Source: Capsulimonadales bacterium (GTDB taxonomy: Bacteria > Armatimonadota > Armatimonadia > Armatimonadales > Armatimonadaceae). From it: a stretch of DNA of 64,000 bases. The notes under the pieces are model-generated. The model ran no database searches, was not told the origin of the DNA, and saw only the letters and a list, made by a program, of their open reading frames with translations. The position numbers and the translations under genes are program-made. The stretch is from NCBI GenBank assembly GCA_033762295.1, contig JANRLW010000018.1, positions 1-64,000 of the forward strand. Reading direction: 5' to 3'. Positions 1 through 64,000 of this stretch are shown piece by piece (position 1 is the first letter of the stretch; each line of letters starts with the position of its first letter).

Positions 1-246
1 GGCCCGTCCACGCTGGGCAAGATCCCAGATGGTGGGTATCAACGCCAGGATACCGATGGTCATCTGCAGGACGACCGGAGAGGATACCCAGGGTCCGAAC
101 CGAAAGAGTATCGCCGCCATTGCCAGACACCACGCCCCTCCACGGGACAGACTGACGGCCTCCGGCAACTCAAACGTATCCCCCCAGGCGATCGAGAAAG
201 TCAACGTCGCCAGGGACAGCAAGGAGTACAACATCACTCTAGACAT
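1..246 (-). CDS. N-terminal part of a membrane protein, runs off window edge; probably DUF3488/transglutaminase-like partner of DUF58
   Basis: Manual translation from ATG at 246: MSRVMLYSLLSLATLTFSIAWGDTF...LQMTIGILALIPTIWDLAQRGR, hydrophobic and open to the edge; overlaps the DUF58 stop. Product inferred from context only. Confidence 0.55.
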   Translation of the reverse strand, partial: MSRVMLYSLLSLATLTFSIAWGDTFELPEAVSLSRGGAWCLAMAAILFRFGPWVSSPVVLQMTIGILALIPTIWDLAQRGRA

Positions 247-1483
247 GCTGTTTCACACCTCTGCCGTCGTTATGCCGGATTCGCACCCGCCCGGTTCGCG
301 GCACGGCGCCATCGGAGGATGTCGTACCGCGGACCGACCGAGGACGAGTTTTCCTGACCGGACACGCATCGAACGTCTCCGTGTCCGCCGTCTCCCTATC
401 GGCGACCAGAGTCAGCGATCCCCGGTTCGAAGGAAGGGACGCGGAGGTGGTGACCACGACCGTCAGAGTTTCCAGGGAGACAGGCACGCTTTCGTTCTCG
501 ATGCCGTCGGGGCGGTCGGCCCTGATCGGCGGTGCCGGGGTCAACGGAAGACGGGCAAGGGCGTCCCGTAATGCCCGGGACGGTCCGGCATAATGGCTCG
601 TATTCCGGTCCCGGACGGTCAAGGAAATCCGCGCGCCACGACGCTCCCACTCCATCGCCAGACTTCCCGCCAGACGAATCGCCTTTTCCCGGGGCGACTC
701 CGGACCGGCATCCGCTCCGGTCAGGTCGAGAAACAGCCGAAAACTCGGAGACCGCATGGCATGACGCTCGACGACAATCAACCGTTCATGCCGAGCGGAC
801 TGCCCCCAGTGAACACGCCGCAGTGAATCCCCGCGCCGGAAGTCGCGAGTGCCCAGTAGATCCCCCTCATATCCGGCTCTTCGGCTCTCAACCGCCCCTT
901 CCTGCATCCCCTCCCGGAGAGCCTCCGGAACCTCGGGGGTCGAAACACGGCGTGGCCAGACGAGAAGTTCGCCCCGGGTTTCCAATCGGCACCGGGCATG
1001 GATCAACCCGAAAGGAAATCCGCAAATGGCCCGGGGGGGTTCCGACGGATACTGGCCTCGTAGCAGCCCGGTCAGTTCCCTGGAAAACTCCGTCTCCCCT
1101 TTCGGTACGGTGAGCGGTAGATCCGGTTCGGTTTCCCCTACGGGGTCCGTGCCGGTCGGGGCGATTCCCGCCAGACGAAGGCCCCAGACCGGCATCCAGC
1201 CGCGGTTCAGAATACGGACGTGAACATGGACCGTTTCTCCTTCCTCCCGACGGGACGCATCGAACCGAACCGTCCCGGAGAGACCACGGACAGCCAGTAT
1301 CGGATAGACAATTCCGAGTAACAGCAGCGCGGCGATGGCCAGGGATAATGCGAATCCCCGAGGATCGACGAAGGCGCCGCACAGGGTTGTGATACACAGA
1401 CCGATAATCAGAGCGCCCAGAGGGCCGGTAATCGCTTGAACGATCCGCTCAGAGGGAGCGTGTTTTAGGTAAGGGTAAGCCAT
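239..1483 (-). CDS. DUF58 family protein with N-terminal TM helices
   Basis: Motifs 'RGQY...GFPFGL', 'LLVWPR', 'GDLLGTRDFRRGDSLRRVHWGQSARHERLIVVE'. Confidence 0.85.
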   Translation of the reverse strand: MAYPYLKHAPSERIVQAITGPLGALIIGLCITTLCGAFVDPRGFALSLAIAALLLLGIVYPILAVRGLSGTVRFDASRREEGETVHVHVRILNRGWMPVWGLRLAGIAPTGTDPVGETEPDLPLTVPKGETEFSRELTGLLRGQYPSEPPRAICGFPFGLIHARCRLETRGELLVWPRRVSTPEVPEALREGMQEGAVESRRAGYEGDLLGTRDFRRGDSLRRVHWGQSARHERLIVVERHAMRSPSFRLFLDLTGADAGPESPREKAIRLAGSLAMEWERRGARISLTVRDRNTSHYAGPSRALRDALARLPLTPAPPIRADRPDGIENESVPVSLETLTVVVTTSASLPSNRGSLTLVADRETADTETFDACPVRKTRPRSVRGTTSSDGAVPRTGRVRIRHNDGRGVKQHV

Positions 1484-2360
1484 AGATTTTTAATGTCCTT
1501 ACTCCCGATGCACACGGCGCATTGATTTCGATACAGCGACGAGACCACCGGATCGCCTCTTCGCGACGATTCGTTTTGCGCAGGGCCATAATGAACTCAT
1601 TCCAGGTCTGGGAGACTTCTATATCGTCAATCAACTGTTGACGTTGGGTACGGTCCGTCCCGCCCCCCTTCGCCGCTCGGCGTTCCAGAATCTCCACTGC
1701 CTTGCGCAGGTGGACGAGGGCTTCCTCCGGTTGCCCTTTATTGGCCAGCAGATAGTGACCGTAGCTCTTCTGCAATCGGAACGATCCGGGATTGTTCGCG
1801 ATGCCCTCGGCCAGAAACTCGAGCGCCCGGTCCACATTCCGGTCCTTCGCGGCACAGAAGACCAGATAGGAGCCCATGTCGTACCCCTCAACGAAGTGCG
1901 GATCGGTCCAGGTCATCATTCGAAACAGCGGCAACGCCTCCGCGAGGTCGCGATGCCCATGGCGACGGATATCCATCCACGGTTGCGCTCCCCGTTCGAT
2001 ATCCCCCCAGAACGACCGCGGGTCATACTCCGACTCCGGCACGACGCTGGTCTCCTGGGAACCGTGATGATCTTCCAGGCTGTCCCCATGCGCGGCGACA
2101 CGTTTACCCTTCTGCACCTCCGACTCCGTCGCGGCGCGAAAGACGACTCCGCCGTGCATGTACTCGTGCGCCCTTCCGTAAAGGTATGAGGCGAGCGAGG
2201 TTCGAAACTCGCCCAGAATGGACGTCGTCGGTTTCTCCTCGTACACCTCTTCCGCTCCTTCCGTATCGGGTTGCCTGAGCATTTCGGGCAGGGCGGCGCG
2301 GAGTAAAAAACCGTTCAGAGCCAATAAGGCGACAGCCGGTATGGCGAAATAAAGTTTCAT
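1449..2360 (-). CDS. Membrane-anchored His-rich TPR-like protein (paralog of 7035..7988)
   Basis: N-terminal hydrophobic helix; 'HEYMHGG', 'HGDSLEDHH', 'RHGHRD'; 'DPHFVEGY'; 'ALEFLAEGIANNP' TPR-like helices. Confidence 0.75.
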   Translation of the reverse strand: MKLYFAIPAVALLALNGFLLRAALPEMLRQPDTEGAEEVYEEKPTTSILGEFRTSLASYLYGRAHEYMHGGVVFRAATESEVQKGKRVAAHGDSLEDHHGSQETSVVPESEYDPRSFWGDIERGAQPWMDIRRHGHRDLAEALPLFRMMTWTDPHFVEGYDMGSYLVFCAAKDRNVDRALEFLAEGIANNPGSFRLQKSYGHYLLANKGQPEEALVHLRKAVEILERRAAKGGGTDRTQRQQLIDDIEVSQTWNEFIMALRKTNRREEAIRWSRRCIEINAPCASGVRTLKIYGLPLPKTRSL

Positions 2361-2381
2361 GGATTCGTTGTCTCCGTTTTG

Positions 2382-3161
2382 CTAAAGAGCCATCTTCTCG
2401 AACCGATTGAGAGCCAACTTCAGCCAGAAGGCGCTAATGGCAATACCGTAGACGGTCAGAGCCAGCGGAATCCACCAGGCGATCGGGTCCCAGCCGTAAA
2501 CGACCTTCCGAGCAATATCGAAGAGCGTAAAGTGTGGCAGGAAGCCGTAAAGGATCGCGATCAGCCAGTTGAGAATCGGAACTCCGTCGCCGTAGGCCAG
2601 AAGAAACGATCGGGTGAACGCGCCCGATCCCAGAGCCAGCAACAACCCGAGCGTGAACGCTGCGGACGACGACACATAAACGGAAAGACAGATGCAAATG
2701 GCGGATAACCAGAGAAAGGACACGGCTTTCAGCCAGATATACTGGATCAGAATGACCTTGAGGGGCAGGCGGAGTAACGTCAGCACCAGCAGTGAGACTC
2801 CGAGCAAGAGGGCGAAGGAGGCCAGGGTGAGCACCCAGGACGCGACGAACTTGCCGGTCAGCAGTTGGGCGCGGGAGATGGGACGGGCAAGAAGCGGATA
2901 GATCGTCCGACGGGAAATCTCTTCCGGAATCTGGCGGGTCGCGATGGTCACCCCCAGGATCGTGGAAAAAAGCCCGACGGCGGTAAACGCCATATCCTTG
3001 ACAAAAATCTCGAGGCCGCTGACACCGAAGAAGGTAAAGGAGTACGCTCCCACCACCATCAGCACCGTCAGAATGACCAGGACATAGAGTTCCTTGCGGC
3101 GTACCATTTCCAGAAAACTGCCACGGATCAGGGTGCGCCAGACACGTAACGTAGGCGTCAT
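2382..3161 (-). CDS. ABC-2 type transporter permease (PilI/NosY-like)
   Basis: About 6 TM helices; 'IPEEISRRTIYPLLARPISRAQLLTGKF' signature. Confidence 0.88.
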   Translation of the reverse strand: MTPTLRVWRTLIRGSFLEMVRRKELYVLVILTVLMVVGAYSFTFFGVSGLEIFVKDMAFTAVGLFSTILGVTIATRQIPEEISRRTIYPLLARPISRAQLLTGKFVASWVLTLASFALLLGVSLLVLTLLRLPLKVILIQYIWLKAVSFLWLSAICICLSVYVSSSAAFTLGLLLALGSGAFTRSFLLAYGDGVPILNWLIAILYGFLPHFTLFDIARKVVYGWDPIAWWIPLALTVYGIAISAFWLKLALNRFEKMAL

Positions 3162-3982
3162 ACTACCGCCTCCTTTCTTTCGGTCTCCGTCCGAGTATCC
3201 TCCGAGGTGTCATTGTTACGATTCGATTCCGGCGCGGTCCGATGGAGCGAATCGCCTCCGGTTTCGACCAGAGTTACAAAGTAGTCCTCAAGCGAGGAGA
3301 CTTGTTTCACCAGGTCCGACACGCGGTGCTCGGCGATGAGTTTTCCCTTGTTCAGCACGATCACCCGGTCGCAGACGGTTTCCACTTCGGATAACTGGTG
3401 TGACGAGAAAAAGATCGTGGTCCCCCGGTCGCGCTCCTCATTCAAAATAACCCGGAGGTCCCGTCGTCCGATGGGGTCGAGACCCGACGAAACCTCATCG
3501 AGAATCAACAGGCGCGGGGTTGCCAGCAACGCCTGAGCGATACCCACACGCTGTTGCATTCCCTTGGATAAAGTCCGATTGAGAACATGCTCCTTGCCGC
3601 TCAGTCCGACGCGAATCAGCAGTTCGCCGATCCGATCCTTCAGAGCGTTGCCTTCCATTCCGTGGAGTTCGCCGTAGAAGGTCAGGGTTTCAAACGGGGT
3701 GAGATAGGGCGAGTAGAGAGCCGTCTCCGGCAAAAAACCGACCCGGCTCCGGGCATCCGCCTCCTGCACAGGAACATCAAACAGGGTGGCCTGTCCGGAG
3801 ACAGCGGTTTGAAAGCCCATCAGCGCCTTGATCGTGGATGTCTTCCCGGCCCCGTTCACTCCGAGGAATCCGACAATTTCCCCGGGACGAACATGGAACG
3901 ACACTCCGTCCACGGCGCGGAACGTCTCGCTCCGCGTCGTCGGGTAGGTGACGGTCAGGTTTTCGACTGCGATGGCGTACAT
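3158..3982 (-). CDS. ABC transporter ATP-binding protein
   Basis: Walker A GVNGAGKTS, signature LSKGMQQR, Walker B LILDE, H-loop SSH. Confidence 0.95.
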   Translation of the reverse strand: MYAIAVENLTVTYPTTRSETFRAVDGVSFHVRPGEIVGFLGVNGAGKTSTIKALMGFQTAVSGQATLFDVPVQEADARSRVGFLPETALYSPYLTPFETLTFYGELHGMEGNALKDRIGELLIRVGLSGKEHVLNRTLSKGMQQRVGIAQALLATPRLLILDEVSSGLDPIGRRDLRVILNEERDRGTTIFFSSHQLSEVETVCDRVIVLNKGKLIAEHRVSDLVKQVSSLEDYFVTLVETGGDSLHRTAPESNRNNDTSEDTRTETERKEAVV

Positions 3983-4357
3983 AAAAAATACAAAACCTCC
4001 CCGTTCGGCCGACCCGGCTTATTCGGGGCAAATCGGCTCCGGAACGTCGTAACGATGGAATAGTCGATGGATGACAAACGAACTTCGCGTTTTACCGGCA
4101 GCCGGCGGCGCCAAGGGTCTTCCCGGTCGAAATTTCGACCCGAACGTAACCGGTTCGTCCGAACGGTTCGTTACGGACGGTTCGTTACGGACGGACAACG
4201 CGATTTCGATACGGTGAGACGACTGGAGGCGTGTTTTACCGGGAACTCAGGTAGAGAGAGGCTTCGCCCGGTGCGGATGGCGAACAGGGTTCGACGTTAC
4301 AGAGGCGAACGATCAGGGTTCGGCTACCTGCCCGCATCCGGCAAAGCGAACGAGTAT

Positions 4358-4729
4358 TCAGGCGAGGGGTGGCGCGCGTGCGGAAGTGTTCAGGAAGAGA
4401 ACGGACGGAGCGTCGGCGTGCGGCAGACACCAGTGCAGAACGAAAGTCTGTGTGATCGGGGGTTGCGGACGACCGGGCGACTCCATAGAGGCATTCAGGA
4501 GCAAGAGTTCGCAGAATGGGCACGAATCGGACGCGCCTTCCGCTGTTCCGCCTACCGACAGGGACGTACCGTCTGCCGATTCACCGGAAACGCAGGTGAC
4601 TGCGGCAACCGGATGCTCATGGGCTCGGTAGTGCAGCGTTTCTCCTACGGTGTGCAGAAAAAACAACACAAAGCCAAGCAAAAGTGCCGCTCGCTCCCGT
4701 ATTCGATTGTCACGAAAGTACCTGTTCAC
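4358..4729 (-). CDS. DUF2946/CruR-like leader protein (TM-His, CxxC, C-terminal RAPP)
   Basis: 'AALLLGFVLFFLHTVGETLHYRAHEH', 'CPFC', ends 'SARAPPLA*'; GTG at 4729 follows GGAG (alternative TTG at 4750). Confidence 0.75.
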   Translation of the reverse strand: MNRYFRDNRIRERAALLLGFVLFFLHTVGETLHYRAHEHPVAAVTCVSGESADGTSLSVGGTAEGASDSCPFCELLLLNASMESPGRPQPPITQTFVLHWCLPHADAPSVLFLNTSARAPPLA

Positions 4730-4745
4730 TATCGCCCGACTCCAC

Positions 4746-4791
4746 TGCAACTATTGCAACTATTGCAATTCACCATGGTATTATTCCATGG
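4746..4791. promoter_or_regulatory. Putative metalloregulator operator in promoter region: (TGCAACTAT)x2 + TGCAATT and CCATGG-N7-CCATGG
   Basis: TTGCAA-CTA-TTGCAA palindrome at 4754-4768 in an AT-rich intergenic region just upstream of the leader ORF. Confidence 0.5.
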
Positions 4792-4886
4792 ATTTCCGTT
4801 TATTTCCAATATTTTTCGTCACTTTATCCATTTATTCCGGCCGCTCCCCGATCGGCCCGGAGGACTACAGGGAGCGGCCAGGATCG

Positions 4887-6194
4887 TCAACCGCGGACGC
4901 AGTAGAGGTGGATGCCGGTCCGCAGGAACAATGTGCCTTCGACCGCGGCCGCTCCGTAGAGAACCGGATCGATGTTTCCCATCGCCGCCCCGCGTGATCC
5001 TGCCGGACGATTTTTCGGTGTATAGTCCTCGGACGGCGAGAGATTCTCGTCGGGAGACCAGAGCGTATTCTCGCCGATTTTTTCAAATTTCGGGCCGGTT
5101 CTGATCTGCGAGACGACCCCGTTCTTCCCGAAGAAATAGACCCGGTCGCCTACCCCGATCGGAGATCCCCAGCAGATTCCGCCGATCCGTTCCGCATACC
5201 GCTCCTCGCCGGTCATCGCATCCAGACAGTAAAGAATACCGGCGGCGGTGACATAGTAGGCGTGTCCCCGGAAGACGAACGGACTCATAAAGTCGGTCGT
5301 CGCCTTTTTGGCTTCCCAGAGCGGAACGATCTCCGGACGATCCTTCTCCGTCGTGAACCGGAAACAGGCGTTGGATCCCTGCGGCGTACGTCCTCCCGGT
5401 CTCGCCAGATCGCGCTGCGCCGTGGTCGCGCCGATATACAGGCGATCCTCATCCACGAACGGAGAGGACATGATATTTCCCGTGTAGCCCGGAAGGCGCT
5501 TCCATAACGTGCCGGTGACGGCATCGTAGGCGTCCACGGCACCGTTGGAACTCACAATCACGAGTTCCCGTCCGCCCATTTCGACGCAGATCGGACTCGT
5601 CCAGCTTTTGCGCGGCTCCCGATCGGTTTTCCAGCGGGTCTTTCCGGTTCGTCGGTCCAGAGCCAGCAGGTACGACGGCCCCTGATGATCGACCAGTACG
5701 ACGACGGCATCGCGGGTCAGGGTCGGAGAACCGCCCAGACCGTACTCGTTGACCAATGGTCCGTATTCCCGTACCAGCGAGCGCTTCCAGGCGATACGGC
5801 CATCTTTGGGCGAAAGGCGCACAATGTCGCCGCTCTCAAACGAGCAGTAGAGTCCGTCCTGATCCAGGCAGGGAGTCGGTGCGGCCCGGCTCACCAGGTA
5901 ATGGCTCTCGGTCGGAAACGTGGAAGCGATCTGCTGGCTCCAGAGCAACCGCCCGTCGCGCGCCGAAAAGGCAAGCGCCAGACAGTCCTCCCGTTGCGCT
6001 CCGCGGACGGCGCTGACGAACACACGGTCGCGCCAGACAACCGGGCAGGATTGGCCGTAACCGGGAAGGCTGACCCGCCACGCAATGCCCCGGGTCGGCG
6101 ACCATCGCTCGGGCAATCGCTTCAGATCGGCATGACCGACTCCGCCGTTGCGGAACGCCGTCCAGCGATCGCCCGGCAGTTTGCGCAGCGTCAC
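4887..6194 (-). CDS. PQQ-like/BamB-like beta-propeller protein
   Basis: Repeated 'ALD..TGK..WK', 'GYGQSCPVVWRDRVFV', 'SSPFV', ends 'LFLRTGIHLYCV'. Confidence 0.85.
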   Translation of the reverse strand: MTLRKLPGDRWTAFRNGGVGHADLKRLPERWSPTRGIAWRVSLPGYGQSCPVVWRDRVFVSAVRGAQREDCLALAFSARDGRLLWSQQIASTFPTESHYLVSRAAPTPCLDQDGLYCSFESGDIVRLSPKDGRIAWKRSLVREYGPLVNEYGLGGSPTLTRDAVVVLVDHQGPSYLLALDRRTGKTRWKTDREPRKSWTSPICVEMGGRELVIVSSNGAVDAYDAVTGTLWKRLPGYTGNIMSSPFVDEDRLYIGATTAQRDLARPGGRTPQGSNACFRFTTEKDRPEIVPLWEAKKATTDFMSPFVFRGHAYYVTAAGILYCLDAMTGEERYAERIGGICWGSPIGVGDRVYFFGKNGVVSQIRTGPKFEKIGENTLWSPDENLSPSEDYTPKNRPAGSRGAAMGNIDPVLYGAAAVEGTLFLRTGIHLYCVRG

Positions 6195-7007
6195 CTACGG
6201 CCGTCCTTTCCCGTTGTAGAACGTGTCGTCGATGACGCCCGTTCCGGCAAGAAAACCAAGCCGGGCGTTCCGAATCACCGCGGCATTGGCGATACCGGTG
6301 GGCGTCCTTACCGAAAACGTCTTGACATGACCGTCCGCAAAGGCGACGTTGGCCTTTTCCAGGTGCCGGGCATGGACCGTCGGAGTGGCTCCGCCCCGGC
6401 TGGAAGGCGGCCAGGCCCAGGGATGGAGAGTGGGACGATTTTCGACCGTGTTCCAGAGGGCGTTGTTGCAGAAAACCAGCATATCCGCCGGCGTCTCGAT
6501 GGCGGCCAGAGCGGCGGGGTTCTGCGTCCATCCCGGTTGCGGTCCGCCCGGGTGGGCGAAGGTTCCGTACCCTCCCAGATAGCAGACATTGTAACCGTAA
6601 TGCACCTTACCCCAGAGGTTGCTGAAGGGCAATCCGGAGGCCGCCGGGTCACCGAGAAGGGACGCATTCTTCAGGTAAGGCCAGAGCAGACCATGCTGTT
6701 CCCCGAGGTCGGGCGCGGAACCGAAGGTCGTGCCCGAACGGACGGCCGCATACCAGTAGACCACACGGGAACCCGCGGTCAGGGACGTTTGCAGTCCGGT
6801 CGGAAGCACCGTTTCATCATAGTCCTGCGCGTACATGAGCCATCCCAGAGCGATCTGCTTCAGGTTGGACAGGTCAGAGGTCTGTCGGGCTTTGGCGCGG
6901 GCCTGAGCGAAGACCGGGAAAAGGATCGCGGCCAGTATCGCGATGATTGCGATGACGACGAGCAACTCGATGAGCGTAAAGCCCCTGCGGGCCGGTGTAT
7001 AAGACAT
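6195..7007 (-). CDS. Prepilin-type N-terminal cleavage/methylation protein, DUF1559-like, with H-X9-DG motif
   Basis: [29 protein letters not shown]; '[15 protein letters not shown]'. Confidence 0.92.
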
Positions 7008-7034
7008 TTTTCGATCCTTTCGGAAGAAGACGGA

Positions 7035-7988
7035 TTAATCGGTTCCATTTTGCGTTTTGAGGAGAGTCACGCCGCTCGTTCCTTTCGGTAGCGGTTCGCC
7101 GACGGACTCCAAATACTTTCGGCACGTGACGTCCTCAGGGAAGTCGGTTAGGCCTTCCAATGCCGCTTGCCGGGCTTTGTACGGTTGTTTCATCTCCCGG
7201 TAGCCAATGACGCGGCGGCGGACGCACTCCTGCCACGCCTCCCGTTCATCGGCAATGAGCGTCTCCGGGTCCCGTGCCCTGGCGATGTGGATGCCTCGCT
7301 CCGCATGACGAACGGCCTCCGCATAGTTATCTTTGCCGTTGAAGTAACTGGCACGCATGTAAAGGTAAGAAAAGGTACTTTGAATCTCGATGCTCTCCGG
7401 GTTGTTGATTTCGCCTTCTCGAATGAATCGGATGGCTTCGTCAAACGCCTTTTCCTGATGGGCAATCATCATGGCTCCGACGGCATAGCCCGGGATGAAG
7501 TGCGGATTGCTCCACGTCATCAGGCGAAACAGGGGAAGGGCCTCTTTCGGGTCTCGATGAGAATGGTTTCGCATATCCAGGTACGGCTTCACGTCCCGCT
7601 CGATATCTCCCAGAACTCCGCGCCAGTCATTTTCTTTGGCAAGTACGATGGTTGTTTCCGTCGCGTGCTGGCGATGGCCTTTCTCCGATTCGTCGCCGGC
7701 ATGACCGATACGTTGCGTCTGTTGATGACGCTTTTCTTCCTCGGTAAGCCCACGCAAATCCACACCGCTATGGAGGTATTTGTCGACCTTCATCCAGAGG
7801 AAGTCCGCCATATTGGAACGGAACTGCCCGAACAAGGAGGCGGCAGCGACCTCCTCCAACTTGGTCTGCTGGGCCTTCGTCATACCGACAGGCGCCGCGA
7901 GGTCCGGTTTGACGATCTGAGCCAGCCGGTGGTTTAACAGAAGACCACCGGTAATCAGCAAAGGGAGGACCACCACAAACATCCTCAT
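7035..7988 (-). CDS. Membrane-anchored His-rich TPR-like protein (paralog of 1449..2360)
   Basis: Start MRMFVVVLPLL, ATG overlapping the permease stop (ATGA); 'YLHSGV', 'GHRQH', 'NHSHRDPKEALPLFRLMTWSNPHF'. Confidence 0.75.
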   Translation of the reverse strand: MRMFVVVLPLLITGGLLLNHRLAQIVKPDLAAPVGMTKAQQTKLEEVAAASLFGQFRSNMADFLWMKVDKYLHSGVDLRGLTEEEKRHQQTQRIGHAGDESEKGHRQHATETTIVLAKENDWRGVLGDIERDVKPYLDMRNHSHRDPKEALPLFRLMTWSNPHFIPGYAVGAMMIAHQEKAFDEAIRFIREGEINNPESIEIQSTFSYLYMRASYFNGKDNYAEAVRHAERGIHIARARDPETLIADEREAWQECVRRRVIGYREMKQPYKARQAALEGLTDFPEDVTCRKYLESVGEPLPKGTSGVTLLKTQNGTD

Positions 7989-8773
7989 AGTGCTTGCCTC
8001 CGAAATCGTATTGCGCCGACCATCAGAAAAATCGCGCTGTGAACGACGGCATAGATCAGGAGCAGCAGGACGGTGGTACCGGAAATCGGTTTCCATCCGT
8101 AACTGACCTTTTTCGAAAGGTCGAACAGGTCCAGTTGCGGCAAGGTGAAGTAGGCGACTTCCAGTCCCTTCCGGACCGCACTGCCAACCGAACCGTGCAA
8201 CATCGTTACGGCGGTGGAGAAGGTTGAGGAACCGATGGCGAGAAGCAAAGCCATCGTGGCGGTCGCCTGCGGCGTGAGAAAAAGCGAGAGGGCGATTGTC
8301 AGCGCGCAGATAATAGCGAGCGAGAAGAACCGCAAGAGCAGGTACTGCCAGAAAATGGCTCCGACGCCAAGGCCAAAATACAGTAAGGCTCCCCATCCGA
8401 TCACGGTAAATGTTAGGAGGGATATCGTGGAAAGAGTTAATGCCCCCAGGAACTTACCGAAAATAAGGTCGAACCGGGTCACCGGGCGAGCCAGTAACGG
8501 ATATATGGTGCGGCGGGAGATCTCCTCGGGCATCTGCCGTGCCGCGAAGAGAACGGCAAGAATTACCGAGAGAATGTTAACAACGGTCAGGGTGACGTCT
8601 TTGAGAAACATCTCCAGGCCACGAACGCCGAAGTGACCGATGACCGATGCCGCGCCAATCATCACTACCGCCAGGATAGCGGCGACCCACAGGTCCTTGC
8701 GTCGGATGGATTCCAGAACCGCCGTATAGGCCAGTGCCCCCCAGACGGTAAGTTTGAAAAGAAAAATGTTCAC
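7985..8773 (-). CDS. ABC-2 type transporter permease
   Basis: Multi-TM; 'MPEEISRRTIYPLLARPVTRFDLIFGKF'. Confidence 0.88.
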   Translation of the reverse strand: MNIFLFKLTVWGALAYTAVLESIRRKDLWVAAILAVVMIGAASVIGHFGVRGLEMFLKDVTLTVVNILSVILAVLFAARQMPEEISRRTIYPLLARPVTRFDLIFGKFLGALTLSTISLLTFTVIGWGALLYFGLGVGAIFWQYLLLRFFSLAIICALTIALSLFLTPQATATMALLLAIGSSTFSTAVTMLHGSVGSAVRKGLEVAYFTLPQLDLFDLSKKVSYGWKPISGTTVLLLLIYAVVHSAIFLMVGAIRFRRQAL

Positions 8774-9564
8774 GGGTTATTTTCCTTTGCGTATTGTTCT
8801 TCGGCCTGCTGGATGGTGGTAATAAAGTAGTTTTCCAGTGCGGACCCGATTCCCTGACGAAACCGGTCATCTACCGGACGTTCATCCTGCTTTCTTCCGC
8901 CGTGAATCAGGATGACCCGGTCGCAGAGTTGTGCAACCTCATCAAGTTCATGGGAGGAGAGAAAGATCGTGGTTCCTCCGGAGCGCACATCCGCCAGTAT
9001 CTCGCGCAGGTGGCGGCGACCGATCGGGTCAACGCCGGAGGTTACCTCATCCAGCACCAGAAGGTCGGGGTTGCCCAGAAGCGCCTGTGCGATTCCCAGG
9101 CGTTGCTGCATCCCTTTGGAAAAAGTACGGAGCGGCTGTTTTTCTTTCCCCCCCAATCCGACCAGATTGAGAAGGCGATAGGACTCGTCTCGGAGAGCCT
9201 TCCCCCCCAGGCGTTGCAGTTTCCCGTAAAGCCAGAGCGTCTCCATCGGCGTCAGGAAAGGGTAGTAGAGAGCGACTTCGGGAAGGTAGCCGATTTTGCT
9301 GTTGGCGGCAGGCGTCCCGGCAGGCTCGTCGAAGACCCGAATCGTTCCGGAATCCGGAGTAAGGAACCCCATAACGGCCTTGATGGTTGAGGATTTTCCT
9401 GCCCCGTTCGGCCCGAGAAACCCAACCACCTCGCCGGCTTGCACCTCCAGGGAGAGGTCCTCCACCACTCGTCGTTTCGGTTTCATCGGCCCCGTCGAAT
9501 AGGAAACGTTGAGGTTGTCGAGCGAAAGTGCCGTTGCCGTTTGCGATCGCATTCCGGTCGTCAT
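8770..9564 (-). CDS. ABC transporter ATP-binding protein
   Basis: GPNGAGKSS, FSKGMQQR, LVLDE, SSH; start uncertain (9564 or 9552). Confidence 0.93.
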   Translation of the reverse strand: MTTGMRSQTATALSLDNLNVSYSTGPMKPKRRVVEDLSLEVQAGEVVGFLGPNGAGKSSTIKAVMGFLTPDSGTIRVFDEPAGTPAANSKIGYLPEVALYYPFLTPMETLWLYGKLQRLGGKALRDESYRLLNLVGLGGKEKQPLRTFSKGMQQRLGIAQALLGNPDLLVLDEVTSGVDPIGRRHLREILADVRSGGTTIFLSSHELDEVAQLCDRVILIHGGRKQDERPVDDRFRQGIGSALENYFITTIQQAEEQYAKENNP

Positions 9565-9720
9565 AAAGAATTCCGACAACCGACCGGAATTCGCCGGTGA
9601 AACCGCATCGGTACCATCAGGTGCATAACAGCCGGACATTTCCGTTCCTTTTCGAGCGATACGAGAGAGTGGGTTCAAGTGAACCGATGGAGATACGTTG
9701 CCGTCGCAGGTCGCAGGGTA

Positions 9721-9749
9721 TCCCGTGGAGGCGGACAGCCTCCACGGGA
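9721..9749. other. Strong intergenic hairpin between the PEP-CTERM gene and the ABC module
   Basis: tcccgtggaggc-ggaca-gcctccacggga, 12-bp perfect stem, no U-tract. Confidence 0.55.
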
Positions 9750-9798
9750 CACCGGACAATCCGTGACATCGGTCGATGTCAGCGGACATCGGATGACA

Positions 9799-10656
9799 TT
9801 AACCGACTTGCTTTCGTCGTCGGGCGACTACCGCACCGACCAGTCCGAGGCCGAGCAAAGCGAACGTTCCGGGTTCCGGAGCCGCCGCCTGCAACAGGGT
9901 GGTCCCCACCCCGAACGTATAGGTCACCAGTCCGCTGGTGGACGGTCCGCCGTCCGTCGGCGTTCCGATCGCCTCGATCGTCACCTCATAAATCCCGGCC
10001 GACGAGAAGCCGAAATTGTAGTGGTCGTGCGCCCCGACCGAGACATTGATCAGGTCGGTGTTGTCGAAGCCGTTGTTGCTCTGCCAGAGAACGCTGATCC
10101 CGCCCAGAGACCCCGGCTGCCAGACGGCGAAATTTCCGATGGTCGATCCTCCGACAACCGGCGTAAATTCCAGATTACGCAGGAATAGTTGAATACCGCC
10201 CGAAAAGTCGCCCGGAGCATTCTCCTCCGCGCCAATCCCTACCCAGGAGATGTTGTCGTCTGCCGGGTTGGCGTTGCTCTGCGGATTCCCCTGCGGAATC
10301 AGAAAGATTTCGTCCCCGGAATTGACCCCCAGAAACGCCAGCGCCGCGGGAGTGGTAACCCGCGCGCCGTCTCCGACATAGATCAACGCGTCCTCCGGAG
10401 CGTATTCGTCGTCGAACCCGGCGGGCGCCGGATCGAGATGAATGTGCAGATCCCAGGAGCCGGGGCTGCCGACGGAGCCGGTCTCATAGGCAACGCCGAT
10501 ATCCAGGTGGGTGAAGATGTCGGCATTGCTGATCGGGTCCTTACCGAGGACGGTGTAGCCGGGGTTGAGCTGGGCCTGCGCGGCAGACGAGAGTAGAGCG
10601 AGCGTGGCAAGCGCCGTCAGTCGGATGGCGTGTTGCCGGGATAGTTGCGAGAACAT
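9799..10656 (-). CDS. PEP-CTERM surface protein with choice-of-anchor M (TIGR03769-like) domain
   Basis: Signal peptide AQA; 'HLDIG', 'LHIH', 'AFLG..SGDEIFLIPQ', 'WVGIGAE', 'GAHDHYNFGFSSAGIYEVT'; C-terminal APEPGTFALLGLGLVGAVVARRRK. Confidence 0.85.
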   Translation of the reverse strand: MFSQLSRQHAIRLTALATLALLSSAAQAQLNPGYTVLGKDPISNADIFTHLDIGVAYETGSVGSPGSWDLHIHLDPAPAGFDDEYAPEDALIYVGDGARVTTPAALAFLGVNSGDEIFLIPQGNPQSNANPADDNISWVGIGAEENAPGDFSGGIQLFLRNLEFTPVVGGSTIGNFAVWQPGSLGGISVLWQSNNGFDNTDLINVSVGAHDHYNFGFSSAGIYEVTIEAIGTPTDGGPSTSGLVTYTFGVGTTLLQAAAPEPGTFALLGLGLVGAVVARRRKQVG

Positions 10657-10783
10657 GGTCTTTCCTCCGTTTTCCAAAAGCATCCGTCAGGTCAAAAGAG
10701 ACGATCGCAATTTTGCGACTTTTGAGATGGTTACAAGTGCGACTCCGCCAATCGAGCCGATCTCTCGACGATCTCTCGACGAT

Positions 10784-11548
10784 CTACAGGGGCGGTTTGG
10801 CGAAGTTGAATCCGGAATCCGACCAGCCTTTGATTCGGGCGGCGGGAATCGCTTTGACGTGCGTATCGCAGTACAGATAGTTCGCAACACCGCCGCGTTC
10901 GGGAGCGTTCCCGGACTGACCGTGTCGATCCACTTCTATCTCCGATGTGATGAAACGCCATCGGGCCACCGGGTCCCGATAGCCGAACCAGGCCGCGCTG
11001 TGAACGTGGTCCCAGTAGGTATCGCGCGGTTTGGCATCGCTCAGTTCGAAGAGGAGAAATGTTTCCGAAGGCCGTGGCACCTGATCGAGGCTCGTGATGA
11101 TATCCGGAGAGGCGATAATCGCGCCCGTGAACGGGTCCCGTGACTTGATCGCGACATACTCGTTCATGACATAGCTGGTTCCGTTGAATCCGCGTACCTC
11201 CTGCCCGCGCAGATCGCTCGGACACAGGCGAATGGCATGCACGTTGGCGACATAAGGAGCCAGAGCCAGAACCCAGACCACCGGTTGCCCCCGGTAGTCA
11301 TGCGCGGTACGAGGTAATTCTCCATCGAAATCATCACTGTACATTCGAAGGGCGATACCGATCTGCCGCATGTTGCTCACACAGGAGGTCTGTCGCCCCT
11401 TCTCCCGTGCCGCCGCGAAGGTGGGTAACAGAATCGCGGCCAGTATCGCGATTATGGCGATGACGACGAGCAGTTCGATCAGCGTGAATCCGCCCGTTGT
11501 CGCCGGTCGGACCGTCCGGATCGATCCGACGGTTGCATATGGTCTCAT
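10784..11548 (-). CDS. Prepilin-type/DUF1559-like protein
   Basis: [25 protein letters not shown]; 'CVSNMRQIG'; '[10 protein letters not shown]'; '[11 protein letters not shown]'. Confidence 0.9.
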
Positions 11549-11584
11549 GACCGACCTCTTTCGTTCCTTTCGTTGAAGACGCAT

Positions 11585-12109
11585 TTATCGCCCGCCCTTC
11601 TTTTCCGTCTGATGGGCGACTTTGTCGAACGCATGGATCGCTTTGTCGAGGGATTCCATCTCCGTGTCCAGGGCGTGCATCCGCTTATCGAGCGTCGCCG
11701 CCTGCGCCTGACGCTGCTTCGCATTCATCCGGTGATACGCCTTGTCGAACGCATGAAACTCGCGATCGATCCGGTGAAACCGGGCGTCGAGCGAATGAAA
11801 GGCTTTGTCCTGCCCGGAGGATTTCGGGTTCTTCCGGTCGTAGACTTTGTCCATCGCATGGAACGACTTTTCCGTTCGATGGAACCGCTGTTCGAGTCGG
11901 TGGAACGATTTATCGAGCGCGGCGGCAGAAAGGCGGGACGGTTGCCGGTGGTACGCCTGATCGGCCTTATGGAAGTCGGCATCTTCCTTATGCAGGGTTT
12001 TATCTCCCTGATGGAAGGTCTTGTCACCGGGCGTCTGCGCCACGACGGACATCGGCGACCCGATAAGGGTCGTCGCCAAAAGCATCAGCCAGGCCGACTT
12101 GATGGTCAT
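11585..12109 (-). CDS. Secreted His/Asp heptad-repeat helical protein, unknown family
   Basis: SD AAGGAG; signal peptide ending VVA|Q; 16 heptads approximating D/E-x-x-F-H-x-x, 14 His. Confidence 0.8.
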   Translation of the reverse strand: MTIKSAWLMLLATTLIGSPMSVVAQTPGDKTFHQGDKTLHKEDADFHKADQAYHRQPSRLSAAALDKSFHRLEQRFHRTEKSFHAMDKVYDRKNPKSSGQDKAFHSLDARFHRIDREFHAFDKAYHRMNAKQRQAQAATLDKRMHALDTEMESLDKAIHAFDKVAHQTEKKGGR

Positions 12110-12358
12110 CGGTTACTCCTTATGCAAAATGATTGAAAAATAGTGCGGTTGACGGAGACAGGTACTGTGCGACCCACTTCCGGCGGGTTCCGGTCCGCCG
12201 CCCTTCCGATCGCCCCCGTCCGGGCCGTCGCCCGATGCCGTCGCCGGCAGAAGCGGGATCGAACGCCGTTAAGGAAGGTCGTATGTGTCGGAAAGACGGA
12301 CTGCGTCAGGAACGCTCAATAAGGAAGGTTGGCAGGACAGGGGAACGCAGGAAGGCGT

Positions 12359-12802
12359 TCAGGCGAGGGCGGGAGGGCCACGAGAGGCGGAGTGACGGAC
12401 GAGCGTCCGCAGACAGGGGAGGAAGGCGGCGAACGGAGCGGAGTCCGTCAGGAACGCGGTCACCGCAGCCGTCAGGGTAACGACGGCGACAACCGCCAGC
12501 AACGCTTCGAGTTCGCAGACCCAGCAGGCATGCGGAGCGGACAACACTTCCGTTATCGGGGAGAGAGCGGAGGCGGGAGAAACCACCCCTGCCGTTCCGT
12601 CGGATGCCGCAACCGGGCTTTCGTGAACCGACCGGTCTTGCCGGTCCGTTCGGGAATGCGTCGGTGCGGTCCGTCCCGGAAGTTCATGCGTCAGACCGTG
12701 GAAGATCGCGCCGGTGACATGCATCCCGAGGAGCAACAGTCCCATAAGAAGAGACAGTCGCCCCCGAAATTGAGATCGCAAATTGGTCCGGCCTGTGGTC
12801 AC
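12359..12802 (-). CDS. DUF2946/CruR-like leader protein (TM-His, CxxC, C-terminal RGPP)
   Basis: 'LSLLMGLLLLGMHVTGAIFHGLTHE', 'HACWVC', ends 'SASRGPPALA*'; GTG lies 6 nt after TATAAT. Confidence 0.75.
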   Translation of the reverse strand: MTTGRTNLRSQFRGRLSLLMGLLLLGMHVTGAIFHGLTHELPGRTAPTHSRTDRQDRSVHESPVAASDGTAGVVSPASALSPITEVLSAPHACWVCELEALLAVVAVVTLTAAVTAFLTDSAPFAAFLPCLRTLVRHSASRGPPALA

Positions 12803-12808
12803 ATTTGT

Positions 12809-12849
12809 ATTATAGCCATGGGGCGTCAAAATCTGCAACTGATTTTCCA
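12809..12849 (-). promoter_or_regulatory. Sigma70-like promoter (TTGCAG-N18-TATAAT) overlapped by a possible Fur/Zur-like box
   Basis: Minus strand: TGGAAAATCAGTTGCAG...TATAAT-acaaat-GTG. Confidence 0.55.
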
Positions 12850-12901
12850 TAAGCGGGAGAAGGGGCCGAGGGGGAAGGGACGGCGGAAAAAGAGGGGGAA
12901 A

Positions 12902-12973
12902 AGCGGGAGACGGGACTCGAACCCGCGACATTCTGCTTGGGAAGCAGACGCTCTACCACTGAACTACTCCCGC
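12902..12973 (-). tRNA. tRNA-Gly (CCC), 3' CCA not encoded
   Basis: GCGGGAGTAGTTCAGTGGTAGAGCGTCTGCTTCCCAAGCAGAATGTCGCGGGTTCGAGTCCCGTCTCCCGCT; cloverleaf with anticodon loop TTCCCAA. Confidence 0.96.
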
Positions 12974-13040
12974 GATAGGCGTATTGTATCGCCGGTTCGT
13001 CCGGGCCGCAAATCCGGGGGGCTTACCGGCTTACCCGGAC

Positions 13041-13820
13041 TTACCCGCGCAGCAACGGGGTCAGGTCGAATTCGTAGACCGTGCGCTCCCGACGCTGAAT
13101 CTGGAACAGGCGGCGCGTCCGGGCATCGATCGCCAGGCCCTGCCCCTCCGCCGGCGATTTGACGATCTTCAGCAGTTCGAGCACCGTGCCCGCACGCGGC
13201 AGACGGAAGATATAGAACTCCGGCGCATGGTGGGTCGTGACATACAGCACCGGGCGCGGATACCAGGAACCGCCCGGCCCCCAGACGCCGCCCGACGCCG
13301 TCATGCCGTCCCAGCGCGCCGTGACCAGATCGGGCGGGAAAGAGTACGCGCCCTGCTTGCGCCACTCCCGGTCGTAACGCACCAGTGTCGTCAACGTGTT
13401 CGGTTTGCCCGGTTCGCCCCCGCGACCGTTGTAGTGACCGAAACAGATCCACCAGCTGTTGTCGTGCCAGTCCACCCAGACCATCGAACCGGCATCGTGA
13501 CCGAAACTGTGGCTCCGGATGTGCCGGAGCGACCCGCAGTCGTAGATCTCCACCGAACTGAGCATCGGAACGTCGGGGAAGTTGGAGTGGGAACAGTACA
13601 GTTTCCCACCCAGCGTCATCCCGCCATCCATATGAATCAGGGGAATCTCCGGCGTGCTCTTGAACGCGCCGACCTTACGTCCGGTGTTCCGCTCGTACTT
13701 GCCGATGGCGGTATTGTTGATCGCGTAGAAGTAACGGTCGTCGACCGCCACCCCCTGGATCGCCTCCTCCGCGCGAAATTTCGCGACCAACGGCAGTTCC
13801 GGCGTCAGTTCCTGTCTCAC
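13041..13820 (-). CDS. Conserved hypothetical protein, probable beta-propeller
   Basis: 'QGVAVD', 'LYCSHSNFP', 'SGGVWGP', 'GQGLAID'; coding-like bias. Confidence 0.7.
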   Translation of the reverse strand: MRQELTPELPLVAKFRAEEAIQGVAVDDRYFYAINNTAIGKYERNTGRKVGAFKSTPEIPLIHMDGGMTLGGKLYCSHSNFPDVPMLSSVEIYDCGSLRHIRSHSFGHDAGSMVWVDWHDNSWWICFGHYNGRGGEPGKPNTLTTLVRYDREWRKQGAYSFPPDLVTARWDGMTASGGVWGPGGSWYPRPVLYVTTHHAPEFYIFRLPRAGTVLELLKIVKSPAEGQGLAIDARTRRLFQIQRRERTVYEFDLTPLLRG

Positions 13821-13849
13821 CGCGATTCCCCCGATCCTTTCCTCACCGA

Positions 13850-14785
13850 TTACGGATAGACGACGCCGCCGATCTGCGGATTCCAGAGATCCTTCTGACC
13901 GGAGCTGCAGTTGAAGTTCTCGAAGTTCGGCACGCAGACGTTTTCCCAGACCTGCGGATTGACAACCGCGAACTCGTCATCGATATCGCGCGTCCAGGTG
14001 GAACCCGGCCGCATCGCCTTCACATGACCGTCGCAGAAGAGGAACGTGGAAACCGTGCGCCCGGAGTGCAGACCGACCGGGAATCCGATCGTGAACGGCG
14101 GGCGGCTGGAGGTTCCGGCGGTACGGCGGTGAAGCGGCGCGCCGTTCCGGTTGGTCGCGCCGGCGTTCGCCGCGTCGGTGCGCTGCGATCCTTCGTACAG
14201 CAGGATCAGGCTGGCCGGTTCCGGCGTCAGGTCGGTATTGATTCCGGATGCGAAGCTGTCCGGCTGGACCGGCGTCGGGTTGACCACGTTGGTGACGTAG
14301 GTGCCCGGATGGGTCGCCCGGAGGTAGTCGTTCATGATGAACGAGCGCTGGCGGTCGACGCCCGGCACGGCCACGCCGAGGTTGGTACCGGTGAACGGAA
14401 GCGCCGACGGACAGGAGTACATATTGGCCGCCGAACTGACCCGGTCGCTCGAACGGACATACGGGAAGATACCGCCCGCCGCAACCGTCGCGGAGCCGCC
14501 CTGGATCCAGCCGGTCTGCGGGTTGCCACCGCTCTGGATATTGGTGCCGCCGCCGGGGCAGGGGAAGACGCCGTCATAGTCGGTCGCATACATCAGGAAC
14601 GCCAGGCCCAGCTGCTTCTGGTTGGACGTACAGGTCGCCTGCCGCGCCTTCTCACGAGCCTGGGCGAATACCGGGAAAAGAATGGCCGCCAGAATGGCGA
14701 TGATCGCGATTACCACGAGCAACTCGATCAACGTAAAGCCGGAGCTTACCCGCAGGGTAAATCCGCGAACGGAGGAACGAATCAT
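13850..14785 (-). CDS. Prepilin-type/DUF1559-like protein
   Basis: [34 protein letters not shown]; 'FLFCDGHVK'. Confidence 0.92.
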
Positions 14786-15103
14786 TGCTTACTTGCTTCC
14801 TTCCGATATATTAATAACCACAACATCATACCCCCGAAACCGCTTGTGAATGTTAAGACAAAATTAAATCTTTTCTTCACCCTTTTCTCCGATGGGAAAA
14901 CGGTCGAAATTCGTCTTCCGGAAGGAAAAACAAAAGTTTGATACAATCTACCGAAGATCGGTCATGACCAGCCTTTATGACGCCCGCCGCCACCCCCGCC
15001 TCCGTCCGTTCCGCCGTCCCCCTGCAAAAACCGACGGGCGGCACTCCCCGACGTGCGTGTCGCACCATCGGACAGGTATAATCTGCCGGGAACTTTCCTG
15101 CTA

Positions 15104-16819
15104 ATGTTAACCGAGCTTTCCGTCGAAAACTTCGCCCTGGTAGAAAAACTCCGCCTCTCCTTCGGACCCGGGCTGAACCTGCTGACCGGCGAGACCGGAG
15201 CGGGCAAATCCATCCTGCTCGACGCCCTGGGCATGGCGCTGGGAGAACGAACCGGCGGGGATTCGGTCCGGCACGGCGCGGACCGCGCCCGGGTCGAAGC
15301 CGTCTTCGCCGTGGACGAGCAGGATACCCGGTTGCTCGACGCCCTTCGCCAGGCGGGGATCGAACCGGAGGACGGTCTGCTCCTGCTCTCCCGTGAACTG
15401 ACCGCCGCCGGCAAGAGTTCGGTCCGGATCAACGGACGACCCGCGACCGTCAGCATGCTCAAATCCCTGGGCGATGTCCTGGTCGATATCCACGGACAGC
15501 ACGAACACCAATCGCTGCTCGCCGTCGAACGACACGGCGATATTCTCGACGCCTGGTGCGGCCCGGAAGCCGCCGCCCTGAAAGCCAGTGTCGCCGCCGC
15601 TCACGCCGACGCACAGGCCGCCGCAAGAGAGCTGGCCGCCCTCCGTCAGGATGCGCGGGAGCGGGCGCGGACGCTCGATCTTCTCGCCTTCCAGCGGGAT
15701 GAGATCGATAACGCCGACCCGAAGCCCGAGGAGGAGGAGACGCTGGCCGGCGAACGATCGCGGCTCGCCAATGCCGAGCGGCTGCATTCGGCGGCGTCCG
15801 GGGCGTATGCCGCCCTCTATGGCGGCGCGGCCGGCAACGCTCGTGGAGGACGCGGCGGTAAGATGACCCTCGCCGCCGAAGGCGGCGGAGCGCTCGATGC
15901 CCTGTCCACCGCCGTTTCCGAGATCGAACACGCCGTCCGACTCGACGAACGCCTGGCAACGCTCCTCGAATCACTGCAAAACGCCCTGTATGCCGCCGAG
16001 GATGCCGCCCGCGAGGTTCGAGACTACCGCGACGGCATCGAGTTCAATCCGCAACGCCTGGAAGAGATCGAGAACCGGCTCGATCTCCTGAAGACGCTCA
16101 AACGCAAATACGGTGACACCGTCGCCGACGTCCTCCGTTACCGGCAGGAGATCGGCGAACGACTGGAAACCCTCGAAAACGCCGAGGAACGGATCGCCGT
16201 TCTGGAGGAGACCGTCGCCCGCACGACCGAGGCGCTCCGCGAACGGGCCGCCCGCCTGACCGAGGCGCGGAAGGCCGCGGCGGAACCGTTCGCCGCGGCC
16301 ATCATGAAGGAACTCGCCGATCTCGCCATGACCGCCACCCGGTTCGCCGTCGCCGTCGAGCCGCGAGAACCCCAGGCGAACGGCGCGGATCGTGTCGAAT
16401 TCCTGATCTCCCCCAACCCCGGCGTTCCGCTGAAACCTCTGGCGAAGATCGCGTCCGGCGGCGAACTTTCCCGTGTCATGCTGGCGATGAAATCGGTACT
16501 CTCCCGGATTGACGCCGTCCCGACGCTCATCTTCGACGAGATCGATACCGGCATCGGCGGACGGACCGGGACCGTTCTGGGCGAGAAACTTGCGGCCCTG
16601 TCGCGGAACGCCCAGATTCTTTGCATCACCCACCTTGCCCAGATCGCCGCCCAGGGCGACCGGCACTTCTTTATCGAAAAACGAACCGAGGAAAGCCGGA
16701 CGCGGGTCCGTGTCAGCCTGCTGGACGCCGAGGAGCGCGTTCGCGAGATCGCCCGTATGCTTGGCGACGCGGACACCGAGTCCGCCGTCGAATACGCCCG
16801 TCGTATGCTCACCAAATAG
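15104..16819 (+). CDS. recN: DNA repair protein RecN
   Basis: MLTELSVENFALV, TGETGAGKS, IHGQHEHQ, ASGGELSR, LIFDEIDTGIGG, ITHLAQIAA. Confidence 0.97.
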   Translation: MLTELSVENFALVEKLRLSFGPGLNLLTGETGAGKSILLDALGMALGERTGGDSVRHGADRARVEAVFAVDEQDTRLLDALRQAGIEPEDGLLLLSRELTAAGKSSVRINGRPATVSMLKSLGDVLVDIHGQHEHQSLLAVERHGDILDAWCGPEAAALKASVAAAHADAQAAARELAALRQDARERARTLDLLAFQRDEIDNADPKPEEEETLAGERSRLANAERLHSAASGAYAALYGGAAGNARGGRGGKMTLAAEGGGALDALSTAVSEIEHAVRLDERLATLLESLQNALYAAEDAAREVRDYRDGIEFNPQRLEEIENRLDLLKTLKRKYGDTVADVLRYRQEIGERLETLENAEERIAVLEETVARTTEALRERAARLTEARKAAAEPFAAAIMKELADLAMTATRFAVAVEPREPQANGADRVEFLISPNPGVPLKPLAKIASGGELSRVMLAMKSVLSRIDAVPTLIFDEIDTGIGGRTGTVLGEKLAALSRNAQILCITHLAQIAAQGDRHFFIEKRTEESRTRVRVSLLDAEERVREIARMLGDADTESAVEYARRMLTK

Positions 16820-16925
16820 ACGTCAAACAGACTTCGAACAGACTTCAAATAGTCCTGAACCTGCCCTCTCCCCGCCCGTCGGAATTTCCCGGCATTTTGT
16901 CGACGGTGCGATAGAATGGGTCGTC

Positions 16926-17411
16926 ATGGCGAAGGCAAACTCCTCCCGGCGGGCCGCGCGCGAAATCGCTCTCCGGGTTCTCTACACCGTGGATATCGGC
17001 AAGCAGCCGGTCGAGGACGTGTTGTCGGAGACGATCGAGGCGAACGAAGAGCGTCTGGACGAGCGTACCGCCGAGTTTGCGCGGTCGCTCGTTCATGGCA
17101 CGCTTCGCGCGCGGCGCGAGATCGACAACGAACTGGATCGGGTGGCCGTCGGCTTCCCGACCGTCCGCCAGACCGCCGTCGACCGTAACATCCTCCGGTT
17201 GGCCGCTGCCGAGATCCTCTTCGGCGTCTCCGACGCGCCGTCCGGCGCGGTCGTCAATGAGGCGGTCGAACTGGCCAAAAAGTATTCCACCAACGAATCC
17301 GGTCGGTTCGTGAACGGCGTTCTGGGCGCTCTGGTCCGCGATGGCGAATCCCGCGCCGCTACCGCCTCGATGCCCGCGGATTCGCCCTCGGGAGGCACCG
17401 CCGATGAGTAA
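16926..17411 (+). CDS. nusB: Transcription antitermination factor NusB
   Basis: 'RRAAREIALRVLY', 'VDRNILRLA', 'NEAVELAKKYS...FVNGVL'. Confidence 0.96.
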   Translation: MAKANSSRRAAREIALRVLYTVDIGKQPVEDVLSETIEANEERLDERTAEFARSLVHGTLRARREIDNELDRVAVGFPTVRQTAVDRNILRLAAAEILFGVSDAPSGAVVNEAVELAKKYSTNESGRFVNGVLGALVRDGESRAATASMPADSPSGGTADE

Positions 17412-18279
17412 CCCTCTGTTGCTGGATGGTACCGCTACCGCCGCCACGATCCGCGCCGAGGTCGCCGAACGCACCCTGCGGTTGAAGGAGCGATACGGCA
17501 TCACGCCCGGTCTGGCCGCCGTGCTCGCCGGAGATAATCCGGCCAGCGTCACCTATGTTCGGATGAAGCGAAAGGCCTGCGAGAAGGCCGGTATCCGCTC
17601 GGTCGCCCATGAGTTCGGCGCGGACGCGACCCGCGAACAGCTGCTGGACACGATCCGCGCCCTGAACGCCGACCCGACCATCCACGGCATTCTCGTTCAG
17701 CATCCGCTGCCGCGAGGGTTGGACGAGTTCGAGATCCTCGCCGCCGTCGCGCCCGAAAAGGATGCCGACGGCATCGGGCGCGCCAGTCTCGGCGACCTGG
17801 TCAAGGGCGAGGCCAACTTCGTCTCCTGCACCCCCGCCGGAATGGTCGAACTGCTCGATCGTTACGGTCTCCCGATCGCCGGCAAACACGCCGTCGTCAT
17901 CGGGCGATCGGTCATCCTCGGCAAACCGCTCGCCCTGTTGCTCCTGAACCGGAACGCGACCGTCACCATCTGCCACTCGAAGACCGAGAACCTGACCGAC
18001 ATCACCCGACAGGCGGATATTCTCTGCGCCTGTGTCGGTCGCCCGGAGATGATTACCGGTGAGATGCTGAAACCGGGGGCGGTCGTGCTGGACGCCGGGT
18101 ACAACCGGGTTCCCGGCCGCGGTCAGGACGTCGGCGACTGCGATTTCGCCTCCTGCGCGGCGGTCGCGTCGGCCATCACGCCGGTTCCGGGCGGAGTCGG
18201 TCCGATGACGATTGCGTTGCTGCTGTCCAACACCGTGAAAGCGGCGGAAATGGCCGCGGAAAAAGGGAGCCCGCCTTGA
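17404..18279 (+). CDS. folD: Bifunctional methylenetetrahydrofolate dehydrogenase/cyclohydrolase
   Basis: 'YVRMK', 'GILVQHPLP', 'KDADG', 'GRSVILGKP', 'TPVPGGVGPMT'. Confidence 0.97.
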   Translation: MSNPLLLDGTATAATIRAEVAERTLRLKERYGITPGLAAVLAGDNPASVTYVRMKRKACEKAGIRSVAHEFGADATREQLLDTIRALNADPTIHGILVQHPLPRGLDEFEILAAVAPEKDADGIGRASLGDLVKGEANFVSCTPAGMVELLDRYGLPIAGKHAVVIGRSVILGKPLALLLLNRNATVTICHSKTENLTDITRQADILCACVGRPEMITGEMLKPGAVVLDAGYNRVPGRGQDVGDCDFASCAAVASAITPVPGGVGPMTIALLLSNTVKAAEMAAEKGSPP

Positions 18280-19169
18280 GCCTGTCACTGTCCGCCTACG
18301 TCCGGGAGAGGAGCGTCCTGATCGTCCGGGGTCTCGACCGCTATACCCCGCCCGCCGACACGCCGCCCGCCACCCTGCACGCCGCCATGCGCTACTCGCT
18401 CCTCAGCAACGGCAAATTGATGCGTCCGCTGCTCTGCGTGGCGGCGGCGGAAGCCGTCGGCGGGGCGGCGGAAAGCGTTTTGCCCACGGCGTGCGCCCTG
18501 GAAATGATCCATACCTTCTCGCTGATCCACGACGACCTCCCGGCGCTCGACAACGATGACCTGCGGAGGGGCCGCCCGACTTCCCACAAGCAGTTCGGCG
18601 AGGCGATGGCGATTCTGGCCGGGGATGCTCTGCATACGCTGGCGTTCGGGACGATCGCGCACCATCAGAAGGCGTCGGACGCCTCGACCGTTCTGCGCGT
18701 GTTGCGCCTGGTCGCCGACGCCTGCGGACAGGCCGGCATGGTCGGCGGACAGGTCGATGACATGTACTACGAAAAGCGGGACGATGTCACGCCCGAAATC
18801 CTTCGCCATATCCATGCGCGAAAGACCGGGGCGCTGGTCAACGCCGCCATTCTGAGCGGCGCGATTCTGTCCGGAGCGACCTCCGATCAGGAAGCGGCTT
18901 TACAGACCTACGGCGACAACCTGGGTCTGGCCTTCCAGATCGTGGACGATATTCTGGATGTCACGGGCGACGACGCCACCCTCGGCAAGCCCGCCGGTTC
19001 CGACCTGAAGAACGACAAGGCGACCTATCCCAAGCTGTTCGGCCTGGAGCGTTCGCAGCAGCTGGCACAAGAGGCGACCGATGCCTCCCTGGCGGCGCTG
19101 TCGACCTTCGACGAACGCGCCGAACCGCTACGCGCCTTCGCCCGATTCGTTCTCGAACGCGAGCAGTAA
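18276..19169 (+). CDS. ispA: Polyprenyl (FPP/GGPP) synthase
   Basis: 'SLIHDDLPALDNDDLRRG', 'FQIVDDILD', 'KATYP'. Confidence 0.92.
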   Translation: MSLSLSAYVRERSVLIVRGLDRYTPPADTPPATLHAAMRYSLLSNGKLMRPLLCVAAAEAVGGAAESVLPTACALEMIHTFSLIHDDLPALDNDDLRRGRPTSHKQFGEAMAILAGDALHTLAFGTIAHHQKASDASTVLRVLRLVADACGQAGMVGGQVDDMYYEKRDDVTPEILRHIHARKTGALVNAAILSGAILSGATSDQEAALQTYGDNLGLAFQIVDDILDVTGDDATLGKPAGSDLKNDKATYPKLFGLERSQQLAQEATDASLAALSTFDERAEPLRAFARFVLEREQ

Positions 19170-19178
19170 CCGGCCCGC

Positions 19179-20576
19179 CTACTCCCGCAACAGGCGGCGG
19201 GCCATCGCCTCCGCGCCCTCGATATCGTCCGGGGCCAGCTCTCCGGCCACGACCGCATCGGTCAGGACGGCTTTGATGCGCCCGACCTGCGGTCCCGGCG
19301 TCGCCCCGAGGGCGATGATCCGCTGGCCGTCAATCGGGGACGTGGCTTTCGCGATATCCGTTCCGTCGGCGACCCGGTCCATCCGCGCCCGCAGTCCGTC
19401 CAGGTCCGCCGACGGGTAATCCGTCGTGTTGCAGGCCGCGATATCGGCGCGGGCGATCGTAAAAAGCGCCTCCCGGTGCGGGCCGACCGACCGGATCAGC
19501 CGACGAACGGCGGCATCGCTCCAGACCTCCTCCCGGTACGCCCCGTACCGCATATGCAGCGCGACCAGCGTCGCCACCTGCTCGGTCAGTTCGTTCGGAC
19601 AGCGCAGCCGGGTCAGGATCTCTCGCGTCATCCGTTCGCCGACCGTTTCGTGGTCGTAAAAATGGACCTCGCCCCGTTCGTCGACCGTTCGCGTCACCGG
19701 CTTTCCGATATCGTGAAAAATCGTCGCCAGTCGCACCGGCAACGTCGTCTCGGGCGGCAGGTTCGCCAGCGCGACCAGGGTATGCGTCCAGACATCATAG
19801 AGATGAAAACGATTCTGGGTCACCCCGAACAGCGCGGCAAGCTCCGGCGCGAACTGGTCGAGCAGGCGGGTTTCGCGCATCAGGTTCAGGCCGACGGTCG
19901 CCTGACGCGCCATGACCGTCTTGAAGAACTCGTCCCGGATCCGTTCCCAGGAGATATCGTTCTCCGGGTTACATTTGTCAGCGTTAGCGACGATCGCTTC
20001 CAGAGTCTCCCCGGCGATGACAAACCCGAGTTTCGCGGCGAAACGGCAGGCGCGCAACATGCGCAGGGGGTCGTCGGCGAAGGTCCGCACCGGTTCGAGC
20101 GGCGTCCGCAGAATACCCGCCGCCAGATCGGCCCGTCCCTGCCCGGTCAGGTCGAGGACCTCGCCCGTATGCAGGCTCTCCATCAGGGTATTGACGGTGA
20201 AATCGCGGCGCAGAGCATCGGTCCGCAGCGTTCCCGGTCGGACGATCGGCTTGCGCGACTTCTGCCGGTAGGTCTCTTCGCGCGCGGTGACGAACTCGAC
20301 CTGCACTCCCCGATCGCCATCCGAACCGCCGACATGCACCATCGCCGTTCCGAAACTCGGATAGGTGACCGGCGGATGGCTCGCCACCCGCTTCTCCCAG
20401 AGCAGACGGCAAACCGCGTCGGCATCGCCTTCCAGCACCAGGTCCAGATCGTCCCCGCCTGCCGTCCGCCCGAGCAGTTTATCCCGGACGTAGCCGCCGA
20501 CCAGGAATAGCTTCCCCTCGTACTCCGTTCCGGCGGTCGCCTGCCGCAACCGGTCCAGTACCCGATTTATCTCCAT
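19179..20576 (-). CDS. cca: CCA tRNA nucleotidyltransferase with HD domain
   Basis: 'VGGYVRD', 'DLD', 'RRDFTVN', 'DDPLRMLR', 'HDIGKP'. Confidence 0.9.
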   Translation of the reverse strand: MEINRVLDRLRQATAGTEYEGKLFLVGGYVRDKLLGRTAGGDDLDLVLEGDADAVCRLLWEKRVASHPPVTYPSFGTAMVHVGGSDGDRGVQVEFVTAREETYRQKSRKPIVRPGTLRTDALRRDFTVNTLMESLHTGEVLDLTGQGRADLAAGILRTPLEPVRTFADDPLRMLRACRFAAKLGFVIAGETLEAIVANADKCNPENDISWERIRDEFFKTVMARQATVGLNLMRETRLLDQFAPELAALFGVTQNRFHLYDVWTHTLVALANLPPETTLPVRLATIFHDIGKPVTRTVDERGEVHFYDHETVGERMTREILTRLRCPNELTEQVATLVALHMRYGAYREEVWSDAAVRRLIRSVGPHREALFTIARADIAACNTTDYPSADLDGLRARMDRVADGTDIAKATSPIDGQRIIALGATPGPQVGRIKAVLTDAVVAGELAPDDIEGAEAMARRLLRE

Positions 20577-20594
20577 GCCGTTATAATATCTCCC

Positions 20595-21440
20595 GTGAAC
20601 GAAACCCTGAGCGGCATCAAGCACCCGGCGTTCCGGGATGCGCTCGCCCTGACCCGCGCCGGTGGCCGCGCCGCGACCGGTCGTTACCTGGTCGAGGATG
20701 CCGACCTGGTGCGCCAGGCGCTCTCCTCCCCGGCCGTCCTCCACGCCGTTTTCGCCACGCCGGAGGAATCGCCGACACTTGCCGCCCCCTGCCGGGAACG
20801 GGGAACGCCTCTCTATATCGCCTCGGCCGGCCTTCTGACAAAACTGGTCGGCACCGGTTACGAGACGGCGGTCACGGCAATCGCCGTTGTCTCGCAGAAC
20901 CTTGTCCCGGTGGAAACGCTCCTCCGGTCCTCCGAGGCTCTGATTCTCTGCGGTGAGCGTATCCAGGACCCCCGTAACGTCGGGGTTCTGATTCGAACGG
21001 CGGAAGCGGTCGGATGCGATGGCCTGCTGCTCTCGGCGGACTCCTCCGAACCGTTCTCCCGGCAAGCCGTCCGTTCGACCACCGGTTCGATTCTGCGGTT
21101 GCCGATCGCCCTCGTCGAGAACCTGCCCGAAACGCTGCGGGCGGCGCGGACGGCCGGGGCCACGGTCGTCGCCTCCTCCGGGCAGGCGGAACGCGACGTT
21201 TTCTCCGCCGACCTGGCCGTACGCCCCCTCATCCTGGTTGTCGGCAATGAGCAGGGCGGCATCACCGACGCTCTGCTCGCCGCCGCCGATGTCACCGTGC
21301 GCCTGCCGATGAAGCCGAACGGGGCCGACTCGCTGAATGTCACGGTTGCTGCCGGCGTCCTGCTCTACGAAACGATTCGTCAGAAACTTTCAGTCCCGCC
21401 GAAAACCGGCAGGAATCCGGGCCTGTCTGCCGGAACCTGA
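20595..21440 (+). CDS. TrmH/SpoU family RNA methyltransferase
   Basis: 'IQDPRNVGVLIRTA', 'VGNEQGG', 'SLNVTVA'. Confidence 0.92.
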   Translation: MNETLSGIKHPAFRDALALTRAGGRAATGRYLVEDADLVRQALSSPAVLHAVFATPEESPTLAAPCRERGTPLYIASAGLLTKLVGTGYETAVTAIAVVSQNLVPVETLLRSSEALILCGERIQDPRNVGVLIRTAEAVGCDGLLLSADSSEPFSRQAVRSTTGSILRLPIALVENLPETLRAARTAGATVVASSGQAERDVFSADLAVRPLILVVGNEQGGITDALLAAADVTVRLPMKPNGADSLNVTVAAGVLLYETIRQKLSVPPKTGRNPGLSAGT

Positions 21441-21552
21441 CTTTGTGAAGGGTCGTCGCAAAGGTGCCGACCATTTTTCCCACCGATCGCTCCCGGAATG
21501 GGCCGGGAGCGCGTCTCCTACTGCGGTCGGTTCATTCGAGAAAGGAAACGGC

Positions 21553-23328
21553 ATGGCAGCTTTTTCAGGACAGCGGACGGTCTTCCGACGCCTCTCCGTC
21601 GCGACCGTCGCTACTGCGCTCACACTCGCCCACTCTTCTATCGCTCTCGCTCAGACGCCGAAAATCGCCCCTCCGTATCAGGATCGCCTGATGATCGAAC
21701 TGGCAAATCCCGGCGAAGGCAGGCCCACCCAGTTCGCCTGGGGCCCCGAAGGACGGCTCTACGTGGCGACCAACGGTCAGGGGGTTTTCAGCTACCGGTA
21801 CGATCGTCTGACCGGGCTACTCTCCGACCGGAAACTCGCCGTCCGCGAAGTCCGGGGCGGCATCGGCATCGCGTTCCACCGGGACCGCGACGAACGCTGG
21901 AATATGTATCTGACCGTCAATGACGACAGTGTTCAGGAAGGCGCGATCGTCAAGCTCAATGACACGAACCGAAACGGTGTCTGGGGCGAGGTAAACCAGG
22001 GCGAACTGCGCGTTCGGATCGTTCAGCGCATCCCGATCGGCGACCATGCGGTCGACCAGTTGATCGTCCGCGGCAACTCTCTGTTCGTCGGCATCGGACG
22101 CCGCACCATCAACGGACGACGCGGACCGTGGAGCATGGGTTCCCATAGCGACGATCCGAACGACCGGGGCTTCTGGGGCGGCGGCACCGGCTTCTCCTGG
22201 GGCGACTCGCCGTTCCATGGCACGATCGCCTGGATCGAAAACCTGAACGCGGTCGTCAACGAAACCGACTCGGCCAACGTCTACTCGCCGAACGAAGTGC
22301 ATGACCGGGATTTCTATCAGACGAACGCTCGACCGTATCGGATCATTCTGAACCAGGAACCGACCGCCGGAAAACTGCTGATCCATTCGGCCGGGACACG
22401 CAACCCGTTCGGACTGGCCCTCGACCGTATGGGCAACCTCTGGTTCACCAATAACTTCAACCGAACCGTAACGACCGGCGACGGCAAGGCGAACGACAGC
22501 GAACGAGGCGACCCGGTCCAGGCGGACCTGCGCAAGGGTGTTCACGATCAGCTGTTCAAGGCCCGGTGGGGTGCGGATTACGGTTACCACGACGACAACT
22601 GGCGCGGCGCTCCCTTCTCCTTCATGATGCCGGAAAACCTCCTGCACGTCGGACGCGTCTTCAGCACCACCTTCGACAATCTGTTCAATAATGGTCCGTA
22701 TGTCCTGCATAACCCGGCCGATCCGGACGGGCTCGGACCGAACTCGTCGGCCAACGGCATCTCCTTCTTCTATGCGGGCGGACTGCCGCGCGAACTGGAG
22801 AATAACGCGTTCATCGTTCGCTTCAGCGGCGAGATGGTCGACAGCCTGCGTCAGAGAGTGGACTACCGCGACCTGGTCGCCGTCCATCCGGAGACCGGCA
22901 GGGTGCGTCGGGTCGCCTTCGACTTCAATGCGCCGCTGGCGGTTCTCTGGGACGGCGGACAGCGGCTGCTGATCGGCGATTACGGCAACGGACGAATCTA
23001 CACGATCCGCCCCGCCCTGCGCCGAATCGGCGTCCGCGCCGAGGTCACCCGTCCGCGCGCGAACGGCAACGTCATCGCCGAGGTCGTCCTCAAGAACACC
23101 GGCGACCTTCCGCTGTCCGACATCGCTCTCACCGGCGCGGTTCTGCGCGACCGTCGTCCGGGCAATGCGTTCCCGATCCCCGTGCTGCCGCTCGCGTCGG
23201 GCGAGTCCAGCCGGACGATCCGCCTGGAGTTCCCGCGAACCGTCCCGTCCGGCCCCGCCATCCTGGAGATTCGCGGTCGGTACAACGGCATTCAGTTCAC
23301 CAGCGCGATCCGAACGGTGGTTCCGTAA
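21553..23328 (+). CDS. Secreted glucose/sorbosone dehydrogenase-like beta-propeller with C-terminal Ig-like domain
   Basis: Signal peptide ALA|Q; 'AWGPEGRLYV', 'GTRNPFGLALD', 'IGDYGNGRIY'. Confidence 0.7.
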   Translation: MAAFSGQRTVFRRLSVATVATALTLAHSSIALAQTPKIAPPYQDRLMIELANPGEGRPTQFAWGPEGRLYVATNGQGVFSYRYDRLTGLLSDRKLAVREVRGGIGIAFHRDRDERWNMYLTVNDDSVQEGAIVKLNDTNRNGVWGEVNQGELRVRIVQRIPIGDHAVDQLIVRGNSLFVGIGRRTINGRRGPWSMGSHSDDPNDRGFWGGGTGFSWGDSPFHGTIAWIENLNAVVNETDSANVYSPNEVHDRDFYQTNARPYRIILNQEPTAGKLLIHSAGTRNPFGLALDRMGNLWFTNNFNRTVTTGDGKANDSERGDPVQADLRKGVHDQLFKARWGADYGYHDDNWRGAPFSFMMPENLLHVGRVFSTTFDNLFNNGPYVLHNPADPDGLGPNSSANGISFFYAGGLPRELENNAFIVRFSGEMVDSLRQRVDYRDLVAVHPETGRVRRVAFDFNAPLAVLWDGGQRLLIGDYGNGRIYTIRPALRRIGVRAEVTRPRANGNVIAEVVLKNTGDLPLSDIALTGAVLRDRRPGNAFPIPVLPLASGESSRTIRLEFPRTVPSGPAILEIRGRYNGIQFTSAIRTVVP

Positions 23329-23362
23329 AACGTCCGGCTGCGACGGAAAGGTATAAATAACG

Positions 23363-23857
23363 ATGACAAAACGTGCGCTTTCGGTGCTCGTGTCGTGCCT
23401 GCTGGCGTTGTTCGCAACGCTGGCAGCCCCGGCCAGAGCGCAACTGACCTTCACCCTGCAGAACAGTTCGGTAACGGTCGTTCAGAATGAGACCGCGTCC
23501 ATCACGGCCACCCTTCTGAACGAAACCGGCACGGCGATCGACCTGAACGAACTCGTTCTTTCGGTCGATCCGCCGCTGACCTTCGATCCCAATCCGTTCC
23601 TGAACAATTTCCCGTTCACCATCAACCCCGGTGAATCGTTCACGGGTGTTCTGTTCGATATCCGGGTGCCGTTTGACGCCCCGGTCGGAACGTACGGCGG
23701 TCTGGTCTCCCTCAACGACCTCAACGGTCCGGTGACGGAAATCCTGCCGTTCACGGTCAATGTCACCGCCACCACCGCCCCGGAACCGGGCGTCCTCGCG
23801 CTCCTGCTGCTGGCGGGTGTGCCGGTCGGCATGGTCCGTCTGCGCGTTCGACGCTGA
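23363..23857 (+). CDS. PEP-CTERM sorting domain protein
   Basis: Signal peptide ARA|Q; C-terminal APEPGVLALLLLAG...RLRVRR. Confidence 0.88.
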   Translation: MTKRALSVLVSCLLALFATLAAPARAQLTFTLQNSSVTVVQNETASITATLLNETGTAIDLNELVLSVDPPLTFDPNPFLNNFPFTINPGESFTGVLFDIRVPFDAPVGTYGGLVSLNDLNGPVTEILPFTVNVTATTAPEPGVLALLLLAGVPVGMVRLRVRR

Positions 23858-23870
23858 TTCTTTTGCCTCG

Positions 23871-25460
23871 TCACACAGGCAAAAACCGACGAAGCCCGGT
23901 CCGCAAGGACCGGGCGACCACCCCGGCGGTGTTCAACCCCGAAGCGCCGAAGACCCCTCCGCCCGGATGCGTGCTCGCGCCGGTCAGGAACAGCCCCGGA
24001 ATCGGCGTCCCGTACTGAGAGAGTTCCGGCAGCGGGCGGAAACAGAACATCTGGTCGAGCGACATCTCGACATGCATGACGTTCCCCTGCAGCAGTCCGA
24101 TCCGTCGTTCCAGTTCCAGCGGCGTCTGGATATACCGCTCACCGATCCTTCCCCGCAGGTTCGGCGCGTACTCGTACAGCGTTTCCAGTATCGAATCGGC
24201 CATCTCGTCCGCGCCGTCGTCCCAGGATCGACCGTCACGCCGACGGTACGGGAAGTACTGCGACCAGAGCGACAGGACATGCTGTCCGGCCGGGGCGAGC
24301 GTATCGTCGATCGGCGAAAAGGTCATCGCCAGAACGGGTGGTTTTCGCGAAGGATGCCCGGTGAAGAAATCGGCGTAGGCATCCCGGAGATACTCCTCGG
24401 ACGGGCAGAGAAGCTGCATCCCGTGATGGACGGTCGCGCCGCGCCCATCGCTTCCGGTTCCCCCGCCGTAGTCGGGCATCTCGGACGAGACGCAGCGGAC
24501 GGTCGCCCCGAACCCGTTCCCGATATTGATCTGCTCCAGTCGGTTCCTCAGGTCGGCCGGGACATCCGCCTCCGCGAGAAGTTGCCCGAAGGTCGTTCGA
24601 ACATGGCAGGCGGCGACAACGGCCTTCGCGGCGATTCGCTCCCCGCCGACGATCACCCCGACCGCCTTGCCATGCTCGACGACGATCCGTTCGACCGGCG
24701 CGTCGGTACGGACCGTACCGCCCGCCGCAACCAGGGCCTTCGCCAGCGCCTGCGTCAGCATTCCGGAGCCACCCCTGGGATGGGCCGCCCCGGTTTCGTG
24801 GACGACCGCATGCCATCCGGCGAACGGCGCGGACCCGAGTTCGTGCGGTGGCGGACCCGACTGCGCCGCCAGCCAGGAAAGCGCGGACCGTAGATAGGGT
24901 GACGAGAAGGATTCGGCGATCAGTCGTCCGTACCCCGACAGGATTTTGTGCAGTCCGACCATGTTGTCGGCATCCGGAGCTTTCGCCAGCATCAGGTTCA
25001 GTCCGAGCGAGGCCATCGTCGGCGGTTGGAGGAACGCCTTGAACGTTCCCTTCGCCACCGGGGTCCATTTCTCGATAAACGTCCGGTACGCGATCCCATC
25101 GCCCGGCGCGACCGCCTCGATGCTCTCGACCGTCCGCTCCAGGTCCCGGTAAAAGGCGATGTACCGTCCGGAACGATCCGGCAGGGGGTAAGTCGCCCAG
25201 GGGTCCATCGGGCAGTATTCCAGTCCGTGGGCTTTCAGGTCGAACGCCTCGACAATATCCGTCTGATGCACCATGATATGGACCGACGACCCGATATCGA
25301 ACTTGTAACCGGGCACGATCTCCTCGGTGCAGACCGCGCCGCCGACGATCGGACGCCGTTCCAGGATGAGTGTCGAAAGCCCCGCTCGCTGCAGGGCGTT
25401 CGCGCAAACCAGCCCGTTATGCCCCGCCCCGATCACCACCACATCGAAAGATTCCGCCAT
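23871..25460 (-). CDS. crtO: Phytoene-desaturase-fold carotenoid ketolase, CrtO-like
   Basis: GAGHNGL FAD motif; 'WLAAQSGPPP', 'IGNGFG', 'GNVMHVEMSLDQMF', 'TGASTHPGGG' resemble Deinococcus CrtO as I recall it. Confidence 0.7.
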   Translation of the reverse strand: MAESFDVVVIGAGHNGLVCANALQRAGLSTLILERRPIVGGAVCTEEIVPGYKFDIGSSVHIMVHQTDIVEAFDLKAHGLEYCPMDPWATYPLPDRSGRYIAFYRDLERTVESIEAVAPGDGIAYRTFIEKWTPVAKGTFKAFLQPPTMASLGLNLMLAKAPDADNMVGLHKILSGYGRLIAESFSSPYLRSALSWLAAQSGPPPHELGSAPFAGWHAVVHETGAAHPRGGSGMLTQALAKALVAAGGTVRTDAPVERIVVEHGKAVGVIVGGERIAAKAVVAACHVRTTFGQLLAEADVPADLRNRLEQINIGNGFGATVRCVSSEMPDYGGGTGSDGRGATVHHGMQLLCPSEEYLRDAYADFFTGHPSRKPPVLAMTFSPIDDTLAPAGQHVLSLWSQYFPYRRRDGRSWDDGADEMADSILETLYEYAPNLRGRIGERYIQTPLELERRIGLLQGNVMHVEMSLDQMFCFRPLPELSQYGTPIPGLFLTGASTHPGGGVFGASGLNTAGVVARSLRTGLRRFLPV

Positions 25461-25552
25461 ACCGGCAGTGTACCCGACGGGAGTCCGGCAGGATTTTCCT
25501 CCGGCGGCAGTTAATCTCCGGATAGACGTTCGGTACGAAGGAGTCATCCTCC

Positions 25553-26608
25553 ATGGTGGATTCGCGCGGGCCGTTGCGGGCGGCAGTGATCGGCGGGGGA
25601 ATGGGCGGACAGTTATCGGCCAACGCCTTGCGACAATCGCCGCTTTTCGAACCGGTCGCCATGGCCGACCTGCGCCCGGCGGTCTGTGCCGAACTCGAGG
25701 CGAAATATCCCGGCATCCGCACGTTCGACAGCCACCGTGCTCTGTTCGAAAACTGCCCGGTCGATGTCGTCTGTGTCAGCACCTTTCCGCCGTCGCACGA
25801 AGAGGTGACGATTGATGCCCTGAACACGCTGCCGCTGAAGGGCATTCTGGTCGAAAAGCCGCTCGGGCATACGGCGGCGTCCGGACGCCGTTTGCTGGAA
25901 GCGATCAAAGCGCGACGCCTTCCGATGGTGGTACCCCATAACCTCCTCGCCCTGGCGACCCCCCTCATCATCCTTGACCGGGTCCGCGCCGGCGACCTGG
26001 GAGAGTTGAAGCTGGTCGAAATTCAGAACGCGAAGTGGGATATCATCAACGCCGGAATCCACTGGCTGAACTACTTTGTCACGCTCACCGACAACGCCCC
26101 GATCGATCATGTTCTGGCGCAGGCCGATAAAACGACGCGTACCTACCGTGACGGGATGCAGGTGGAAACGATCGCGGTCACCTCTGCGCAGACGACCTCC
26201 GGTATCCGGGTCGTGATGCACACCGGCGACGATACGGTCGTCAACGTCCCCGGCAAGGATATCGTGTTCCGCCTGATCGGCACACGGGGGCTGATCGAGT
26301 TTTACGGATGGGACTCGGGATACCGGTTCAACACCGAATGGATCGTCCCGCCCGGTTTCCCGGTGAGCGGACATCGGCGGCATCTCGAGAACCTGGCCGC
26401 GATGATCGAGAACGGCACCGCGGACTATGCCCTCCCCGATTCGTCCCTGCTTGCCCTGGAGATCGTCGAGGCCGCGTACCTTTCCGCCCGTCATTGCTGC
26501 CGGGTGCATTTTCCCCTGGAATCCTTTGTTCCGCCGCCGGACAACGATTGGAATCCCGGCGAACCGTACGGTGGCGTCGGCGGGGGACGTGACGGAAGGA
26601 AACTGTAG
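25553..26608 (+). CDS. Gfo/Idh/MocA family oxidoreductase
   Basis: IGGGMGG Rossmann motif; 'VEKPL'. Confidence 0.88.
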   Translation: MVDSRGPLRAAVIGGGMGGQLSANALRQSPLFEPVAMADLRPAVCAELEAKYPGIRTFDSHRALFENCPVDVVCVSTFPPSHEEVTIDALNTLPLKGILVEKPLGHTAASGRRLLEAIKARRLPMVVPHNLLALATPLIILDRVRAGDLGELKLVEIQNAKWDIINAGIHWLNYFVTLTDNAPIDHVLAQADKTTRTYRDGMQVETIAVTSAQTTSGIRVVMHTGDDTVVNVPGKDIVFRLIGTRGLIEFYGWDSGYRFNTEWIVPPGFPVSGHRRHLENLAAMIENGTADYALPDSSLLALEIVEAAYLSARHCCRVHFPLESFVPPPDNDWNPGEPYGGVGGGRDGRKL

Positions 26609-26613
26609 AGACG

Positions 26614-27684
26614 ATGATAACCTTTGGCGTGATCGGTGCCGGATGGCGAACGGATTTCTTTATGCGTATCGCCGCCGCGCTTCCGGATCGTTTCGCGGTG
26701 TCGGGTGTCGTCATTCGCAATGCGGACAAGGCAACGGCGTTCACCGGCCGATGGAATGTCCCGACCTTCGGAACGGCGGAGGAGATGCTGGACGCGACGA
26801 CGCCGGACCTGGTCGTGGTCAGCGTTCCCTGGGGCGTTTCGGTTTCGATGCTCCGACTTTGCGCCGAACGGGGCGTCCCCGCGCTCGGCGAAACGCCGCC
26901 TGCGCCGGACGTCGAGGGCCTGAACGAACTGGCAACGCTGGTTCGGCAGAACGCGAAAATCCAGGTGGCCGAGCAGTACTTCGCGCAACCGTTGCATGCC
27001 GCCCGGTTGACGGTTGTCCGTTCCGGCCGCATCGGGACGCCGTCGCAGGCGCAGGTCTCGGTAGCGCACGGGTACCACGGCATCTCGCTGATGCGCAAGT
27101 ACCTCGGCATCCGCTTCGAGAATGCTACGATAACGGCCAGACGGGTCGTTTCTCCGATTGTCAACTCGCCCGGCCGAGAAGGCCCGCCGGAAACGGAGAA
27201 AGTTGTCGATTCCGGCCAGATGCTTGCCCACTTCGAATTCGAAAACGGGAAAACGGGCCTCTTCGATTTCACCGGCGATCAGTACTTCTCGTTCATACGT
27301 GGGCCAAGGCTGCTGGTTCGCGGCGAACGGGGCGAGATCGAGAACGAAACCGTCCGCTTTCTCCTCGATGCTACGGCCGGAGTGAGGTTGTCCCTGCAGC
27401 GTGAGGATACCGGACATCTGGGAAACCTGGAGGGGTACCATCATCGCGGGTACACCCTGGGCGCGGAGTATGTCTATCGGAACCCGTTCGCGCCCGGTCG
27501 TCTGGCGGATGATGAGATCGCCATCGCCGCCGCGCTGGCAGGAACGGCCGCATATGCGCAGGGTGGTCCGGATTTCTACTCGCTTGCGGACGCCGCACAG
27601 GACCGCTATCTGGATATCAGGATGGAGGAAGCCGCCCGCACCGGAGCGCCCGTCACCACCGACACGCAGGCATGGGCGGAATGA
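26614..27684 (+). CDS. Gfo/Idh/MocA family oxidoreductase
   Basis: IGAGWR; 'GETPPA'; 'QVAEQY'; 'AHGYHG'. Confidence 0.85.
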   Translation: MITFGVIGAGWRTDFFMRIAAALPDRFAVSGVVIRNADKATAFTGRWNVPTFGTAEEMLDATTPDLVVVSVPWGVSVSMLRLCAERGVPALGETPPAPDVEGLNELATLVRQNAKIQVAEQYFAQPLHAARLTVVRSGRIGTPSQAQVSVAHGYHGISLMRKYLGIRFENATITARRVVSPIVNSPGREGPPETEKVVDSGQMLAHFEFENGKTGLFDFTGDQYFSFIRGPRLLVRGERGEIENETVRFLLDATAGVRLSLQREDTGHLGNLEGYHHRGYTLGAEYVYRNPFAPGRLADDEIAIAAALAGTAAYAQGGPDFYSLADAAQDRYLDIRMEEAARTGAPVTTDTQAWAE

Positions 27685-27713
27685 CCGGACGGACACGGTA
27701 CAATGGAACGGCC

Positions 27714-28214
27714 ATGAGACAAGCCGTTTTTCTCCTGATACCGATCGTCCTGGCGCTTGCCCCCGCCCGGATCGTCGCCGGTCCCGTCCGCACCGCGGAA
27801 ATCAACGACATTCGCGAGTACATCCTGCGTGAACAGTTCTCCTCCCTCGGCAACGCCAAAAAGAAGGAGAATCGCCCGGTCTGGTTCTTCGTGGAGTTCG
27901 GTCGAGGCCAGGACCCGGACGACGCCTTTCTCCGCCGTTTTTCCGATCTGCGCCACAAAATCGCTCCGTATTCGGCGGCGCGCATCGACCGCATTCCGGG
28001 CCGTTTCGCCTATCGAACCGTGGTGCACCGTCGGACCCGGGAGAAAGGAATGATCCTCTCGATTCGCGAGATCCGCTTCCTCCAGCCGAACGACGCCCGG
28101 GTCAGCGCGGCGTTTTTCCGGGGCGGGCGGGATGCGGGCAGCGCCACCTACGAGGTGAGCCGCCGGGACGGCAAATGGCGGCTTCGCTCGCTCCGCTGGT
28201 CCGATGGCACCTGA
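27714..28214 (+). CDS. Secreted hypothetical protein
   Basis: Signal peptide MRQAVFLLIPIVLALAPA; TACAAT 9 nt upstream. Confidence 0.65.
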   Translation: MRQAVFLLIPIVLALAPARIVAGPVRTAEINDIREYILREQFSSLGNAKKKENRPVWFFVEFGRGQDPDDAFLRRFSDLRHKIAPYSAARIDRIPGRFAYRTVVHRRTREKGMILSIREIRFLQPNDARVSAAFFRGGRDAGSATYEVSRRDGKWRLRSLRWSDGT

Positions 28215-28263
28215 TTCCGGTCCCGCTTCCGTTTCCGGTCCCGCCTCCGTCGGCATGTCGACC

Positions 28264-28296
28264 GTCGGGCAGGAGTCGGGCAGGAGTCGGGCAGGA
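28264..28296. repeat. Tandem repeat (GTCGGGCAGGA)x3
   Basis: Directly visible in intergenic DNA upstream of pgm. Confidence 0.9.
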
Positions 28297-28357
28297 TTCG
28301 ACTTCGGACCTGACGAACCGTAACGCTCGGAATCCTTTTCCGAAACGGAGCGGCCCG

Positions 28358-29797
28358 ATGATTGCATCCAACAAAATCGCTTTCGGAACCGACGGCTGGC
28401 GCGCCGTCATGGCCCGGGAGTTTACCTTTGATAACGTCGCCCTCGTCGCCCAGGCGATCGCCGATCATGTCGTCTCGACCGGCAAAAAGGACAAGGGGGT
28501 CATCGTCGGTTACGATGCCCGCTTCCTGTCCGAGCAGTTCGCGCAACTGGTCGCCGATGTTCTCCTCGCCAACGGCGTTCCGGCCTACCTGCCCGACCGC
28601 GACACGCCGACGCCGGTCGTCGCCTACACGATCAAGGCGCGTGACCTGGCCGGTGCGGTCATGCTCACCGCCTCCCATAACCCGCCCGAGTACAACGGCA
28701 TCAAGTTTATCCCCGACTACCTGCATCCCGCTCTGCCCGATATCACCGATGCGATTACCGCGCGTATCGCCGAACTGCAGGCCGATCCGTCACAGGTCAA
28801 ATACTCCGGGGGCGGCAAGCATTACATCATCAATCCGAAGGCGGACTACTTCGCGCACATCGCCGAACTGATCGACCTGAAGGCGATTGGCGCGGCCAAC
28901 CTGACGATCTGCGTCGACCCTCTGTACGCCACCGGGCGCGGTTATCTGAGCGAGATTCTGAAGGAGGCCGGCGCGACCGTTCACACCCTGCACGACGAGC
29001 GCAACCCGCTCTTCGGCGGGTCCTTGCCGGAGCCGAACGCCAAAAACCTGATCCCGCTCGCCGCCTTCATGAAGGAAAAGAACGCCGACCTGGGTCTTTC
29101 GATGGACGGCGACGCCGACCGCTTCGGTATGCTCGATAAGACCGGGGCCTACATCACCAGCAACCAGGTGATCGCGCTGACCGTCTGGCACTGGGCGCAG
29201 ACGCGTCCGCGCCCCACCGCCGCCAGCGTCGTTCGCACGGTCGCCACCTCCGGGATGATCGATGCGCTGGCGAAACACTTCGGCATGACGGTCACCGAGA
29301 CCCCGGTCGGATTCAAGTGGGTCGGGAACGCGATGCGTACCACCGATGCCATCGTCGGCGGCGAGGAGTCGGGCGGTCTGTCCGTTCGCGGACATATTCC
29401 CGAGAAGGACGGCATCATGGCGGACCTTGTCCTGACGGAACTGGTCGCAAAATCCGGAAAGACACCGCTGGAACTGCTGGCCGAGATCCGGCAGATCATC
29501 GGTGAATATCTGACCACCCGCGTCGATATTCGTCTCCCGGACGCCTCGAAGCGGAATCTGATGACCATGCTGCGCGAAGCGACCCCCGCGACCATCGCCG
29601 GACAGGGCGTGGCGTCCGTCTCCAAGATCGACGGCGTGAAGATGGTGCGCGAGGACGGTTCCTGGCTGCTGATTCGTCCGTCCGGCACCGAGCCGCTGGT
29701 TCGCTGTTATATCGAGGCCCGCTCCGAAAGCGACGTCGAGGAACTCCGGCACGCGATTCACGAACTGATCCCCGACGGCGAGGACGCCTCTCACTGA
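28358..29797 (+). CDS. Phosphoglucomutase/phosphomannomutase
   Basis: FGTDGWR, TASHNP, DGDADR, GEESG, RPSGTEP. Confidence 0.95.
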   Translation: MIASNKIAFGTDGWRAVMAREFTFDNVALVAQAIADHVVSTGKKDKGVIVGYDARFLSEQFAQLVADVLLANGVPAYLPDRDTPTPVVAYTIKARDLAGAVMLTASHNPPEYNGIKFIPDYLHPALPDITDAITARIAELQADPSQVKYSGGGKHYIINPKADYFAHIAELIDLKAIGAANLTICVDPLYATGRGYLSEILKEAGATVHTLHDERNPLFGGSLPEPNAKNLIPLAAFMKEKNADLGLSMDGDADRFGMLDKTGAYITSNQVIALTVWHWAQTRPRPTAASVVRTVATSGMIDALAKHFGMTVTETPVGFKWVGNAMRTTDAIVGGEESGGLSVRGHIPEKDGIMADLVLTELVAKSGKTPLELLAEIRQIIGEYLTTRVDIRLPDASKRNLMTMLREATPATIAGQGVASVSKIDGVKMVREDGSWLLIRPSGTEPLVRCYIEARSESDVEELRHAIHELIPDGEDASH

Positions 29798-29803
29798 TCC
29801 CTC

Positions 29804-29843
29804 CCCGCCTCGCCGCCGCATAAAATGACGGCGGCGAGGCGGG
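29804..29843 (+). terminator. GC-rich hairpin after pgm (possible terminator, no U-tract)
   Basis: cccgcctcgccgccg-N10-cggcggcgaggcggg. Confidence 0.5.
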
Positions 29844-29906
29844 CGCACACACCCGGCATCATCGGACGGCCCCCGGCTCAGGGATTCATTCCGGGGAACG
29901 GGTTAG

Positions 29907-31628
<1,722 letters not shown>

Positions 31629-31658
31629 CGGCGGCTCGTCCGGGAAGATCAACGGAGA

Positions 31659-33752
31659 TCAACGCCGACCGGCGGGCGGCGCGATCTTCCACATCCCGTA
31701 GCACTGCCCGTTGACCCAGGCGTAGCGGGTGCGGGGATGCACCCGGATCGCGTTGACCTCGTGCGGTCCGTCCCCCTGTGTCGTTGAGAGCGGCGCGGTC
31801 ACGGTCAGGTTGGTCCAGGTCTTTCCGGCGTCGGTCGAACGGCAGACGGCGGCGGTGGTCGCATAGGTATCGCGCGAGCCGCCCACATAGACGACGGACG
31901 GATCGACCGGATCGACGGCGACGGTCCGAACACGGGTGTTTCCGTACTGGTCGGCAGGTGTCGGCACCGACGTCCAGCGGTCGCCCCCCGCCCAGTATTT
32001 CAACCGTTCCTCCGAAGCGACATATATGCGCTGACGGCCCGGATCGACCGCGAGATCGGTAAAGCCGCCCGGAACGGTGACGACGGTCTTCCAGGTGACG
32101 CCTTGATCGACCGAGCGAACGACGCGATCCTCCTTTTTGCCGTAGAGCGCTCCCGCCACCGTGATGAAGACACCGTCGCAGTCCGGCATGGCCCGCCAGG
32201 TCGCCCCCCGGTCCGCGCTGCGATAGTTGGACGCAAAGAGCACGTTTCGGTCGCGCGGGTCCGCCGCCCCGACATCCGGTCCCTTCAAAACCGCGTTTTT
32301 CCCGGTGTCCGCGTCGCGGGCGAACTGCCAGGTCGCGCCGCCGTCGCGCGAGAGGCGCAACGTTCGCGGACCGCCCCACTCCTCCGCGTCGCCGTAGAAC
32401 ATCACCTGCCGATCGACCGCGAACCCGCCGTAACAGTGCCCGCCCCATCCCTTGCCGGACACATCGCGGTAGTTCCAGGTCTTCCCGCCATCGGTCGTGA
32501 ACGCGCCATTATAATCCTGGAACGCCAAAAAAACGGTATCCGGTTCGAACGCGGAGAAGTTGAACAGTCCGCCGAGCATGATGCCGTTGTAGCCGTTGTT
32601 GTGCCAGGTGAAGGTCCTGCCGCCGTCGGTCGAGCGAGTGACCCAGTCGCCTCCAAGCCCGTAGACGAGGTTCGGGTCGGTCGGATGCCAGGTATACCAG
32701 CCCTCGCGTACGTTGAGCGGCATCGGCGCGAACCCCTTTTGAATGTCGATCGGGACAAAACTCGCCCCGCCGTCGTGGCTGACATAGCGCACCCAGCGCC
32801 AGTTGTCGCCGCTCACCCAGCAGGTCATCCGTCGAGGGTCAGCCGGAGAGACGGAGAGGTCGCGAATCGGCTTGCCGTTCTGCTGGTCCACCCCTTGCGC
32901 CGCGAGCGTCGTCCACGACTTGCCGCCATCGTCCGAGCGCAGGATTCCGTCCGAACCGCTGACGTAGAGGCGGTCGGGCGCGTTCGGCAGGAGACAGAGG
33001 CCCCAGACTTCGCCCTCCCGCAGACGAACGAACGTTCGACCGCCGTCGTCACTGCGGAACAGTCCCGTTTTGCCGCCGAGGAGCACCGAGCCGTTCGTCG
33101 GATGCACACGCAGGAGGGGAATCGGAAACCGGTCCGGATGGATCTCCCGATTGCGCTCGGAGACCTTCGTCCAGGTTGCGCCGCCGTCCGCCGTGCGCAG
33201 CAGGCCGCCGATCGGGGAGGCGACGTAGGCGACGGTACAGAAACCCTTCGCCGCATCGTACGATGCCGGATCGATCGCGACCGCCACGCCGGTCCCCTCC
33301 CGCAGTTTGTGCGTCTGCTTCCAGGAGGCGGCCTGATCGGTCGAGAGGTAGATTCCGTTGGGTATATTGTCGCCCCAACCTTCGCCCCAGTCCGACGAGT
33401 TGGCGGCGACGCCGATTACATGCCGGGGGTTTTTCGGGTCGATGGCGAATCCGTTCGCCCCGCGGGCATTCCATCCGGCCATCGAGCACTGCCAGTTTTT
33501 CCCGCCGTCGAGGGAACGGTAGAGTCCGCCGACATCGATCGGCAGGAGCAGGAAGTCGGGTTCGCGGATGGAGAGGACCACGCCGCCGCGCGGCCACTGA
33601 CCGCCCTCGCCGCCCGGCGCAACTCCGGCCCGGGCCGCCTCCGGGGGACGGATCGGCATCTTTTCCCAGCGTTCGGGCACGGTCGGGGCCGACGGCCCGA
33701 AGAGGACCGCGGTCAGCCACGGCGCGAGCAGGAGAATCGATCGAGAAAGCAT
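31659..33752 (-). CDS. Secreted BNR/Asp-box repeat beta-propeller (GH74-like fold)
   Basis: Many S-x-D-G-G-x-T-W Asp boxes; 'DVGGLYRS'; signal peptide. Confidence 0.8.
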   Translation of the reverse strand: MLSRSILLLAPWLTAVLFGPSAPTVPERWEKMPIRPPEAARAGVAPGGEGGQWPRGGVVLSIREPDFLLLPIDVGGLYRSLDGGKNWQCSMAGWNARGANGFAIDPKNPRHVIGVAANSSDWGEGWGDNIPNGIYLSTDQAASWKQTHKLREGTGVAVAIDPASYDAAKGFCTVAYVASPIGGLLRTADGGATWTKVSERNREIHPDRFPIPLLRVHPTNGSVLLGGKTGLFRSDDGGRTFVRLREGEVWGLCLLPNAPDRLYVSGSDGILRSDDGGKSWTTLAAQGVDQQNGKPIRDLSVSPADPRRMTCWVSGDNWRWVRYVSHDGGASFVPIDIQKGFAPMPLNVREGWYTWHPTDPNLVYGLGGDWVTRSTDGGRTFTWHNNGYNGIMLGGLFNFSAFEPDTVFLAFQDYNGAFTTDGGKTWNYRDVSGKGWGGHCYGGFAVDRQVMFYGDAEEWGGPRTLRLSRDGGATWQFARDADTGKNAVLKGPDVGAADPRDRNVLFASNYRSADRGATWRAMPDCDGVFITVAGALYGKKEDRVVRSVDQGVTWKTVVTVPGGFTDLAVDPGRQRIYVASEERLKYWAGGDRWTSVPTPADQYGNTRVRTVAVDPVDPSVVYVGGSRDTYATTAAVCRSTDAGKTWTNLTVTAPLSTTQGDGPHEVNAIRVHPRTRYAWVNGQCYGMWKIAPPAGRR

Positions 33753-33872
33753 CGAGGGGCGCTCCCTTTTCCCAGCGTTTTCGTACCTCTTCGATTATAA
33801 GCCGTTCCCGCGTCGTTCTCCCGTCGGCGGATGGTCTCCTCGAAGGACGCCGTGATGCGTTACAATGGAAAC

Positions 33873-34325
33873 ATGCCCGTCCCGTTGCGTCTCTACCGAA
33901 CCATTCCCCTGCTTCCGTGGAACGACGGAGTGCGGGAAAGGATCATGTCGTACTGGCGTGACCGGCATTTTCTCTTTATCGAAACCGATGGCGATTTTCT
34001 CCTGGCGCGCCGGGGCAGTCTGTGGGGCAATTTGACGGCGTTCGATCCCAGAAAACTGAAGACGGAACTCTCGATCGCACGAACGACCCCGACGGAGGTC
34101 ATGTGCCTGCTCGAGATCGACCCGCAGTACCAGGTCATTACGGAGTGGAATGTTCGTTTCTGGGAACTGGAACTGGAGACGCTGGAAAGTTTCCTCTATC
34201 GAAACGACACCAGAGACGCTTTGTGGCAGGAGTTCGAACGGGACAGCGCACGGGCGAACGCTCTCTGGGTGGCGACCGGGGGCGTCCTCGGCGGACGCCT
34301 CACCGATCGCTGGAAGAAGCATTGA
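33873..34325 (+). CDS. Hypothetical protein
   Basis: Fills the intergenic gap; TACAAT 6 nt upstream of ATG; coding-like composition. Confidence 0.65.
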   Translation: MPVPLRLYRTIPLLPWNDGVRERIMSYWRDRHFLFIETDGDFLLARRGSLWGNLTAFDPRKLKTELSIARTTPTEVMCLLEIDPQYQVITEWNVRFWELELETLESFLYRNDTRDALWQEFERDSARANALWVATGGVLGGRLTDRWKKH

Positions 34326-34341
34326 TCGCCTGGTAGATCGT

Positions 34342-35541
34342 CTAATGGAGCAGGCGCGCGCGCAGTTTGTCGATCGTCGCCTTCTCGACACCGCAGACCG
34401 TGGTCAGGTAGTTCTCGACGGAGCCGTGCTTCTCCTCGACGTAGCGCAGGGTGTCCTCCATCCACTTCGGGTCGGCGATCATCAGCGGCATCATCCGGGC
34501 GGAGTTCAGCCCGGACGCGGCCAGCTGCGGATTACGCTTCGCCTGTTCCATCAGGGCGTCGGTCGCCAGGTTGGTGAGGGAGTAATCCGCGACGATGGTC
34601 TTCGTCGGAACGCCGAGGACGCGCAGAACCAGGGCGGTCGCCACGCCGGTCCGGTCCTTGCCCGCCGTACAGTGGTACAGGGTGGGCAGGTTCGCCGGTT
34701 CGGCCAGCGCGCGGACGAACGGACCGAAGGCGCTCTTGCCATGCTCGTCCAGCATCCGCATATAGGCAACGCCCAGTCCGGTTTTTATCAATGCGCTCAG
34801 ATCGACCGTCGTCGCGGTCGTTGCGGTGGTCGTCGTGCCGGTCGTCGTGCCGGTCGCGGACGGCCGCGTGATCGTTCCGGATTCGATCGGGAAAGAGACG
34901 GCGCGGGCGGTCATGATCGGAGCGAGTTTATCCGGGGCGGCCTCGGCCTCGCGATTCCCACGGAAATCGCACACCGTCTTCAATTGCAGCCCGTTCAGGT
35001 ATTCCCGGTCGGCATCGGTCAGCCGGGCGAGGGCTTCGGAACGATAAAGCATGCCCCAGCGGACCTGCCGCCCCTCCTCGGTCCGATACCCGCCCGCGTC
35101 ACGCAGATTTCCGAGTCCTTCGAGCGGAAGACGACGTTCGCCGACCACCCAGGTTTTCCCCTCCCATGCACCGCCCCGGAATCGCAGAATCGCATACCGA
35201 CGCCCCTTCGCCTCCAATGTCATCAGGGCGACCCGGCTCTTTTTGATGGCGATCCGGTCAGCCTTATCGTTCGGTCCGATCGTTCGGTCCGGGTCGGCCA
35301 CCAGGAACACCTCCACCGAATCGGCGGGCACCGTCCAGGCGATGATAAACGCGCCCTTCTCATTGCGCGTCATCGTCGCCTCCTCCTCGGGAACGCGGAC
35401 ATACGATTTGGGATCGATGACCGGGGCGACCGGTTGTGCGGCGGGCGCGGCCTCCTGCGCCTGGGCGGCCAGAGGGACCGTCAGCCCGGAAACGAGACAG
35501 CCAATAAGTCGGAGGACGTTACGAACGTCGGCGGAGCGCAT
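34342..35541 (-). CDS. Secreted protein tyrosine/serine phosphatase (Y_phosphatase3-like)
   Basis: 'NLRDAGGY', 'LYRS', 'HCTAGKDRTG', 'DYSLTN'; signal peptide AQA. Confidence 0.9.
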   Translation of the reverse strand: MRSADVRNVLRLIGCLVSGLTVPLAAQAQEAAPAAQPVAPVIDPKSYVRVPEEEATMTRNEKGAFIIAWTVPADSVEVFLVADPDRTIGPNDKADRIAIKKSRVALMTLEAKGRRYAILRFRGGAWEGKTWVVGERRLPLEGLGNLRDAGGYRTEEGRQVRWGMLYRSEALARLTDADREYLNGLQLKTVCDFRGNREAEAAPDKLAPIMTARAVSFPIESGTITRPSATGTTTGTTTTATTATTVDLSALIKTGLGVAYMRMLDEHGKSAFGPFVRALAEPANLPTLYHCTAGKDRTGVATALVLRVLGVPTKTIVADYSLTNLATDALMEQAKRNPQLAASGLNSARMMPLMIADPKWMEDTLRYVEEKHGSVENYLTTVCGVEKATIDKLRARLLH

Positions 35542-35726
35542 AGACCCAATCCTTCCTTCCGGAATGCCCCCCGTCCGGCGGACGGACACGGCAGGCAAAG
35601 CATCTCATTGTAACCGGAACCCCGGTCGGAAAATTTTAAGAGAACGTTAAATCCGTTCGTTCTTTCGCGCCGTCCCCCGGGTATGCCCCCCGTGACCGGT
35701 GGCTGCGAGCGGGGTATCATACGGTC

Positions 35727-37607
35727 ATGCTTACGGAATCCGAACGCAATGCTCTCCTCCTCGGAGACCCGAACCGTCGTCTTCCCGAACGGGTCCCCCT
35801 GACCGCCGGACCGTTCTCCCTGACTTACGAGAACGGCGACCTGCGCTATCTCCGGTTCGGCGACCGGGAGGTCGTTCGACGAATTTACGTGGCTTTGCGC
35901 GGCGAGAACTGGTTCAACGTTCCCGGCGAAATCTCCCGGGTCGCTCTGCAACACGCACCGGACGGATTTCATATCACCTATCAGGCGCGTTACGTCAACG
36001 CGGAACGGAATATCGATCTCTCCGCCGACTTCACGCTTACCGGGTCCGCGGACGGCACGGTAACGTTCGATTTCGATGCCGTGGCGCATACCGCTTTCAA
36101 GCGGAACCGGATCGGCATCTGTGTTCTGCATCCGGCGACGGCCGCCGGAACCCCGGTGACCGTCACCCACACGGACGGGCGGACCGAGTCCGGCATGTTC
36201 CCGATCACGATCGAGCCGGATCAACCGTTCTTCGATATCGCCGCTCTGACGCAGGAGGTCGCTCCGGGCGTTACCACGGTTCTGCGCTTCGAAGGCGACG
36301 TTTTCGAAATGGAGGATCAGCGTAACTGGTCCGACGCTTCCTACAAGACCTACTCCACCCCGCAGGAACGACCGAAACCGGTGGAGGTCGCCGCAGGCAC
36401 CCGCATCCGTCAGACGGTGCGCTTGACGGTTCACCGCGACACCGTGGCCCTCGGCGACGACGCGATCAACGCCGATTCGGAGACCGTCGGGCAATCGACC
36501 GCCGCCGGGTCGTTCGTCCTCGATGCGCCGGTCACCGTGCGGATCGGCGCGGGCGGTATCGCGCCGTTCCCCGGCTTCGGTCTGATGCTCCCGCCCGACA
36601 AACTCCCCCTCCCGGAGGCGGCCGAAACGGCTCTGAACGGCATCCTGCTCAGCCACCTCCGGCTGGATGTCGATGTCACCGCCGACGGATGGCACGAGAC
36701 GGTGGAACGCGCCAATCAGGTGGCGATCGACCAGGCGCTGCCGCTCCTTCTCGGCCTGAAAAACTTCGACCGGTTGCGTACGGACGAGCGTGGCCTCGAG
36801 TTGAAACAGCCGGTCGGGGCGTTTCTTTTCCTGTCGGCATCCGGCGAGTTTATCCGGGATTTCGGAAAGAGCCGTCCGTTCCTGCCGGAAGGCGCGGTTC
36901 TCTTCACCGGTTCCTCGAACAACTTTACGGAATTGAACCGCAACCGTCCGGATATGTCGACCGTGGACGGCATCGTCTTCGCCGGAACGCCGCAGGTCCA
37001 TGCGTTCGATGACACGTCGATCCTGGAGACGCCGCCGACGTACGCCGACCAACTCCTCACGGCCCGGACGTTCGCCGCCGGAAAACCGGTCCATGTCGGC
37101 CCGCTGACGCTCTATCGGCCGGGACGCATCGCGGCGGTTCAGCAGAAAGGGTTGCTCGGGGCGGTCTGGTACGTCGCCGCGCTCTCCTATGTCGCGCAGG
37201 GCGGCGCTGCCGGAATCACGCTTTGCGATCTGTCGGGCGATCAGGGTCTGCTGTCCGACGACGGGCGGGCGTTCCCGGTCTACGCGGCTCTGTCCGCCGT
37301 CGGCACCTCGACCGGCGGGCGCACCCAGAGCGTCACGATCAGCGATCCGCTGAGGGTGGCCTGTCTCTCCGTTCTGGCCGAGGGCGCGGCCTGGCAGGAC
37401 ATCTTCCTCGTCAACCTGCAGCCGCAGACCGTCACCGTCGAGTTATCCGGCATCCAGGGAGTCTCGGCGCGCGTTCGCATGCTGGACGAGACGACCGGCG
37501 GACGTTTCTCCGGCGTGGTTCCGACGCCGGTGGTCGGCGGGTCGCTGGGTCTGTCTCTGCTGCCGTACGCGGTCATACAGGTGATTTCCGGCGCACAGGT
37601 TTCCTGA
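35727..37607 (+). CDS. apnL: D-apionate lactonase-like protein
   Basis: 'LTAGPFSLTYENGDLRYLRFGDREVVRRIY', 'FEMEDQRNWSDASYKTY', 'FTELNRNRP', 'PQVHAFDD'; adjacent to apnO. Confidence 0.75.
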   Translation: MLTESERNALLLGDPNRRLPERVPLTAGPFSLTYENGDLRYLRFGDREVVRRIYVALRGENWFNVPGEISRVALQHAPDGFHITYQARYVNAERNIDLSADFTLTGSADGTVTFDFDAVAHTAFKRNRIGICVLHPATAAGTPVTVTHTDGRTESGMFPITIEPDQPFFDIAALTQEVAPGVTTVLRFEGDVFEMEDQRNWSDASYKTYSTPQERPKPVEVAAGTRIRQTVRLTVHRDTVALGDDAINADSETVGQSTAAGSFVLDAPVTVRIGAGGIAPFPGFGLMLPPDKLPLPEAAETALNGILLSHLRLDVDVTADGWHETVERANQVAIDQALPLLLGLKNFDRLRTDERGLELKQPVGAFLFLSASGEFIRDFGKSRPFLPEGAVLFTGSSNNFTELNRNRPDMSTVDGIVFAGTPQVHAFDDTSILETPPTYADQLLTARTFAAGKPVHVGPLTLYRPGRIAAVQQKGLLGAVWYVAALSYVAQGGAAGITLCDLSGDQGLLSDDGRAFPVYAALSAVGTSTGGRTQSVTISDPLRVACLSVLAEGAAWQDIFLVNLQPQTVTVELSGIQGVSARVRMLDETTGGRFSGVVPTPVVGGSLGLSLLPYAVIQVISGAQVS

Positions 37608-37622
37608 AGGAGGGGAACGACC

Positions 37623-38498
37623 ATGCAAACCGTACAAACGGTCGCGTTGATGGGGGCGGGCGGCAAAATGGGCTGCCGTCTGACCGATAATCTAAAAGAT
37701 CACCCCGAATACCGGATGCGCTATGTCGAGGTCGGGGAGTCCGGCATCGCCCGTCTGGCGGAGCGGGGGCTTTCGCCGACCCCGCCATCGGAGGCGTTGT
37801 CCGCGGCCGATATCGTGATCCTGGCCCTTCCGGACCGGGTTCTGGGCGAGGTCGCGCGCGAGATCGTTCCGCAGGTGCGCCCCGGTACACTGATCCTGAC
37901 CCTCGATCCGGCCGCCCCCCATGCCGGAGAGTTGCCGACGCGCGACGATATCTCCTACTTTGTGACGCACCCGTGCCACCCTCCGGTCTTCAACTACGAC
38001 GCCACGCCCGAGGAACGACGCGATTTCTTCGGCGGCGTCAAAGCACCGCAGGCCATTGTCTGCGCCCTGATGCAGGGGCCGGAAGCGGACTACGCACGCG
38101 GAGAGGCGGTGGCGGTCGCCATGTACGCCCCCGTCACTCGCAGCCACCGGGTGACGGTCGAACAGATGGCGATCCTCGAACCGGCCATGGCGGAGACCGT
38201 GGCCGCCTGCTGCATTACGATCATCCGGGAGGCGATGGACGAAGCCATCGCCCGTGGAGTGCCGCCCGAAGCGGCGAAGGATTTTCTTCTCGGCCATGTG
38301 AATATCCCGCTGGCCATCGTCTTCGGGGAGATCTCCTCGCCCTTTTCGGATGGCGCGAAACTGATCATCGAGCATGGCCGCCACTATCTGTTCAAGCCCG
38401 ACTGGAGAGAGCGTATCTTCGCGCCGGAGTCGGTTCTGGAGCAGGTTCGCGCCATTGTGAACGGGACGCCGCCGCCGAACGAGCGACGGACGGAGTAG
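37623..38498 (+). CDS. apnO: D-apionate oxidoisomerase-like protein
   Basis: 'GAGGKMG.RL..NL', 'THPCHPPVF', 'CALMQGPE', 'QMAILEP', 'DFLLGH'. Confidence 0.78.
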   Translation: MQTVQTVALMGAGGKMGCRLTDNLKDHPEYRMRYVEVGESGIARLAERGLSPTPPSEALSAADIVILALPDRVLGEVAREIVPQVRPGTLILTLDPAAPHAGELPTRDDISYFVTHPCHPPVFNYDATPEERRDFFGGVKAPQAIVCALMQGPEADYARGEAVAVAMYAPVTRSHRVTVEQMAILEPAMAETVAACCITIIREAMDEAIARGVPPEAAKDFLLGHVNIPLAIVFGEISSPFSDGAKLIIEHGRHYLFKPDWRERIFAPESVLEQVRAIVNGTPPPNERRTE

Positions 38499-38658
38499 AA
38501 CGAACTCACCCCGCTGACGACCCGACTACGAAGACGTAGAAATCCGCTATAAAGATAATCCTCATTCTGCCGATACCGTGAATGTCGCCCGGTCCGCTTC
38601 AGGACGTACCCGCGATACCGGTCGCCGGTCGGATTGTAAAATGAGAACGGATAAAAAT

Positions 38659-39471
38659 ATGCGCTTCGGAATCGGCTCCTACACGTACGCCTGGGCGATC
38701 GGCGTCCCGGGATTCCCCGCGCCACCCAATCCGCTGGATGCCTTTCGCCTGCTGGACAGAACGGTAGGATTCGGCCTGTCGGTCGTTCAAATCTGCGATA
38801 ATCTTCCCCTGACGGACCTTGCCGAACGCGACCTGCAGGCGTTCGCGGAACGCGCTTTTTCCGCCGGAGTCCATATCGAGATCGGGACACGGGGAATCGA
38901 CGAGACCAACCTCCGACAATATCTGGCGCTGGCGCGGCGTTTCCGCTCTCCGTTCGTACGCGTGGTCATCGACAGGGGAAGCGACGAACCGTCGCCCGAG
39001 GAGACCGTTCGTCGTCTGCGTCCGCTGGTCGCCGCCTTCGCCGCCGAAAACGTCGTCCTCGCTCTGGAAAATCACGACCGGTTCCCCGCCGACATCCTGG
39101 CGGATATCGTGGAGCGGTTGGGGCCGGAAACGGTGGGCATCTGTCTGGATACCGTCAACTCCTTCGGTTCGCTGGAGGGTCCGGACGTGGTCATTCCGAC
39201 CCTCGCGCCGTACGCGGTCAATCTGCATATCAAGGATTTCAGCATTCGTCGCGCAACCCACAACATGGGATTTCTGATCGAGGGCCAACCCGCCGGTCAG
39301 GGACGATTGAACATCCCGGAACTCCTCACCAGCCTTCCGAAATGCCAGACCGCCATCCTGGAACTCTGGACGCCGTACCAGGAAACGATCGCCCGGACCG
39401 TCGCTCTCGAAGCGCAATGGGCGGATGAAAGCGTCATCTACCTGAAAAGTCTCCTCCCGTCACCGGCGTGA
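38659..39471 (+). CDS. Xylose-isomerase-like TIM barrel, probable 3-oxo-isoapionate decarboxylase (OiaC-like)
   Basis: 'IEIGTRG', 'LENHD', 'CLDTVNS', 'LHIKDF'; specific function inferred from context. Confidence 0.65.
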   Translation: MRFGIGSYTYAWAIGVPGFPAPPNPLDAFRLLDRTVGFGLSVVQICDNLPLTDLAERDLQAFAERAFSAGVHIEIGTRGIDETNLRQYLALARRFRSPFVRVVIDRGSDEPSPEETVRRLRPLVAAFAAENVVLALENHDRFPADILADIVERLGPETVGICLDTVNSFGSLEGPDVVIPTLAPYAVNLHIKDFSIRRATHNMGFLIEGQPAGQGRLNIPELLTSLPKCQTAILELWTPYQETIARTVALEAQWADESVIYLKSLLPSPA

Positions 39472-39512
39472 CGGTAGGAAAAACCCGCGATATACTGCGA
39501 CAGGCACGAACG

Positions 39513-39941
39513 ATGAAACCTAACGCGACCGGTCGGATGACCGCTTTCGGAAAAAACGCGTCGAACCTTCCCGGTCTGGTACGACGTCGGTTTTCTCGTC
39601 TCGCCCTGCCGCTGGCTCTTCTCTATGCTCTGCTGTTCGTCGGCATGACCTGGCACCCGCACGAGCAAAACGGAGTCGGAACCGGGGGAACGGTTTCATC
39701 GTACGCCTGCGCTCCGGTCGGTACGTCCCAACAGACGGAGGTACAATCCTCCCATGGCGTGCGAACGGGCTGTCCGGTCTGTGACTTTCTCATCCAACCG
39801 GTTCAACAGGCCGGCGTCCCGGAGCGTGCCTCCGAACCGCTCCTGGTTTTCTTCGATGCGCCGGTTGCCGAACGGCCCCTGCCCTACCTCCCCTATCGCT
39901 TCTGCGATCGCTCCGTCTCCCGCGGTCCTCCGGTTTCGTAG
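39513..39941 (+). CDS. DUF2946/CruR-like leader protein (TM-His, CxxC, C-terminal RGPP)
   Basis: 'LALPLALLYALLFVGMTWHPHE', 'GCPVC', ends 'VSRGPPVS*'; start 39513 or 39537. Confidence 0.75.
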   Translation: MKPNATGRMTAFGKNASNLPGLVRRRFSRLALPLALLYALLFVGMTWHPHEQNGVGTGGTVSSYACAPVGTSQQTEVQSSHGVRTGCPVCDFLIQPVQQAGVPERASEPLLVFFDAPVAERPLPYLPYRFCDRSVSRGPPVS

Positions 39942-40167
39942 TCCTCTTTCCGCCCGCCGGGTAAACGTCCTTCCGTCCTTGAAGGCGTTCCCGAACGGTT
40001 CTCACCTCCGGCGCAGGCCCCTTCCGGCCCGTTTTCTGAGCGTCGAACCGGACGGACCGGCGTCCTGACACTTCTCCTGCCAACCTCTCGCGGCGCGTTC
40101 GACGGCCCTCTTCCGTTCGTGCGAGACGGTTCGCAGCCAGCGACTACGATTCCGGAGATAGATATTT

Positions 40168-41340
40168 ATGTCTGCCTTGTTTCGTCCGCCCATCGGGGGC
40201 GTTTCGATCGTCCGTACGGTTCGATGTTTCATCGGTCCGTTGATCGGTCTGTTCGTCCTTCTGTTCGCCCTGCCGGCCGGGGCGCACCAGTTTCAGGTGG
40301 AGCCGGTCAGTGTCACGATCCGCCCGCAGGCGACCTTCATTCACGTCGAATTCGTCGGCAATGTTCAGGACATCACCCAGGCGGTGACGGTTCAGGATTC
40401 CGAGAAGCGCGGCGACGAATTCGCGCCCGAAGTTCTCCAGCGAATGACCGAGTATTTGAACGGTCACCTGTTCATCTCTCAGAACGGCGAGGCGCTTCCG
40501 GCCACCGTCACCGTTCTTCGCTTCCAGTCCGGCCTGGACCCGACACAGGCGCGCTTCCGAATGGTGGCGCGGTATCCCCGTGCCATCGTCTCTAAGGACG
40601 CCGAAAAGGCCCCGATCACGATCACCTCCAACCTGTTCGACTACCTGCCCAACGCCGTTTCGATGGTTACGGTCAGCGGACTGGTCCATAAGCTGGTTTC
40701 AGGCGACCCGACGAAAAACTCCGCGACGATCGATCCCTCGGCGTTCGCCTCGAATCTCTTCCGCAATATTCGCGATTTCCTCATCCTCGGGGCCGAGCAT
40801 ATCGTCACCGGTCCGGATCATATTCTGTTTATCCTTGCGTTCCTTCTCGTCGCTCCGAACCTTCCCTCCCTGATCCGAACGCTGACCGGTTTCACGATCG
40901 CACACTCCATCACCCTCGTACTGTCCACTCTCGGAATCGTTCAGTTCGATGCCCGAATCGTCGATATCGCCGTCGCCGCCTCGATCGTCTATGTCGGCGC
41001 GGAAAACTTCTTTCTCAAGGACATGAACCGGCGCTTCTGGGTCGCCAGCGGATTCGGGCTGGTGCATGGACTCGCCTTTGCCGGGAACCTGCGGGACGCC
41101 GGTCTTCCCGAAGGTTCCGCACTGTTCTGGAGTCTGCTGTCCTTCAACCTGGGGGTGGAGATCGCTCAGGTGATTCTCTGCCTGATCGCGTTTCCGCTGG
41201 TGACCCTGTGGCGCACCGGTGTGGAAAAACGCGCCCGATCGGGGGCCATGACCTGGCCGGCCGTCATCCGTGTCACTTCCGCCGGGGTTATCATTGCCGG
41301 CGTCTACTGGCTCATACAGCGAGCCTTCGGGTCCGCCTGA
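40168..41340 (+). CDS. HupE/UreJ family (HupE_UreJ_2-like) membrane protein with exported N-terminal domain
   Basis: AGA|H start; '[14 protein letters not shown]', 'FTIAHSITL', '[10 protein letters not shown]', 'FNLGVEIAQ'. Confidence 0.9.
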
Positions 41341-41426
41341 AAACGGACCACCGGAAAAGGATTTCACCGAAACTCAATCATCGATTCGTACATCCGTCGT
41401 TGGTACATATCGGAAAAGGTAAGAAA

Positions 41427-42215
41427 ATGAAACCGTTGTTCGTTGGTCGCCCTGTTTGCGCCTCCGGGGCCAGGGCCGCCTTTACGCTGATCGAACTGCT
41501 CGTCGTCATCGCAATAATAGCGATACTGGCAGCCATCCTGTTCCCGGTCTTCGCCCAGGCCCGCGAAAAAGCCCGTCAGACGACCTGTCTTTCCAACCAG
41601 AAGCAGATCATGCTCGCTCAGATGATGTACGTCCAGGACTATGACGAGCGGTTCTGTGAAACCCATCATGACCTGGAAGAAGGGGAAACGGTGGCGGACC
41701 TCTATGTCTGGTACCAGCCGCTGCAGCCCTATATCAAGAACGATGGCATCTTCCGCTGCCCGTCGCTCAGCGATACGCCGACCCTCTTCCCGTCGTTTAT
41801 GACGCCGGACATCTGGCGGACCGTCCGTACCGACTATCTGATCAACGGCTTTTTCTCCCATGGCATCGCCCTGGCGGCGGTAGCCACTCCCGCCGAACAG
41901 ATCGTCATCGCCGAGCGGAATCGGAACATCGCGTTCTTCGATTACCATCCCTGGGCCTCCGCGCCGGACGGTCAGTGGGAGCGGGGCTTCATCGACGGAT
42001 CGAACTACCGGCTGACCGATCCCGAGTCCGGCGCTCAGGTGATCGATCCCAGTAACCGGGGTCGCCATTCGGAGGGCAGCAACTACGGGTTCGCCGACGG
42101 TCACGTCAAGTATATGAAGTTCACCGCCACCCTCGACCGGAACAAACCGGTGGACGATGTCACCAACGTCGGCATGCACAACCGGGACAACCTGCCGCCG
42201 AACGACGAGCATTAA
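41427..42215 (+). CDS. Prepilin-type/DUF1559-like protein with H-X9-DG motif
   Basis: [33 protein letters not shown]; '[15 protein letters not shown]'; 'ETHHDLEE'. Confidence 0.92.
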
Positions 42216-42228
42216 TCCCCGGTTCCTC

Positions 42229-42266
42229 CGTCCCGCCGATCGTCCGAACGGTCCGTCGGCGGGACG
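42229..42266. terminator. Hairpin between convergent genes
   Basis: cgtcccgccga ... tcggcgggacg inverted repeat. Confidence 0.5.
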
Positions 42267-42267
42267 T

Positions 42268-42930
42268 TCACGCCCGTTGCGACCGCCCGCCCGCCAGATT
42301 GTGCGCCCGGCGTGTCGTCTCCGGCAAACGATACCCCCGAACACAGGCCAGCACCAGACGCACCGCCGTTTCAAGATCGATCCGGTGACCGACCGAAACG
42401 ATCAGCGGATTGGTCCGCTTCTTCGCGCGAACCGCCATGCCCAGCACCTCGCCCCGGTAGGTCAGCGGCGACACACTGCCCGGTTCCTCACCCGGCTCCT
42501 CGTATTTTCCGGTCAGCACCGACTTGGCGACACCGATCGTCGGACGGTCCAGCAGGACGCCGAGATGACAGGCGATGCCGAACCGCCGGGGATGGGCGAT
42601 TCCCTGTCCGTCGAGCATCAGGAGATCCGGCAACGCCGACAGCTTCGCCAGGGCATCGAGCGCGAGCGGCGACTCGCGAAACGACAGCAGTCCGGGCACA
42701 TACGGAAATTCGGCGCGGGCGGTCGCGGTCGCCTCCTCGACCACGGTCAGGTCGGGATAGGAGAGGACCACGACGCTGGCCTTGCCCTCGTCCCGATAGG
42801 AGGCATCGATCCCGGCAACCGTTCGCAAGGCGTCCGGATCGAAATCGTTCGTCGTTCGGACCTGCGCGGCGAGTTCCCTCTGTACGGCGATCGCCTCGTC
42901 CACGGTCAGGTCCCAGCGATGCCACGGCAT
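42268..42930 (-). CDS. nfi: Endonuclease V
   Basis: 'FPYVPGLLSFRE', 'DGQGIAHPRRFGIACHLG', 'IGVAKS', 'YRLPET'. Confidence 0.96.
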   Translation of the reverse strand: MPWHRWDLTVDEAIAVQRELAAQVRTTNDFDPDALRTVAGIDASYRDEGKASVVVLSYPDLTVVEEATATARAEFPYVPGLLSFRESPLALDALAKLSALPDLLMLDGQGIAHPRRFGIACHLGVLLDRPTIGVAKSVLTGKYEEPGEEPGSVSPLTYRGEVLGMAVRAKKRTNPLIVSVGHRIDLETAVRLVLACVRGYRLPETTRRAHNLAGGRSQRA

Positions 42931-42954
42931 GGTGATGCTTCTCTCCTCTCGGGC

Positions 42955-44052
42955 CTATCGGGCGACGGTCGCGGCGTCGGGCAGGGACGCATTCTCCGCA
43001 AAGCCGACGAACACCGGTTCCGGGGCGAGCGAGACTTCCCAGGCGTCCCGAACCCGGTTCTGCACCTCGCGGGCGGTCAGGGCGATATCCTCCCCGGTCG
43101 CCCCACCCCGGTTGGTCAACGCCAGGATATGTTTCGTGGAGAGCGCGACCCGTCCGTCACGGAACGCCTGTCCGCGCGTCAGACCGGCCGTCTCCATCAG
43201 GAAAGCGGCGGGCAGCTTGACCGTGCCGTCGGGCTGCGGATAGTTCGGAACCGGGTCGATCCCGCGCCGTTTCGCCCGTTCGCGCAACGCCTCAAAGCGT
43301 TCCGCGCTCAGGACCGGATTTTTGAAAAAGGACCCGGCACTGCGAGTATCGGGGTCCGCCGGGTCGGAAACCATCCCCTTCCGCGCCCGAATCTCCCGGA
43401 CGGCATGATAGGTTTGCTCCGGCGTCGGCGTGGCGTTCGCCCCGAAGTATCGCCGCAGGTCTTCGTATCGAAGGGCCGACGTCTCCCCCTCGCATAGTTC
43501 GAAGGTGACGGTCAGAAGGATTCGGCGGCCGGGTTCCTCATGGTTGAATCGGCTGCGTCGGTAGGCGAAACCGCACTCCGCGCCCGGTATCTCGGCGACC
43601 TGTCCCGTTTCCCGGTCGAACGCCCGGACCGAGCGAATCGTTTCGGAAACCTCCTGCCCGTATGCGCCGACGTTCTGCACCGGGGTTCCTCCGGTCCGGC
43701 CGGGGATTCCGGCGAGGCACTCGATCCCGGTCAGGCCGCGCTCGACACTGGCGCGGACGACCGCATCCCACTCCTCGGCGGCTCCGACCGTCCACCGCTG
43801 TCGTCCGTTCCCGATCCGTTCGACCTCGATTCCCCGGACTTGCGGTGAGAGGATGACGCCGGGGTAGACGCCGGAACTGAGTACGACATTGCTGCCGCCG
43901 CCCAGGAGAAAAACGGGCAATCCGCGGTCGCGGGCAAAGGCAAGGGCGTCCCGCAGTTCGGTCTCCTCGCGGAATTCGATGTAATGGCGGGCGGTCCCGC
44001 CGACCCCGAGAGTCGTCCGGTCCGCGAGCGGGAAACGGTCATGAACGATCAC
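42955..44052 (-). CDS. murB: UDP-N-acetylmuramate dehydrogenase
   Basis: 'LGGGSNV', 'GIPG..GGTPVQNVGAYG', 'SAGSFFKNP', 'KHILALTN'. Confidence 0.96.
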   Translation of the reverse strand: MIVHDRFPLADRTTLGVGGTARHYIEFREETELRDALAFARDRGLPVFLLGGGSNVVLSSGVYPGVILSPQVRGIEVERIGNGRQRWTVGAAEEWDAVVRASVERGLTGIECLAGIPGRTGGTPVQNVGAYGQEVSETIRSVRAFDRETGQVAEIPGAECGFAYRRSRFNHEEPGRRILLTVTFELCEGETSALRYEDLRRYFGANATPTPEQTYHAVREIRARKGMVSDPADPDTRSAGSFFKNPVLSAERFEALRERAKRRGIDPVPNYPQPDGTVKLPAAFLMETAGLTRGQAFRDGRVALSTKHILALTNRGGATGEDIALTAREVQNRVRDAWEVSLAPEPVFVGFAENASLPDAATVAR

Positions 44053-44112
44053 GCGCCATTATACCGTCATACCGTAAGGGATACCGTCCTCCGCTCCCGC
44101 GAACGCGGCGGG

Positions 44113-45783
44113 CTACAGCAGATGCCGGGTGAGATACTCACGATAGAGGCGGCATCGAGGACGCGCCGTCGCCACCGAATCACCGACGACCAACCCCGCC
44201 CCGCGCAGAATATGAAAATGGTCGGCGCCGGGGATCGGTTCGCCCTTCAGCAACGTGCGCATCGCCTGAACGAGTTCCGGGTTGTCCGACAGCGAGGCCA
44301 GCACCCGCCGCAGATGATCGTCGAACAATCCCCCCTCCAGAGTCGCCTGCTCCTCGAAGGTCGCGATATCGAGTTTACGGGCGGCGATTTCGTCCAGCCC
44401 TCGTGAGGTCAGACCGGGCTGCCCTCCGAGAAGGTCATGGAACCGATGAAAGTCGGTTTCATCGCGCAGCGGGGAACCGTACCGCCGGTTCATCTCCCAC
44501 ACCTCTTCCGCGCGAAAATCGGACAGCGTCAGCCGCTTGCCGACATTGAACGGCGACTGGTTCAAATCCGTGATGAAGAGGTGCGCCTCGGTCGCATAGG
44601 CGATCGCCATCGTCATTCGCGACCAGGGACCGGTCGGATCGAGCGAGCGGCGATTGTGCCAGGAACGAAACAGCCCGAACACCTCGGAGCCGAACGAGCA
44701 GGTGAAGAGCCGGTCGACTTCGTCCAGTCCCCAGACCAGCGGCTGCTCGAACGAACCGAAGACCTCTTTTCGGAGGTAGCGTTCCAGGTTCATGTTCGGG
44801 CTGCGTTTTTCGTTCCAGACGTCCTCGGGCAGGACGCTCAGATCGAGCTGGTCGGCGATCATGTTGGCCAGTTCGCGATAGAGCGCGTCTGCGGAGGCGA
44901 GATGGACGGCGGAAAGCGATTGAAAGTCGGTGAAGATCACGCGTGCGCCGCGCTCGCGCGCCTGCTGCAGTCCGCGCGCGAGAAGTGAGGTCTTCCCCAT
45001 CTGTCGTCCGCCCTTGACCAGTACGATGCTTTCCTGATCGTCGATATGCTGGCGGAAATCGTGGTCGGTCGGTCGGACGATATAGAACTCGGAATCGAGC
45101 GGGACCGCGCCGCCGACCGGGCCACGTTTGGTACGCGGCGCGACGACGGTTCGATCGTCGGAGTAGGCCGGCCGATCGTTTCGAAACCGGACGCGCAGAG
45201 GCGTTTCCGGATTGCCGACCTCCCCCTGACGCAGGTTGAACAGGTGAATCCGGTCCCCGTGCTTGACCTCCACCTCCCCGATATCGGTCAGGCAGTTGCG
45301 CCAGGTCTCGAACTCGGACAGGTCGTTCGCCACCCGTTCGGAGACCAGAATATGCCCGGCATCTCCGCAGTCCATCACTCGCTGCGCCAGATTGATCCCG
45401 CTTCCGGTGACGGTCAGTTGCCCGTTGATATCGATGACCCGCGACACCGGTCCGCTATGGATACCCATCCGGACCTTCAGCTGATCGTACCTCTCGGACT
45501 TCAGAACACGGGCGATTTCGGTGGCGCACTGGGCGGGCGCGAGCGGGTCGCGGAAAAAGGTCATCCACATGCCGTCGCCGCTGTCGCCACGGAGCAGTTC
45601 CCCGGCCGCCTCCGCACGCACAAACTCCGGCGTCTCACGAACGATCTCTCTCAGTTGACCGGTGATACGCGCCTGGTCCTCGAAGGAAAGGCGGCTATAC
45701 CCGACGAGGTCCACGAACAGAACATGCGCAATCTCGGCATTGATGCGCCCATACCCTTTGGTGACTTCAGGAGACAAATCCAC
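44113..45783 (-). CDS. Class III nucleotide cyclase fused to AAA_35-like NTPase
   Basis: 'LFVDLVGYS', 'GDG', 'RMGIHSG', 'INLAQR'; Walker A GGRQMGKTS, 'LDEVD', 'NQSPFNVG'. Confidence 0.85.
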   Translation of the reverse strand: MDLSPEVTKGYGRINAEIAHVLFVDLVGYSRLSFEDQARITGQLREIVRETPEFVRAEAAGELLRGDSGDGMWMTFFRDPLAPAQCATEIARVLKSERYDQLKVRMGIHSGPVSRVIDINGQLTVTGSGINLAQRVMDCGDAGHILVSERVANDLSEFETWRNCLTDIGEVEVKHGDRIHLFNLRQGEVGNPETPLRVRFRNDRPAYSDDRTVVAPRTKRGPVGGAVPLDSEFYIVRPTDHDFRQHIDDQESIVLVKGGRQMGKTSLLARGLQQARERGARVIFTDFQSLSAVHLASADALYRELANMIADQLDLSVLPEDVWNEKRSPNMNLERYLRKEVFGSFEQPLVWGLDEVDRLFTCSFGSEVFGLFRSWHNRRSLDPTGPWSRMTMAIAYATEAHLFITDLNQSPFNVGKRLTLSDFRAEEVWEMNRRYGSPLRDETDFHRFHDLLGGQPGLTSRGLDEIAARKLDIATFEEQATLEGGLFDDHLRRVLASLSDNPELVQAMRTLLKGEPIPGADHFHILRGAGLVVGDSVATARPRCRLYREYLTRHLL

Positions 45784-46122
45784 GCTCCCTCCGACAGAAA
45801 AATACGTCGACTCCCCTCGTTTTCGCCCGCGTTGACCGGCAGGAATAACGATATCAGGTTAAGGAAAATCGGCTTGAATGCTACGGCTTGTCTTCTGATT
45901 CTATCGTATTTTGTTCGGTCCGTCGTCGCCCCGGAAATTCTACCTGCCATAACCTCGCTCGACAGGAATATGGATCTGCTGTAAACTGCAACAACCGTTA
46001 CCGCAGGATCGGGCAGGACCGGGCCTGCCGTCGTTCCTCCCCGTTGAAGGACGCGATGTCTCCTCCGGTCTGATCGGTCAGGAGACGGACGCACCACGGT
46101 ACGTTCCCGGAAGGAGTTTGCC

Positions 46123-46764
46123 ATGTTTCGCATTGCCGCAGACCGTCGGATCAGGCCCCTCGATCGTACCGCGCTCTGCTTCGCTTGCCTCCTGTTCGCC
46201 GGGTTGACTCCCGTATCCGCCCAGGACGCTCCGAACGGGAAGACACCGGAGATTCCGCCGACCGACCGCACGCCTCCGTCCGCTCCGGAAATGACGCCCG
46301 AGGAGTATATCCGGAAGGCGACGATCTATAGCCGGGTGGGAGACTATACCAAAGCGGTCGCGGTCCTGACCAAAGCGATCGAGGAACAGCCCAATACCGC
46401 CCAGTTGTTCCTCCACCGGGGACAGGCGTATATCCGCATGGCGGCGGCCGAACAGAGAATTGTCGAATGTACACGGGCGATCAGCAGGAACGGCGAGGAT
46501 ACCGTCTCCTTCCTGCATCGGGGTTTCGCCTACTACAACATCGGAAACTACCTGCAGGCAATTTCGGATTATACCCGGGCGATCGTCCGACAGCCCGACT
46601 ACGCAGCCGCCTACCTGGGGCGCGGTCTGGCCTTTATCGCCGCCGGCAAACGCACGGAGGGGATGGCCGATTACGAACGAGCGTTACGGCTCCGCCCGGA
46701 ACTGCAACGCGCCGATCCCCGCTACCTGTTGATGGTGCGGTTTGATGATCCGATTCGACGGTAA
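46123..46764 (+). CDS. Secreted TPR protein
   Basis: Signal peptide; 'AISDYTRAI...PDYAAAYLGRG' TPR repeats. Confidence 0.85.
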   Translation: MFRIAADRRIRPLDRTALCFACLLFAGLTPVSAQDAPNGKTPEIPPTDRTPPSAPEMTPEEYIRKATIYSRVGDYTKAVAVLTKAIEEQPNTAQLFLHRGQAYIRMAAAEQRIVECTRAISRNGEDTVSFLHRGFAYYNIGNYLQAISDYTRAIVRQPDYAAAYLGRGLAFIAAGKRTEGMADYERALRLRPELQRADPRYLLMVRFDDPIRR

Positions 46765-46796
46765 GCCGCACACTCCGTAACCCCTTCGACCCGCCG

Positions 46797-48005
46797 TCAC
46801 GTCGAGACGATCCGTACGGTTTCCAGCGTCTCCGGGTGCAGGGCGATTTCCAGCGAGCGGCTGTCGGTGACGCTCTCCAGACGGGTTACCAGCAGCGGAC
46901 CGTCCGCCGACTCCACCCGGAACGGCTCGAGCGTCCGGAGCCGTGGCGTCGATTGCCAGAACCGCTGAGCGGCGGGCAGATGCCGGGCGATTTCATGGAT
47001 CTCGATCGCCGTCGCGCTCCGGCAGCGCTCGCACTCGGTAAACAGCCCGTTCCGACCGTGATAGAACGACCATGGGAACGATTCGGGCGCGACGGTGAAG
47101 ACCGGAACGGGAAAATGACCGCACCGGAGACAGCGCGCGGACCGTTCCCGGATCAGACGCGCCGTGTGCTCGCTCCACCAGCGGTTGACCCGGTTGAGCG
47201 CGGGTTTGAACCCCTTGACGCCGTCCAGCAACTCGGAACAGTGCCCCATAAACAGGAACGCGCCCTCATGCCGACTGCAGCCCGGACAGCGTAGCGAAAA
47301 CGTCAGTTGCCGGTTTCGTTCAGCCCCTTCGGAGGGGCTTTTGAACCCGAGAAACCCTTCCAGCCGGTGCATGCCGCAGTCGGGACACCAGAGCCGCGTT
47401 TCCTGCCAGAGGAGCGAACCCTCGTCGATCAGGCCGAGCGCCACCGTTTCCGTACGCATCTCCGAATGGGTCAGCACCCGCCGAAGCGCCTGCCGGCTCC
47501 GGTGCAGTTGAACGACCGCCGTCGCCTCGCGGACGCCCCGCCGGGCCGCAATCTCCTCGATCGGTAACTCGCGGATATACCGATCGACCAGCAGGTCCTG
47601 CGCCACGGAAGGCAGACGATCGAGGGCGCGATCCAGCAGTCGGGAAATATCGTCCCGGTCCAGCAGTTCGCTCAGATCGGGCACCGAGGCATCGACCAGC
47701 ATCTCGTAGTCCGTGGCAGGATTGTCTCCGCTGGCGGTCACCAGACGCTCCCGCTCGACCCCCGCCTTTCGCAGGTAGCGCAGGCAGACGTTCCGGGCGA
47801 TCCCGTTCAGCCACGCCTGCCATACGTCTCCGTTCTTCAGCGAATGACGCTGCCGCCAGGCGATGGCCAGGGTCTCCTGCGCCAGGTCCTCGGCGACCTC
47901 CGCGCTGTGGACCTGCCGGGCGCAGAGTCGGACGATCCGTCCACGTTCGGCAGCCAGCCGAAGGGGATCGAGCGCGAACCTTTCACTATGGGGAACTCGA
48001 TGCAT
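46797..48005 (-). CDS. ECF sigma factor with Cys-rich C-terminal extension
   Basis: 'AEDLAQET', 'WLNGIARN', region 4 'EEIA...QLHRSRQALR'; CPDC, CPGC, CLRC, CERC. Confidence 0.85.
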   Translation of the reverse strand: MHRVPHSERFALDPLRLAAERGRIVRLCARQVHSAEVAEDLAQETLAIAWRQRHSLKNGDVWQAWLNGIARNVCLRYLRKAGVERERLVTASGDNPATDYEMLVDASVPDLSELLDRDDISRLLDRALDRLPSVAQDLLVDRYIRELPIEEIAARRGVREATAVVQLHRSRQALRRVLTHSEMRTETVALGLIDEGSLLWQETRLWCPDCGMHRLEGFLGFKSPSEGAERNRQLTFSLRCPGCSRHEGAFLFMGHCSELLDGVKGFKPALNRVNRWWSEHTARLIRERSARCLRCGHFPVPVFTVAPESFPWSFYHGRNGLFTECERCRSATAIEIHEIARHLPAAQRFWQSTPRLRTLEPFRVESADGPLLVTRLESVTDSRSLEIALHPETLETVRIVST

Positions 48006-48147
48006 CCTTTACTCCTCCGCCGTCCTTACCGGGTACGCCGGTCCTGTGGGAACGGTGACCCTGTCAGCGATCCTGTCGGTATCCGGTATAATCCTTGTCG
48101 CGCAATCCGGGCGGAAATAACAAAAAATCCCTCGGTTCCCAAAAAAC

Positions 48148-48657
48148 TCAGCGTCCGTTTCCCCCGGTTCGCTCTTTCCGTTGTTCGAGCCAGCGAACGT
48201 ACTCCGGATGGTCCCGCGCCGCCTTCCAGCGTTCGTAAAAGATTCGCGCGGACTCCGCCTTGATCGGGTCCTCGGGCGAACGCGGCAGTTCGGCGCGTCC
48301 GTGCGACCCGCTGCGCCCCTTTTTGTCGTCGGGAACCGGTCCGTCGTATTTTCGGCCACCGCGATGATTGGCATACCGCCGCGCCCGTGTGTAACCCATT
48401 TGGAGAAATTTCCGTGCCATATCGGCCCCGACGTAATCCCCGAGTTCCAGATAGTGATGAAACATTTGCAGGATCGTGTCCGCCGAACGGCGGGCCAGTT
48501 CCGGGGTGGCGAATCTCCAGTGCGGGAGAATTTCGCTTTTGTAAGGTTCGACGAGCAGGACTCCCTGCTCGCCTTTACCGACGCGATAGAGTTCGGGATG
48601 CTTCCGAAAGTCGATCGATCGAAAGTCCAGGGAATAATCGAAGGTATCGCCGGTCAT
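48148..48657 (-). CDS. DUF4385 family protein
   Basis: 'YRVGKGEQGVLLVEPYKSEILPHWRF', 'DMARKFLQMGYTRARRYANH'. Confidence 0.88.
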   Translation of the reverse strand: MTGDTFDYSLDFRSIDFRKHPELYRVGKGEQGVLLVEPYKSEILPHWRFATPELARRSADTILQMFHHYLELGDYVGADMARKFLQMGYTRARRYANHRGGRKYDGPVPDDKKGRSGSHGRAELPRSPEDPIKAESARIFYERWKAARDHPEYVRWLEQRKERTGGNGR

Positions 48658-48724
48658 ACCCGAAAGACGGCGGCGGACACGACACGTTCCCGAACGCGTT
48701 CCCGAACGCGCCCCGTCATCCCGT

Positions 48725-49864
48725 TCACTCCCAGCGGAACGTCCGAACCGCAACAACCAGCGCCAGGACCAGATAGACGCCCAGAACGGCGAAATCCGTG
48801 GGCAGTGGGTGCAGACCGCCCGCGTTCAGCATCATCTGCCGCAAAATATCGCCCAGATAGGTCGTCGGCAGGATCGCCGCGATCGGCCGCACGACATCCG
48901 GCAGCATCTCCAGCGGAAGGAGCAGTCCGGAAAGCAACATCAACGGGAGATTGATTACCTGAACGAGCGACATTCCGGCGTCCTGAGTGCGTGCCACGGA
49001 TGCCAGAACCGCCCCGATGGCGATAAAAATCAACAGTCCGAACAGCAATACCGGCAGTACGTCCAGCGGCGAACAGGCCATCCGGAACCCGAAGACCGCC
49101 CGGCCCAACAGAAGGATCAGCGTCGCCTGTACGACTCCGACAATCAGCCGTTGCGTCACCTGCGCGGCGACGACCGTCCCGGCGGGTATCGGTGTCGCCC
49201 GCAGCCGCTTCAGAACGCCTCGCTCCCGCAGCGTGATCAACGGGATCGCCGTGAACAGTCCCAGTTGCATCATGGTCACCGCGAACAGCCCCGGAAGGAC
49301 GAAATCGAGCGGTCGAATCTCCTCCGACCGTTCTCCCCCGGTGCGATCCACCGTTTCCTCCCGCGCTTCCAGCAGTGAGGGCGTGTTGGTGATCTGTCGA
49401 TCCATCGCCGCGATCGCCTGACGCAGGGCGTTGCGCACCGGTTGAGTGATCGGTTCCGGTTGTGTCGGATCATAGAGCACCCGGACCGGCGTGGTCCGTC
49501 CCTGCATCAATCGGACGGCGAAGTCGGGCGGGAAGACGACCAGGGCATGGCGGTCTCCGCGCAGCAGCGCCTCCTTCTCCTGTGGCAGCGGTCCGATATG
49601 CGTTTCGAAGTAGGGAATACGGCGGAAAGCGTCGGCGGTGTAGGTCATCTCCGCTCCGACTCTTTCTCCGGAGAACACCAGACCGATCGGAAAACGAGCG
49701 GGTTCCTCCCGCCCCATCTTTCCGAAGAGGGAACCGAAGACCAGAACCAGGAGCAGAGGCAGCAAAAAACTCCAGACCAGAGCGGCCCGGTCCCGCGAGA
49801 ACGCTCGCAGGTTCGCCCCGGTCAGGTGCAGGTAAGCCCGCAGGTTCGCCCGGATCGACATCAC
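48725..49864 (-). CDS. ABC-2 exporter permease
   Basis: 'RERGVLKRLRATP', 'LSGLLLP', multiple TM helices. Confidence 0.9.
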   Translation of the reverse strand: MMSIRANLRAYLHLTGANLRAFSRDRAALVWSFLLPLLLVLVFGSLFGKMGREEPARFPIGLVFSGERVGAEMTYTADAFRRIPYFETHIGPLPQEKEALLRGDRHALVVFPPDFAVRLMQGRTTPVRVLYDPTQPEPITQPVRNALRQAIAAMDRQITNTPSLLEAREETVDRTGGERSEEIRPLDFVLPGLFAVTMMQLGLFTAIPLITLRERGVLKRLRATPIPAGTVVAAQVTQRLIVGVVQATLILLLGRAVFGFRMACSPLDVLPVLLFGLLIFIAIGAVLASVARTQDAGMSLVQVINLPLMLLSGLLLPLEMLPDVVRPIAAILPTTYLGDILRQMMLNAGGLHPLPTDFAVLGVYLVLALVVAVRTFRWE

Positions 49865-50649
49865 TCCTCCTCCTGCCAGAGCGCTCGGCCGGTCAGTTTC
49901 AGGAAGACATCCTCCAGGGTCGGGCCGGGCGTCGGCGGGGATCGGTCGGGAAAGTGGGTGCGAATCAGGCCCCGGGGAGAATCGAGCGCCAGCAGATGCC
50001 CCCGGTCGAGAATCGCGATCCGGTCGCAGAGCCGTTCGGCCTCCTCCATGTAGTGTGTCGTCAGCAGGATGGTCGTTTCGTTGCGGCGCAGATCGGCGAT
50101 CACCTCCCAGAGTCCGCGCCGGGCGTGCGGGTCCAGTCCGGTCGTCGGTTCGTCCAGAAAAACGATCTCCGGATTTCCGACCAGAGCGAGCGCGATCGAG
50201 AGCCGCTGCTGCTGACCGCCGGACAGGGTTTGGACGATGGCATTGCCTTTCTCCGCGATGCCCAGCCGCTCCAGCAGTCGCCCGGGCGGCGTCGGGTCCG
50301 GATAGAAACTGCCCCAGAGCGTCAGCAGTTCGCGGCAGGTCAGGTTCGGCAGGAGAGTGGACGACTGGGTGGCGACGCCGATCCGCTGTTTGACGCGGGT
50401 CGTCTCCTTGCGCAGGTCCATGCCGAGCACCCGGATCGCGCCGCTATCCGCCGGACGCAATCCCTCGATGATCTCGACGATGGTCGTTTTCCCTGCGCCG
50501 TTGGGTCCGAGCAGTCCGAAGACTTCGCCCCGGGCCACCGTAAAGGAGACGCCGTTCACTGCCGGCGTACGACGGTAGGTCTTGATCAGTCGTTCGACTT
50601 CGATTGCGGGAACCTCGGGGGGTCGTTTCGGGGCGGAGACAGGTGACAA
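49861..50649 (-). CDS. ABC exporter ATP-binding protein
   Basis: GPNGAGKTT, LSGGQQQR, LDEPTTGLD, TTHYMEEA. Confidence 0.95.
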   Translation of the reverse strand: MSPVSAPKRPPEVPAIEVERLIKTYRRTPAVNGVSFTVARGEVFGLLGPNGAGKTTIVEIIEGLRPADSGAIRVLGMDLRKETTRVKQRIGVATQSSTLLPNLTCRELLTLWGSFYPDPTPPGRLLERLGIAEKGNAIVQTLSGGQQQRLSIALALVGNPEIVFLDEPTTGLDPHARRGLWEVIADLRRNETTILLTTHYMEEAERLCDRIAILDRGHLLALDSPRGLIRTHFPDRSPPTPGPTLEDVFLKLTGRALWQEEE

Positions 50650-50690
50650 AGTATCGTATTTTACGGCGTTCGGCGGCCACGTCGCAAAGT

Positions 50691-51629
50691 TCAGGGGTAG
50701 ACCGCCCGCAGTACCAGACGTGTTTCCGGACGATCGCCGATCAGCGCGAATCGGGCGTCCTCGTAGCGTGGCGGTCCCAGGCGGACTTTCGGATTGGAGG
50801 ACGCTCCGAACCCTTCCAGGGGATAACCGAACGAGGTATCGAAACTCCCGCTCCGGTTCTCGTCATGGACGAAGGCGGCGGCGTAGTCTCCCGGCGGCAG
50901 GTCCGGGAAAGCGACGGTCGCCGTCGCGTTCAGGACGGGTACCACAGCGGTGCGGTAGGCCTTTTTCTCATCGCTCGGGAAACCGTCGCCCTCCCGGAAG
51001 AGCGAAAGCAGGACCTCCCCTCGATCGTTCCTCAGACCGGTGCAGAGCAGGGTCAGGGTGGAATTCCGGGCGGGCCCGGAAAGACGGGGATGCGTCTCAA
51101 AGAAACGCCAGACCGGACGCGGATCGCGCGCCTCCTCGCGCACGTCGAGGGCGAACGTCGCTTCGGACGACGGTGGCGGTTCGCCGGGTCCGATGCAGGA
51201 GACGGCGGTCACACGCTTTGCCGTCGTCGTCACCGAAAAGGCCCGGCGATCGGTGACGAGGAAAAGACGGGCCGGGTCGATCGTCACCCGTTCGCCGACC
51301 GCCGTGATCAGGCGTTCGGGATCGAGCGGAGAGTCGTCGGGATCGATCCTCCCGCCGACGACCGCGAATCCGATCCGATCGGACAGATTTTCCCACCCGG
51401 TCTTTCGCAGCAGTTCACCGGCCGATCGCTTCTCGGAGGTAAGCACCAGCACCAGCGGCGCGGGTCGATCGGGCTCGAAATTCGGCGGGATATGCAGGAC
51501 GAAGCCTGTCTTTCCGGATTCCCCGATCGAAAGGTCGTGAGTCCCCGCACGGATCGCTTCCTTGGGGGTATCGGAGCCGGGCAGCAACAGGGCCAGAAGG
51601 AGAAGGTACGGGGCGCGGTAGTCGGGCAT
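50691..51629 (-). CDS. Secreted protein: eroded esterase-like N-terminus plus DUF2141 C-terminus
   Basis: 'PLVLVL...DRIGFAVV...IDPARLFL'; 'LPPGDYAAAFVHDEN...PLEGFGASSN...GPP'. Confidence 0.7.
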   Translation of the reverse strand: MPDYRAPYLLLLALLLPGSDTPKEAIRAGTHDLSIGESGKTGFVLHIPPNFEPDRPAPLVLVLTSEKRSAGELLRKTGWENLSDRIGFAVVGGRIDPDDSPLDPERLITAVGERVTIDPARLFLVTDRRAFSVTTTAKRVTAVSCIGPGEPPPSSEATFALDVREEARDPRPVWRFFETHPRLSGPARNSTLTLLCTGLRNDRGEVLLSLFREGDGFPSDEKKAYRTAVVPVLNATATVAFPDLPPGDYAAAFVHDENRSGSFDTSFGYPLEGFGASSNPKVRLGPPRYEDARFALIGDRPETRLVLRAVYP

Positions 51630-51669
51630 GATCGCTCGGGACGGATGGAAACTGCGGTATTGTATGGGA

Positions 51670-52071
51670 ATGAACCCAGCTTTGCAAATGTCCCTGAAGG
51701 CGGCGGGGTGGTGGTCGGGACTGCGTCGAGGCTCCCTGGCGACCCGGCGCGCCGGCATCGAGTTCGAGGTATCGGAGGAGCGAGGCGCGGGCGGGCGGAC
51801 GGAACTGCGTTATCGCTACCGGACCGAAACCACGCTCGCCGAGGGGGATGTCTCTTTGCCCGCGGACGCCACGCGCGCGATGGTGGAGGACGCGATGACC
51901 CAGATCTATCTTCGCGTTCATGAACGCCCGGACCCGACCCGGGTCTTCGGAGGGGGCAGATCAAGCCATGCCGAACGACGCGCCGAACGACACGCCGCGC
52001 CGAACGACGCTTCGACCGCGCAAACGCAGTCCGTCCCCTCCGACTCTCCACAGGGCGTGCTCGATTTTTAG
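51670..52071 (+). CDS. Hypothetical protein
   Basis: Fills the gap; start uncertain (51664, 51670 or 51688). Confidence 0.5.
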   Translation: MNPALQMSLKAAGWWSGLRRGSLATRRAGIEFEVSEERGAGGRTELRYRYRTETTLAEGDVSLPADATRAMVEDAMTQIYLRVHERPDPTRVFGGGRSSHAERRAERHAAPNDASTAQTQSVPSDSPQGVLDF

Positions 52072-52754
52072 ACGCCCGACCGAACCTTGCGACGCCGGAG
52101 CGCCAGTCCCCAGCCCGCCCCGCACAGAATCAGCAAAAGCGACCCCGGTTCCGGCGCGGACGCCCCGCTGGCGGCGATTCGCAACTGGTACGATGTGCTG
52201 CCGGTAAAGGTCGGCGGACCGAACACCTCCCAGGTCAGACCGGAGGTGGACGATCGAAGGATCGCTCCCTCACCCCCGGTCAGCACCGTCCCTTCGCCCA
52301 GGTTGCCCCCGTTGTTCGAATGGAACCAGAAGAAGTCGCTGCCGACCCCCTCCGCCGCGGTCGAACCGAGCACCGCCCAGTACTTACCGCCCGGATTGAG
52401 ACCGGTCAGAATATTGGCGAACGTCAGAACCTGCGCGCCGGTGCCGACCGGGGTGGCGGTGACAAAGTTCGCCGGGACGATCGCCGGAGTTCCGGCAAAG
52501 TCGGCAAAAATGCCCAGACGCAGCGGGTCGGTCGTTTTGGCGTTGACCTGAATCGTCACATCGACGGAAGTATAGGCATTCGGCCCGTTCAAAAACGACT
52601 GCGCCAGAAGATTTCCGGAACTCAGAGAGACAAATCCGCTGCTGAAACCGTTGGCGCCGGGGAAGTTATCCACGATAATTTGCGCATGAGCCTTGCCGAC
52701 GCCGAGCAAACAGAAGGCGACGCCGACAAAAACGGGAAAGGTTGCTTTTTTCAC
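52068..52754 (-). CDS. PEP-CTERM protein (choice-of-anchor R-like)
   Basis: Signal peptide AHA|Q; 'LAQSF', 'LNPGGKYWAVL'; APEPGSLLLILCG...RRRK. Confidence 0.85.
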   Translation of the reverse strand: MKKATFPVFVGVAFCLLGVGKAHAQIIVDNFPGANGFSSGFVSLSSGNLLAQSFLNGPNAYTSVDVTIQVNAKTTDPLRLGIFADFAGTPAIVPANFVTATPVGTGAQVLTFANILTGLNPGGKYWAVLGSTAAEGVGSDFFWFHSNNGGNLGEGTVLTGGEGAILRSSTSGLTWEVFGPPTFTGSTSYQLRIAASGASAPEPGSLLLILCGAGWGLALRRRKVRSGV

Positions 52755-52973
52755 GTTTTTCCTCCACCGTCATTATGGCCGAAGAGACCACGTATTTCAG
52801 GCGGTGTGCATTCTTTCACCGGAAAATCTCTCGCGTCGAACCGGTCCGGTAAGGTCGGCGTCCGCCCGGTGCATCTGTGGTATCCTCGAAAAGGAATACA
52901 GGCATTCGTAAGGATCGTGCCGGCCGGACTCACTCCGGTGACGCAGGACGAATCTCATCGAGGAGGAGCAGGT

Positions 52974-53780
52974 ATGTCAGCCATTATTGAAGGCGTGACG
53001 ATGGAACAGATCGCCGACTTCCATCGCAACGGGTTTATCGCTCTCGGGCCGATCACCGACGCGGCGGAACTGGAATGGATGCGCGGCGTCTACGACCGCA
53101 TCTTTTCCGAACGCGCCGGGCGGGAGTCCGGCGATCAGTTCGATCTGGGCGGCACCGACGAGGAAGGTAAAGAGGCTGTCCTGCCGCAGATCCTGAACCC
53201 GTCCCGGTATGCTCCCGAACTCAGGGAAGGGAACTACCTGAAAAACGCCGACCGGATCGTCAAACAGCTTCTGGGACCGACCGCCTCCGTCGGCATCGCC
53301 CACGCCATTTTCAAACCGGCGGGCACCGGCGCGGCGACCCCCTGGCATCAGGACGAAGCCTACTGGGACCCGGCGCACCTCTACTATTCCGTCTCCGTCT
53401 GGATGCCGCTGCAGCCGGCGACGATCGACAACGGCTGCCTCTGGTTCGTTCCCGGAAGCCACCGATGGGATGTTCTCCCGCATCGCAGTATCGGCGGCGA
53501 CCCGCGTATCCACGGTCTGGAGTTGGCGGTGCCCGATCCGGACGTTCTGCTCGCCGGCGCGGTCCCCTGCCCCCTCGAACCGGGCGGGATCACGATCCAC
53601 CTGAACCGCACTCTGCACTATGCGGGCGCGAACACGTCGGATATCCCGCGCCGCGCATTGATCCTGGGCGCGGGCCTGCCCTCGCTTCTCCATCCCGGCG
53701 AACGGCGTTTCCCCTGGAACGAGGCCAAGATCACCCCGCGACAGGAGCGGGCGCGGGAAGCGGCCGGAGCCGCCCGGTAA
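52974..53780 (+). CDS. Phytanoyl-CoA dioxygenase (PhyH) family protein
   Basis: SD AGGAGG; 'TPWHQD', 'NGCLWFVPGSH', 'TLHYAGAN'. Confidence 0.9.
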   Translation: MSAIIEGVTMEQIADFHRNGFIALGPITDAAELEWMRGVYDRIFSERAGRESGDQFDLGGTDEEGKEAVLPQILNPSRYAPELREGNYLKNADRIVKQLLGPTASVGIAHAIFKPAGTGAATPWHQDEAYWDPAHLYYSVSVWMPLQPATIDNGCLWFVPGSHRWDVLPHRSIGGDPRIHGLELAVPDPDVLLAGAVPCPLEPGGITIHLNRTLHYAGANTSDIPRRALILGAGLPSLLHPGERRFPWNEAKITPRQERAREAAGAAR

Positions 53781-53785
53781 CCGCC

Positions 53786-56275
53786 TCAGTCCCAGTTCAG
53801 CGTCAGGACCGGACCGAAACGGCCCGAGCCGTGGAATACCAGCGGGTCCGGTCCGACACTGACCAGATACAGAGTGACCGCCTGACCGGGATGGGAACGA
53901 ACCCAACCGGTGACATCGAAGGTGACCGGCAGGACGGCCTTCCGAAGAGGATCGGCAGCGATCGGGACCGGATGGTTCGCTCCCGGCAGGGCGACGATCT
54001 TCGTCTCCGGTCGGTGCCCCGGCGCGTTCGACCAGGTCACCTTCCCCGGTTGCCAGAGACCTCCCCCCTCGACACCGGCCACCACGACACCGGCCAGCCT
54101 GCCCGCATCGGGGCGCGGCGCACGAAAAACGACCGGATCGAGACGCAGGGTCAATAACGCGGAGACGGGCGGCTTTTTCCGGTCGAAATCCGGGACGATG
54201 AAGCGCAACAGCGCCGCCTGGCGAATCTCTCCTCCCGGATCGGTCCGGGTACGAAGCCGTTTCTCCCCTCCGAAGTTGCTTTCCGGCAGGTCACTGTCGA
54301 CGGTCAGAGCGGCCGTGGCCGGAACGGTCTGTCGGTCCCGGACCCGCCCGTAGACCGCAAGTACGCCGGTCCGTGTCGGAACAAAGACCTTGCCGCCCGC
54401 CACGGTCGGCGCGACATCGGACGGCAGATCGCCCGGGCTGTCCGCTCCCGACGGGTCCTCTACGCTCGACCAGACCGATCTCAGCGTTGCCCCGTCGGCG
54501 TTTCCGGACGGGAGAGCGGCATAGGCGCGAAGAACCCCGCCGTCCGAACGCGGGTCCCGCTCCTCGCCGGAAAGCAGCGCCCAGAGGAGACCTGAAGACG
54601 CTTTCCCGCCATTGGCCGACAGGGCAAGGTTCACCCGTCGCGGGGCGGGCGTTCCCTCCGCCGTCAGACCGGCCGACGCGACCTCCGCCCAGCGACCGTT
54701 TCCACGCCTCAGCAACGCGAGATCGTTATCGGAGGAGCGCAGATACAGAAGATCGGCGTCCCCGGAGCGTGACCAGCAGACGGGTGTTGTCGGGAACTCC
54801 GGTGCGTCACCGGGGCGCAGGGGGACCGGTTCGACGGCGGGGTTGGTCTTCGGAACGAACGCCCCCAGGCGACCGCCGGAAATCGAATAAAAAGCGTCTC
54901 CGAGTCCGGTCGTCAAAACGACGCTTTTACCGCCCGCATCGGGGGGCAGGAGGACGACGCCCGCCGCCCCGGACGAATTGGTATTCCCCGATAGCCGCCG
55001 CTGATCCGGGGGCGTCAAGTAGTCGGCGACGAAGATGCGGCCACCGACGGGACGTGTCAGGCGAAGCAGCGTGTTGCCGTAATCGTTTCCCAGCGTCAGA
55101 TTTCCCTGATCGTCCTGCCGGGTGAACGGCCCGCGCCCGGTCACGACATAAACCTCGCCCCGGGCGTCGGCGGCGGGGCCGACGCCGCCCATCCCGATTC
55201 CCGCCGCGACCGGGTTCGCAAGACGCAGTCCGAAGGGATCGTCGATTCGTGGTCGGACCGTCACGGCGTCCGGCGAAGTGCAGAAGACCCCTAACCGTCG
55301 GAGAGAGCCGGCGTCATAGGCGAACAACCAGCCATGCGTCGCCTCAAACCCCCGCAGGTTCCGAACCGTGCCGAAGGCGTCCGCGTCGAACACACTGGCG
55401 TACTCGGGACCGGCGCAGGGCATATCCCGTCGTCCATCGAAGGCCACATAGAGGATTCCGCGGTCGAGCAACAAGCCCGCCCGTTGCAGATGATGATACG
55501 GACGAAAGACGACCGTTTTGCCGTTGCTGCCGTCGCCCTTCCCCGGAACGCCCCCGGCGATCTCGACCGGCTTGCGGGCGACCGCGCCCGTGGCGACATG
55601 GAGCGCATGCAACTGATAACGGTAACGGATCGAACCGCCCGACCGGGTCGCCGTCGCCGCCACCACATAAATCAGCCCCGTTTGCACGTCGATGACCGGC
55701 GTTCCCGTAATTCCGATGCGCGGAGCGACGTCCCGAAACGGCGTCATCAGGGGAACCTTGACCGTGTTCAGGACCGGTTCGAACGCGGCCGGAATCGGCA
55801 GTCGCAGGGAGGTACGGAGAACATAGGCCAGCGGAAAACGGACGGTGACGGTGAAAACGGACGAAGGGATGGCCGGACCGAGGTTTTTGACCCAGATCGG
55901 CAAAGTGTCAGGACCGACCGCGGCGTCGGCGTCAAACGCATAGACGGAGTTATTGCCCGTCGCGACAAACACGAGGTTGCGCCGTCCCTTCCCCGGCACC
56001 GGTACGTCGGGCAGGTAGAGCGGTTGGGCGTAGATGGCCCCGTCGACCGGACGGACACTGCGTTTTCCGAACCGAAGCTTCCCTGACCGTTCCGCGGCGA
56101 CGGACTCCGGAGTCAGTTCGGTTTCCCGCAGGTTCGCGCCGGATCGCCGGTTATCGAAGCGATGGGTCGCGACGACAGGCCGGTCCGGCGTGGGTGTCTG
56201 CGGACGAACCGCCGGAGAGGAAACGAGAAACAGACAAAGCGTAACGACAAAAAAACGCAAACGATCCACCCTCAA
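53786..56275 (-). CDS. Secreted PQQ-like beta-propeller with C-terminal CBM96/DNRLRE-like domain
   Basis: 'DNRRSGANLRET.LTP', 'VDGAIYAQPLY', 'GITGTPVID'; C-terminal 'ALLRF...VTWSNAP...FDVTGWV'. Confidence 0.7.
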   Translation of the reverse strand: MRVDRLRFFVVTLCLFLVSSPAVRPQTPTPDRPVVATHRFDNRRSGANLRETELTPESVAAERSGKLRFGKRSVRPVDGAIYAQPLYLPDVPVPGKGRRNLVFVATGNNSVYAFDADAAVGPDTLPIWVKNLGPAIPSSVFTVTVRFPLAYVLRTSLRLPIPAAFEPVLNTVKVPLMTPFRDVAPRIGITGTPVIDVQTGLIYVVAATATRSGGSIRYRYQLHALHVATGAVARKPVEIAGGVPGKGDGSNGKTVVFRPYHHLQRAGLLLDRGILYVAFDGRRDMPCAGPEYASVFDADAFGTVRNLRGFEATHGWLFAYDAGSLRRLGVFCTSPDAVTVRPRIDDPFGLRLANPVAAGIGMGGVGPAADARGEVYVVTGRGPFTRQDDQGNLTLGNDYGNTLLRLTRPVGGRIFVADYLTPPDQRRLSGNTNSSGAAGVVLLPPDAGGKSVVLTTGLGDAFYSISGGRLGAFVPKTNPAVEPVPLRPGDAPEFPTTPVCWSRSGDADLLYLRSSDNDLALLRRGNGRWAEVASAGLTAEGTPAPRRVNLALSANGGKASSGLLWALLSGEERDPRSDGGVLRAYAALPSGNADGATLRSVWSSVEDPSGADSPGDLPSDVAPTVAGGKVFVPTRTGVLAVYGRVRDRQTVPATAALTVDSDLPESNFGGEKRLRTRTDPGGEIRQAALLRFIVPDFDRKKPPVSALLTLRLDPVVFRAPRPDAGRLAGVVVAGVEGGGLWQPGKVTWSNAPGHRPETKIVALPGANHPVPIAADPLRKAVLPVTFDVTGWVRSHPGQAVTLYLVSVGPDPLVFHGSGRFGPVLTLNWD

Positions 56276-56378
56276 TGGCGTCTCTTTCCTTCGGAGTGAC
56301 GATGCGGGGACATTTTACCGGAAACGACGGAGGTTGTCTGCCGTGTCTCGTTTCCGCCCGTGTTATAATGCGGCGTCT

Positions 56379-58289
56379 ATGTCACCGAATTCTCGAAACG
56401 AGCGGAGTTCCTTCGGAAGTCGCCGCCGCTTCCTGCGCTCGCTCGCGGGAGGGACGCTGCTCCTTTCCTTTCGGCCGACGCCCGCTCACTCCGCCGCGGG
56501 ACTCGGAACGTACCGTGATCTGCTCGACCGCGCCCTGACCTCGATGGAGCAGGGGGATCATGCGGCCGCGCTCTCTCCGCTGAAAGAGGCCCTGCTTCAG
56601 GACCGGACCGAAGCATGCGGTCTTCTGGCGCTCGGAACCCTCTATCTGCACACCGGCAGCGCGACCCGGGCGCACCAGGAATTCCGCCGCGTTCACCTTT
56701 CCTTTCCGAAGGACGAACTGGCCCGGTGGGGCCTGTGCCTGTCGACTTTCGGGAAAATCCCCTTCGTCGGCAACGAGACGGCTTCCGGGAAGGCCTCGCC
56801 GGACGACGAGCCGGAAATTCCCGAGTCGGAGATTCCCGAGCCTCTTTCCCTGCTTTTTCAGGAGTACCGTATCCTGATGAGCGGCAAGCCCGAACCGGTG
56901 CGCAACGCGACCTCGTATGTGACGACCGGGGAAAAGGATCTTCTGCGACTGGAGATCGCGGGGTTCGCCGCGCTGCGCAGCGGCGATACGGAACGGGGCC
57001 TTTCCCTGCTGCGAACCCTGACCGAGCACCCGTCGATGCGCCCTCTGGCGGAGGATCGAGCGCTCCTGTTCTCCTTTCTGCCGGAGGCGCCGACGCAGCC
57101 GGGCGCACCGACTCTCCCGTCCGCCATCGGTCTGCCGGAGCCCAAAACGACCGCCACCATCTCCGGCGCGGTCCGATTGACGCCTCCCCAGCCGCTTCCG
57201 GACGGTGTGGCTTTTGTTGCCTACGATGTCCGGGGCGGGGGTGGTTACACGGCCAGCACGAACTACTCGCCATTCACCGCCGAATGGAATTCGACACGGT
57301 TCCCGAACGGCCTGTATCTGATCCGGGCGGTGGCCTATGACACCAACGGTCGGGAGTTACGGACCGCGGAACGCGCCGTCACCGTCGCAAACCGGGCCGC
57401 GCCGCTGTCCCGCTCGCTCACTTCGGACGCCCGCCGGGAGTTCCGTGAACGTCTGCTCCGACTTCTGACTCCGCGACCGACCCGCAAAGCCGCCCACTAC
57501 GCCCTGGCACAGGCGGCCGCCCGACGCGGAGACGAGGCGACCGCCCTTCGCCATATCGAATCGGTGGTCGCCATCGACCCGCTGTACCAGAATGCCCGGG
57601 CGTCTCTCCGGGAGTACAACCGGGAGGTCATCGGCAAATGCGCTCCGATCTGGCGCGCCGTCACCCGGGAGAAACTGGTCGCCCTGACCTTCGACGACGG
57701 CCCGCATCCGGTTCACACCCCGACCCTTCTCGATGCGCTCCGGGCGGCGAACGCGGTGGCGACCTTTTTCGTTGTCGGGATTCGTGCCGAAGCGGTGCCG
57801 GAAATGCTGCGACGGATGGCGAACGACGGGCATGAACTGGCGAACCACTCCTACTCGCACCCCAACCTGACCTTCCTGCCGCGGACCGGGATCGAACGCG
57901 AGTTATGCCGTACCTCCTGTATCGTGCGGGAAGCGATCGGGAAACGCCCCCGGTTCTACCGGCCGCCGGGCGGGAACGTTAACCGGATGGTCAGCGACGT
58001 CGCCGAAACTCTCGGGATGGCCGGGGCCTACTGGACATTGGACGGCCTGCGCTACGAACGTCCGCCGTTTTCGGCGAAGCACCTGACGAAATACCTTCTG
58101 GACCACGTCCGTCCGGGCGCGATCCTGCTCCTGCATAACGCTCCGGCGAACACGATCGCGGCCATCCCGGAGATCGTCCGAGGTCTTCGGGCGAAGGGTT
58201 ACACCCCGGTCACGATGAGCGAACTGGCGCGCCGCGCCCGTCCCGCCCCTCCGGATGAAAACTTCCGACCCTCGACCATGCGCGAATAG
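56379..58289 (+). CDS. Tat-exported TPR/Ig-domain polysaccharide deacetylase (NodB/CE4)
   Basis: SRRRFL Tat motif; TFDDGP, HELANHSYSHP, RPPGG, ILLLH. Confidence 0.88.
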   Translation: MSPNSRNERSSFGSRRRFLRSLAGGTLLLSFRPTPAHSAAGLGTYRDLLDRALTSMEQGDHAAALSPLKEALLQDRTEACGLLALGTLYLHTGSATRAHQEFRRVHLSFPKDELARWGLCLSTFGKIPFVGNETASGKASPDDEPEIPESEIPEPLSLLFQEYRILMSGKPEPVRNATSYVTTGEKDLLRLEIAGFAALRSGDTERGLSLLRTLTEHPSMRPLAEDRALLFSFLPEAPTQPGAPTLPSAIGLPEPKTTATISGAVRLTPPQPLPDGVAFVAYDVRGGGGYTASTNYSPFTAEWNSTRFPNGLYLIRAVAYDTNGRELRTAERAVTVANRAAPLSRSLTSDARREFRERLLRLLTPRPTRKAAHYALAQAAARRGDEATALRHIESVVAIDPLYQNARASLREYNREVIGKCAPIWRAVTREKLVALTFDDGPHPVHTPTLLDALRAANAVATFFVVGIRAEAVPEMLRRMANDGHELANHSYSHPNLTFLPRTGIERELCRTSCIVREAIGKRPRFYRPPGGNVNRMVSDVAETLGMAGAYWTLDGLRYERPPFSAKHLTKYLLDHVRPGAILLLHNAPANTIAAIPEIVRGLRAKGYTPVTMSELARRARPAPPDENFRPSTMRE

Positions 58290-58319
58290 GTCGTCCGTAC
58301 GGCGTTCCGAACGACGGCT

Positions 58320-58757
58320 TCACGCCGCGTCCCGGTTTTCGACCACCGCCTTCCGTACCGATTCGATACGGAGCGCCATCGCGACCCCGGTCAGGCAGAC
58401 CGCGGCCAGCAGGGCATCGAGATTCAGCAGCAGTTCGTCCCAGCGGAAGGCGCGGTTCCCGATCCCATACCGGTTGCTGTCGAGGGCCAGCAGAATCAGA
58501 ACGGCCCAGAGAATGAGGGCATTTCCGGGATGGGGATTCGGGATCGGAATATCGGATGCGCGACGCGCCACGACGAAAAGGACGCCGAGGGCGATTCCGG
58601 CAAAGATCGTCGTAATCGCCGCGAAGATCCCGAAACTGATGACGAAATCCATCGGCGGTTCACCTCCCTGAAGCGAACGGCGTCGCCACTGGAGCGCCGC
58701 CCACTGCAGGGCGAACCCGATGACGAAATACAGCGCCCAGATAACTCCCTTCGACAT
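58320..58757 (-). CDS. Hypothetical 4-TM membrane protein
   Basis: Four hydrophobic segments; SD GGAGG. Confidence 0.7.
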   Translation of the reverse strand: MSKGVIWALYFVIGFALQWAALQWRRRSLQGGEPPMDFVISFGIFAAITTIFAGIALGVLFVVARRASDIPIPNPHPGNALILWAVLILLALDSNRYGIGNRAFRWDELLLNLDALLAAVCLTGVAMALRIESVRKAVVENRDAA

Positions 58758-58774
58758 CGAAACGACCCTCCATC

Positions 58775-59521
58775 CTAAGGAACCGGTCTACGGACCAGCG
58801 GAAACGTCGCATGCTTTTGCAATACGCTGACGTGCGGAATCCCCTCGTAGAACGGATTGTTCTGATAATGGCAGACGATATTCGATCTTTCCGTCGTCGG
58901 ATCGGCTTTGGAACCTTTGTGGGGAATATGGGAGAAAAAGATCACGCAATCTCCCGCCTTCGGGAAAACGACCTCCGTCTCCAGCGACTCGGCCCAGGCA
59001 TTGAACGCCGCTTCGGAGATCGGCCAGCCGCCGGCGCGGGTGATGTCCACCGGCGGCGCGATCCGATGCCCGCCTTTTACATAGGTCAACTGCGCGACTC
59101 CGGGACCGTTATCCTGAAAATAGAAGGTCGTGTTGATTCCGGTAGCCCGGGAGGCGTACGGCGCGGTATCGTCCTGCTGCCAGTATCCGTAGAAATCGAG
59201 GTGCCATTCCTGATCGTACGGACCGGGATTGATATGTCCCCGCAGAGAACGAAGCTGACACTGCGGCCCGAACAGAGCATCCAGGTACGGTCGAACGCTC
59301 GGATGTCCGACCAGGGGTCCGAACACCTCGGGCATCCGGTCAAGGAGCGAGTCGAACCACATATTGCCGACGTGGTTGAGTCCCTCCTCCCAGCCGTTGC
59401 TGCGTGCGGTATTCAGTGCGACCCGGCAACGCTCGGTCTCCTCCGGCGTCAACGCCCCCGGAAGCAGCAGCCAGCCTTTTTCCTCGAAAGTCGCCAGGTC
59501 CTCGGCGATAATCCGGTTCAT
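58775..59521 (-). CDS. PhyH family Fe/2OG dioxygenase
   Basis: 'FEEKGWLLL', 'WHLD', 'KAGDCVIF...HKG...RSN'; start 59521 or 59593. Confidence 0.85.
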   Translation of the reverse strand: MNRIIAEDLATFEEKGWLLLPGALTPEETERCRVALNTARSNGWEEGLNHVGNMWFDSLLDRMPEVFGPLVGHPSVRPYLDALFGPQCQLRSLRGHINPGPYDQEWHLDFYGYWQQDDTAPYASRATGINTTFYFQDNGPGVAQLTYVKGGHRIAPPVDITRAGGWPISEAAFNAWAESLETEVVFPKAGDCVIFFSHIPHKGSKADPTTERSNIVCHYQNNPFYEGIPHVSVLQKHATFPLVRRPVP

Positions 59522-59719
59522 GGAAAGCCCCTTCGTCCGGGCGTCACCCGACGGGGCGATTCGACCGGCAATGTCTCTTTCGTCTACTGACATTCATTGT
59601 AGTTAACCGCCTTTTGCCTGTCAACACGAAACAAGCGTCCGACGCTTGACACCGAAGGTTCGGTGTCGTTATAATTTCCGGGCGTTCAAACATATTTCGC
59701 GCCCTGGAAGCCGGACGAG

Positions 59720-60520
59720 ATGCCGGAACGACCACCGGAAACGGGCGCTGCGGACGAAATCGGGGAAATCGGGGAAGCGGAGAAGGCGATCCGGGTATGC
59801 GATCGGCTCGATGCGGAGTACGGAACGCCGGTCTGGCGGTCGCATGGGGAACCGCTGGGGACGCTGATCGGGACGATCCTTTCGCAGCATACCTCCGACA
59901 GGAATAGCGGGCGGGCCTACGATCAACTGCGCCGCGCTTTCCCGACCTGGGATGCCGTGCGGACGGCTCCGATCCCGGAGATCGCCGAAGCGATCCGTTC
60001 GGGCGGACTGGCCGAGGTCAAGGCGCCGCGGATCCGCGCGGTTCTGGAACGGCTTTATGAGCGCGAAGGCAAAACGACGCTCGATTTTCTGGAACGGATG
60101 CCGACCGGGGAGGCGAAGGCGTACCTGACCGGTTTTCCGGGCGTCGGCCCGAAAACGACGGCCTGCGTCCTGATGTTTTCGCTGGGGCGACCGGTTCTGC
60201 CGGTGGATACGCACGTCTTTCGCGTGTCGCATCGCCTGGGACTGATACCGAAACGGCTGGGGGAAGCGAAAGCGCACGAGGTCCTGCAGGCTCTTCTGCC
60301 GGACGACCGGGTGTATGCGTTTCACGTCCATCTGATCCGGCACGGACGCCGGGTCTGTACGGCGTCCCTCCCGCGTTGCGGGGCCTGTGTCCTGTCCGAG
60401 CGTTGCGACTATTTCCGAAGCGGCGCGGCATCCGCTTCCGTCGCCCCGGCGAGGGGGGCGACCGCGCCCGGATCGGATTCGGCGGAGACGCTGCACGGGT
60501 TGCCGTCGTCGGCGGAGTGA
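59720..60520 (+). CDS. nth: Endonuclease III-family HhH-GPD glycosylase
   Basis: 'ILSQHTSD', 'PGVGPKT', 'VDTHVFR', C-x6-C-x2-C-x5-C 4Fe-4S motif. Confidence 0.85.
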   Translation: MPERPPETGAADEIGEIGEAEKAIRVCDRLDAEYGTPVWRSHGEPLGTLIGTILSQHTSDRNSGRAYDQLRRAFPTWDAVRTAPIPEIAEAIRSGGLAEVKAPRIRAVLERLYEREGKTTLDFLERMPTGEAKAYLTGFPGVGPKTTACVLMFSLGRPVLPVDTHVFRVSHRLGLIPKRLGEAKAHEVLQALLPDDRVYAFHVHLIRHGRRVCTASLPRCGACVLSERCDYFRSGAASASVAPARGATAPGSDSAETLHGLPSSAE

Positions 60521-60715
60521 CGCCGGGGGAACGTGTCGGGGTAACTTTCGGTAGGCCGGAGACGTATATCCTGCAGGAAAGGATGGCGTCGCCGCGCCTG
60601 AGACAGGAATCGCCTGACGTTCCGGCGAATAGTGTCCGGACGACCGGTGGCTTTCGGGTCGGACCGGCGAAAAATTGTGTCCTTTCCGTCTTCGGGCGAA
60701 CAGGGGAAAACACCG

Positions 60716-61414
60716 ATGATGAGAACGGGGATTCGGGCCGGCCTTCCGGCGGCAGGTCTGCTGGCGGGGATTGTGGGGACGATGGCGTGCGCGGGAGCGC
60801 AGACCGCGGCGGTGCGGAGCAAAACCGCGCCGGGCGGCAAGCCGCCGCTCAGCATCACGAGAGCGAATCTGGCGCAGCAGGCGGCGTTCACGGTCGTACA
60901 GACACTGGCGCCGAAAGGCGGCGACAAGCTGGTTCGAACCTACACGGTTCGGGTAAAAGGCAACAAGGCACGGATGGACTACGACGACCCGTCGATGGGT
61001 TCGGTGCGTTATCTTGCCAACGAAAAAGGCGTCTTTTTCTACATACCGGCGAATCGGAGCGCGATGAAGCAAACACTCAAAGGCGGAGTCGAAGGGGCAT
61101 TGAAAGTCGCATTTGCGCAGTACGCCACTCAACTGGCGGGCGCGCGGAAGATCGGCGTCGCGACCGTTTCCGGTCAGCCGACCACCGTGTACAAGGAAGC
61201 GCAGAGCGGCGCGACGATTTACCTGGGCACTCGACCGGGGTTTCGCCTGCCGGTCAAGGCGGTCATCGACAACGAAGGGGGGACTTCCACCTTCCTGGTG
61301 ACCGATATTAAGTTGAATGTTCCGCTGAAGGAGGATCTGTTCGCTCTTCCGGCCGGGACGCAGATCATGGAATCGAGCGGAGGCGACCCGGCGTTTCCGG
61401 GAGTCGCCCCCTGA
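60716..61414 (+). CDS. Secreted LolA-like/DUF4412-like protein
   Basis: Signal peptide; 'KGNKARMD', 'IKLNVPLKEDLFALPAG'. Confidence 0.65.
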   Translation: MMRTGIRAGLPAAGLLAGIVGTMACAGAQTAAVRSKTAPGGKPPLSITRANLAQQAAFTVVQTLAPKGGDKLVRTYTVRVKGNKARMDYDDPSMGSVRYLANEKGVFFYIPANRSAMKQTLKGGVEGALKVAFAQYATQLAGARKIGVATVSGQPTTVYKEAQSGATIYLGTRPGFRLPVKAVIDNEGGTSTFLVTDIKLNVPLKEDLFALPAGTQIMESSGGDPAFPGVAP

Positions 61415-61503
61415 GGATGACCACCGCGAGGATTCGATGTCGGTTCGAGGCAGAAAGACGCCTTCCCCTTTCGTATCGGGGTAATTTTGACGGAGGAATG
61501 ATA

Positions 61504-63540
61504 ATGACGTTCAATTATCGCTCGCATCGGGCAATAGCGGCAGGAGTGCTGGGGACGGCTGTCTTCTCGGCGGTCAGCCTGGCCGCACCGGTCCGGGCGC
61601 AGGTCCCCTTCCGGATCGCCCGCCCCGCCGACGGGCAGACGGTCCGTGAGACGATCCGTTTCCGGGTCCCGCGAACGGCGCTGAAGGAAGTGCAGTATAT
61701 CTCGATCACGGTCGATGATCAGTTCCGAACGAGCGTCGCCGTGCCGTCCGCCTCGGCGTCCGTCATCCGCCGACGCAATCGGACCCCGCGAAAATACCAC
61801 ACCGACTACGTCGATGCCAACGCGCAGTTTGTCGATATCCTCTGGGATACCAAGGGCGGTCAGACACGACAGGCCGAGTTCACCGATCCCGAAGCCGACA
61901 AGGAAAAACTCGCCCAGTCGAACACCGCTCTGAGCGAAGGCGCGCATACGTTCGAATTTGTCGCCCATGACGCCTCCGGTCGGCGCATCGGCACCCAGAC
62001 GCTGACGCTGACGGTGAGCAACCGGGGCGGTCTGGTGATGCCCGCCAGCGGTATCCCGATGGCCTATCGCTTCCGGGTCGGAGATGAGACGCGCTACGGA
62101 CAGACCACCAGCGTCCGCTACATCGGCGAACGCTCCGACTTTACGACCCCGGCGGGTCAGGGCTTCGGCGGCGCAGGCTTCCCCGGACGCGGCGGCTTCC
62201 CCGGTGGCGGCGCGGGCATTCCGGGAGGCGCCGGATTCCAGGGCGGCGGTGGCGGCTTCCCCGGCCGGGGCGGGTTCCCCGGTGGCGGTGCAGGGATTCC
62301 CGGTGGCGGTGGATTCCCCGGACGCGGCGGAGCGGCCGGCGGACGGGGCGGACGCGGTGGCTTCCCCGGAGGCGGCGCAGGGATTCCCGGTGGTGGTGGA
62401 TTCCAGGGTGGCGGCGGCTTCCCCGGCCGGGGCGGGTTCCCCGGTGGTGGCGCGGGTATTCCCGGTGGCGGTGGCTTCCCCGGGCGTGGAGGCTTCCCCG
62501 GCGGCGGAGCCGGATTTGCCGGACGCGGTGGCGGTTTCCCGGGCGCAGGAACGACCGGCGCGCCCCAGACCGGACCGTTTTCTCTGCCGATTCAGGATGT
62601 ACGCGCCCTGTACGAACGCAGCACCGAGGATATGGCGTCGGCCGGCCTCTACTTCCTGCGTGACAAAGTCCTCGATGGCACCATCATCGCCGGCAACGGA
62701 TCGGCGGCGCTTCTCAACGCGATCTACGACTTCAAATCGCGCTATCGTCTGGTTTCCAACGCGGGCGCGGTTCGACAGACCGGCGTAGCGAACGCGTCCC
62801 ACCCGGGCGCGTACGTCTCCCTGCTCATTCCCAACTTGGGCGGCGCACGACGGAAGATCAACGAGACCTGGGTCACCAATACCCCGGTCCTGCTGGAATG
62901 GGCGACGCTCGATACACCGCCGACCGTTCGGGCGACGAACCGACTCGTCGGTCTGGAATGGCAGGATAACTACCAGACGGCCCGAATCGAGCAGACCTAC
63001 AACGGTAAGGCCAACATCCCGATCTTCGGAGGCGCGGGCACGATGGAACGCGCCGATGTCAAGATGAACCGCACGATCTGGCTTGCCTGGCAGTCCGGCA
63101 AGATCATCCGCACCGAAACCACGATCGAAGTGAGCGGGGACGCTCCGGTCAATGTGCTGTCGGCGATGGGAGTGCCGCTTCCCGCCGGTACCGCGGGAGC
63201 CGGCGGACTCGGTGGCCTTGGCGGAGGCGGGCTCGGGATCGGCGGACGCGGCGGTCTGGGCGTCGGCGGAGGCGGCGGTCTGGGAATCGGCGGTCGGGGT
63301 GGTCTGGGCGTTGGCGGATTCGCCGGCGGGTCCGGTTTCCCCGGGGCTCCCGGCTTTGCCGGCGGCGCACCGTCCTTCGCCGGCGGACCGGGCGGGTTGA
63401 CCGGACCGGGCGGCGGTTTCGGCGCCCTGCAGCAGGATGTGGAAGTCCCGGTCGCTCCGGCCAAGTTCCGCTCCATCACGACCGTCACCCTGAACAAACC
63501 GACGACGGCCACGACCCGCACGGTCGCCACTCGCCGGTAA
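61504..63540 (+). CDS. Secreted protein with Ig-like N-domain and two Gly-rich repeat regions
   Basis: SD GGAGG; signal peptide VRA|Q; FPGRGGFPGGGAGIPGG and GGLG[IV]GG repeats. Confidence 0.75.
   Translation: MTFNYRSHRAIAAGVLGTAVFSAVSLAAPVRAQVPFRIARPADGQTVRETIRFRVPRTALKEVQYISITVDDQFRTSVAVPSASASVIRRRNRTPRKYHTDYVDANAQFVDILWDTKGGQTRQAEFTDPEADKEKLAQSNTALSEGAHTFEFVAHDASGRRIGTQTLTLTVSNRGGLVMPASGIPMAYRFRVGDETRYGQTTSVRYIGERSDFTTPAGQGFGGAGFPGRGGFPGGGAGIPGGAGFQGGGGGFPGRGGFPGGGAGIPGGGGFPGRGGAAGGRGGRGGFPGGGAGIPGGGGFQGGGGFPGRGGFPGGGAGIPGGGGFPGRGGFPGGGAGFAGRGGGFPGAGTTGAPQTGPFSLPIQDVRALYERSTEDMASAGLYFLRDKVLDGTIIAGNGSAALLNAIYDFKSRYRLVSNAGAVRQTGVANASHPGAYVSLLIPNLGGARRKINETWVTNTPVLLEWATLDTPPTVRATNRLVGLEWQDNYQTARIEQTYNGKANIPIFGGAGTMERADVKMNRTIWLAWQSGKIIRTETTIEVSGDAPVNVLSAMGVPLPAGTAGAGGLGGLGGGGLGIGGRGGLGVGGGGGLGIGGRGGLGVGGFAGGSGFPGAPGFAGGAPSFAGGPGGLTGPGGGFGALQQDVEVPVAPAKFRSITTVTLNKPTTATTRTVATRR
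62158..62545 (+). repeat. Coding tandem repeats encoding (GGFPGRGGFPGGGAGIPGG)n
   Basis: Directly visible degenerate repeats such as ggcttccccggccggggcgggttccccggtgg. Confidence 0.85.
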
Positions 63541-63559
63541 ATTACGGAATTGTCCGGCT

Positions 63560-63600
63560 AAAGGCTCCCGAACCCTCGTTTCGGGAGCCTTTGCGCTTTT
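63560..63600 (+). terminator. Intrinsic terminator
   Basis: aaaggctcccgaa-ccctcgt-ttcgggagccttt followed by gcgctttt. Confidence 0.8.
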
Positions 63601-63622
63601 CGAGGCGGTATAATGAACTGCT

Positions 63623-64000
63623 ATGCTGCCCTTCGGAAACAATAAACCGACCACGCCCGACGCCCAGATGGAACTGGTGGAGCATCTGGCCGAACTTCGC
63701 GCCCGTATCCTGCGCAGTCTTCTGTACCTTGCGGTCGCCATGTCCGTGACCTGGTTTCTGAACGAATGGGTCTTCTCCGTCCTGGCCTACCCTCTTCAGG
63801 CTGAGATGGCGAAACTGGGACAGCGGAACATTCGAGCCGAGATCAACTACCTCAGCATCGTGCAGCCGTTTCTCCAGAAGATGCAGATTGCCTTCGTTTC
63901 CGGGATCGTGGTTGCCTTTCCGCTGGTCGTGCTCGAGTTGTGGGGGTTCATCGCCCCGGCGTTGACCGAGGAGGAGCGTAAGCCGGTCTACTTCCTGGCG
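63623..64000 (+). CDS. tatC: Twin-arginine translocase TatC (partial, runs off window)
   Basis: Manual translation 'MELVEHLAELRARI', 'PF..KMQIAF..G', 'ELWGFIAPALTEEER'. Confidence 0.92.
   Translation, partial: MLPFGNNKPTTPDAQMELVEHLAELRARILRSLLYLAVAMSVTWFLNEWVFSVLAYPLQAEMAKLGQRNIRAEINYLSIVQPFLQKMQIAFVSGIVVAFPLVVLELWGFIAPALTEEERKPVYFLA

Follow-up and report, generated by a model that had tools for sequence, protein, structure and literature searches.

Putatively leader-peptide-gated DUF1559 pseudopilin units in an Armatimonadota genome: a candidate copper-responsive envelope apparatus

Two described leader peptides come closest to those reported here. CruR of Bordetella pertussis has a spacing of 45 residues between its CxxC and RAPP motifs, a tail of 3 residues and a following intergenic region of 162 nt, as given in the accessible part of the source (PMC9426467). 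CutF of Rhodobacter capsulatus has the same 45-residue spacing and yet its stall is copper-induced, so that the spacing cannot fix the direction of a response (accessible part of PMC9973294). In addition, a DUF2946 gene of Caulobacter heads the zinc-induced czrCBA-zntA operon (PMC4176598). Here we describe three leaders of the CruR/CutF type (DUF2946-like), the total for a 5.16-Mb Armatimonadota genome, which all lie inside one window, the whole 64,000-nt stretch of DNA that was analysed. Our tentative reading, drawn from sequence comparison and given slightly less than an even chance, is that three leader-peptide-gated transcription units would make up one copper-responsive envelope apparatus, in which three metal-sensing leader genes would turn on uncharacterised pilin-like and surface-anchored proteins. 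DUF1559 (H-X9-DG), a huge uncharacterised pilin-like family for which no characterised member was found in the literature searched, would thus gain a testable link to copper handling.

Architecture of the three leaders and their units

All three leaders have a hydrophobic N-terminus and a CxxC, followed by R-A/G-P-P two to three codons ahead of the stop. Leader 1 (12359-12850, minus strand) runs in the order hydrophobic N-terminus, His, CxxC (12515-12526), RGPP (12371-12382), three residues and stop (12359); its start is uncertain because the longest ORF extends into a tRNA-Gly gene. In leader 2 (4358-4750, minus strand), CxxC (4511-4522) and RAPP (4367-4378) are followed by two residues and the stop, and the AT-rich stretch upstream holds a promoter-like TTGGAA-18-AATAAT site (4780-4809, minus strand; a consensus match only). 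Leader 3 (39468-39941, plus strand) carries CxxC at 39771-39782 and RGPP at 39921-39932, again two residues before the stop. The distance from CxxC to R[AG]PP is 44, 44 and 46 residues, respectively, and an alignment of the leader family shows an invariant His beside the CxxC. Against Pfam DUF2946 the window's leaders score under the cut-off (14.8 bits for leader 1; 21.2 bits vs. a cut-off of 23.7 for leader 2), and of the 18 leaders in the family alignment, 11 hit this model at E ≤ 0.1, the best at 1.2e-7. The proposal of DUF2946-type leaders, made earlier from the sequence alone, is supported by the CxxC, the R[AG]PP, the spacing and the DUF2946 similarity, which together mark the three as CruR/CutF-like. 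Genome-wide, 323 frames had R[AG]P[PG] near the stop, 7 of these were at least 60 aa long with a CxxC, and 3 had the leader architecture; a profile search of the same genome likewise returned three leader matches, leaders 1 and 3 among them. That the sole three leader architectures all fall in the window is more than chance.

The minus-strand genes and their order, as well as a third leader unit at 39.5-42.2 kb, were as the sequence-only reading had described them (ORFs, translations, Pfam, NCBIfam). Behind leader 1, and all on the minus strand, lie a secreted His-heptad repeat protein (11585-12109), a clade-A DUF1559 prepilin (10784-11548; Pfam and clade comparison) and a choice-of-anchor-M domain protein with a PEP-CTERM anchor (9799-10656; NF038134, 70.2 bits, cut-off 55). 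The His-heptad protein has 14 His in 174 aa by translation, with 9 of 13 His spacings exactly 7 and a D/E-K/R-x-F/Y-H motif every 7 residues; at five loci in another family of Armatimonadota, His-repeat proteins of a similar kind follow leader-receptor genes. These genes are followed by trio 2, composed of a DrrA/GldA/NodI-like ABC ATPase (8770-9564; Pfam, NCBIfam), an ABC-2 permease (7985-8773; Pfam) and a membrane-anchored TPR protein (7035-7988), and then by a clade-B DUF1559/H-X9-DG prepilin (6195-7007; Pfam, NCBIfam) and its partner, a PQQ_2/BamB-like beta-propeller (4887-6194; Pfam). Since ORFs 7035-8396 and 8770-9789 overrun upstream neighbours or gaps, translation probably begins close to 7988 and 9564 instead; the 234-nt gap upstream of the trio-2 ATPase holds a GC-rich hairpin. 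Leader 2 heads trio 1, also on the minus strand: an ABC ATPase (3158-3982; Pfam, NCBIfam), an ABC-2 permease (2382-3161; Pfam; 40% identity to that of trio 2) and a TPR protein (1449-2360; Pfam; 35% identity to that of trio 2; AlphaFold2 model pLDDT 85.4). A DUF58 protein (239-1483; Pfam), which in relatives is also kept after trio 1, and a small membrane ORF cut by the edge of the window (1-246; ORF call and translation) complete the unit. On the plus strand, leader 3 is followed by a membrane protein of the HupE/UreJ_2 family that has a periplasmic domain at its N-terminus (40168-41340; HupE_UreJ_2, 135.5 bits) and a clade-D DUF1559 prepilin with THHD and DYHPW motifs (41427-42215). In line with the suggested metal association of HupE/UreJ, its placement behind a CutF-like leader has already been published as a class (accessible part of PMC9973294).

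Leader cargo across Armatimonadota and the prepilin-anchor-M core

A profile search found leaders in 87 of 401 Armatimonadota genomes, and 103 leaders were taken for cargo classes, assigned by BLAST to Pfam-annotated examples rather than by a scan of every ORF. In these counts, which include related genomes and hence non-independent observations, 66 of the 103 leaders head TonB/receptor cargo, 12 an OMP-ZnuA-ABC set with AztC as the nearest match of its binding protein, 8 a prepilin with anchor-M, 5 another prepilin, 3 an RND pump of the CusA/CzcA type, 2 ABC-2/TPR/DUF58 genes, and one each HupE and a MacB-type system; a YHS/TRASH-like first gene is found behind 5, in 2 of these with a prepilin. 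DUF1559 prepilins, in three orthologous clades (A, B and D), are headed by 16 of the 103. Because the same leader family heads both receptors and prepilins, the prepilins stand where receptors stand, as had been claimed, and within a single genome, such as G394, similar leader peptides head a receptor and a prepilin-anchor-M operon. The genome-wide leader scan found no leader-gated receptor or ZnuA in the present genome, and the three units would fill the position held in relatives by leader-gated TonB-dependent receptor or ZnuA-type operons.

Conservation of gene order, by contrast, failed as a claim: among Armatimonadota the full 12.8-kb order is not kept, and the cluster is a mosaic of 3-4 modules. 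Nor does the ABC-2/TPR trio hold its assigned place in the apparatus, being a phylum-wide module that is leaderless in most of 68 loci, with a pilin rarely adjacent; the trios here appear to be two extra paralogues of it, one with DUF58. The TPR proteins, described as His-rich, are only mildly so (3.3% and 3.8% vs. a baseline of 2.5%), and two His alone are conserved in the family. For ABC-2 systems and His-repeat "sponges", export or buffering fits as well as uptake.

Judged from sequence, the conserved core is prepilin A with the anchor-M protein, often joined by prepilin D. A prepilin and an anchor-M gene are neighbours at 24 of 28 loci, and in other families clade A and D orthologues likewise sit side by side with anchor-M genes; clade-B orthologues come after a leader and a YHS-like gene in L098 and L180, and one relative's contig is a metal island, with MerC, PepSY_TM and a ZigA-like GTPase followed by a leader, a YHS-like gene, prepilin B and a propeller. 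By their identity over the head domain (42-88%), the leader-linked prepilins are orthologous clades rather than random picks from a family with 131 copies in this genome. Invariant residues are H83, D180-H181, R208-H209 and H230 in the clade-A prepilin and D52 and H210 in the anchor-M protein, where H212 is near-invariant. A complex model of the two scored 0.74 vs. 0.09 for the best control, a mark that 116 of 157 solved complexes attain but just 2 of 215 mismatched pairs, with a contact agreement of at least 86% between runs and a partner pLDDT of at least 86. Pseudopilin A and the anchor-M protein are thereby predicted to bind each other with conserved His in or beside the contact, the modelled interface comprising H83, W179 and H183 of the pilin and H50, H210 and H212 of its partner. 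Structure comparison gave no clear relative of the anchor-M model. Pseudopilus machinery is encoded in the genome, with genes for 9 T2SSE ATPases, 3 secretins and a single prepilin peptidase.

The proposed switch, its metal and its direction

The spacers behind the leaders are 226-375 nt long and C-rich at the 5' end: 249 nt after leader 1 (12110-12358, minus strand; the first ~90 nt C-rich, G-poor and rut-like), 375 nt after leader 2 (3983-4357, minus strand) and a C-rich 226 nt after leader 3 (39942-40167, plus strand). No significant hairpin over the next gene's Shine-Dalgarno sequence was found in them (z between -0.5 and +0.6). We propose that they may work in the mode of CruR. Each leader would be a short exported peptide, with the invariant His and CxxC as putative metal site and R-A/G-P-P as arrest motif; a ribosome stalled at R[AG]PP would keep Rho off the C-rich spacer, transcription would run on into the cargo genes, and metal, most likely copper, bound by the nascent peptide would alter the stall. 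The core cargo would be two pseudopilins (clades A and D) and the PEP-CTERM-anchored anchor-M protein, with the His-heptad protein, the HupE/UreJ-like permease, the clade-B pseudopilin with its propeller and the two ABC-2/TPR paralogues (one with DUF58) as accessories.

In another family (f11), CsoR-family genes (PF02583, E 5e-21 to 2e-25) and ATACCC-n-GGGGTAT operators adjoin the core. At L226 and L228 (also L223, L230 and L231), the orthologous operon of prepilin A and anchor-M has gene and operator in its divergent promoter, and in L034 and L060 they stand ahead of a generic ABC-2/TPR trio. Read by eye, the CsoR genes beside the core have a C-25-H-4-C ligand spacing, which we take to be the mark of copper-type CsoR. 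With the same core behind leaders here and behind CsoR there, the copper link involves two independent regulators. In the present genome a separate csoR and three operators lie elsewhere, and no CsoR operator was found in the window.

It is possible, with a probability that we place a little below one half, that the units are switched on at copper scarcity, capturing surface copper and handing it inward; the separate csoR, the window free of its operator, the lack of a leader-gated receptor or ZnuA and the presence of pseudopilus machinery favour this direction. The sequence-only interpretation is partly supported overall: its layout, leaders and receptor-like placement stand, but starvation uptake stays a candidate direction, as CsoR control and the RND pumps behind like leaders make copper-excess induction a serious rival.

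Under this rival, which we consider unlikely, copper would induce the same modules by CutF-type logic, the metal prolonging the stall, and would be bound, buffered or exported at the envelope, with the His-heptad protein as periplasmic sponge, pseudopilin and anchor-M as surface sink and ABC-2/TPR as exporter. CsoR-type repressors are released by their ligand, so an excess of copper should turn on the f11 orthologues, a behaviour that suggests defence or sequestration; the operators before the trio in L034 and L060, the three leader-headed CusA/CzcA-type pumps and the fact that ABC-2 systems are mostly exporters point the same way. CutF-like proteins are also most often upstream of Cus/Czc components (accessible part of PMC9973294). 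However, 78 of the 103 leaders head import systems (TonB/receptor or ZnuA type), and G394 has both cargo kinds. HupE/UreJ proteins are known importers, csoR and its operators are separate from the window in this genome, and long spacers without a Shine-Dalgarno hairpin resemble CruR rather than CutF.

Less likely still, zinc, or nickel or cobalt, would be sensed and handled instead of copper. The 12 ZnuA-type importers with their AztC-like binding protein, ZIP and the ZigA-like (COG0523) GTPase in relatives' leader loci, the HupE/UreJ protein behind leader 3 and the invariant His beside the leader CxxC are consistent with this, as are the statement that CutF-like proteins are "not all Cu-specific" (accessible part of PMC9973294) and the Zur repression of the actinobacterial anchored-repeat genes (PMC6711530). 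Yet the AztC and ZigA matches are under curated cut-offs, both characterised DUF2946 leaders sense copper, and L103 has YHS/TRASH-like and Cys-rich four-helix-like proteins. The CsoR genes by the core, presumably of the copper type, argue likewise.

A copper-regulated surface remodelling, with the pseudopilins and the PEP-CTERM protein serving adhesion or matrix attachment and copper a mere cue that is not handled, is quite improbable: some anchor-M homologues end in PEP-CTERM or dockerin-like tails, and the weak structural matches of the anchor-M model include fimbrial adhesins (Z about 5, the noise zone), but the predicted interface holds clusters of conserved His, and transporters, a YHS-like protein and a His-repeat protein are found together with the core. 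Chance juxtaposition, in which 131 prepilin genes make leader proximity meaningless and the cluster no functional unit, would fit the loss of the 12.8-kb order and the absence of a prepilin near most ABC-2/TPR loci but is already disfavoured and most improbable, given prepilins in the first genes of 16 leaders against about 4 expected (131 per 5.16 Mb, same strand, 3 kb), orthologous clades in at least five families and the 24 of 28 loci with anchor-M next to a prepilin.

Comparison with described systems

For the leader-gated, copper-responsive apparatus that we tentatively prefer, the nearest counterpart is the cruR-crtA(bfrG)-bp2921 operon, which shares the export signal, the CxxC, about 45 residues and RAPP close to the stop, a long intergenic region and a leader that comes first in an envelope-metal operon (PMC12914433 and the accessible part of PMC9426467). 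Armatimonadota relatives likewise carry TonB-dependent receptors as cargo, and L026 has a PepSY_TM gene. The window, in contrast, has DUF1559 pseudopilins, anchor-M, ABC-2/TPR modules and HupE as cargo with no receptor, RGPP for RAPP in two of its three leaders, and leader scores under the Pfam cut-off; by term search, Armatimonadota are absent from Table S1 in the accessible material of the CruR paper (PMC9426467), where Planctomycetes were found. The cutFOG operon shares the DUF2946-family nascent-peptide metal sensor and the 45-residue distance from metal motif to proline motif, with HupE/UreJ and RND neighbours as published classes for CutF-like proteins (accessible part of PMC9973294; bioRxiv 10.1101/2025.02.05.636593). 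CutF itself, however, has CxxxC and acts by melting a stem-loop that covers the ribosome-binding site of the following gene, a hairpin without significant counterpart in the window's spacers, and pilin-type neighbours are not discussed in that part of PMC9973294.

CsoR-regulated copper operons of the copZA type resemble the f11 prepilin-anchor-M operon and the ABC-2/TPR trio at two loci, which stand behind a CsoR gene and GC-core inverted-repeat operators, but the window is without such an operator and the cargo is neither a P-type ATPase nor a chaperone. The anchored-repeat ABC cluster (troA-dip0445) of Corynebacterium diphtheriae shares domains with the anchor-M protein (TIGR03769, 37.9 bits, cut-off 30.9; TIGR03773 below cut-off), with sortase or membrane anchors there vs. 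PEP-CTERM here and no TroA-type binding protein here (PMC6711530). Caulobacter znuGHI is likewise an ABC-2-type system, Zur-repressed and next to a receptor (PMC4176598). Finally, as in the minor-pilin and pseudopilin tip complexes of type IV pili and type II secretion, a prepilin-type protein has a predicted non-pilin binding partner, a beta-sandwich surface protein from the adjacent gene; here the partner has a PEP-CTERM anchor, and the assembly ATPases, secretins and prepilin peptidase are encoded elsewhere in the genome rather than in the locus.

Leader peptides and the gene row behind them

The three gene units headed by small leader ORFs in the window most likely constitute, judging from their sequences, an envelope apparatus that responds to copper and has CruR-type leaders as its gate; metal-dependent ribosome stalling on the leaders would then control the genes downstream. 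Six-frame scans, of the window and of all 5.16 Mb of the assembly, found the full leader architecture (hydrophobic N-terminus, CxxC, R-A/G-P-P just before the stop) in exactly three ORFs, all of which fall inside the window: leader 1 (12359–12850, minus strand), leader 2 (4358–4750, minus) and leader 3 (39468–39941, plus). A leader profile search of the same genome also gave three matches. CxxC, invariant across 18 aligned leaders, is present in all three and lies 44 residues from RGPP in leader 1, 44 from RAPP in leader 2 and 46 from RGPP in leader 3, with three, two and two residues, respectively, after the PP; in 15 relatives the distance to the arrest motif is 42–46 residues. A hydrophobic N-terminal stretch was recognized by inspection in every leader, the start codons being uncertain, and each leader is the first gene of its operon, with a long intergenic region (249, 375 and 226 nt, respectively) before the next gene. 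Against DUF2946 (PF11162) the window leaders gave 21.2 bits, 14.8 bits and no match, all under the gathering cut-off of 23.7, yet 11 of the 18 aligned Armatimonadota leaders match at E ≤ 0.1 (best 1.2e-7), and for these reasons we class the window leaders as DUF2946-like rather than as curated family members.

Several sites flank the leaders. The longest ORF for leader 1 begins at an ATG (12931) inside the tRNA-Gly(CCC) gene (12902–12973, minus), which lies directly upstream and bounds the gene row; the real start is therefore further downstream. A promoter-like site, TTGCAG-18-TATAAT, is located after the next in-frame ATG (12850). The AT-rich sequence that separates leader 2 from the propeller gene (4751–4886, minus) carries three tandem TTGCA(A/G)T-type repeats, and an inverted repeat, CCATGG-7-CCATGG, overlies its predicted −10 region; this arrangement may be an operator, and nothing comparable turned up ahead of leader 1 or leader 3. 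A common operator ahead of all three leaders was dropped, as they have only short 8-mers in common, and the overall counts of the promoter and terminator scan were no better than chance. The anchor-M gene and the trio-2 ATPase gene are 234 nt apart, and a GC-rich hairpin of ~11 pairs within this interval (about 9715–9755, minus) may serve as a terminator or attenuator dividing the leader-1 core from the genes downstream.

Pfam and NCBIfam searches bore out the gene labels that the sequence-only reading had given to the co-oriented minus-strand row (1–12,931, from ORF calls and translations). Leader 1 is followed by a His-heptad protein (11585–12109; 14 His, with a spacing of exactly seven residues in 9 of 13 cases), a DUF1559 prepilin (10784–11548), a choice-of-anchor-M protein with PEP-CTERM (9799–10656; NF038134, 70.2 bits against a cut-off of 55; PF07589, 30.4 against 20.7), a trio of ABC ATPase, ABC-2 permease and TPR protein (trio 2, 7035–9564), a second DUF1559 prepilin (6195–7007) and a PQQ_2-type propeller (4887–6194). 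Leader 2 is followed by trio 1 (1449–3982) and a DUF58 protein (239–1483), ABC_tran and ABC2_membrane being above their cut-offs in both trios. The cargo of leader 3, that is, the genes behind it, includes a HupE/UreJ family member (PF13795, 135.5 bits against 24.5) and a third DUF1559 prepilin (41427–42215). All three prepilins exceed the Pfam cut-offs for the N-terminal methylation motif and the DUF1559 region, and a match to the H-X9-DG domain is confined to the 6195–7007 protein (25.5 bits, cut-off 19; NCBIfam). Between the trios, the TPR proteins are 35% and the permeases 40% identical. The description of the TPR proteins as His-rich survives as a mild excess (3.3% and 3.8% vs. a 2.5% baseline), but only two His are conserved among 69 aligned family members. 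NCBIfam searches of the window proteins gave no PilGHI-type match; for PilGHI itself, the relevant passage of a review states nothing beyond a resemblance to ABC transporters (PMC6060248).

The remainder of the window is occupied by housekeeping genes. Upstream of the tRNA, the interval 13041–14785 (minus) encodes a 259-aa protein without a family match and an extra DUF1559 prepilin (13850–14785) that stands outside all leader-linked clades. The interval 44113–45783 (minus) encodes an AAA_35 protein whose N-terminal domain is cyclase-like, and 48725–51758 (minus) carries a separate ABC-2 transporter pair, with genes for a DUF2141 protein and an ECF-type sigma factor (sigma-70 regions 2/4) alongside; the genes of these two intervals appear unrelated to the leader units.

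Cargo across Armatimonadota and the prepilin–anchor-M core

A profile of 18 leaders matched in 87 of 401 sampled Armatimonadota genomes. Outside the own genome there were 113 matches, and downstream DNA was taken for 100 of them (nine partial and four contig-end matches were left out, and one second regex match in locus L219 was excluded), which together with the window's three leaders gives a census of 103, with cargo classes assigned by BLAST to Pfam-annotated examples. ExbB/ExbD/TonB with a TonB-dependent receptor form the largest class (66/103), followed by an outer-membrane-like protein without known family plus ZnuA and an ABC importer (12/103), a DUF1559 prepilin and then anchor-M protein(s) (8/103), other DUF1559 prepilins (5/103) and a YHS/TRASH-like protein in first place (5/103, followed in two of them by a prepilin); the rest are OEP/HlyD_D23/CusA-CzcA-type RND systems (3/103), ABC-2/TPR/DUF58 (2/103), HupE (1/103) and a MacB-type ABC transporter (1/103). 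A prepilin is among the first genes behind 16 of the 103 leaders, against ~4 expected from the prepilin density of the own genome (131 N-termini in 5.16 Mb). The earlier proposal that prepilins take the position of the TonB receptor thus finds a basis in these 16 loci, but the main cargo of such leaders is the TonB/receptor system itself. The own genome contains no leader-gated receptor and, anywhere in it, no ZnuA homologue.

Two further proteins recur among these loci. L101 (1866–3047) and 11 further loci encode a signal-peptide protein of ~390 aa, possibly an outer-membrane protein, which has no Pfam or NCBIfam match and precedes ZnuA-type ABC importers behind leaders (12 loci in six families). 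A small His-repeat protein like that at 11585–12109 follows leader-gated TonB-dependent receptors in L163, L177, L189, L194 and L209, all of one other family; an ABC-2-like permease comes after it in L163, L177 and L209, and a large secreted protein then follows in L177 and L209, with a ZIP transporter in between in L163. In L170, L183 and L208 the ABC-2-like permease is present but the His-repeat protein is not.

When head domains only were compared, the leader-linked prepilins formed three orthologous groups with conserved clade-specific His motifs. Clade A unites the 10784 gene with L103 and six family-f8 genes; clade B places L098 and L180 with the 6195 gene (73–85% identity, the propeller always coming next); and clade D joins the 41427 gene to L157 and L166 (61–76%) and to L200 (42%). 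A reverse search from the anchor-M protein recovered homologues in 30 of the 401 genomes, and of 20 newly fetched loci, 16 have a prepilin, in each case of clade A, no more than two genes from the anchor-M gene, so that the pairing read from the window is conserved in Armatimonadota. A clade-D prepilin shares the cluster with anchor-M and clade A in several loci (L225, L230, L231), and the leader-1 and leader-3 units are therefore parts of one conserved system that is split here.

For a model of the clade-A prepilin (pseudopilin A) with its neighbour, head residues 48–254 (8-row alignment) were combined with the anchor-M domain 30–256 (18 rows). The complex scored 0.74, compared with 0.09 for the best control; the 0.74-level mark is attained by 116 of 157 solved complexes and by 2 of 215 mismatched pairs. 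Runs agreed in at least 86% of contacts, with a partner pLDDT of at least 86. On the pilin side the predicted interface comprises H83, W179 and H183, and on the anchor-M side H50, H210 and H212. Of these residues, H83 and H210 are invariant and H212 nearly so; one of the eight clade-A sequences has Glu in place of H183, and H50 is absent from the invariant list, on which D52, two residues on, is found. The model supports binding of the anchor-M protein by pseudopilin A. For the anchor-M monomer model (pLDDT 81.9), Foldseek found no solved relative in the PDB at E ≤ 0.001; a cupredoxin-like or fimbrial adhesin fold was not adopted, the best Z of 6.2 in the wide VIA-align comparison lying in the tool's noise zone.

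The ABC-2/TPR trios have a different distribution. A search with the TPR family returned 68 loci, nearly all labelled Armatimonadota, with the permease and TPR genes adjacent in 68/68 and an ATPase gene seen in 60/68. The nearest own-genome copy is a third, leaderless trio (contig C46, about 3.4–6.1 kb) for 55 of the loci, trio 2 for nine and trio 1 for four; both window trios are therefore lineage-specific extra paralogues. As a module the trio is phylum-wide and mostly stands apart from leaders and pilins. The third trio adjoins a 1831-aa ORF and a lipoyl-synthase-like gene. Trio 1 with DUF58 stands directly behind a leader in three more species (L001–L003), whose leaders have long tails and were recovered by a relaxed pattern after being missed by the strict regex. 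The TPR protein was modelled (pLDDT 85.4) as a membrane anchor with generic TPR repeats; a fold search gave generic TPR proteins only, and its look-alikes in the Atlas belong to unnamed Armatimonadota, Verrucomicrobiota and Elusimicrobiota clusters of TPR proteins. In Caulobacter, a Zur-repressed ABC-2 system lies beside a zinc receptor (PMC4176598), which shows that membership in a metal-starvation regulon is possible for systems of this type.

A second regulator, the metal and the direction of the response

At the anchor-M loci of family f11 no leaders were found. A CsoR-family gene (PF02583) is present at L230 (6e-25), L231 (2e-25) and L226 (5e-21), and at L228 by tBLASTn only. ATACCC-n-GGGGTAT-type inverted repeats accompany these genes, and in L226 and L228 the CsoR gene and its operators lie within a divergent promoter common to the prepilin operon. 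By regex, CsoR-type operators were found in L223, L226 and L231, and also in L034 and L060. Read by eye, the f11 CsoR proteins have a Cys, a His 25 residues later and a Cys four residues after that; a C-25-H-4-C ligand spacing marks copper-type CsoR. CsoR genes also adjoin the generic ABC-2/TPR trio in four of the 68 loci, with operators directly ahead of the ATPase gene in L034 and L060. Directly upstream of that trio in L034 (5926–8204) and L060 (1–2054), csoR and CsoR-type operators are accompanied by a gene for an AmiC-type cell-wall amidase, a hint that the generic trio may have an envelope function under copper control. The own genome keeps a separate csoR on another contig (C16, 4207–4598), flanked by three near-perfect 17-bp operators (ATAC-C/T-CC-nnn-GGGGTAT), and the gene to its left probably encodes a copper pump. 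Within the window only sites with three mismatches were found, six against 5.6 expected by chance.

The link of the units to metal homeostasis is strong, drawing on two regulators that are unrelated to each other and on neighbouring genes that consistently point to metals. Copper is most likely the metal concerned, though zinc signals also occur among the relatives' loci (an AztC-like ZnuA, ZIP and a ZigA-like GTPase). Among the further signals of copper or another metal are the His-repeat proteins behind leader-gated receptors and, in L103, a YHS/TRASH-like protein and a Cys-rich protein of 115 residues. In L026, a 12.2-kb contig from a genome of the same family, a metal island directly follows the trio-2 orthologue; the contig carries MerC, PhoX, a DUF1559 prepilin, PepSY_TM, a ZigA-like GTPase (588 bits vs. 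a cut-off of 600), a leader, a YHS/TRASH-like protein, prepilin B and the propeller.

As to direction, we lean tentatively, with not quite an even chance, towards units switched on at low copper, i.e. scavenging, because 78 of the 103 like leaders gate importers, because the cargo includes a HupE-type permease and the spacers have a CruR-like architecture, and because a separate CsoR system for copper excess is kept in the own genome. Induction by excess copper, i.e. a role in defence, is rather less likely; it draws on the CsoR control of the same core in f11 and on the RND pumps behind like leaders. It is also in keeping with the published finding, as given in sections of PMC9973294, that CutF-like genes mostly precede Cus/Czc systems, and with the DUF2946 gene heading the zinc-induced czrCBA operon of Caulobacter (excerpts of PMC4176598). 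Of the sequence-only interpretation as metal-starvation uptake, the metal link is retained, but the CsoR-controlled core and the RND cargo speak for excess.

A bolder and rather improbable reading is that the DUF1559 pseudopilins and their anchor-M partner perform metal capture driven by a pilus machine: a short pseudopilus with a His-lined tip complex would bind copper or a copper chelate at the surface and carry it through the outer layers, as a functional alternative to TonB-dependent receptors, and the DUF1559 expansions of Armatimonadota, Planctomycetota and Verrucomicrobiota would be families of ligand-specific uptake pseudopilins. With 131 copies in the own genome, DUF1559/H-X9-DG prepilins are one of the largest uncharacterised paralogous families of Armatimonadota and of the PVC phyla. 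The placement of three orthologous clades with an anchor-M partner in a copper (metal) regulon, backed by two unrelated regulators and accompanied by a predicted protein complex, makes the family testable.

Comparison with known metal-regulated systems

In the literature searched, DUF1559 prepilins or anchor-M proteins were not found as leader cargo, although the supplementary neighbour list of Ozturk 2023 may tabulate pilin-type neighbours. By title or abstract, the DUF1559 papers found contain nothing on metals, and no literature joining prepilin, copper and Armatimonadetes was found. The passages of PMC6711530 related to choice-of-anchor-M concern zinc regulation, the domain itself being uncharacterised there. 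HupE/UreJ behind CutF-like leaders has already been published, as portions of PMC9973294 report. Leader-gated copper operons are likewise known from the cited parts of the work on CruR (Roy 2022, PMC9426467), CutF (Ozturk 2023, PMC9973294; Ozturk 2025) and the CrtA receptor (Hachmi 2026, PMC12914433).

The distance from CxxC to RAPP was rejected as a discriminator between CruR and CutF logic because it is 45 residues in both (PMC9426467, PMC9973294). The leader spacers have 5′ ends rich in C and poor in G, and no significant hairpin over the ribosome-binding sites of the cargo genes was found behind the leaders. By sequence, the units look more like CruR (Rho-dependent attenuation) than CutF (stem-loop melting). 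From the CsoR regulon the window genes differ in having no CsoR-type operator, whereas L223, L226, L231, L034 and L060 among the relatives' loci have one. In CruR, as described in part of PMC9426467, 45 residues separate CxxC from an RAPP motif that stands three residues short of the C-terminus, and the intergenic region measures 162 nt; the window leaders agree with CruR in CxxC, the ~45-residue spacing, the near-terminal arrest motif and the long intergenic region. Nascent-peptide metal sensing of the CruR/CutF type is thereby extended to a new phylum (87/401 genomes) and to new cargo: the kind of regulation is known, and the mechanism of the cargo system could be new.

Follow-up and report, generated by a model that had tools for sequence, protein, structure and literature searches.

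The small open reading frame (ORF) at 4729..4358 on the reverse strand of the window, by which we mean the whole 64,000-nt stretch of DNA analysed here, is probably an arrest leader acting in cis, of the CruR/CutF (DUF2946) kind, that works as a CruR-type nascent-chain sensor. It is assigned to the CruR type because of its homology and its motif geometry, and it stands ahead of an ABC-2 transporter operon.

Features of the leader ORF

The leader ORF (4358..4729, reverse strand) runs from a GTG start at 4729 to a TGA stop at 4360-4358 and encodes 123 amino acids. The sole earlier start possible is an in-frame TTG at 4750, immediately past a TAG stop; the GTG start agrees with the predicted N-terminus of the relative P0005, which aligns with the leader residue for residue. 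The N-terminus (MNRYFRDNRIRER) is basic, with 5 Arg in 13 residues, and its net positive charge suggests an N-in orientation. It leads into a hydrophobic stretch of 12 residues (14-25). This hydrophobic helix and the His/Glu cluster behind it (H26, E30, H33, H37, E38 and H39) together occupy 4613..4690 (reverse strand), and the sequence HYRAHEH (residues 33-39, nt 4633-4613) lies within the cluster. Further along is CPFC (Cys70 and Cys73; residues 70-73, 4511..4522, reverse strand), a candidate metal-binding pair that is invariant in 30/30 aligned sequences. A spacer of 44 residues separates CPFC from the RAPP arrest motif (CGC GCG CCA CCC; residues 118-121, 4367..4378, reverse strand), after which only Leu-Ala precedes the stop. 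The preliminary description had listed a hydrophobic helix, HYRAHEH, CPFC and RAPP-Leu-Ala-stop, all of which are present in this ORF, and a gap of about 375 nt upstream of the ABC gene, which is exactly 375 nt long (3983-4357) and ends at the ATG at 3982-3980.

In a purified system CruR arrests ribosomes when one of its two Pro codons occupies the P site and the other the A site (PMC12992588). By analogy with that toeprint, the ribosome on the leader is predicted to stall with the codon for Pro120 (4372-4370) in its P site and that for Pro121 (4369-4367) in its A site. The AlphaFold model of the leader consists of a confident helix (residues 2-37; block-mean pLDDT 79-96 across residues 1-40) followed by mostly low-confidence chain, and its mean pLDDT is 68.

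The codon positions of the leader ORF follow the pattern of the neighbouring genes, with GC2 lowest, although GC3 is 0.63 compared with 0.67-0.78 in those genes, a weak coding signal. This weak signal is one reason for which the ORF might be read as a chance product of GC-rich DNA and no gene at all. Another is that the exact leader sequence is absent both from the ESM Atlas and from the representatives matched by the profile search described below. Against this, P0005 is 44% identical to the leader over 122 residues (pairwise E 9e-28) and 29 short relatives carry all of the motifs. Moreover, a Pfam search with the ORFs overlapping the leader on both strands and with a 59-aa ORF in the gap gave no match except one at E 0.074, leaving the overlapping frames without a Pfam match worth the name. 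We consider the chance reading, with a probability close to nil, to be refuted by the 29 relatives and P0005.

Relatives and conservation of the motif set

The preliminary description had pointed to the DUF2946 model as a check on the leader. In extent the relationship holds, with an alignment spanning nearly the full profile (positions 10-117 of 117 in Pfam PF11162) in which CPFC matches the DUF2946 CxxC in position and spacing. In score it falls short, as the match reaches 21.2 bits for a 130-aa form and 21.4 bits for the 123-aa form (E 4.4e-4 to about 5e-4), below the gathering cut-off of 23.7 bits; the leader is not a formal Pfam member. A search of NCBIfam with the leader gave no match. 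Judged by its sequence, the leader is a divergent DUF2946 relative, with the motifs that define the family and a score under the Pfam cut-off.

Relatives were collected with a profile built from three ORFs of the window and searched against 1.84 billion protein representatives (E <= 1e-3). Thirty three matches were found, 29 of them short proteins of 114-153 aa. Two of the 29 (P0002 and P0003) are the window's other leaders, which are thus present among the matched representatives. The four long matches (P0004, P0006, P0010 and P0019; 853-4551 aa, with 5-11 matched stretches) were excluded from all counts, and the 29 short matches were aligned with the target leader to give 30 sequences. In every one of the 30, CxxC is followed 43-46 residues later by RAPP or RGPP, and 2-7 residues remain between this arrest motif and the stop. 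The spacer is 46 residues long in 16 sequences, 45 in four, 44 in six and 43 in four; in the same 30 sequences the conserved His is between 32 and 57 residues away from CxxC. The invariant residues are C70, C73, R118, P120 and P121, the position between R118 and P120 is always A or G (30/30), H33 is nearly invariant, and mean column identity is 24%. Such a pattern, few invariant residues within low overall identity, is typical of a leader peptide.

The link to DUF2946 extends across this set. The Pfam model is matched at E <= 0.01 by 16/30 family sequences (best 1.2e-7), and P0020 carries PF11162 as a precomputed domain. The ESM Atlas neighbours of the leader comprise unnamed clusters and clusters carrying PF11162; a common family set unites 17 of the 30 nearest clusters, with PF11162 in 32% of members in the entry shown. 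A word-based homologue search with the leader as query found nothing, and the same kind of search with the 30-sequence profile found six proteins, as single or double entries without useful names.

The combination of motifs in the leader exceeds chance. The window was scanned in six frames for a composite pattern of CxxC, 38-52 residues, R[AG]PP, 0-9 residues and a stop. Three ORFs matched, namely the leader (4358..4729, reverse strand), 12359..12952 (reverse strand) and 39429..39941 (forward strand), all with spacers in the mid-forties and 2-3 residues past R[AG]PP. Among the 561 six-frame segments of 60 aa or more there are 10 occurrences of R[AG]PP by itself, and the three closest to a stop are those in the three leader ORFs. 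The family HMM matches only these three among 6,532 stop-to-stop segments of the window, a result that follows by construction, as all three are in the training alignment.

Paralogous leaders

The second leader (12359..~12802, within the ORF 12359..12952, reverse strand) was recognised by the composite pattern and lies further upstream of a second ATPase-permease-TPR module at 9789-7035, which is also headed by genes for a His-rich repeat protein, a DUF1559 protein and a PEP-CTERM protein. The third (39513..39941, within the ORF 39429..39941, forward strand) ends 226 nt before a HupE_UreJ_2 permease gene. CutF-like proteins are already known to have HupE/UreJ as a class of neighbour (PMC9973294). 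Each of the three leaders has a gap of 226-375 nt downstream.

Downstream operon

The first gene past the leader encodes an ABC transporter ATPase (3158..3982, reverse strand; PF00005, E 3.1e-26). It overlaps by 4 nt the gene for an ABC-2 type permease (2382..3161, reverse strand; PF12730, E 3.1e-7), which is followed by genes for a membrane-anchored TPR protein with His-rich motifs (1449..2360, reverse strand; matching TPR families) and for a DUF58 protein (239..1483, reverse strand; PF01882, E 9.3e-7). The DUF58 gene shares 35 nt with the TPR gene and 8 nt with the next ORF (1..246), such that these genes, all on one strand, overlap or nearly abut. The nearest Atlas clusters of the TPR protein are commonest in Armatimonadota. 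Domain searches of the ABC, TPR and DUF58 genes found no metal annotation. The permease scores 24.1 bits against PF12679, below the cut-off of 27.2. The permease was also considered as a NosY-type component of copper-enzyme maturation; it has no sequence match at E <= 1 in the PDB, a set that would include NosY-type permeases.

Alignment of the permease recovered 49 related loci at 30-48% identity, mostly from Armatimonadota (Fimbriimonadales, Chthonomonas) together with some genomes of the PVC group. The ATPase gene lies directly upstream of the permease gene in 45/49 of these loci, and at least 900 nt of sequence before the ATPase gene are available in 39. No leader was found at the 49 loci, either by HMM at E <= 10 or by the composite pattern, whose one match is a spurious, Arg/Pro-rich off-frame segment. 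A looser Pro-tail filter applied to the 39 loci with at least 900 nt upstream gave no convincing Pro-tailed small ORF; the five weak Pro-tail segments lack the CxxC-spacer-R[AG]PP arrangement and lie in basic or Pro/Ser-rich frames. Because no leader occurs at the related ABC loci elsewhere, the leader looks like a cassette recruited in this lineage, not one ancestral to the ABC module.

Region upstream of the leader

An AT-rich stretch upstream of the leader contains a promoter-like site (TTGGAA-18-AATAAT, TG-extended) at 4780..4809 on the reverse strand, where the promoter scan gave two overlapping matches compared with 0.4 expected and the GC content is 38-42% compared with 63% for the window. 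Between this site and the start codon are three TTGCAA/TTGCAG hexamers with a 9-bp period (4746..4768, reverse strand), a possible operator. Further upstream, an inverted repeat (I2; 4834..4884, reverse strand) with 15-nt arms that are 87% complementary begins 3 nt past the stop of a beta-propeller gene, which ends at 4887. The repeat is possibly the end of the upstream transcript; no U-run follows it.

With a promoter-like site of its own, a His/Cys-rich ectodomain that could bind metal and a pairing with the ABC genes that is not conserved, the leader might instead encode a stand-alone small membrane-anchored metal-binding protein, a chaperone or accessory subunit without a regulatory role, whose RAPP tail is incidental. 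We regard this as very unlikely. RAPP/RGPP is invariant (30/30) at 2-7 residues from the end whilst the remaining positions have diverged to a mean identity of 24%, the modelled chain is mostly of low confidence, and three paralogues each keep a gap of 226-375 nt.

The gap and the leader mRNA

The gap between the leader stop and the ATPase start (3983..4357, reverse strand; 375 nt) has 30.9% C and 26.4% G. The mRNA stretch in which C exceeds G, a candidate Rho loading region, is 4163..4539 (reverse strand) and takes in the 3′ third of the ORF and the first ~190 nt of the gap. In 78-nt windows from ~4539 to ~4163, C/G is 1.5-2.4, which is the 93rd-99.7th percentile of all such windows on both strands. 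The maximum of 2.40 (99.7th percentile) falls within the leader ORF, C/G is ~2.0 in the gap, and it then drops to ~1. The untranslated RNA had been described as C-rich; this is true of the first half of the gap but not of the last ~180 nt before the ABC gene. The two paralogous leaders show a rise in C/G at the same place.

Selection for C-richness was examined at synonymous sites in the 3′ halves of the leaders, which are not C-enriched (p = 0.18). At four-fold sites C/(C+G) is 0.536 for the target and 0.588 for the pooled leaders, compared with 0.522 for the reference genes. Because four-fold sites are not C-enriched, the C>G bias within the ORF may come from amino-acid composition (Pro/Ala/Ser/Thr/Leu content) rather than from synonymous codon choice. 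Moreover, the C-rich part of the gap sits 3′ of the stall site (4372-4367) and would not be covered by a stalled ribosome.

No terminator-like site was found by the terminator scan within any of the three leader gaps; elsewhere the scan gave a weak match inside the target ORF (4693-4675, reverse strand) and an antisense match inside the ORF of the third leader. An Rfam search of 3700-5000 at E <= 1 returned 0 matches. The whole gap folds no better than shuffled sequence (z +0.99), and the proximal gaps of the leaders likewise fold as shuffled sequence does (z -0.27 to -0.53, with -0.53 for the target). The middle of the gap is more structured. A multi-hairpin domain at 4058..4207 (reverse strand; MFE -55.7 kcal/mol) has a centroid nearly identical to the MFE fold and a z of -1.67, with 11/200 shuffles folding as well, and the tandem 14-nt repeat D2 lies inside it; as a pause or termination zone this domain is suggestive only. 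An alignment of the three leader gaps gave no convincing common block. The 6-mer CGTTCG occurs seven times in the three gaps where 1.16 are expected, a 6-fold excess that is not considered significant after testing all 6-mers.

Given a CruR-type leader, we put the Rho step at somewhat below an even chance. It is supported because the gap is long and without a terminator-like site, because of the C>G bias, and because of the CruR precedent; it is weakened because the four-fold sites are not C-enriched and because the C-rich part of the gap lies beyond the stalled ribosome.

The same leader could instead act on translation in the manner of CutF, with a metal-induced arrest that remodels the mRNA and exposes the Shine-Dalgarno (SD) sequence of the ABC gene, and with no termination of transcription. 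Some features of the gap favour such control. The SD of the ABC gene (GGGGAGG, 4002-3996) can pair with codons 7-10 (inverted repeat I3) in both the MFE and the centroid fold, and a long-range repeat of 17 nt (I1; 4166-4150 with 4017-4001) lies directly against the SD. It would also be more natural for excess metal to switch an exporter on, as for CutO. However, the stall site is ~365 nt away from the SD, and Ozturk et al. argue that melting of a stem-loop by a stalled ribosome needs short gaps, the gap of most CutF-like genes being <100 nt (PMC9973294). In addition, the SD region folds no better than its shuffles (z +1.14), and the geometry of the leader is that of CruR (CxxC, ~45 residues, RAPP) and not that of CutF (CxxxC, PPP). 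Control of the CutF type is in our estimation unlikely.

Comparison with known systems

The preliminary description had stated that RAPP/RGPP is an arrest motif, that CruR couples copper sensing to Rho and that CutF is related, and the literature bears this out (PMC9426467, PMC9973294, PMC12992588, 10.1101/2025.02.05.636593). Among the arrest variants, RAPP and RGPP act most strongly and are avoided most in proteomes; they are found close to the C-terminal ends of small exported proteins, which are encoded ahead of a variety of genes (PMC12992588). CruR (Bp2923) of Bordetella pertussis, a member of Pfam DUF2946, was described by Roy et al. in 2022 (PMC9426467). Arrest at its RAPP keeps the operon on, and copper sensed by its CxxC relieves the arrest and leads to Rho-dependent termination (PMC9426467); coarse mapping placed the rut site within a C>G region of cruR (PMC9426467). 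The spacer from CxxC to RAPP is 45 residues in CruR, where five added residues strongly reduced the copper response, and it is ~45 residues in the CruR-type family, conserved within 1-2 (PMC9426467). Over 95% of DUF2946 family members have an export signal, and the family is found at operon heads, usually with long gaps (PMC9426467).

The leader shares with CruR its place as the small first gene of an operon, a putative N-terminal export signal or anchor, CxxC, a ~45-residue spacer, RAPP at 2-3 residues before the stop, a long gap and a C>G region around the end of the ORF. It is also predicted to be poorly structured, going by the low-confidence chain past the helix. Unlike CruR, it is sub-threshold to the Pfam model, has an extra H-x3-H-E cluster beside the helix and is one of three paralogues in 64 kb. 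Its gap is 2.3 times longer (375 nt compared with 162 nt), and it precedes ABC-2 transporter, TPR and DUF58 genes, whereas CruR precedes genes for a TonB-dependent transporter and a PepSY_TM protein.

CutF of Rhodobacter capsulatus has CxxxC and a PPP tail and depends on EF-P; its copper-induced stalling melts a stem-loop over the SD of the next gene (PMC9973294; 10.1101/2025.02.05.636593). The leader belongs to the same broad family and resembles CutF, by prediction, in that its nascent chain would be exported, carry a Cys motif, stall at Pro near its C-terminus and act in cis on the next gene. It differs in having CxxC, RAPP and a 375-nt gap in place of CxxxC, PPP and a short gap, and where CutF has a stem-loop covering the SD, the SD region here folds no better than shuffled sequence.

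Like ApdA and ApdP, the leader product is a small protein, by prediction exported or in the membrane, whose RAPP core is close to its C-terminus (PMC7897499, PMC10951233). However, ApdA and ApdP lie upstream of Sec-related genes, are without CxxC and sense translocation, not a ligand (PMC7897499, PMC10951233). The leader precedes an ABC ATPase gene and not one for protein localisation. These peptides are the model for an alternative in which the arrest peptide senses something other than metal, either the pulling force of membrane insertion, as in ApdA, ApdP or SecM, or the periplasmic thiol-disulfide state through CxxC. In its favour, the leader has a predicted N-terminal membrane helix, the first RAPP peptides to be discovered were encoded ahead of Sec/YidC genes, and disulfide-bond genes, too, can be preceded by small RAPP/RGPP ORFs (PMC12992588). 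Yet the genes downstream of the leader are neither Sec/YidC nor Dsb, beginning as they do with the ABC ATPase, and the signal peptide of CruR is dispensable for regulation (PMC9426467). The DUF2946 link, the near-invariant His and the HupE/UreJ neighbour of a paralogue all point to metals. A sensor of force or redox state is on these grounds improbable, at around one chance in ten.

A precedent for the arrangement, though not for the peptide, is the tna operon of E. coli, which is discussed in PMC9973294. There a ligand-dependent ribosome stalled at the end of the TnaC leader controls Rho-dependent termination in a long spacer, and a stall at the end of the leader ORF is proposed here to do likewise. 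TnaC differs in that it senses free tryptophan inside the tunnel, stalls at the stop codon and is an unrelated peptide.

To our knowledge, CruR and CutF are the only studied nascent chains that report metal availability to the ribosome; both are from Proteobacteria and both lie before recognised copper genes. The supplementary text of Roy et al. (PMC9426467) makes no mention of Armatimonadota. The main texts of PMC9426467, PMC9973294 and PMC12992588 name no ABC transporter among the neighbours; supplement file 1 of PMC9973294, which lists CutF-like proteins with their neighbours, may contain some.

Proposed mechanism and significance

In the CruR-type mechanism that we prefer, the short peptide made from the leader would have an N-in membrane anchor or a signal sequence, and the ribosome would arrest at the C-terminal RAPP, with the P site then occupied by Pro120 and the A site by Pro121. 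At the point of arrest the CxxC, 44 residues upstream, would be just outside the exit tunnel and could bind a metal ion, probably with H33, and metal binding would alter the duration of the arrest. The arrested ribosome and those queued behind it would cover the C-rich 3′ part of the ORF, and this cover would decide whether Rho loads and RNA polymerase stops in the 375-nt gap. The operon so controlled would be that of the ABC ATPase, the ABC-2 permease, the TPR protein and the DUF58 protein (3982 to 1). With the polarity of CruR, metal would relieve the arrest, termination would follow and the operon would be off. Translation of the leader, arrest, metal sensing, the metal concerned, the part of Rho and the polarity are all steps that we infer.

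We lean towards the polarity of CruR because of the CruR motif geometry and because a paralogue lies before an uptake-type permease; the opposite polarity would suit an exporter. As for the metal, CxxC suggests Cu(I), while Ni, Co and Zn are possible in view of the His/Glu cluster and the HupE neighbour.

The leader, most likely another regulator of the CruR kind, reveals no new mechanism, and what is new is the lineage (probably an armatimonadote genome, going by the related permease loci and the Atlas clusters of the TPR protein) and the kind of operon that is targeted. It extends the motif geometry of CruR to Armatimonadota, to an ABC-2 transporter operon and to three paralogues side by side, and gives a functional lead for an uncharacterised ABC/TPR module.

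A wider and more tentative possibility, to which we give rather less than an even chance, is that this genome has a small post-transcriptional metal regulon. One portable cassette would have given rise to the three diverged CxxC-ruler-RAPP/RGPP leaders in 64 kb, each recruited before a different transport system: an ABC module accompanied by a His-rich periplasmic protein cluster, a second module of the ABC-2/TPR/DUF58 kind, and the HupE/UreJ permease. The metal specificities of the three may differ, set by their differing His/Cys surroundings, and three paralogues side by side would permit a natural comparison of ligand specificity and polarity. Should such a regulon exist, the regulator would identify the widespread, uncharacterised ABC-2 permease/TPR module found in Armatimonadota and the PVC group as a transporter of metals or metallophores.

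Possible regulatory sequences around the target leader

The target leader (4358..4729 (-)) encodes a CruR-like peptide. Between a promoter-like site and the start of the leader lie palindromic hexamers with a 9-bp period (TTGCAA-TAG-TTGCAA-TAG-TTGCAG, 4746..4768), which may be an operator adding transcriptional control. By eye, no comparable hexamer repeat was noticed before leaders 2 and 3. On the 3′ side, the middle of the gap that separates the leader from the ABC ATPase gene is occupied by a predicted multi-hairpin domain (4058..4207 (-)), within which a 14-nt unit is repeated in tandem (4160-4187) and GTCGAAATTTCGAC forms a palindrome. The fold of this domain has a z-score of -1.67, and its centroid and minimum free energy structures are nearly identical.

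Paralogous leaders and the leader profile

Leader 2, the second paralogous leader (12359..12802 (-), with an ORF open to 12952), contains CWVC, a 44-residue spacer and RGPP-ALA-stop, and could start in frame at GTG 12802 or TTG 12781. Inspection by eye revealed a perfect TATAAT upstream (12814-12809), despite which the promoter scan reported no site at this leader. Directly upstream is a tRNA-Gly(CCC) gene (12902..12973 (-)), and it is because of this gene that the stretch 12880-12950 is very C-rich. At the end of the leader 2 ORF the surrounding mRNA contains more C than G, and the gap on its 3′ side is 249 nt.

The third paralogous leader, leader 3 (39513..39941 (+)), carries CPVC, a 46-residue spacer and RGPP-VS-stop, and is preceded by a promoter-like GTGACG-17-TATACT (39468-39496). 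A HupE_UreJ_2 metal permease gene (40168..41340 (+), E 1.7e-39) starts 226 nt after the leader and is followed by a gene for a DUF1559 protein. Several DUF1559/N-terminal-methylation (prepilin-like) proteins are interspersed among the leader-headed clusters, examples being 6195..7007, 10784..11584, 13850..14785 and 41430..42215.

The leader profile also matched four long proteins (P0004, P0006, P0010 and P0019; 853-4551 aa), in each of which 5-11 separate stretches were matched (lowest E 1e-21). These are probably low-complexity or repeat matches.

Downstream genes and histidine-containing products

The ATPase/ABC-2 permease/TPR module is present in two copies in the window (9789..7035 (-) and 3982..1449 (-)), whose permeases share 39% identity. 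The ATPase-permease pair was found in 45 of the 49 related loci, which come from Armatimonadota and PVC-group genomes. Comparing by eye the translated TPR proteins 1449..2360 (-), 7035..8396 (-) and, from related locus L001, 7677..8645, we found that His-containing motifs after an N-terminal anchor are common to them, in the order H-x-x-x-H-G/S-G, H-x-H-R and then LPL-F/Y-R-x-MTW. Histidines are also abundant in the product of the first gene after leader 2 (11585..12109 (-)), an exported 174-aa protein made up of repeated D-x-x-F/Y/M-H units. Pfam gave no family above noise for this product, which may be a periplasmic metal binder.

Follow-up and report, generated by a model that had tools for sequence, protein, structure and literature searches.

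Organization of the locus

The window (the whole stretch of 64,000 nucleotides that was analysed) carries on its minus strand a gene encoding a secreted protein made of His/Asp heptads, located behind a small upstream ORF and a long spacer and followed by genes for a prepilin-type protein, a PEP-CTERM-anchored protein and an ABC system (Table 1). The genes at 4887..7976, which lie on the same strand, may share the transcription unit of the heptad gene. The strong Shine-Dalgarno sequence that a first-pass annotation of this DNA had reported for the heptad gene was found in its place. A heme-copper oxidase is also encoded in the genome to which the window belongs.

Table 1. Coordinates of the features at the heptad-gene locus within the window.
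Feature	Position	Strand	Remarks and basis
Promoter-like TTGCAG - 18 nt - TATAAT	12809..12838	-	Just downstream of tRNA-Gly; by eye
CruR/DUF2946-like upstream (leader) ORF	12359..12781	-	Arg-rich N-terminus, hydrophobic anchor with His, CWVC, 44 residues, RGPP, 3 residues, stop; start codon uncertain (12745-12802); PF11162 E 0.062, below cut-off
Spacer of 249 nt, leader ORF to heptad gene	12110..12358	-	C-rich, G-poor in first ~120 nt
Shine-Dalgarno AAGGAG	12116..12121	-	6 nt 5' of the heptad-gene ATG; sequence
Secreted His/Asp heptad protein gene	11585..12109	-	174 aa, stop codon included; ORF and translation, frame support from codon statistics
Signal peptide, residues 1-25	12035..12109	-	Predicted cleavage after V-V-A; by eye from translation
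Heptad block 1, residues 29-56, helix 1	11942..12025	-	Translation and AlphaFold2
Heptad block 2, residues 66-93, helix 2	11831..11914	-	Translation and AlphaFold2
Heptad block 3, residues 101-128, helix 3	11726..11809	-	Translation and AlphaFold2
Heptad block 4, residues 141-168, helix 4	11606..11689	-	Translation and AlphaFold2
Prepilin-type DUF1559 (SBP_bac_10) protein, next operon gene	10784..11584	-	First ATG abuts the heptad-gene TAA
Choice-of-anchor M / TIGR03769-domain protein with PEP-CTERM anchor	9799..10683	-	Profile matches
ABC ATPase	8770-9789 (longest ORF)	-	Profile matches
ABC-2 permease	7985-8773	-	Profile matches
TPR-like protein with His-rich stretches	7035-7976	-	
Second DUF1559 gene	6195-7007	-	
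PQQ-like beta-propeller	4887-6194	-	

The heptad protein and its reading frame

The N-terminus of the translated product was read by eye as a Sec-type signal peptide ending in V-V-A before a Q, and it is followed by 16 heptads of the form D-[KR]-x-Phi-H-x-x arranged in four blocks of four, exactly those listed in the first-pass annotation. The regular pairing of His and acidic residues described there was also borne out: each of the 14 His residues is located at i+4 from an Asp or Glu ([DE]xxxH), and 12 of them are in turn followed by an Asp or Glu at i+3, as read from the translation. When the mature protein was shuffled 20,000 times, the [DE]xxxH motif appeared 2.1 times on average and nine times at most, with no shuffle reaching the 14 observed. 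In block 1, position 7 of the heptads is occupied by the non-hydrophobic residues G, E, A and Q.

An antisense ORF (11573-12136, plus strand) is open along the whole heptad gene, and the same frame is equally open in six of the seven homologs checked (91 of 104 amino acids in L009), which could mean that the repeat is non-coding or that the antisense ORF is the true gene. This is next to impossible in view of the codon statistics: GC3 is 0.75 in the sense frame, compared to 0.67-0.75 in the neighbour genes and 0.60 in the antisense frame, and the differences between the heptad gene and its homolog in G012 are dominated by third positions (65, 56 and 107 at codon positions 1, 2 and 3, respectively). 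Also against it are the signal peptide, the Shine-Dalgarno sequence, the orientation in the operon and the conservation at the protein level, with 26-50% identity within the family across two taxonomic families. The sense frame is the coding frame, and the open antisense ORF is a by-product of codon composition.

A small family restricted to Armatimonadota

Relatives of the heptad protein were found in 17 of 401 genomes, all of them from Armatimonadota, in two size classes: four-block forms in the taxonomic family of the window and two-block forms of about 100 aa in Capsulimonadaceae. Alignment of 15 members (the window protein, the intact four-block proteins of G012 and G008, and 12 two-block forms) revealed a common architecture to which the window protein conforms, consisting of a signal peptide followed by four-heptad blocks with short linkers in between; a comparable hydrophobic N-terminus is present in all 15. 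The halves of the window protein align with each other at 42% identity over 64 residues, and its second half aligns along the full length of a two-block protein.

The columns that are invariant or at least 90% conserved among the 15 members are those of the heptad Asp and His. Position 1 is D, E or H in 140 of the 141 aligned heptads, and position 5 is H, D or E in 139 of them. Position 4, where the residue may be F, Y, L or A, is hydrophobic in 130 of 141, but position 7 in just 37 of 137; position 2 is Lys or Arg in 116 of 141. No member contains Cys, and Met residues are few. Where a His is missing from a four-block form it has been exchanged for Asp or Glu only, never for Lys, Arg or Gln: in the window protein, heptad 8 (the fourth of block 2) has Asp, as in G012 and G008, and heptad 14 (the second of block 4) has Glu, these two relatives having Glu or Asp.

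This pattern bears on the possibility that the protein is a periplasmic helical protein unrelated to metals, acting as a Spy/CpxP-like chaperone or adaptor or binding anionic ligands through its Arg/Lys-His faces, with the Asp-His pairs as helix stabilisers or as a pH switch. Asp-His pairs at i/i+4 stabilise helices, so their spacing suits such a role, and the conserved Lys/Arg at position 2 makes the helices near-neutral and zwitterionic. However, a purely structural salt bridge seldom requires 99% conservation of its two residues when the core position is free to vary, and the exclusively acidic replacements of His in the four-block forms also argue against this explanation.

No family match for the heptad protein was obtained from Pfam, NCBIfam, PDB or fold searches, in agreement with the first-pass annotation, which had recognised none. 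A word-indexed single-sequence protein search returned 78 candidates, none at E <= 0.01, whereas an exhaustive phmmer search of 1.84 billion representatives gave 45 matches at E <= 1e-3. Among the 12 of these 45 that were examined (the top match P0001, of 1344 aa, being left out), the architecture was common only to P0005 and P0009; the other ten were rejected as low-complexity eukaryote-like repeats or D-K-R-F-D heptad coiled coils that have no His and no signal peptide. A weak match within the phylum (G091, E 1e-6) was likewise dropped, because no ORF with four or more motifs was found there. The PDB sequence search with the family profile gave a single chance match (E 0.23), none of the 185 pattern matches of a metagenome scan with four-block patterns was confirmed, and a literature search of limited coverage found no published description of an Asp-x3-His heptad periplasmic protein. 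The heptad protein belongs to a tiny Armatimonadota family without name, structure or literature.

Predicted fold and position of the His/Asp stripes

AlphaFold2 with the family alignment produced a model with a pLDDT of 81.7 and four helices (residues 28-55, 62-93, 98-127 and 130-172) that coincide with the four heptad blocks, the first of them being less confident (pLDDT about 71-81). The first-pass annotation had proposed a secreted four-helix bundle; the secretion, the all-helical nature and the four segments stood up, but on structure comparison of the AlphaFold models only helices 2-4 matched a compact antiparallel three-helix bundle. The closest structural matches of residues 61-174 were the designed coiled coils PDB 9rgv and 9rgz (Z 10.7, rmsd 2.2 over 96 residues; Foldseek TM 0.72-0.75 by target), which represent a common arrangement and not kinship. 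Foldseek gave nothing at E <= 1e-3 with either model, the top Z of the VIA wide search was 11.6, under the value of about 13 quoted for generic helical bundles, and in the ESM Atlas the top feature score was 0.79, with structural matches that were merely generic helical. This restriction of the fold matches to generic coiled-coil bundles would also suit a non-metal helical protein, whereas the absence of an LTXXQ motif and of any CpxP/Spy/ZraP or Metal_resist Pfam match at E <= 1 speaks against that explanation.

According to the hydrophobic moment, the core of the heptad register is formed by position 4 (F/Y/L/M) and position 7 (L/M/F/I), and the angular distance from this hydrophobic face is 112-148 degrees for the stripe of His and 38-102 degrees for the Asp/Glu residues. 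The first-pass annotation had instead imagined a bundle like that of the Csp copper-storage proteins, in which a His/Asp-lined interior would store many ions. In favour of such a protein are the equal length of the four helices and the residues of positions 1 and 5, which add up to 30 potential ligands. Its storage core is nevertheless very improbable: the hydrophobic moment is directed towards positions 4 and 7 and not towards the His stripe, in the models helices 2-4 come together as an unremarkable hydrophobic bundle of three, helix 1 being predicted with less confidence, Cys is absent, and neither Csp nor ferritin-like families were matched by Pfam at E <= 1 or in the PDB search with the family profile.

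The upstream leader ORF

The annotation had placed the heptad gene first after a metal-type leader. It is indeed the first structural gene behind a leader of CruR type, but what this leader contains is a small coding ORF and not a riboswitch. The leader ORF heads the operon, is separated from the heptad gene by the 249-nt spacer, and has the promoter-like site and the tRNA gene upstream; this site was missed by a consensus promoter and terminator scan of 11400-13100, which gave nothing, because its -35 hexamer matches only 3 of 6 positions. Although its start is uncertain, the ORF was read by eye as having a stretch rich in Arg and, behind it, some 18 hydrophobic residues that would form a membrane anchor. 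A riboswitch was considered and rejected, since Rfam at E <= 1 over 9000-16000 yielded just tRNA-Gly and a chance miRNA match and the spacer folds like its shuffles (z = +0.65), with no excess secondary structure. Also rejected was an RNA model from g14 intergenic regions (R1), which matched neither the window (best E 0.92) nor its genome. The first ~120 nt of the spacer contain 24 C against 10-11 G per 60 nt, a C-G excess of 13-14 that stays below the 99th percentile of the window (15; background SD 6.2).

According to published reports, the DUF2946 family includes the copper-sensing arrest peptides CruR and CutF, both of which sense copper through a Cys motif (PMC9426467, PMC9973294), the distance between CXXC and RAPP is 45 +/- 1-2 residues (PMC9426467), and the RGPP variant is at least as competent for arrest as RAPP (PMC12992588). 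The leader ORF resembles CruR (Bp2923) and CutF in its N-terminal anchor, its CxxC with 44-residue spacing, its arrest motif three residues before the stop, its first place in the operon, the long spacer and perhaps the C-richness of this spacer (PMC9426467). The corresponding spacings are 44 and 46 (the latter counted by hand) in the other two copies of the window and 44 in all five g14 leader copies measured, and the CxxC...RGPP-type signature occurs three times in the 5.16-Mb genome, always inside the window, compared to none in a reversed-sequence control. A CxxC-44-RAPP-3 ORF also heads 11 of the 14 two-block loci scanned, the remaining three being at a contig edge or having no upstream flank, and another lies 2.6 kb upstream of the heptad copy of G023; no CruR-like ORF was found in the flanking DNA examined of the four-block copies of G008 and G012.

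The leader ORF differs from CruR and CutF in having RGPP instead of RAPP and in its weak profile scores. Against DUF2946 (PF11162) it reaches 14.5 bits (E 0.062), below the cut-off of 23.7, and its paralog at 4358-4750 reaches 21.2 bits. Comparison by hhalign of the leader ORFs with three above-cut-off DUF2946 genes of related genomes covered 12 columns around the CxxC with a probability of 22%; RGPP plus three residues is likewise the ending of an above-cut-off DUF2946 gene in G008, a related genome. Because the profile-profile match covers only 12 columns, the assignment to CruR relies on motif architecture, by which the ORF appears CruR-like, and it is not counted as a member of the Pfam family. 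Armatimonadota are not among the phyla that the CruR report names, and the cargo of CruR consists of TBDT and PepSY_TM genes, in contrast to the heptad protein, DUF1559 and ABC-2 system found here (PMC9426467).

Gene neighbourhoods and the identity of the metal

The search for homologs and their context suggested by the first-pass annotation yielded the Armatimonadota relatives, some of them with metal-related genes at their loci. In the two-block operons the order is leader, TonB receptor, heptad gene and HupE/ABC-2, with a ZIP gene alongside, and the neighbours recorded at the loci tested were a TonB receptor, an ABC-2 permease, HupE_UreJ_2 and ZIP. The ZIP gene (ZupT-like, sub-threshold) is divergently adjacent in both g14 loci tested, HupE_UreJ_2 follows the heptad gene in G043, an HMA-domain protein is encoded directly upstream of it in G012, and the locus of G023 contains a weak TRASH/YHS-like match. 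No metal gene was found near the G008 copy, and no NCBIfam copper-receptor model matched the g14 TonB receptors. The Pfam search at E <= 1 gave 14 sub-threshold matches and NCBIfam gave three, with no PCuAC, CopC, YcnI or Sco match among them.

The G008 copy, devoid of metal context, is in line with a non-metal periplasmic protein, but metal-related and CruR-type contexts recur in two taxonomic families, and that explanation is decidedly unlikely as a whole. A metal role is supported by two independent observations, the near-invariance of the Asp and His in contrast to the variable hydrophobic positions and the metal-related neighbourhoods (CruR-type CxxC/RGPP leader ORF, TonB receptor, ZIP, HupE/UreJ and HMA-domain protein); the binding of many ions put forward by the first-pass annotation is a prediction.

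Copper would be the most likely metal, since the operon starts with a CruR-type leader ORF and the heptad gene is its first structural gene. The same architecture and action could nevertheless serve zinc, nickel or cobalt, as ligands made of His and carboxylates, with no Cys and few Met, may fit these metals as well as Cu(II). ZIP and HupE/UreJ are classically transporters of Zn and Ni/Co, so the ZIP genes adjoining the two g14 loci tested and the HupE_UreJ_2 of G043 point in this direction. Moreover, DUF2946-like proteins of CzcI type precede Co/Zn/Cd efflux genes (PMC9973294) and DUF2946 genes are listed in an expression table of the Caulobacter Zur study (PMC4176598). In contrast, both members of the leader family with experimental data, CruR and CutF, sense copper (PMC9426467, PMC9973294), CzcI-type proteins lack the C-terminal Pro motif that the leader ORF 12359-12781 has, and the HMA-domain protein of G012 and the weak TRASH/YHS-like match of G023 also speak against zinc, nickel or cobalt, which we regard as rather unlikely.

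Discussion

We consider the heptad protein most likely to be a periplasmic binding protein of a new kind, for copper or another metal. More precisely, we propose, with a probability of about one half, that it binds Cu(II) in the periplasm as a chaperone or buffer and is made of a duplicated two-helix unit with Asp/His ladders; that it binds a metal, that this metal is copper, which way its expression is regulated and which partners it has are what we infer here. Sec export would deliver an all-alpha protein to the periplasm, which would have been born by tandem duplication of a two-helix unit with four heptads per helix. Its helices would pack through position 4 (Phe/Tyr/Leu) and, in helices 2-4, also through position 7, leaving Asp (position 1) and His (position 5) as a straight alternating ladder on the flank of every helix, with D to H at i+4 and H to D at i+3. 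These ladders would constitute rows of exchangeable sites for divalent transition metals, each site being formed by Asp/His pairs of one helix and completed by a neighbour helix, a second molecule or water. The protein would then receive metal in the periplasm, as an acceptor, chaperone or buffer placed between entry through the outer membrane and the transporters of the inner membrane. The Lys/Arg at position 2, beside the proposed ligands, would be unfavourable for cations unless it plays a second-shell role or tunes affinity.

An extended and more tentative form of this proposal, possible though on balance doubtful, is that of a natural metal ladder, in which Cu(II) ions would line up on the Asp/His stripes of the helix flanks and be passed from the outer-membrane receptor to the inner-membrane transporters. 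Such a coordination architecture, not known from characterised metallochaperones and storage proteins, would have evolved in Armatimonadota and would be switched by a nascent-peptide copper sensor, with two-block forms that fold or dimerise only on metal binding.

Operons headed by CruR or CutF carry the periplasmic copper chaperones PCuAC, CopC, YcnI and Sco (PMC9426467, PMC12992588). Like them, the heptad protein is small, exported and encoded behind a CxxC...RAPP/RGPP leader and by TonB receptors and membrane transporters, and the presumed role is also common, i.e., to accept and pass on periplasmic metal. These chaperones are beta-rich and have one or two defined sites, whereas the heptad protein, which has no sequence or fold relation to them, is all-helical and offers up to 30 repeated Asp/His ligands without Met or Cys sites. 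As in Csp1, which is also exported, and Csp3, a helical bundle would display a large number of metal ligands at regular intervals. In the Csp proteins, however, Cu(I) is bound by Cys residues lining the core, in contrast to the Cys-free heptad protein with its Asp/His on the helix flank and its Phe/Tyr/Leu core.

CpxP, Spy, ZraP and CnrX are exported envelope proteins of small size that form alpha-helical hairpins or bundles, and two of them, ZraP and CnrX, use His and Glu to bind metals. The heptad protein is similar in size, export, helicity and location, but these proteins are not among the fold matches listed for it and they have one or few sites instead of a periodic ladder. In strict heptad regularity it is comparable to the designed antiparallel three-helix coiled coils 9rgv and 9rgz; metal sites made of i/i+4 His have also been designed on helices. 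Hpn, a His-rich metal buffer, also combines many His in a small protein with multi-ion binding, which is predicted for the heptad protein, but Hpn is cytosolic, contains Cys and is irregular, whereas the heptad protein is exported, Cys-free and strictly periodic. Finally, the ferritin-like di-metal bundles are built on paired E...ExxH motifs instead of the [DE]xxxH and HxxD found here.

The way in which copper and other metals traverse the periplasm once TonB-dependent import has taken place is poorly understood. The chaperones of CruR-type operons are usually beta-rich and single-site, and in this case their slot is filled by a helical protein of designed appearance. If it binds metal, it would add a new component to copper acquisition and offer bioinorganic chemists and protein designers a natural scaffold, likewise new, in which Cu(II)/Zn(II) is coordinated at multiple sites. 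The locus would also extend the CruR/RGPP arrest-peptide switch to Armatimonadota and to a new cargo composed of the heptad protein, DUF1559 pilin-like proteins, HupE-like permeases and ABC-2 systems, thereby giving a first clue to the function of the large DUF1559 family.

Sequence and reading frame of the heptad gene

The heptad gene encodes a protein with an N-terminal hydrophobic segment ending in V-V-A|Q, followed by four blocks of four heptads (residues 29-56, 66-93, 101-128 and 141-168). Translation reproduced exactly the 16 heptads listed by the first-pass annotation, as well as its description of 14 His, each located four residues past an Asp or Glu (14/14) and mostly followed three residues later by another one (12/14). 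When the mature protein was shuffled, [DE]xxxH motifs appeared 2.1 times on average and nine times at most, and none of 20,000 shuffles reached the observed 14. The strong Shine-Dalgarno sequence proposed earlier was found as AAGGAG, 6 nt ahead of the ATG.

The GC3 of the sense frame (0.75) is similar to that of the adjacent genes, and the differences from the homolog of the related genome G012 are distributed as 65/56/107 over codon positions 1, 2 and 3; as judged from these sequence measures, the coding frame is the sense frame. A fully open antisense ORF over the gene was rejected as a by-product of codon composition, being equally open in 6/7 family members checked; an automatic gene caller might choose it over the real gene. 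Directly upstream of the Shine-Dalgarno, an AT-rich stretch in surroundings of ~60% GC contains two copies of ATTTT[TG]CA, and the corresponding regions of G012 and of a second relative, G008, are likewise AT-rich with TTGCA-containing repeats, plus an 8-bp inverted repeat in G008. This stretch is a possible candidate operator.

Location of the features in the window and, where a locus (L0xx) is named, in related genomes
Feature	Location	Strand	Remark
Heptad gene	11585-12109	-	174 aa ORF
Antisense ORF	11573-12136	+	187 aa; rejected
AT-rich repeat stretch	12122-12141	-	candidate operator
CruR-like ORF	12359-12781	-	start uncertain
CruR-like ORF, paralog	4358-4750	-	
CruR-like ORF, third copy	39468-39941	+	signature listed at 39771+
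Promoter-like TTGCAG-18-TATAAT	12809-12838		read from sequence
tRNA-Gly	12902-12973		
DUF1559 pilin-like gene	10784-11584	-	ATG abuts heptad gene TAA
Second DUF1559 gene	6195-7007	-	
Third DUF1559 gene	about 41430-42215	+	
DUF1559 gene of G023	L019:9452-10249		
ABC ATPase/ABC-2/TPR-like cassettes	1449-3982; 7035-9789	-	paralogous
Insertion sequence of G023	L019:7955-9153		1199 bp
Two-hairpin RNA	L020:7998-8107	+	six more loci in alignment A2
Two-hairpin RNA	L022:8823-8933	-	
Two-hairpin RNA	L026:9311-9423	-	
Cys-rich membrane ORF	L028:7780-8184	+	also in L026, L027 upstream of heptad gene
Cys-rich membrane ORF	L044 about 250-500	+	
Class II ribonucleotide reductase of G008	L018:912-5390	+	LAGLIDADG domain

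A small family confined to Armatimonadota

As anticipated, no recognised family accommodated the protein. Pfam returned 14 matches at E <= 1, all of them coiled-coil noise below the cut-offs (the best 18.3 bits vs. 40), NCBIfam three coiled-coil matches, all sub-threshold, and PDB sequences a single match to the family profile, with an E of 0.23; Foldseek with both structural models gave nothing at E <= 1e-3, and no member carries a name in a collection of 15 billion proteins.

Matches at E <= 0.01 were present in 14/61 related genomes, including that of the window, which has no paralog. The family profile matched 17/401 Armatimonadota genomes, with 3/23 in the family of the window, not counting the window's own genome, and 12/18 in one genus of the sister family Capsulimonadaceae; a single weak match outside both families had no heptad ORF when inspected. 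The 14 loci contributed by the species-genome collection are all labelled Armatimonadota, Armatimonadales or Capsulimonadaceae, a library of 1.84 billion representative proteins added just two members (P0005 and P0009), and a profile search of 5.8 billion clusters yielded four short unnamed proteins. By these sequence searches, the family is small but real.

Four-block forms of ~170 aa were found in the window, G012, G008 and, as an interrupted copy, G023, and none in a metagenome scan; the Capsulimonadaceae genus has two-block forms of ~100 aa. The halves of the window protein are collinear (42% identity over 64 residues) and its second half aligns with an entire two-block protein; therefore, the four-block form arose by tandem duplication of a two-helix unit. 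The interruption in G023 is an insertion sequence with terminal inverted repeats, a DDE-transposase-like ORF and a GC content of 0.48 vs. 0.56 for the locus.

Conserved positions and predicted fold

In an alignment of 15 sequences, it is the Asp and His of the heptads that are invariant or nearly so. Over 141 aligned heptads, position 1 was D/E/H in 140 and position 5 H/D/E in 139, with Lys or Arg at position 2 in 116; position 4 was hydrophobic in 130, with F, Y, L and A all occurring, and position 7 in just 37 of 137. The two His-less heptads of the window protein carry Asp or Glu instead, as happens in the other intact four-block homologs (G012 and G008), and Cys is absent from every member. 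Given this conservation and the replacement of His by Asp or Glu, what is under selection is a pair of ligand-type residues (positions 1 and 5), not the core.

AlphaFold2 reached a pLDDT of 73 without an alignment and of 81.7 (pTM 0.63) with the family alignment, predicting one helix per block (28-55, 62-93, 98-127 and 130-172). Confidence is high (pLDDT mostly >90) for helices 2-4, which correspond to antiparallel three-helix bundles, and lower for helix 1, which lacks hydrophobic residues at position 7. An exhaustive VIA search gave a top Z of 11.6 (residues 61-174), and a designed antiparallel three-helix coiled coil scored Z 10.7 (rmsd 2.2 over 96 residues), both below the ~13 quoted by the tool as ordinary for helical bundles; no ESM Atlas score exceeded 0.79.

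In helical-wheel calculations the hydrophobic moment lies on positions 4 and 7. At 3.5 residues per turn the His residues form a perfectly straight stripe, offset by 112-148 degrees from this face; Asp/Glu are offset by 38-102 degrees. The ligands would therefore be found along the helix flanks or outer faces. The four-helix bundle with converging His/Asp proposed earlier thus kept its four helices, but the bundle match covers helices 2-4 only, and a ligand-lined core like that of the Csp copper-storage proteins is disfavoured by this geometry and by the lack of Cys. Ladders of adjacent helices may face each other.

A CruR-like ORF precedes the heptad gene

Regarding the "metal-type leader" previously assigned to the gene, Rfam detected no riboswitch between the heptad gene and tRNA-Gly; what stands is a small ORF in this region with an Arg-rich N-terminus, a hydrophobic anchor with His, CWVC, 44 residues, RGPP, three residues and a stop. 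At the sequence level, these features match the signature published for CruR/DUF2946. PMC12992588 reports translation arrest by RGPP at least equal to that by RAPP, and enrichment of small RAPP/RGPP ORFs upstream of genes for TonB receptors, YcnI, PCuAC and PepSY; PMC9973294 describes the DUF2946-like CutF as sensing periplasmic copper co-translationally and switching on a downstream gene; and Armatimonadota is absent from the phyla that a passage of PMC9426467 lists for DUF2946.

The 5.16-Mb genome contains three instances of the CxxC...RAPP/RGPP signature, all inside the window; a reversed-sequence control contained none. All three ORFs show CxxC, 44-46 residues, RAPP/RGPP, two or three residues and a stop, and they head operons encoding the heptad protein, DUF1559 and ABC-2; an ABC ATPase, ABC-2, TPR-like and DUF58 proteins (paralog); and HupE_UreJ-like and DUF1559 proteins (third copy). 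Against Pfam DUF2946 (cut-off 23.7 bits) the ORF ahead of the heptad gene scored 14.5 and the paralog 21.2 bits, and in a profile-profile alignment with three DUF2946 genes of related genomes that do exceed the cut-off, the CxxC region alone aligned, hence the name CruR-like. Above-cut-off DUF2946 genes exist in 4/61 relatives, and one of them likewise terminates in RGPP plus three residues. The 249-nt spacer to the heptad gene is C-rich in its first ~120 nt (C 24 vs. G 10-11 per 60 nt), an excess that is suggestive, yet under the window's 99th percentile, and is not unusually structured.

Gene neighbourhoods and a two-hairpin RNA

In loci of the Capsulimonadaceae genus, a CruR-like ORF is followed by a TonB-dependent receptor, a conserved RNA element, the heptad gene, HupE_UreJ_2 (in some loci only), an ABC-2 permease and a DUF4139-like protein of ~690 aa, with a divergent ZIP transporter gene (Pfam assignments: receptor and permease in three loci, ZIP in two). 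A CxxC-44-RAPP-3 ORF lies upstream on the same strand in 11/14 loci scanned, the other three being at a contig edge or without upstream flank. The homolog search proposed earlier returned an Armatimonadota-only family, with CruR-like, TonB and ZIP surroundings in this genus. A small membrane ORF with C-P-x-C-G-x-x-x-C-P and no Pfam match adjoins the heptad gene in several Capsulimonadaceae loci.

The RNA, of ~110 nt and two hairpins, follows the stop codon of the receptor and precedes the heptad gene, or a small ORF ahead of it. Compensatory changes affect 14/28 predicted pairs, Rfam contains no matching family, and a model of it (R1) found it in two additional genomes; it is single-copy in 4/5 complete genomes, the fifth having a shortened version, and was not found in the window or its genome. 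We regard it as a candidate cis-regulatory or processing element of a new kind.

Downstream of the heptad gene in the window, and on its strand, lie genes for DUF1559 pilin-like, choice-of-anchor M/PEP-CTERM, ABC ATPase, ABC-2 permease, TPR-like (with His-rich stretches), second DUF1559 and PQQ-like propeller proteins. The ATPase/permease/TPR-like cassette has a paralogous copy, also with His-rich stretches in its TPR-like protein. G023 has a CruR-like ORF 2.6 kb upstream of its heptad gene and, as in the window, DUF1559 and PQQ-propeller genes downstream. DUF1559/H-X9-DG pilin-like genes lie within CruR-like operons of both genomes, a hint that the function of this large, uncharacterised family is linked to metals. 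In G012 an HMA-domain protein (MerP/CopZ-like, sub-threshold) is encoded directly upstream. The G008 locus has no metal-related neighbour; its upstream ribonucleotide reductase has a domain suggesting an intein. A heme-copper oxidase and one TonB receptor are encoded elsewhere in the window's genome.

Putative role of the heptad protein

In the proposed mechanism, the protein is exported, its helices pack through positions 4 and 7, and each ladder of Asp(i)-His(i+4)-Asp(i+7) would be a row of weak-to-moderate, exchangeable divalent-metal sites, with an adjacent helix, a second molecule or solvent completing each site. The earlier link to metals is supported by the CruR-type leaders, the metal-related neighbours and the Asp/His conservation; overall, the first-pass observation was confirmed and its interpretation partly supported. 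Copper is favoured because of the CruR-type leader, and Cu(II) because Cys is absent and Met scarce. Against this reading count the Lys/Arg at position 2, adjoining the proposed ligands, the suitability of a His/Asp set for Zn and Ni too, and the presence of ZIP and HupE, which are not classical copper transporters; moreover, the TonB receptors of the Capsulimonadaceae genus did not match copper-receptor models, and no CruR-like leader was found in the locus DNA examined of G008 and G012. Many two-block forms of alignment A3 (e.g. P0005, P0009, L011-L014) carry a His within the first four residues of the predicted mature chain (X-H, X-X-H); such N-termini bind Cu(II)/Ni(II) tightly.

Judging from the gene's place after the TonB receptor gene in the sister family, the protein may act as a periplasmic acceptor or buffer during uptake. 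Published CruR operons have PCuAC, CopC, YcnI or Sco in the functional slot that it fills, but neither its sequence nor its fold is related to theirs; it differs from Csp in lacking Cys and having its predicted ligands outside the core, and belongs neither to the ferritin-like nor to the CpxP/Spy/ZraP proteins. The literature searched contained no account of a similar periplasmic heptad protein. The CruR-like leader represents a known kind of switch. The heptad protein is a new family, placed here among the putative periplasmic metal-handling proteins.
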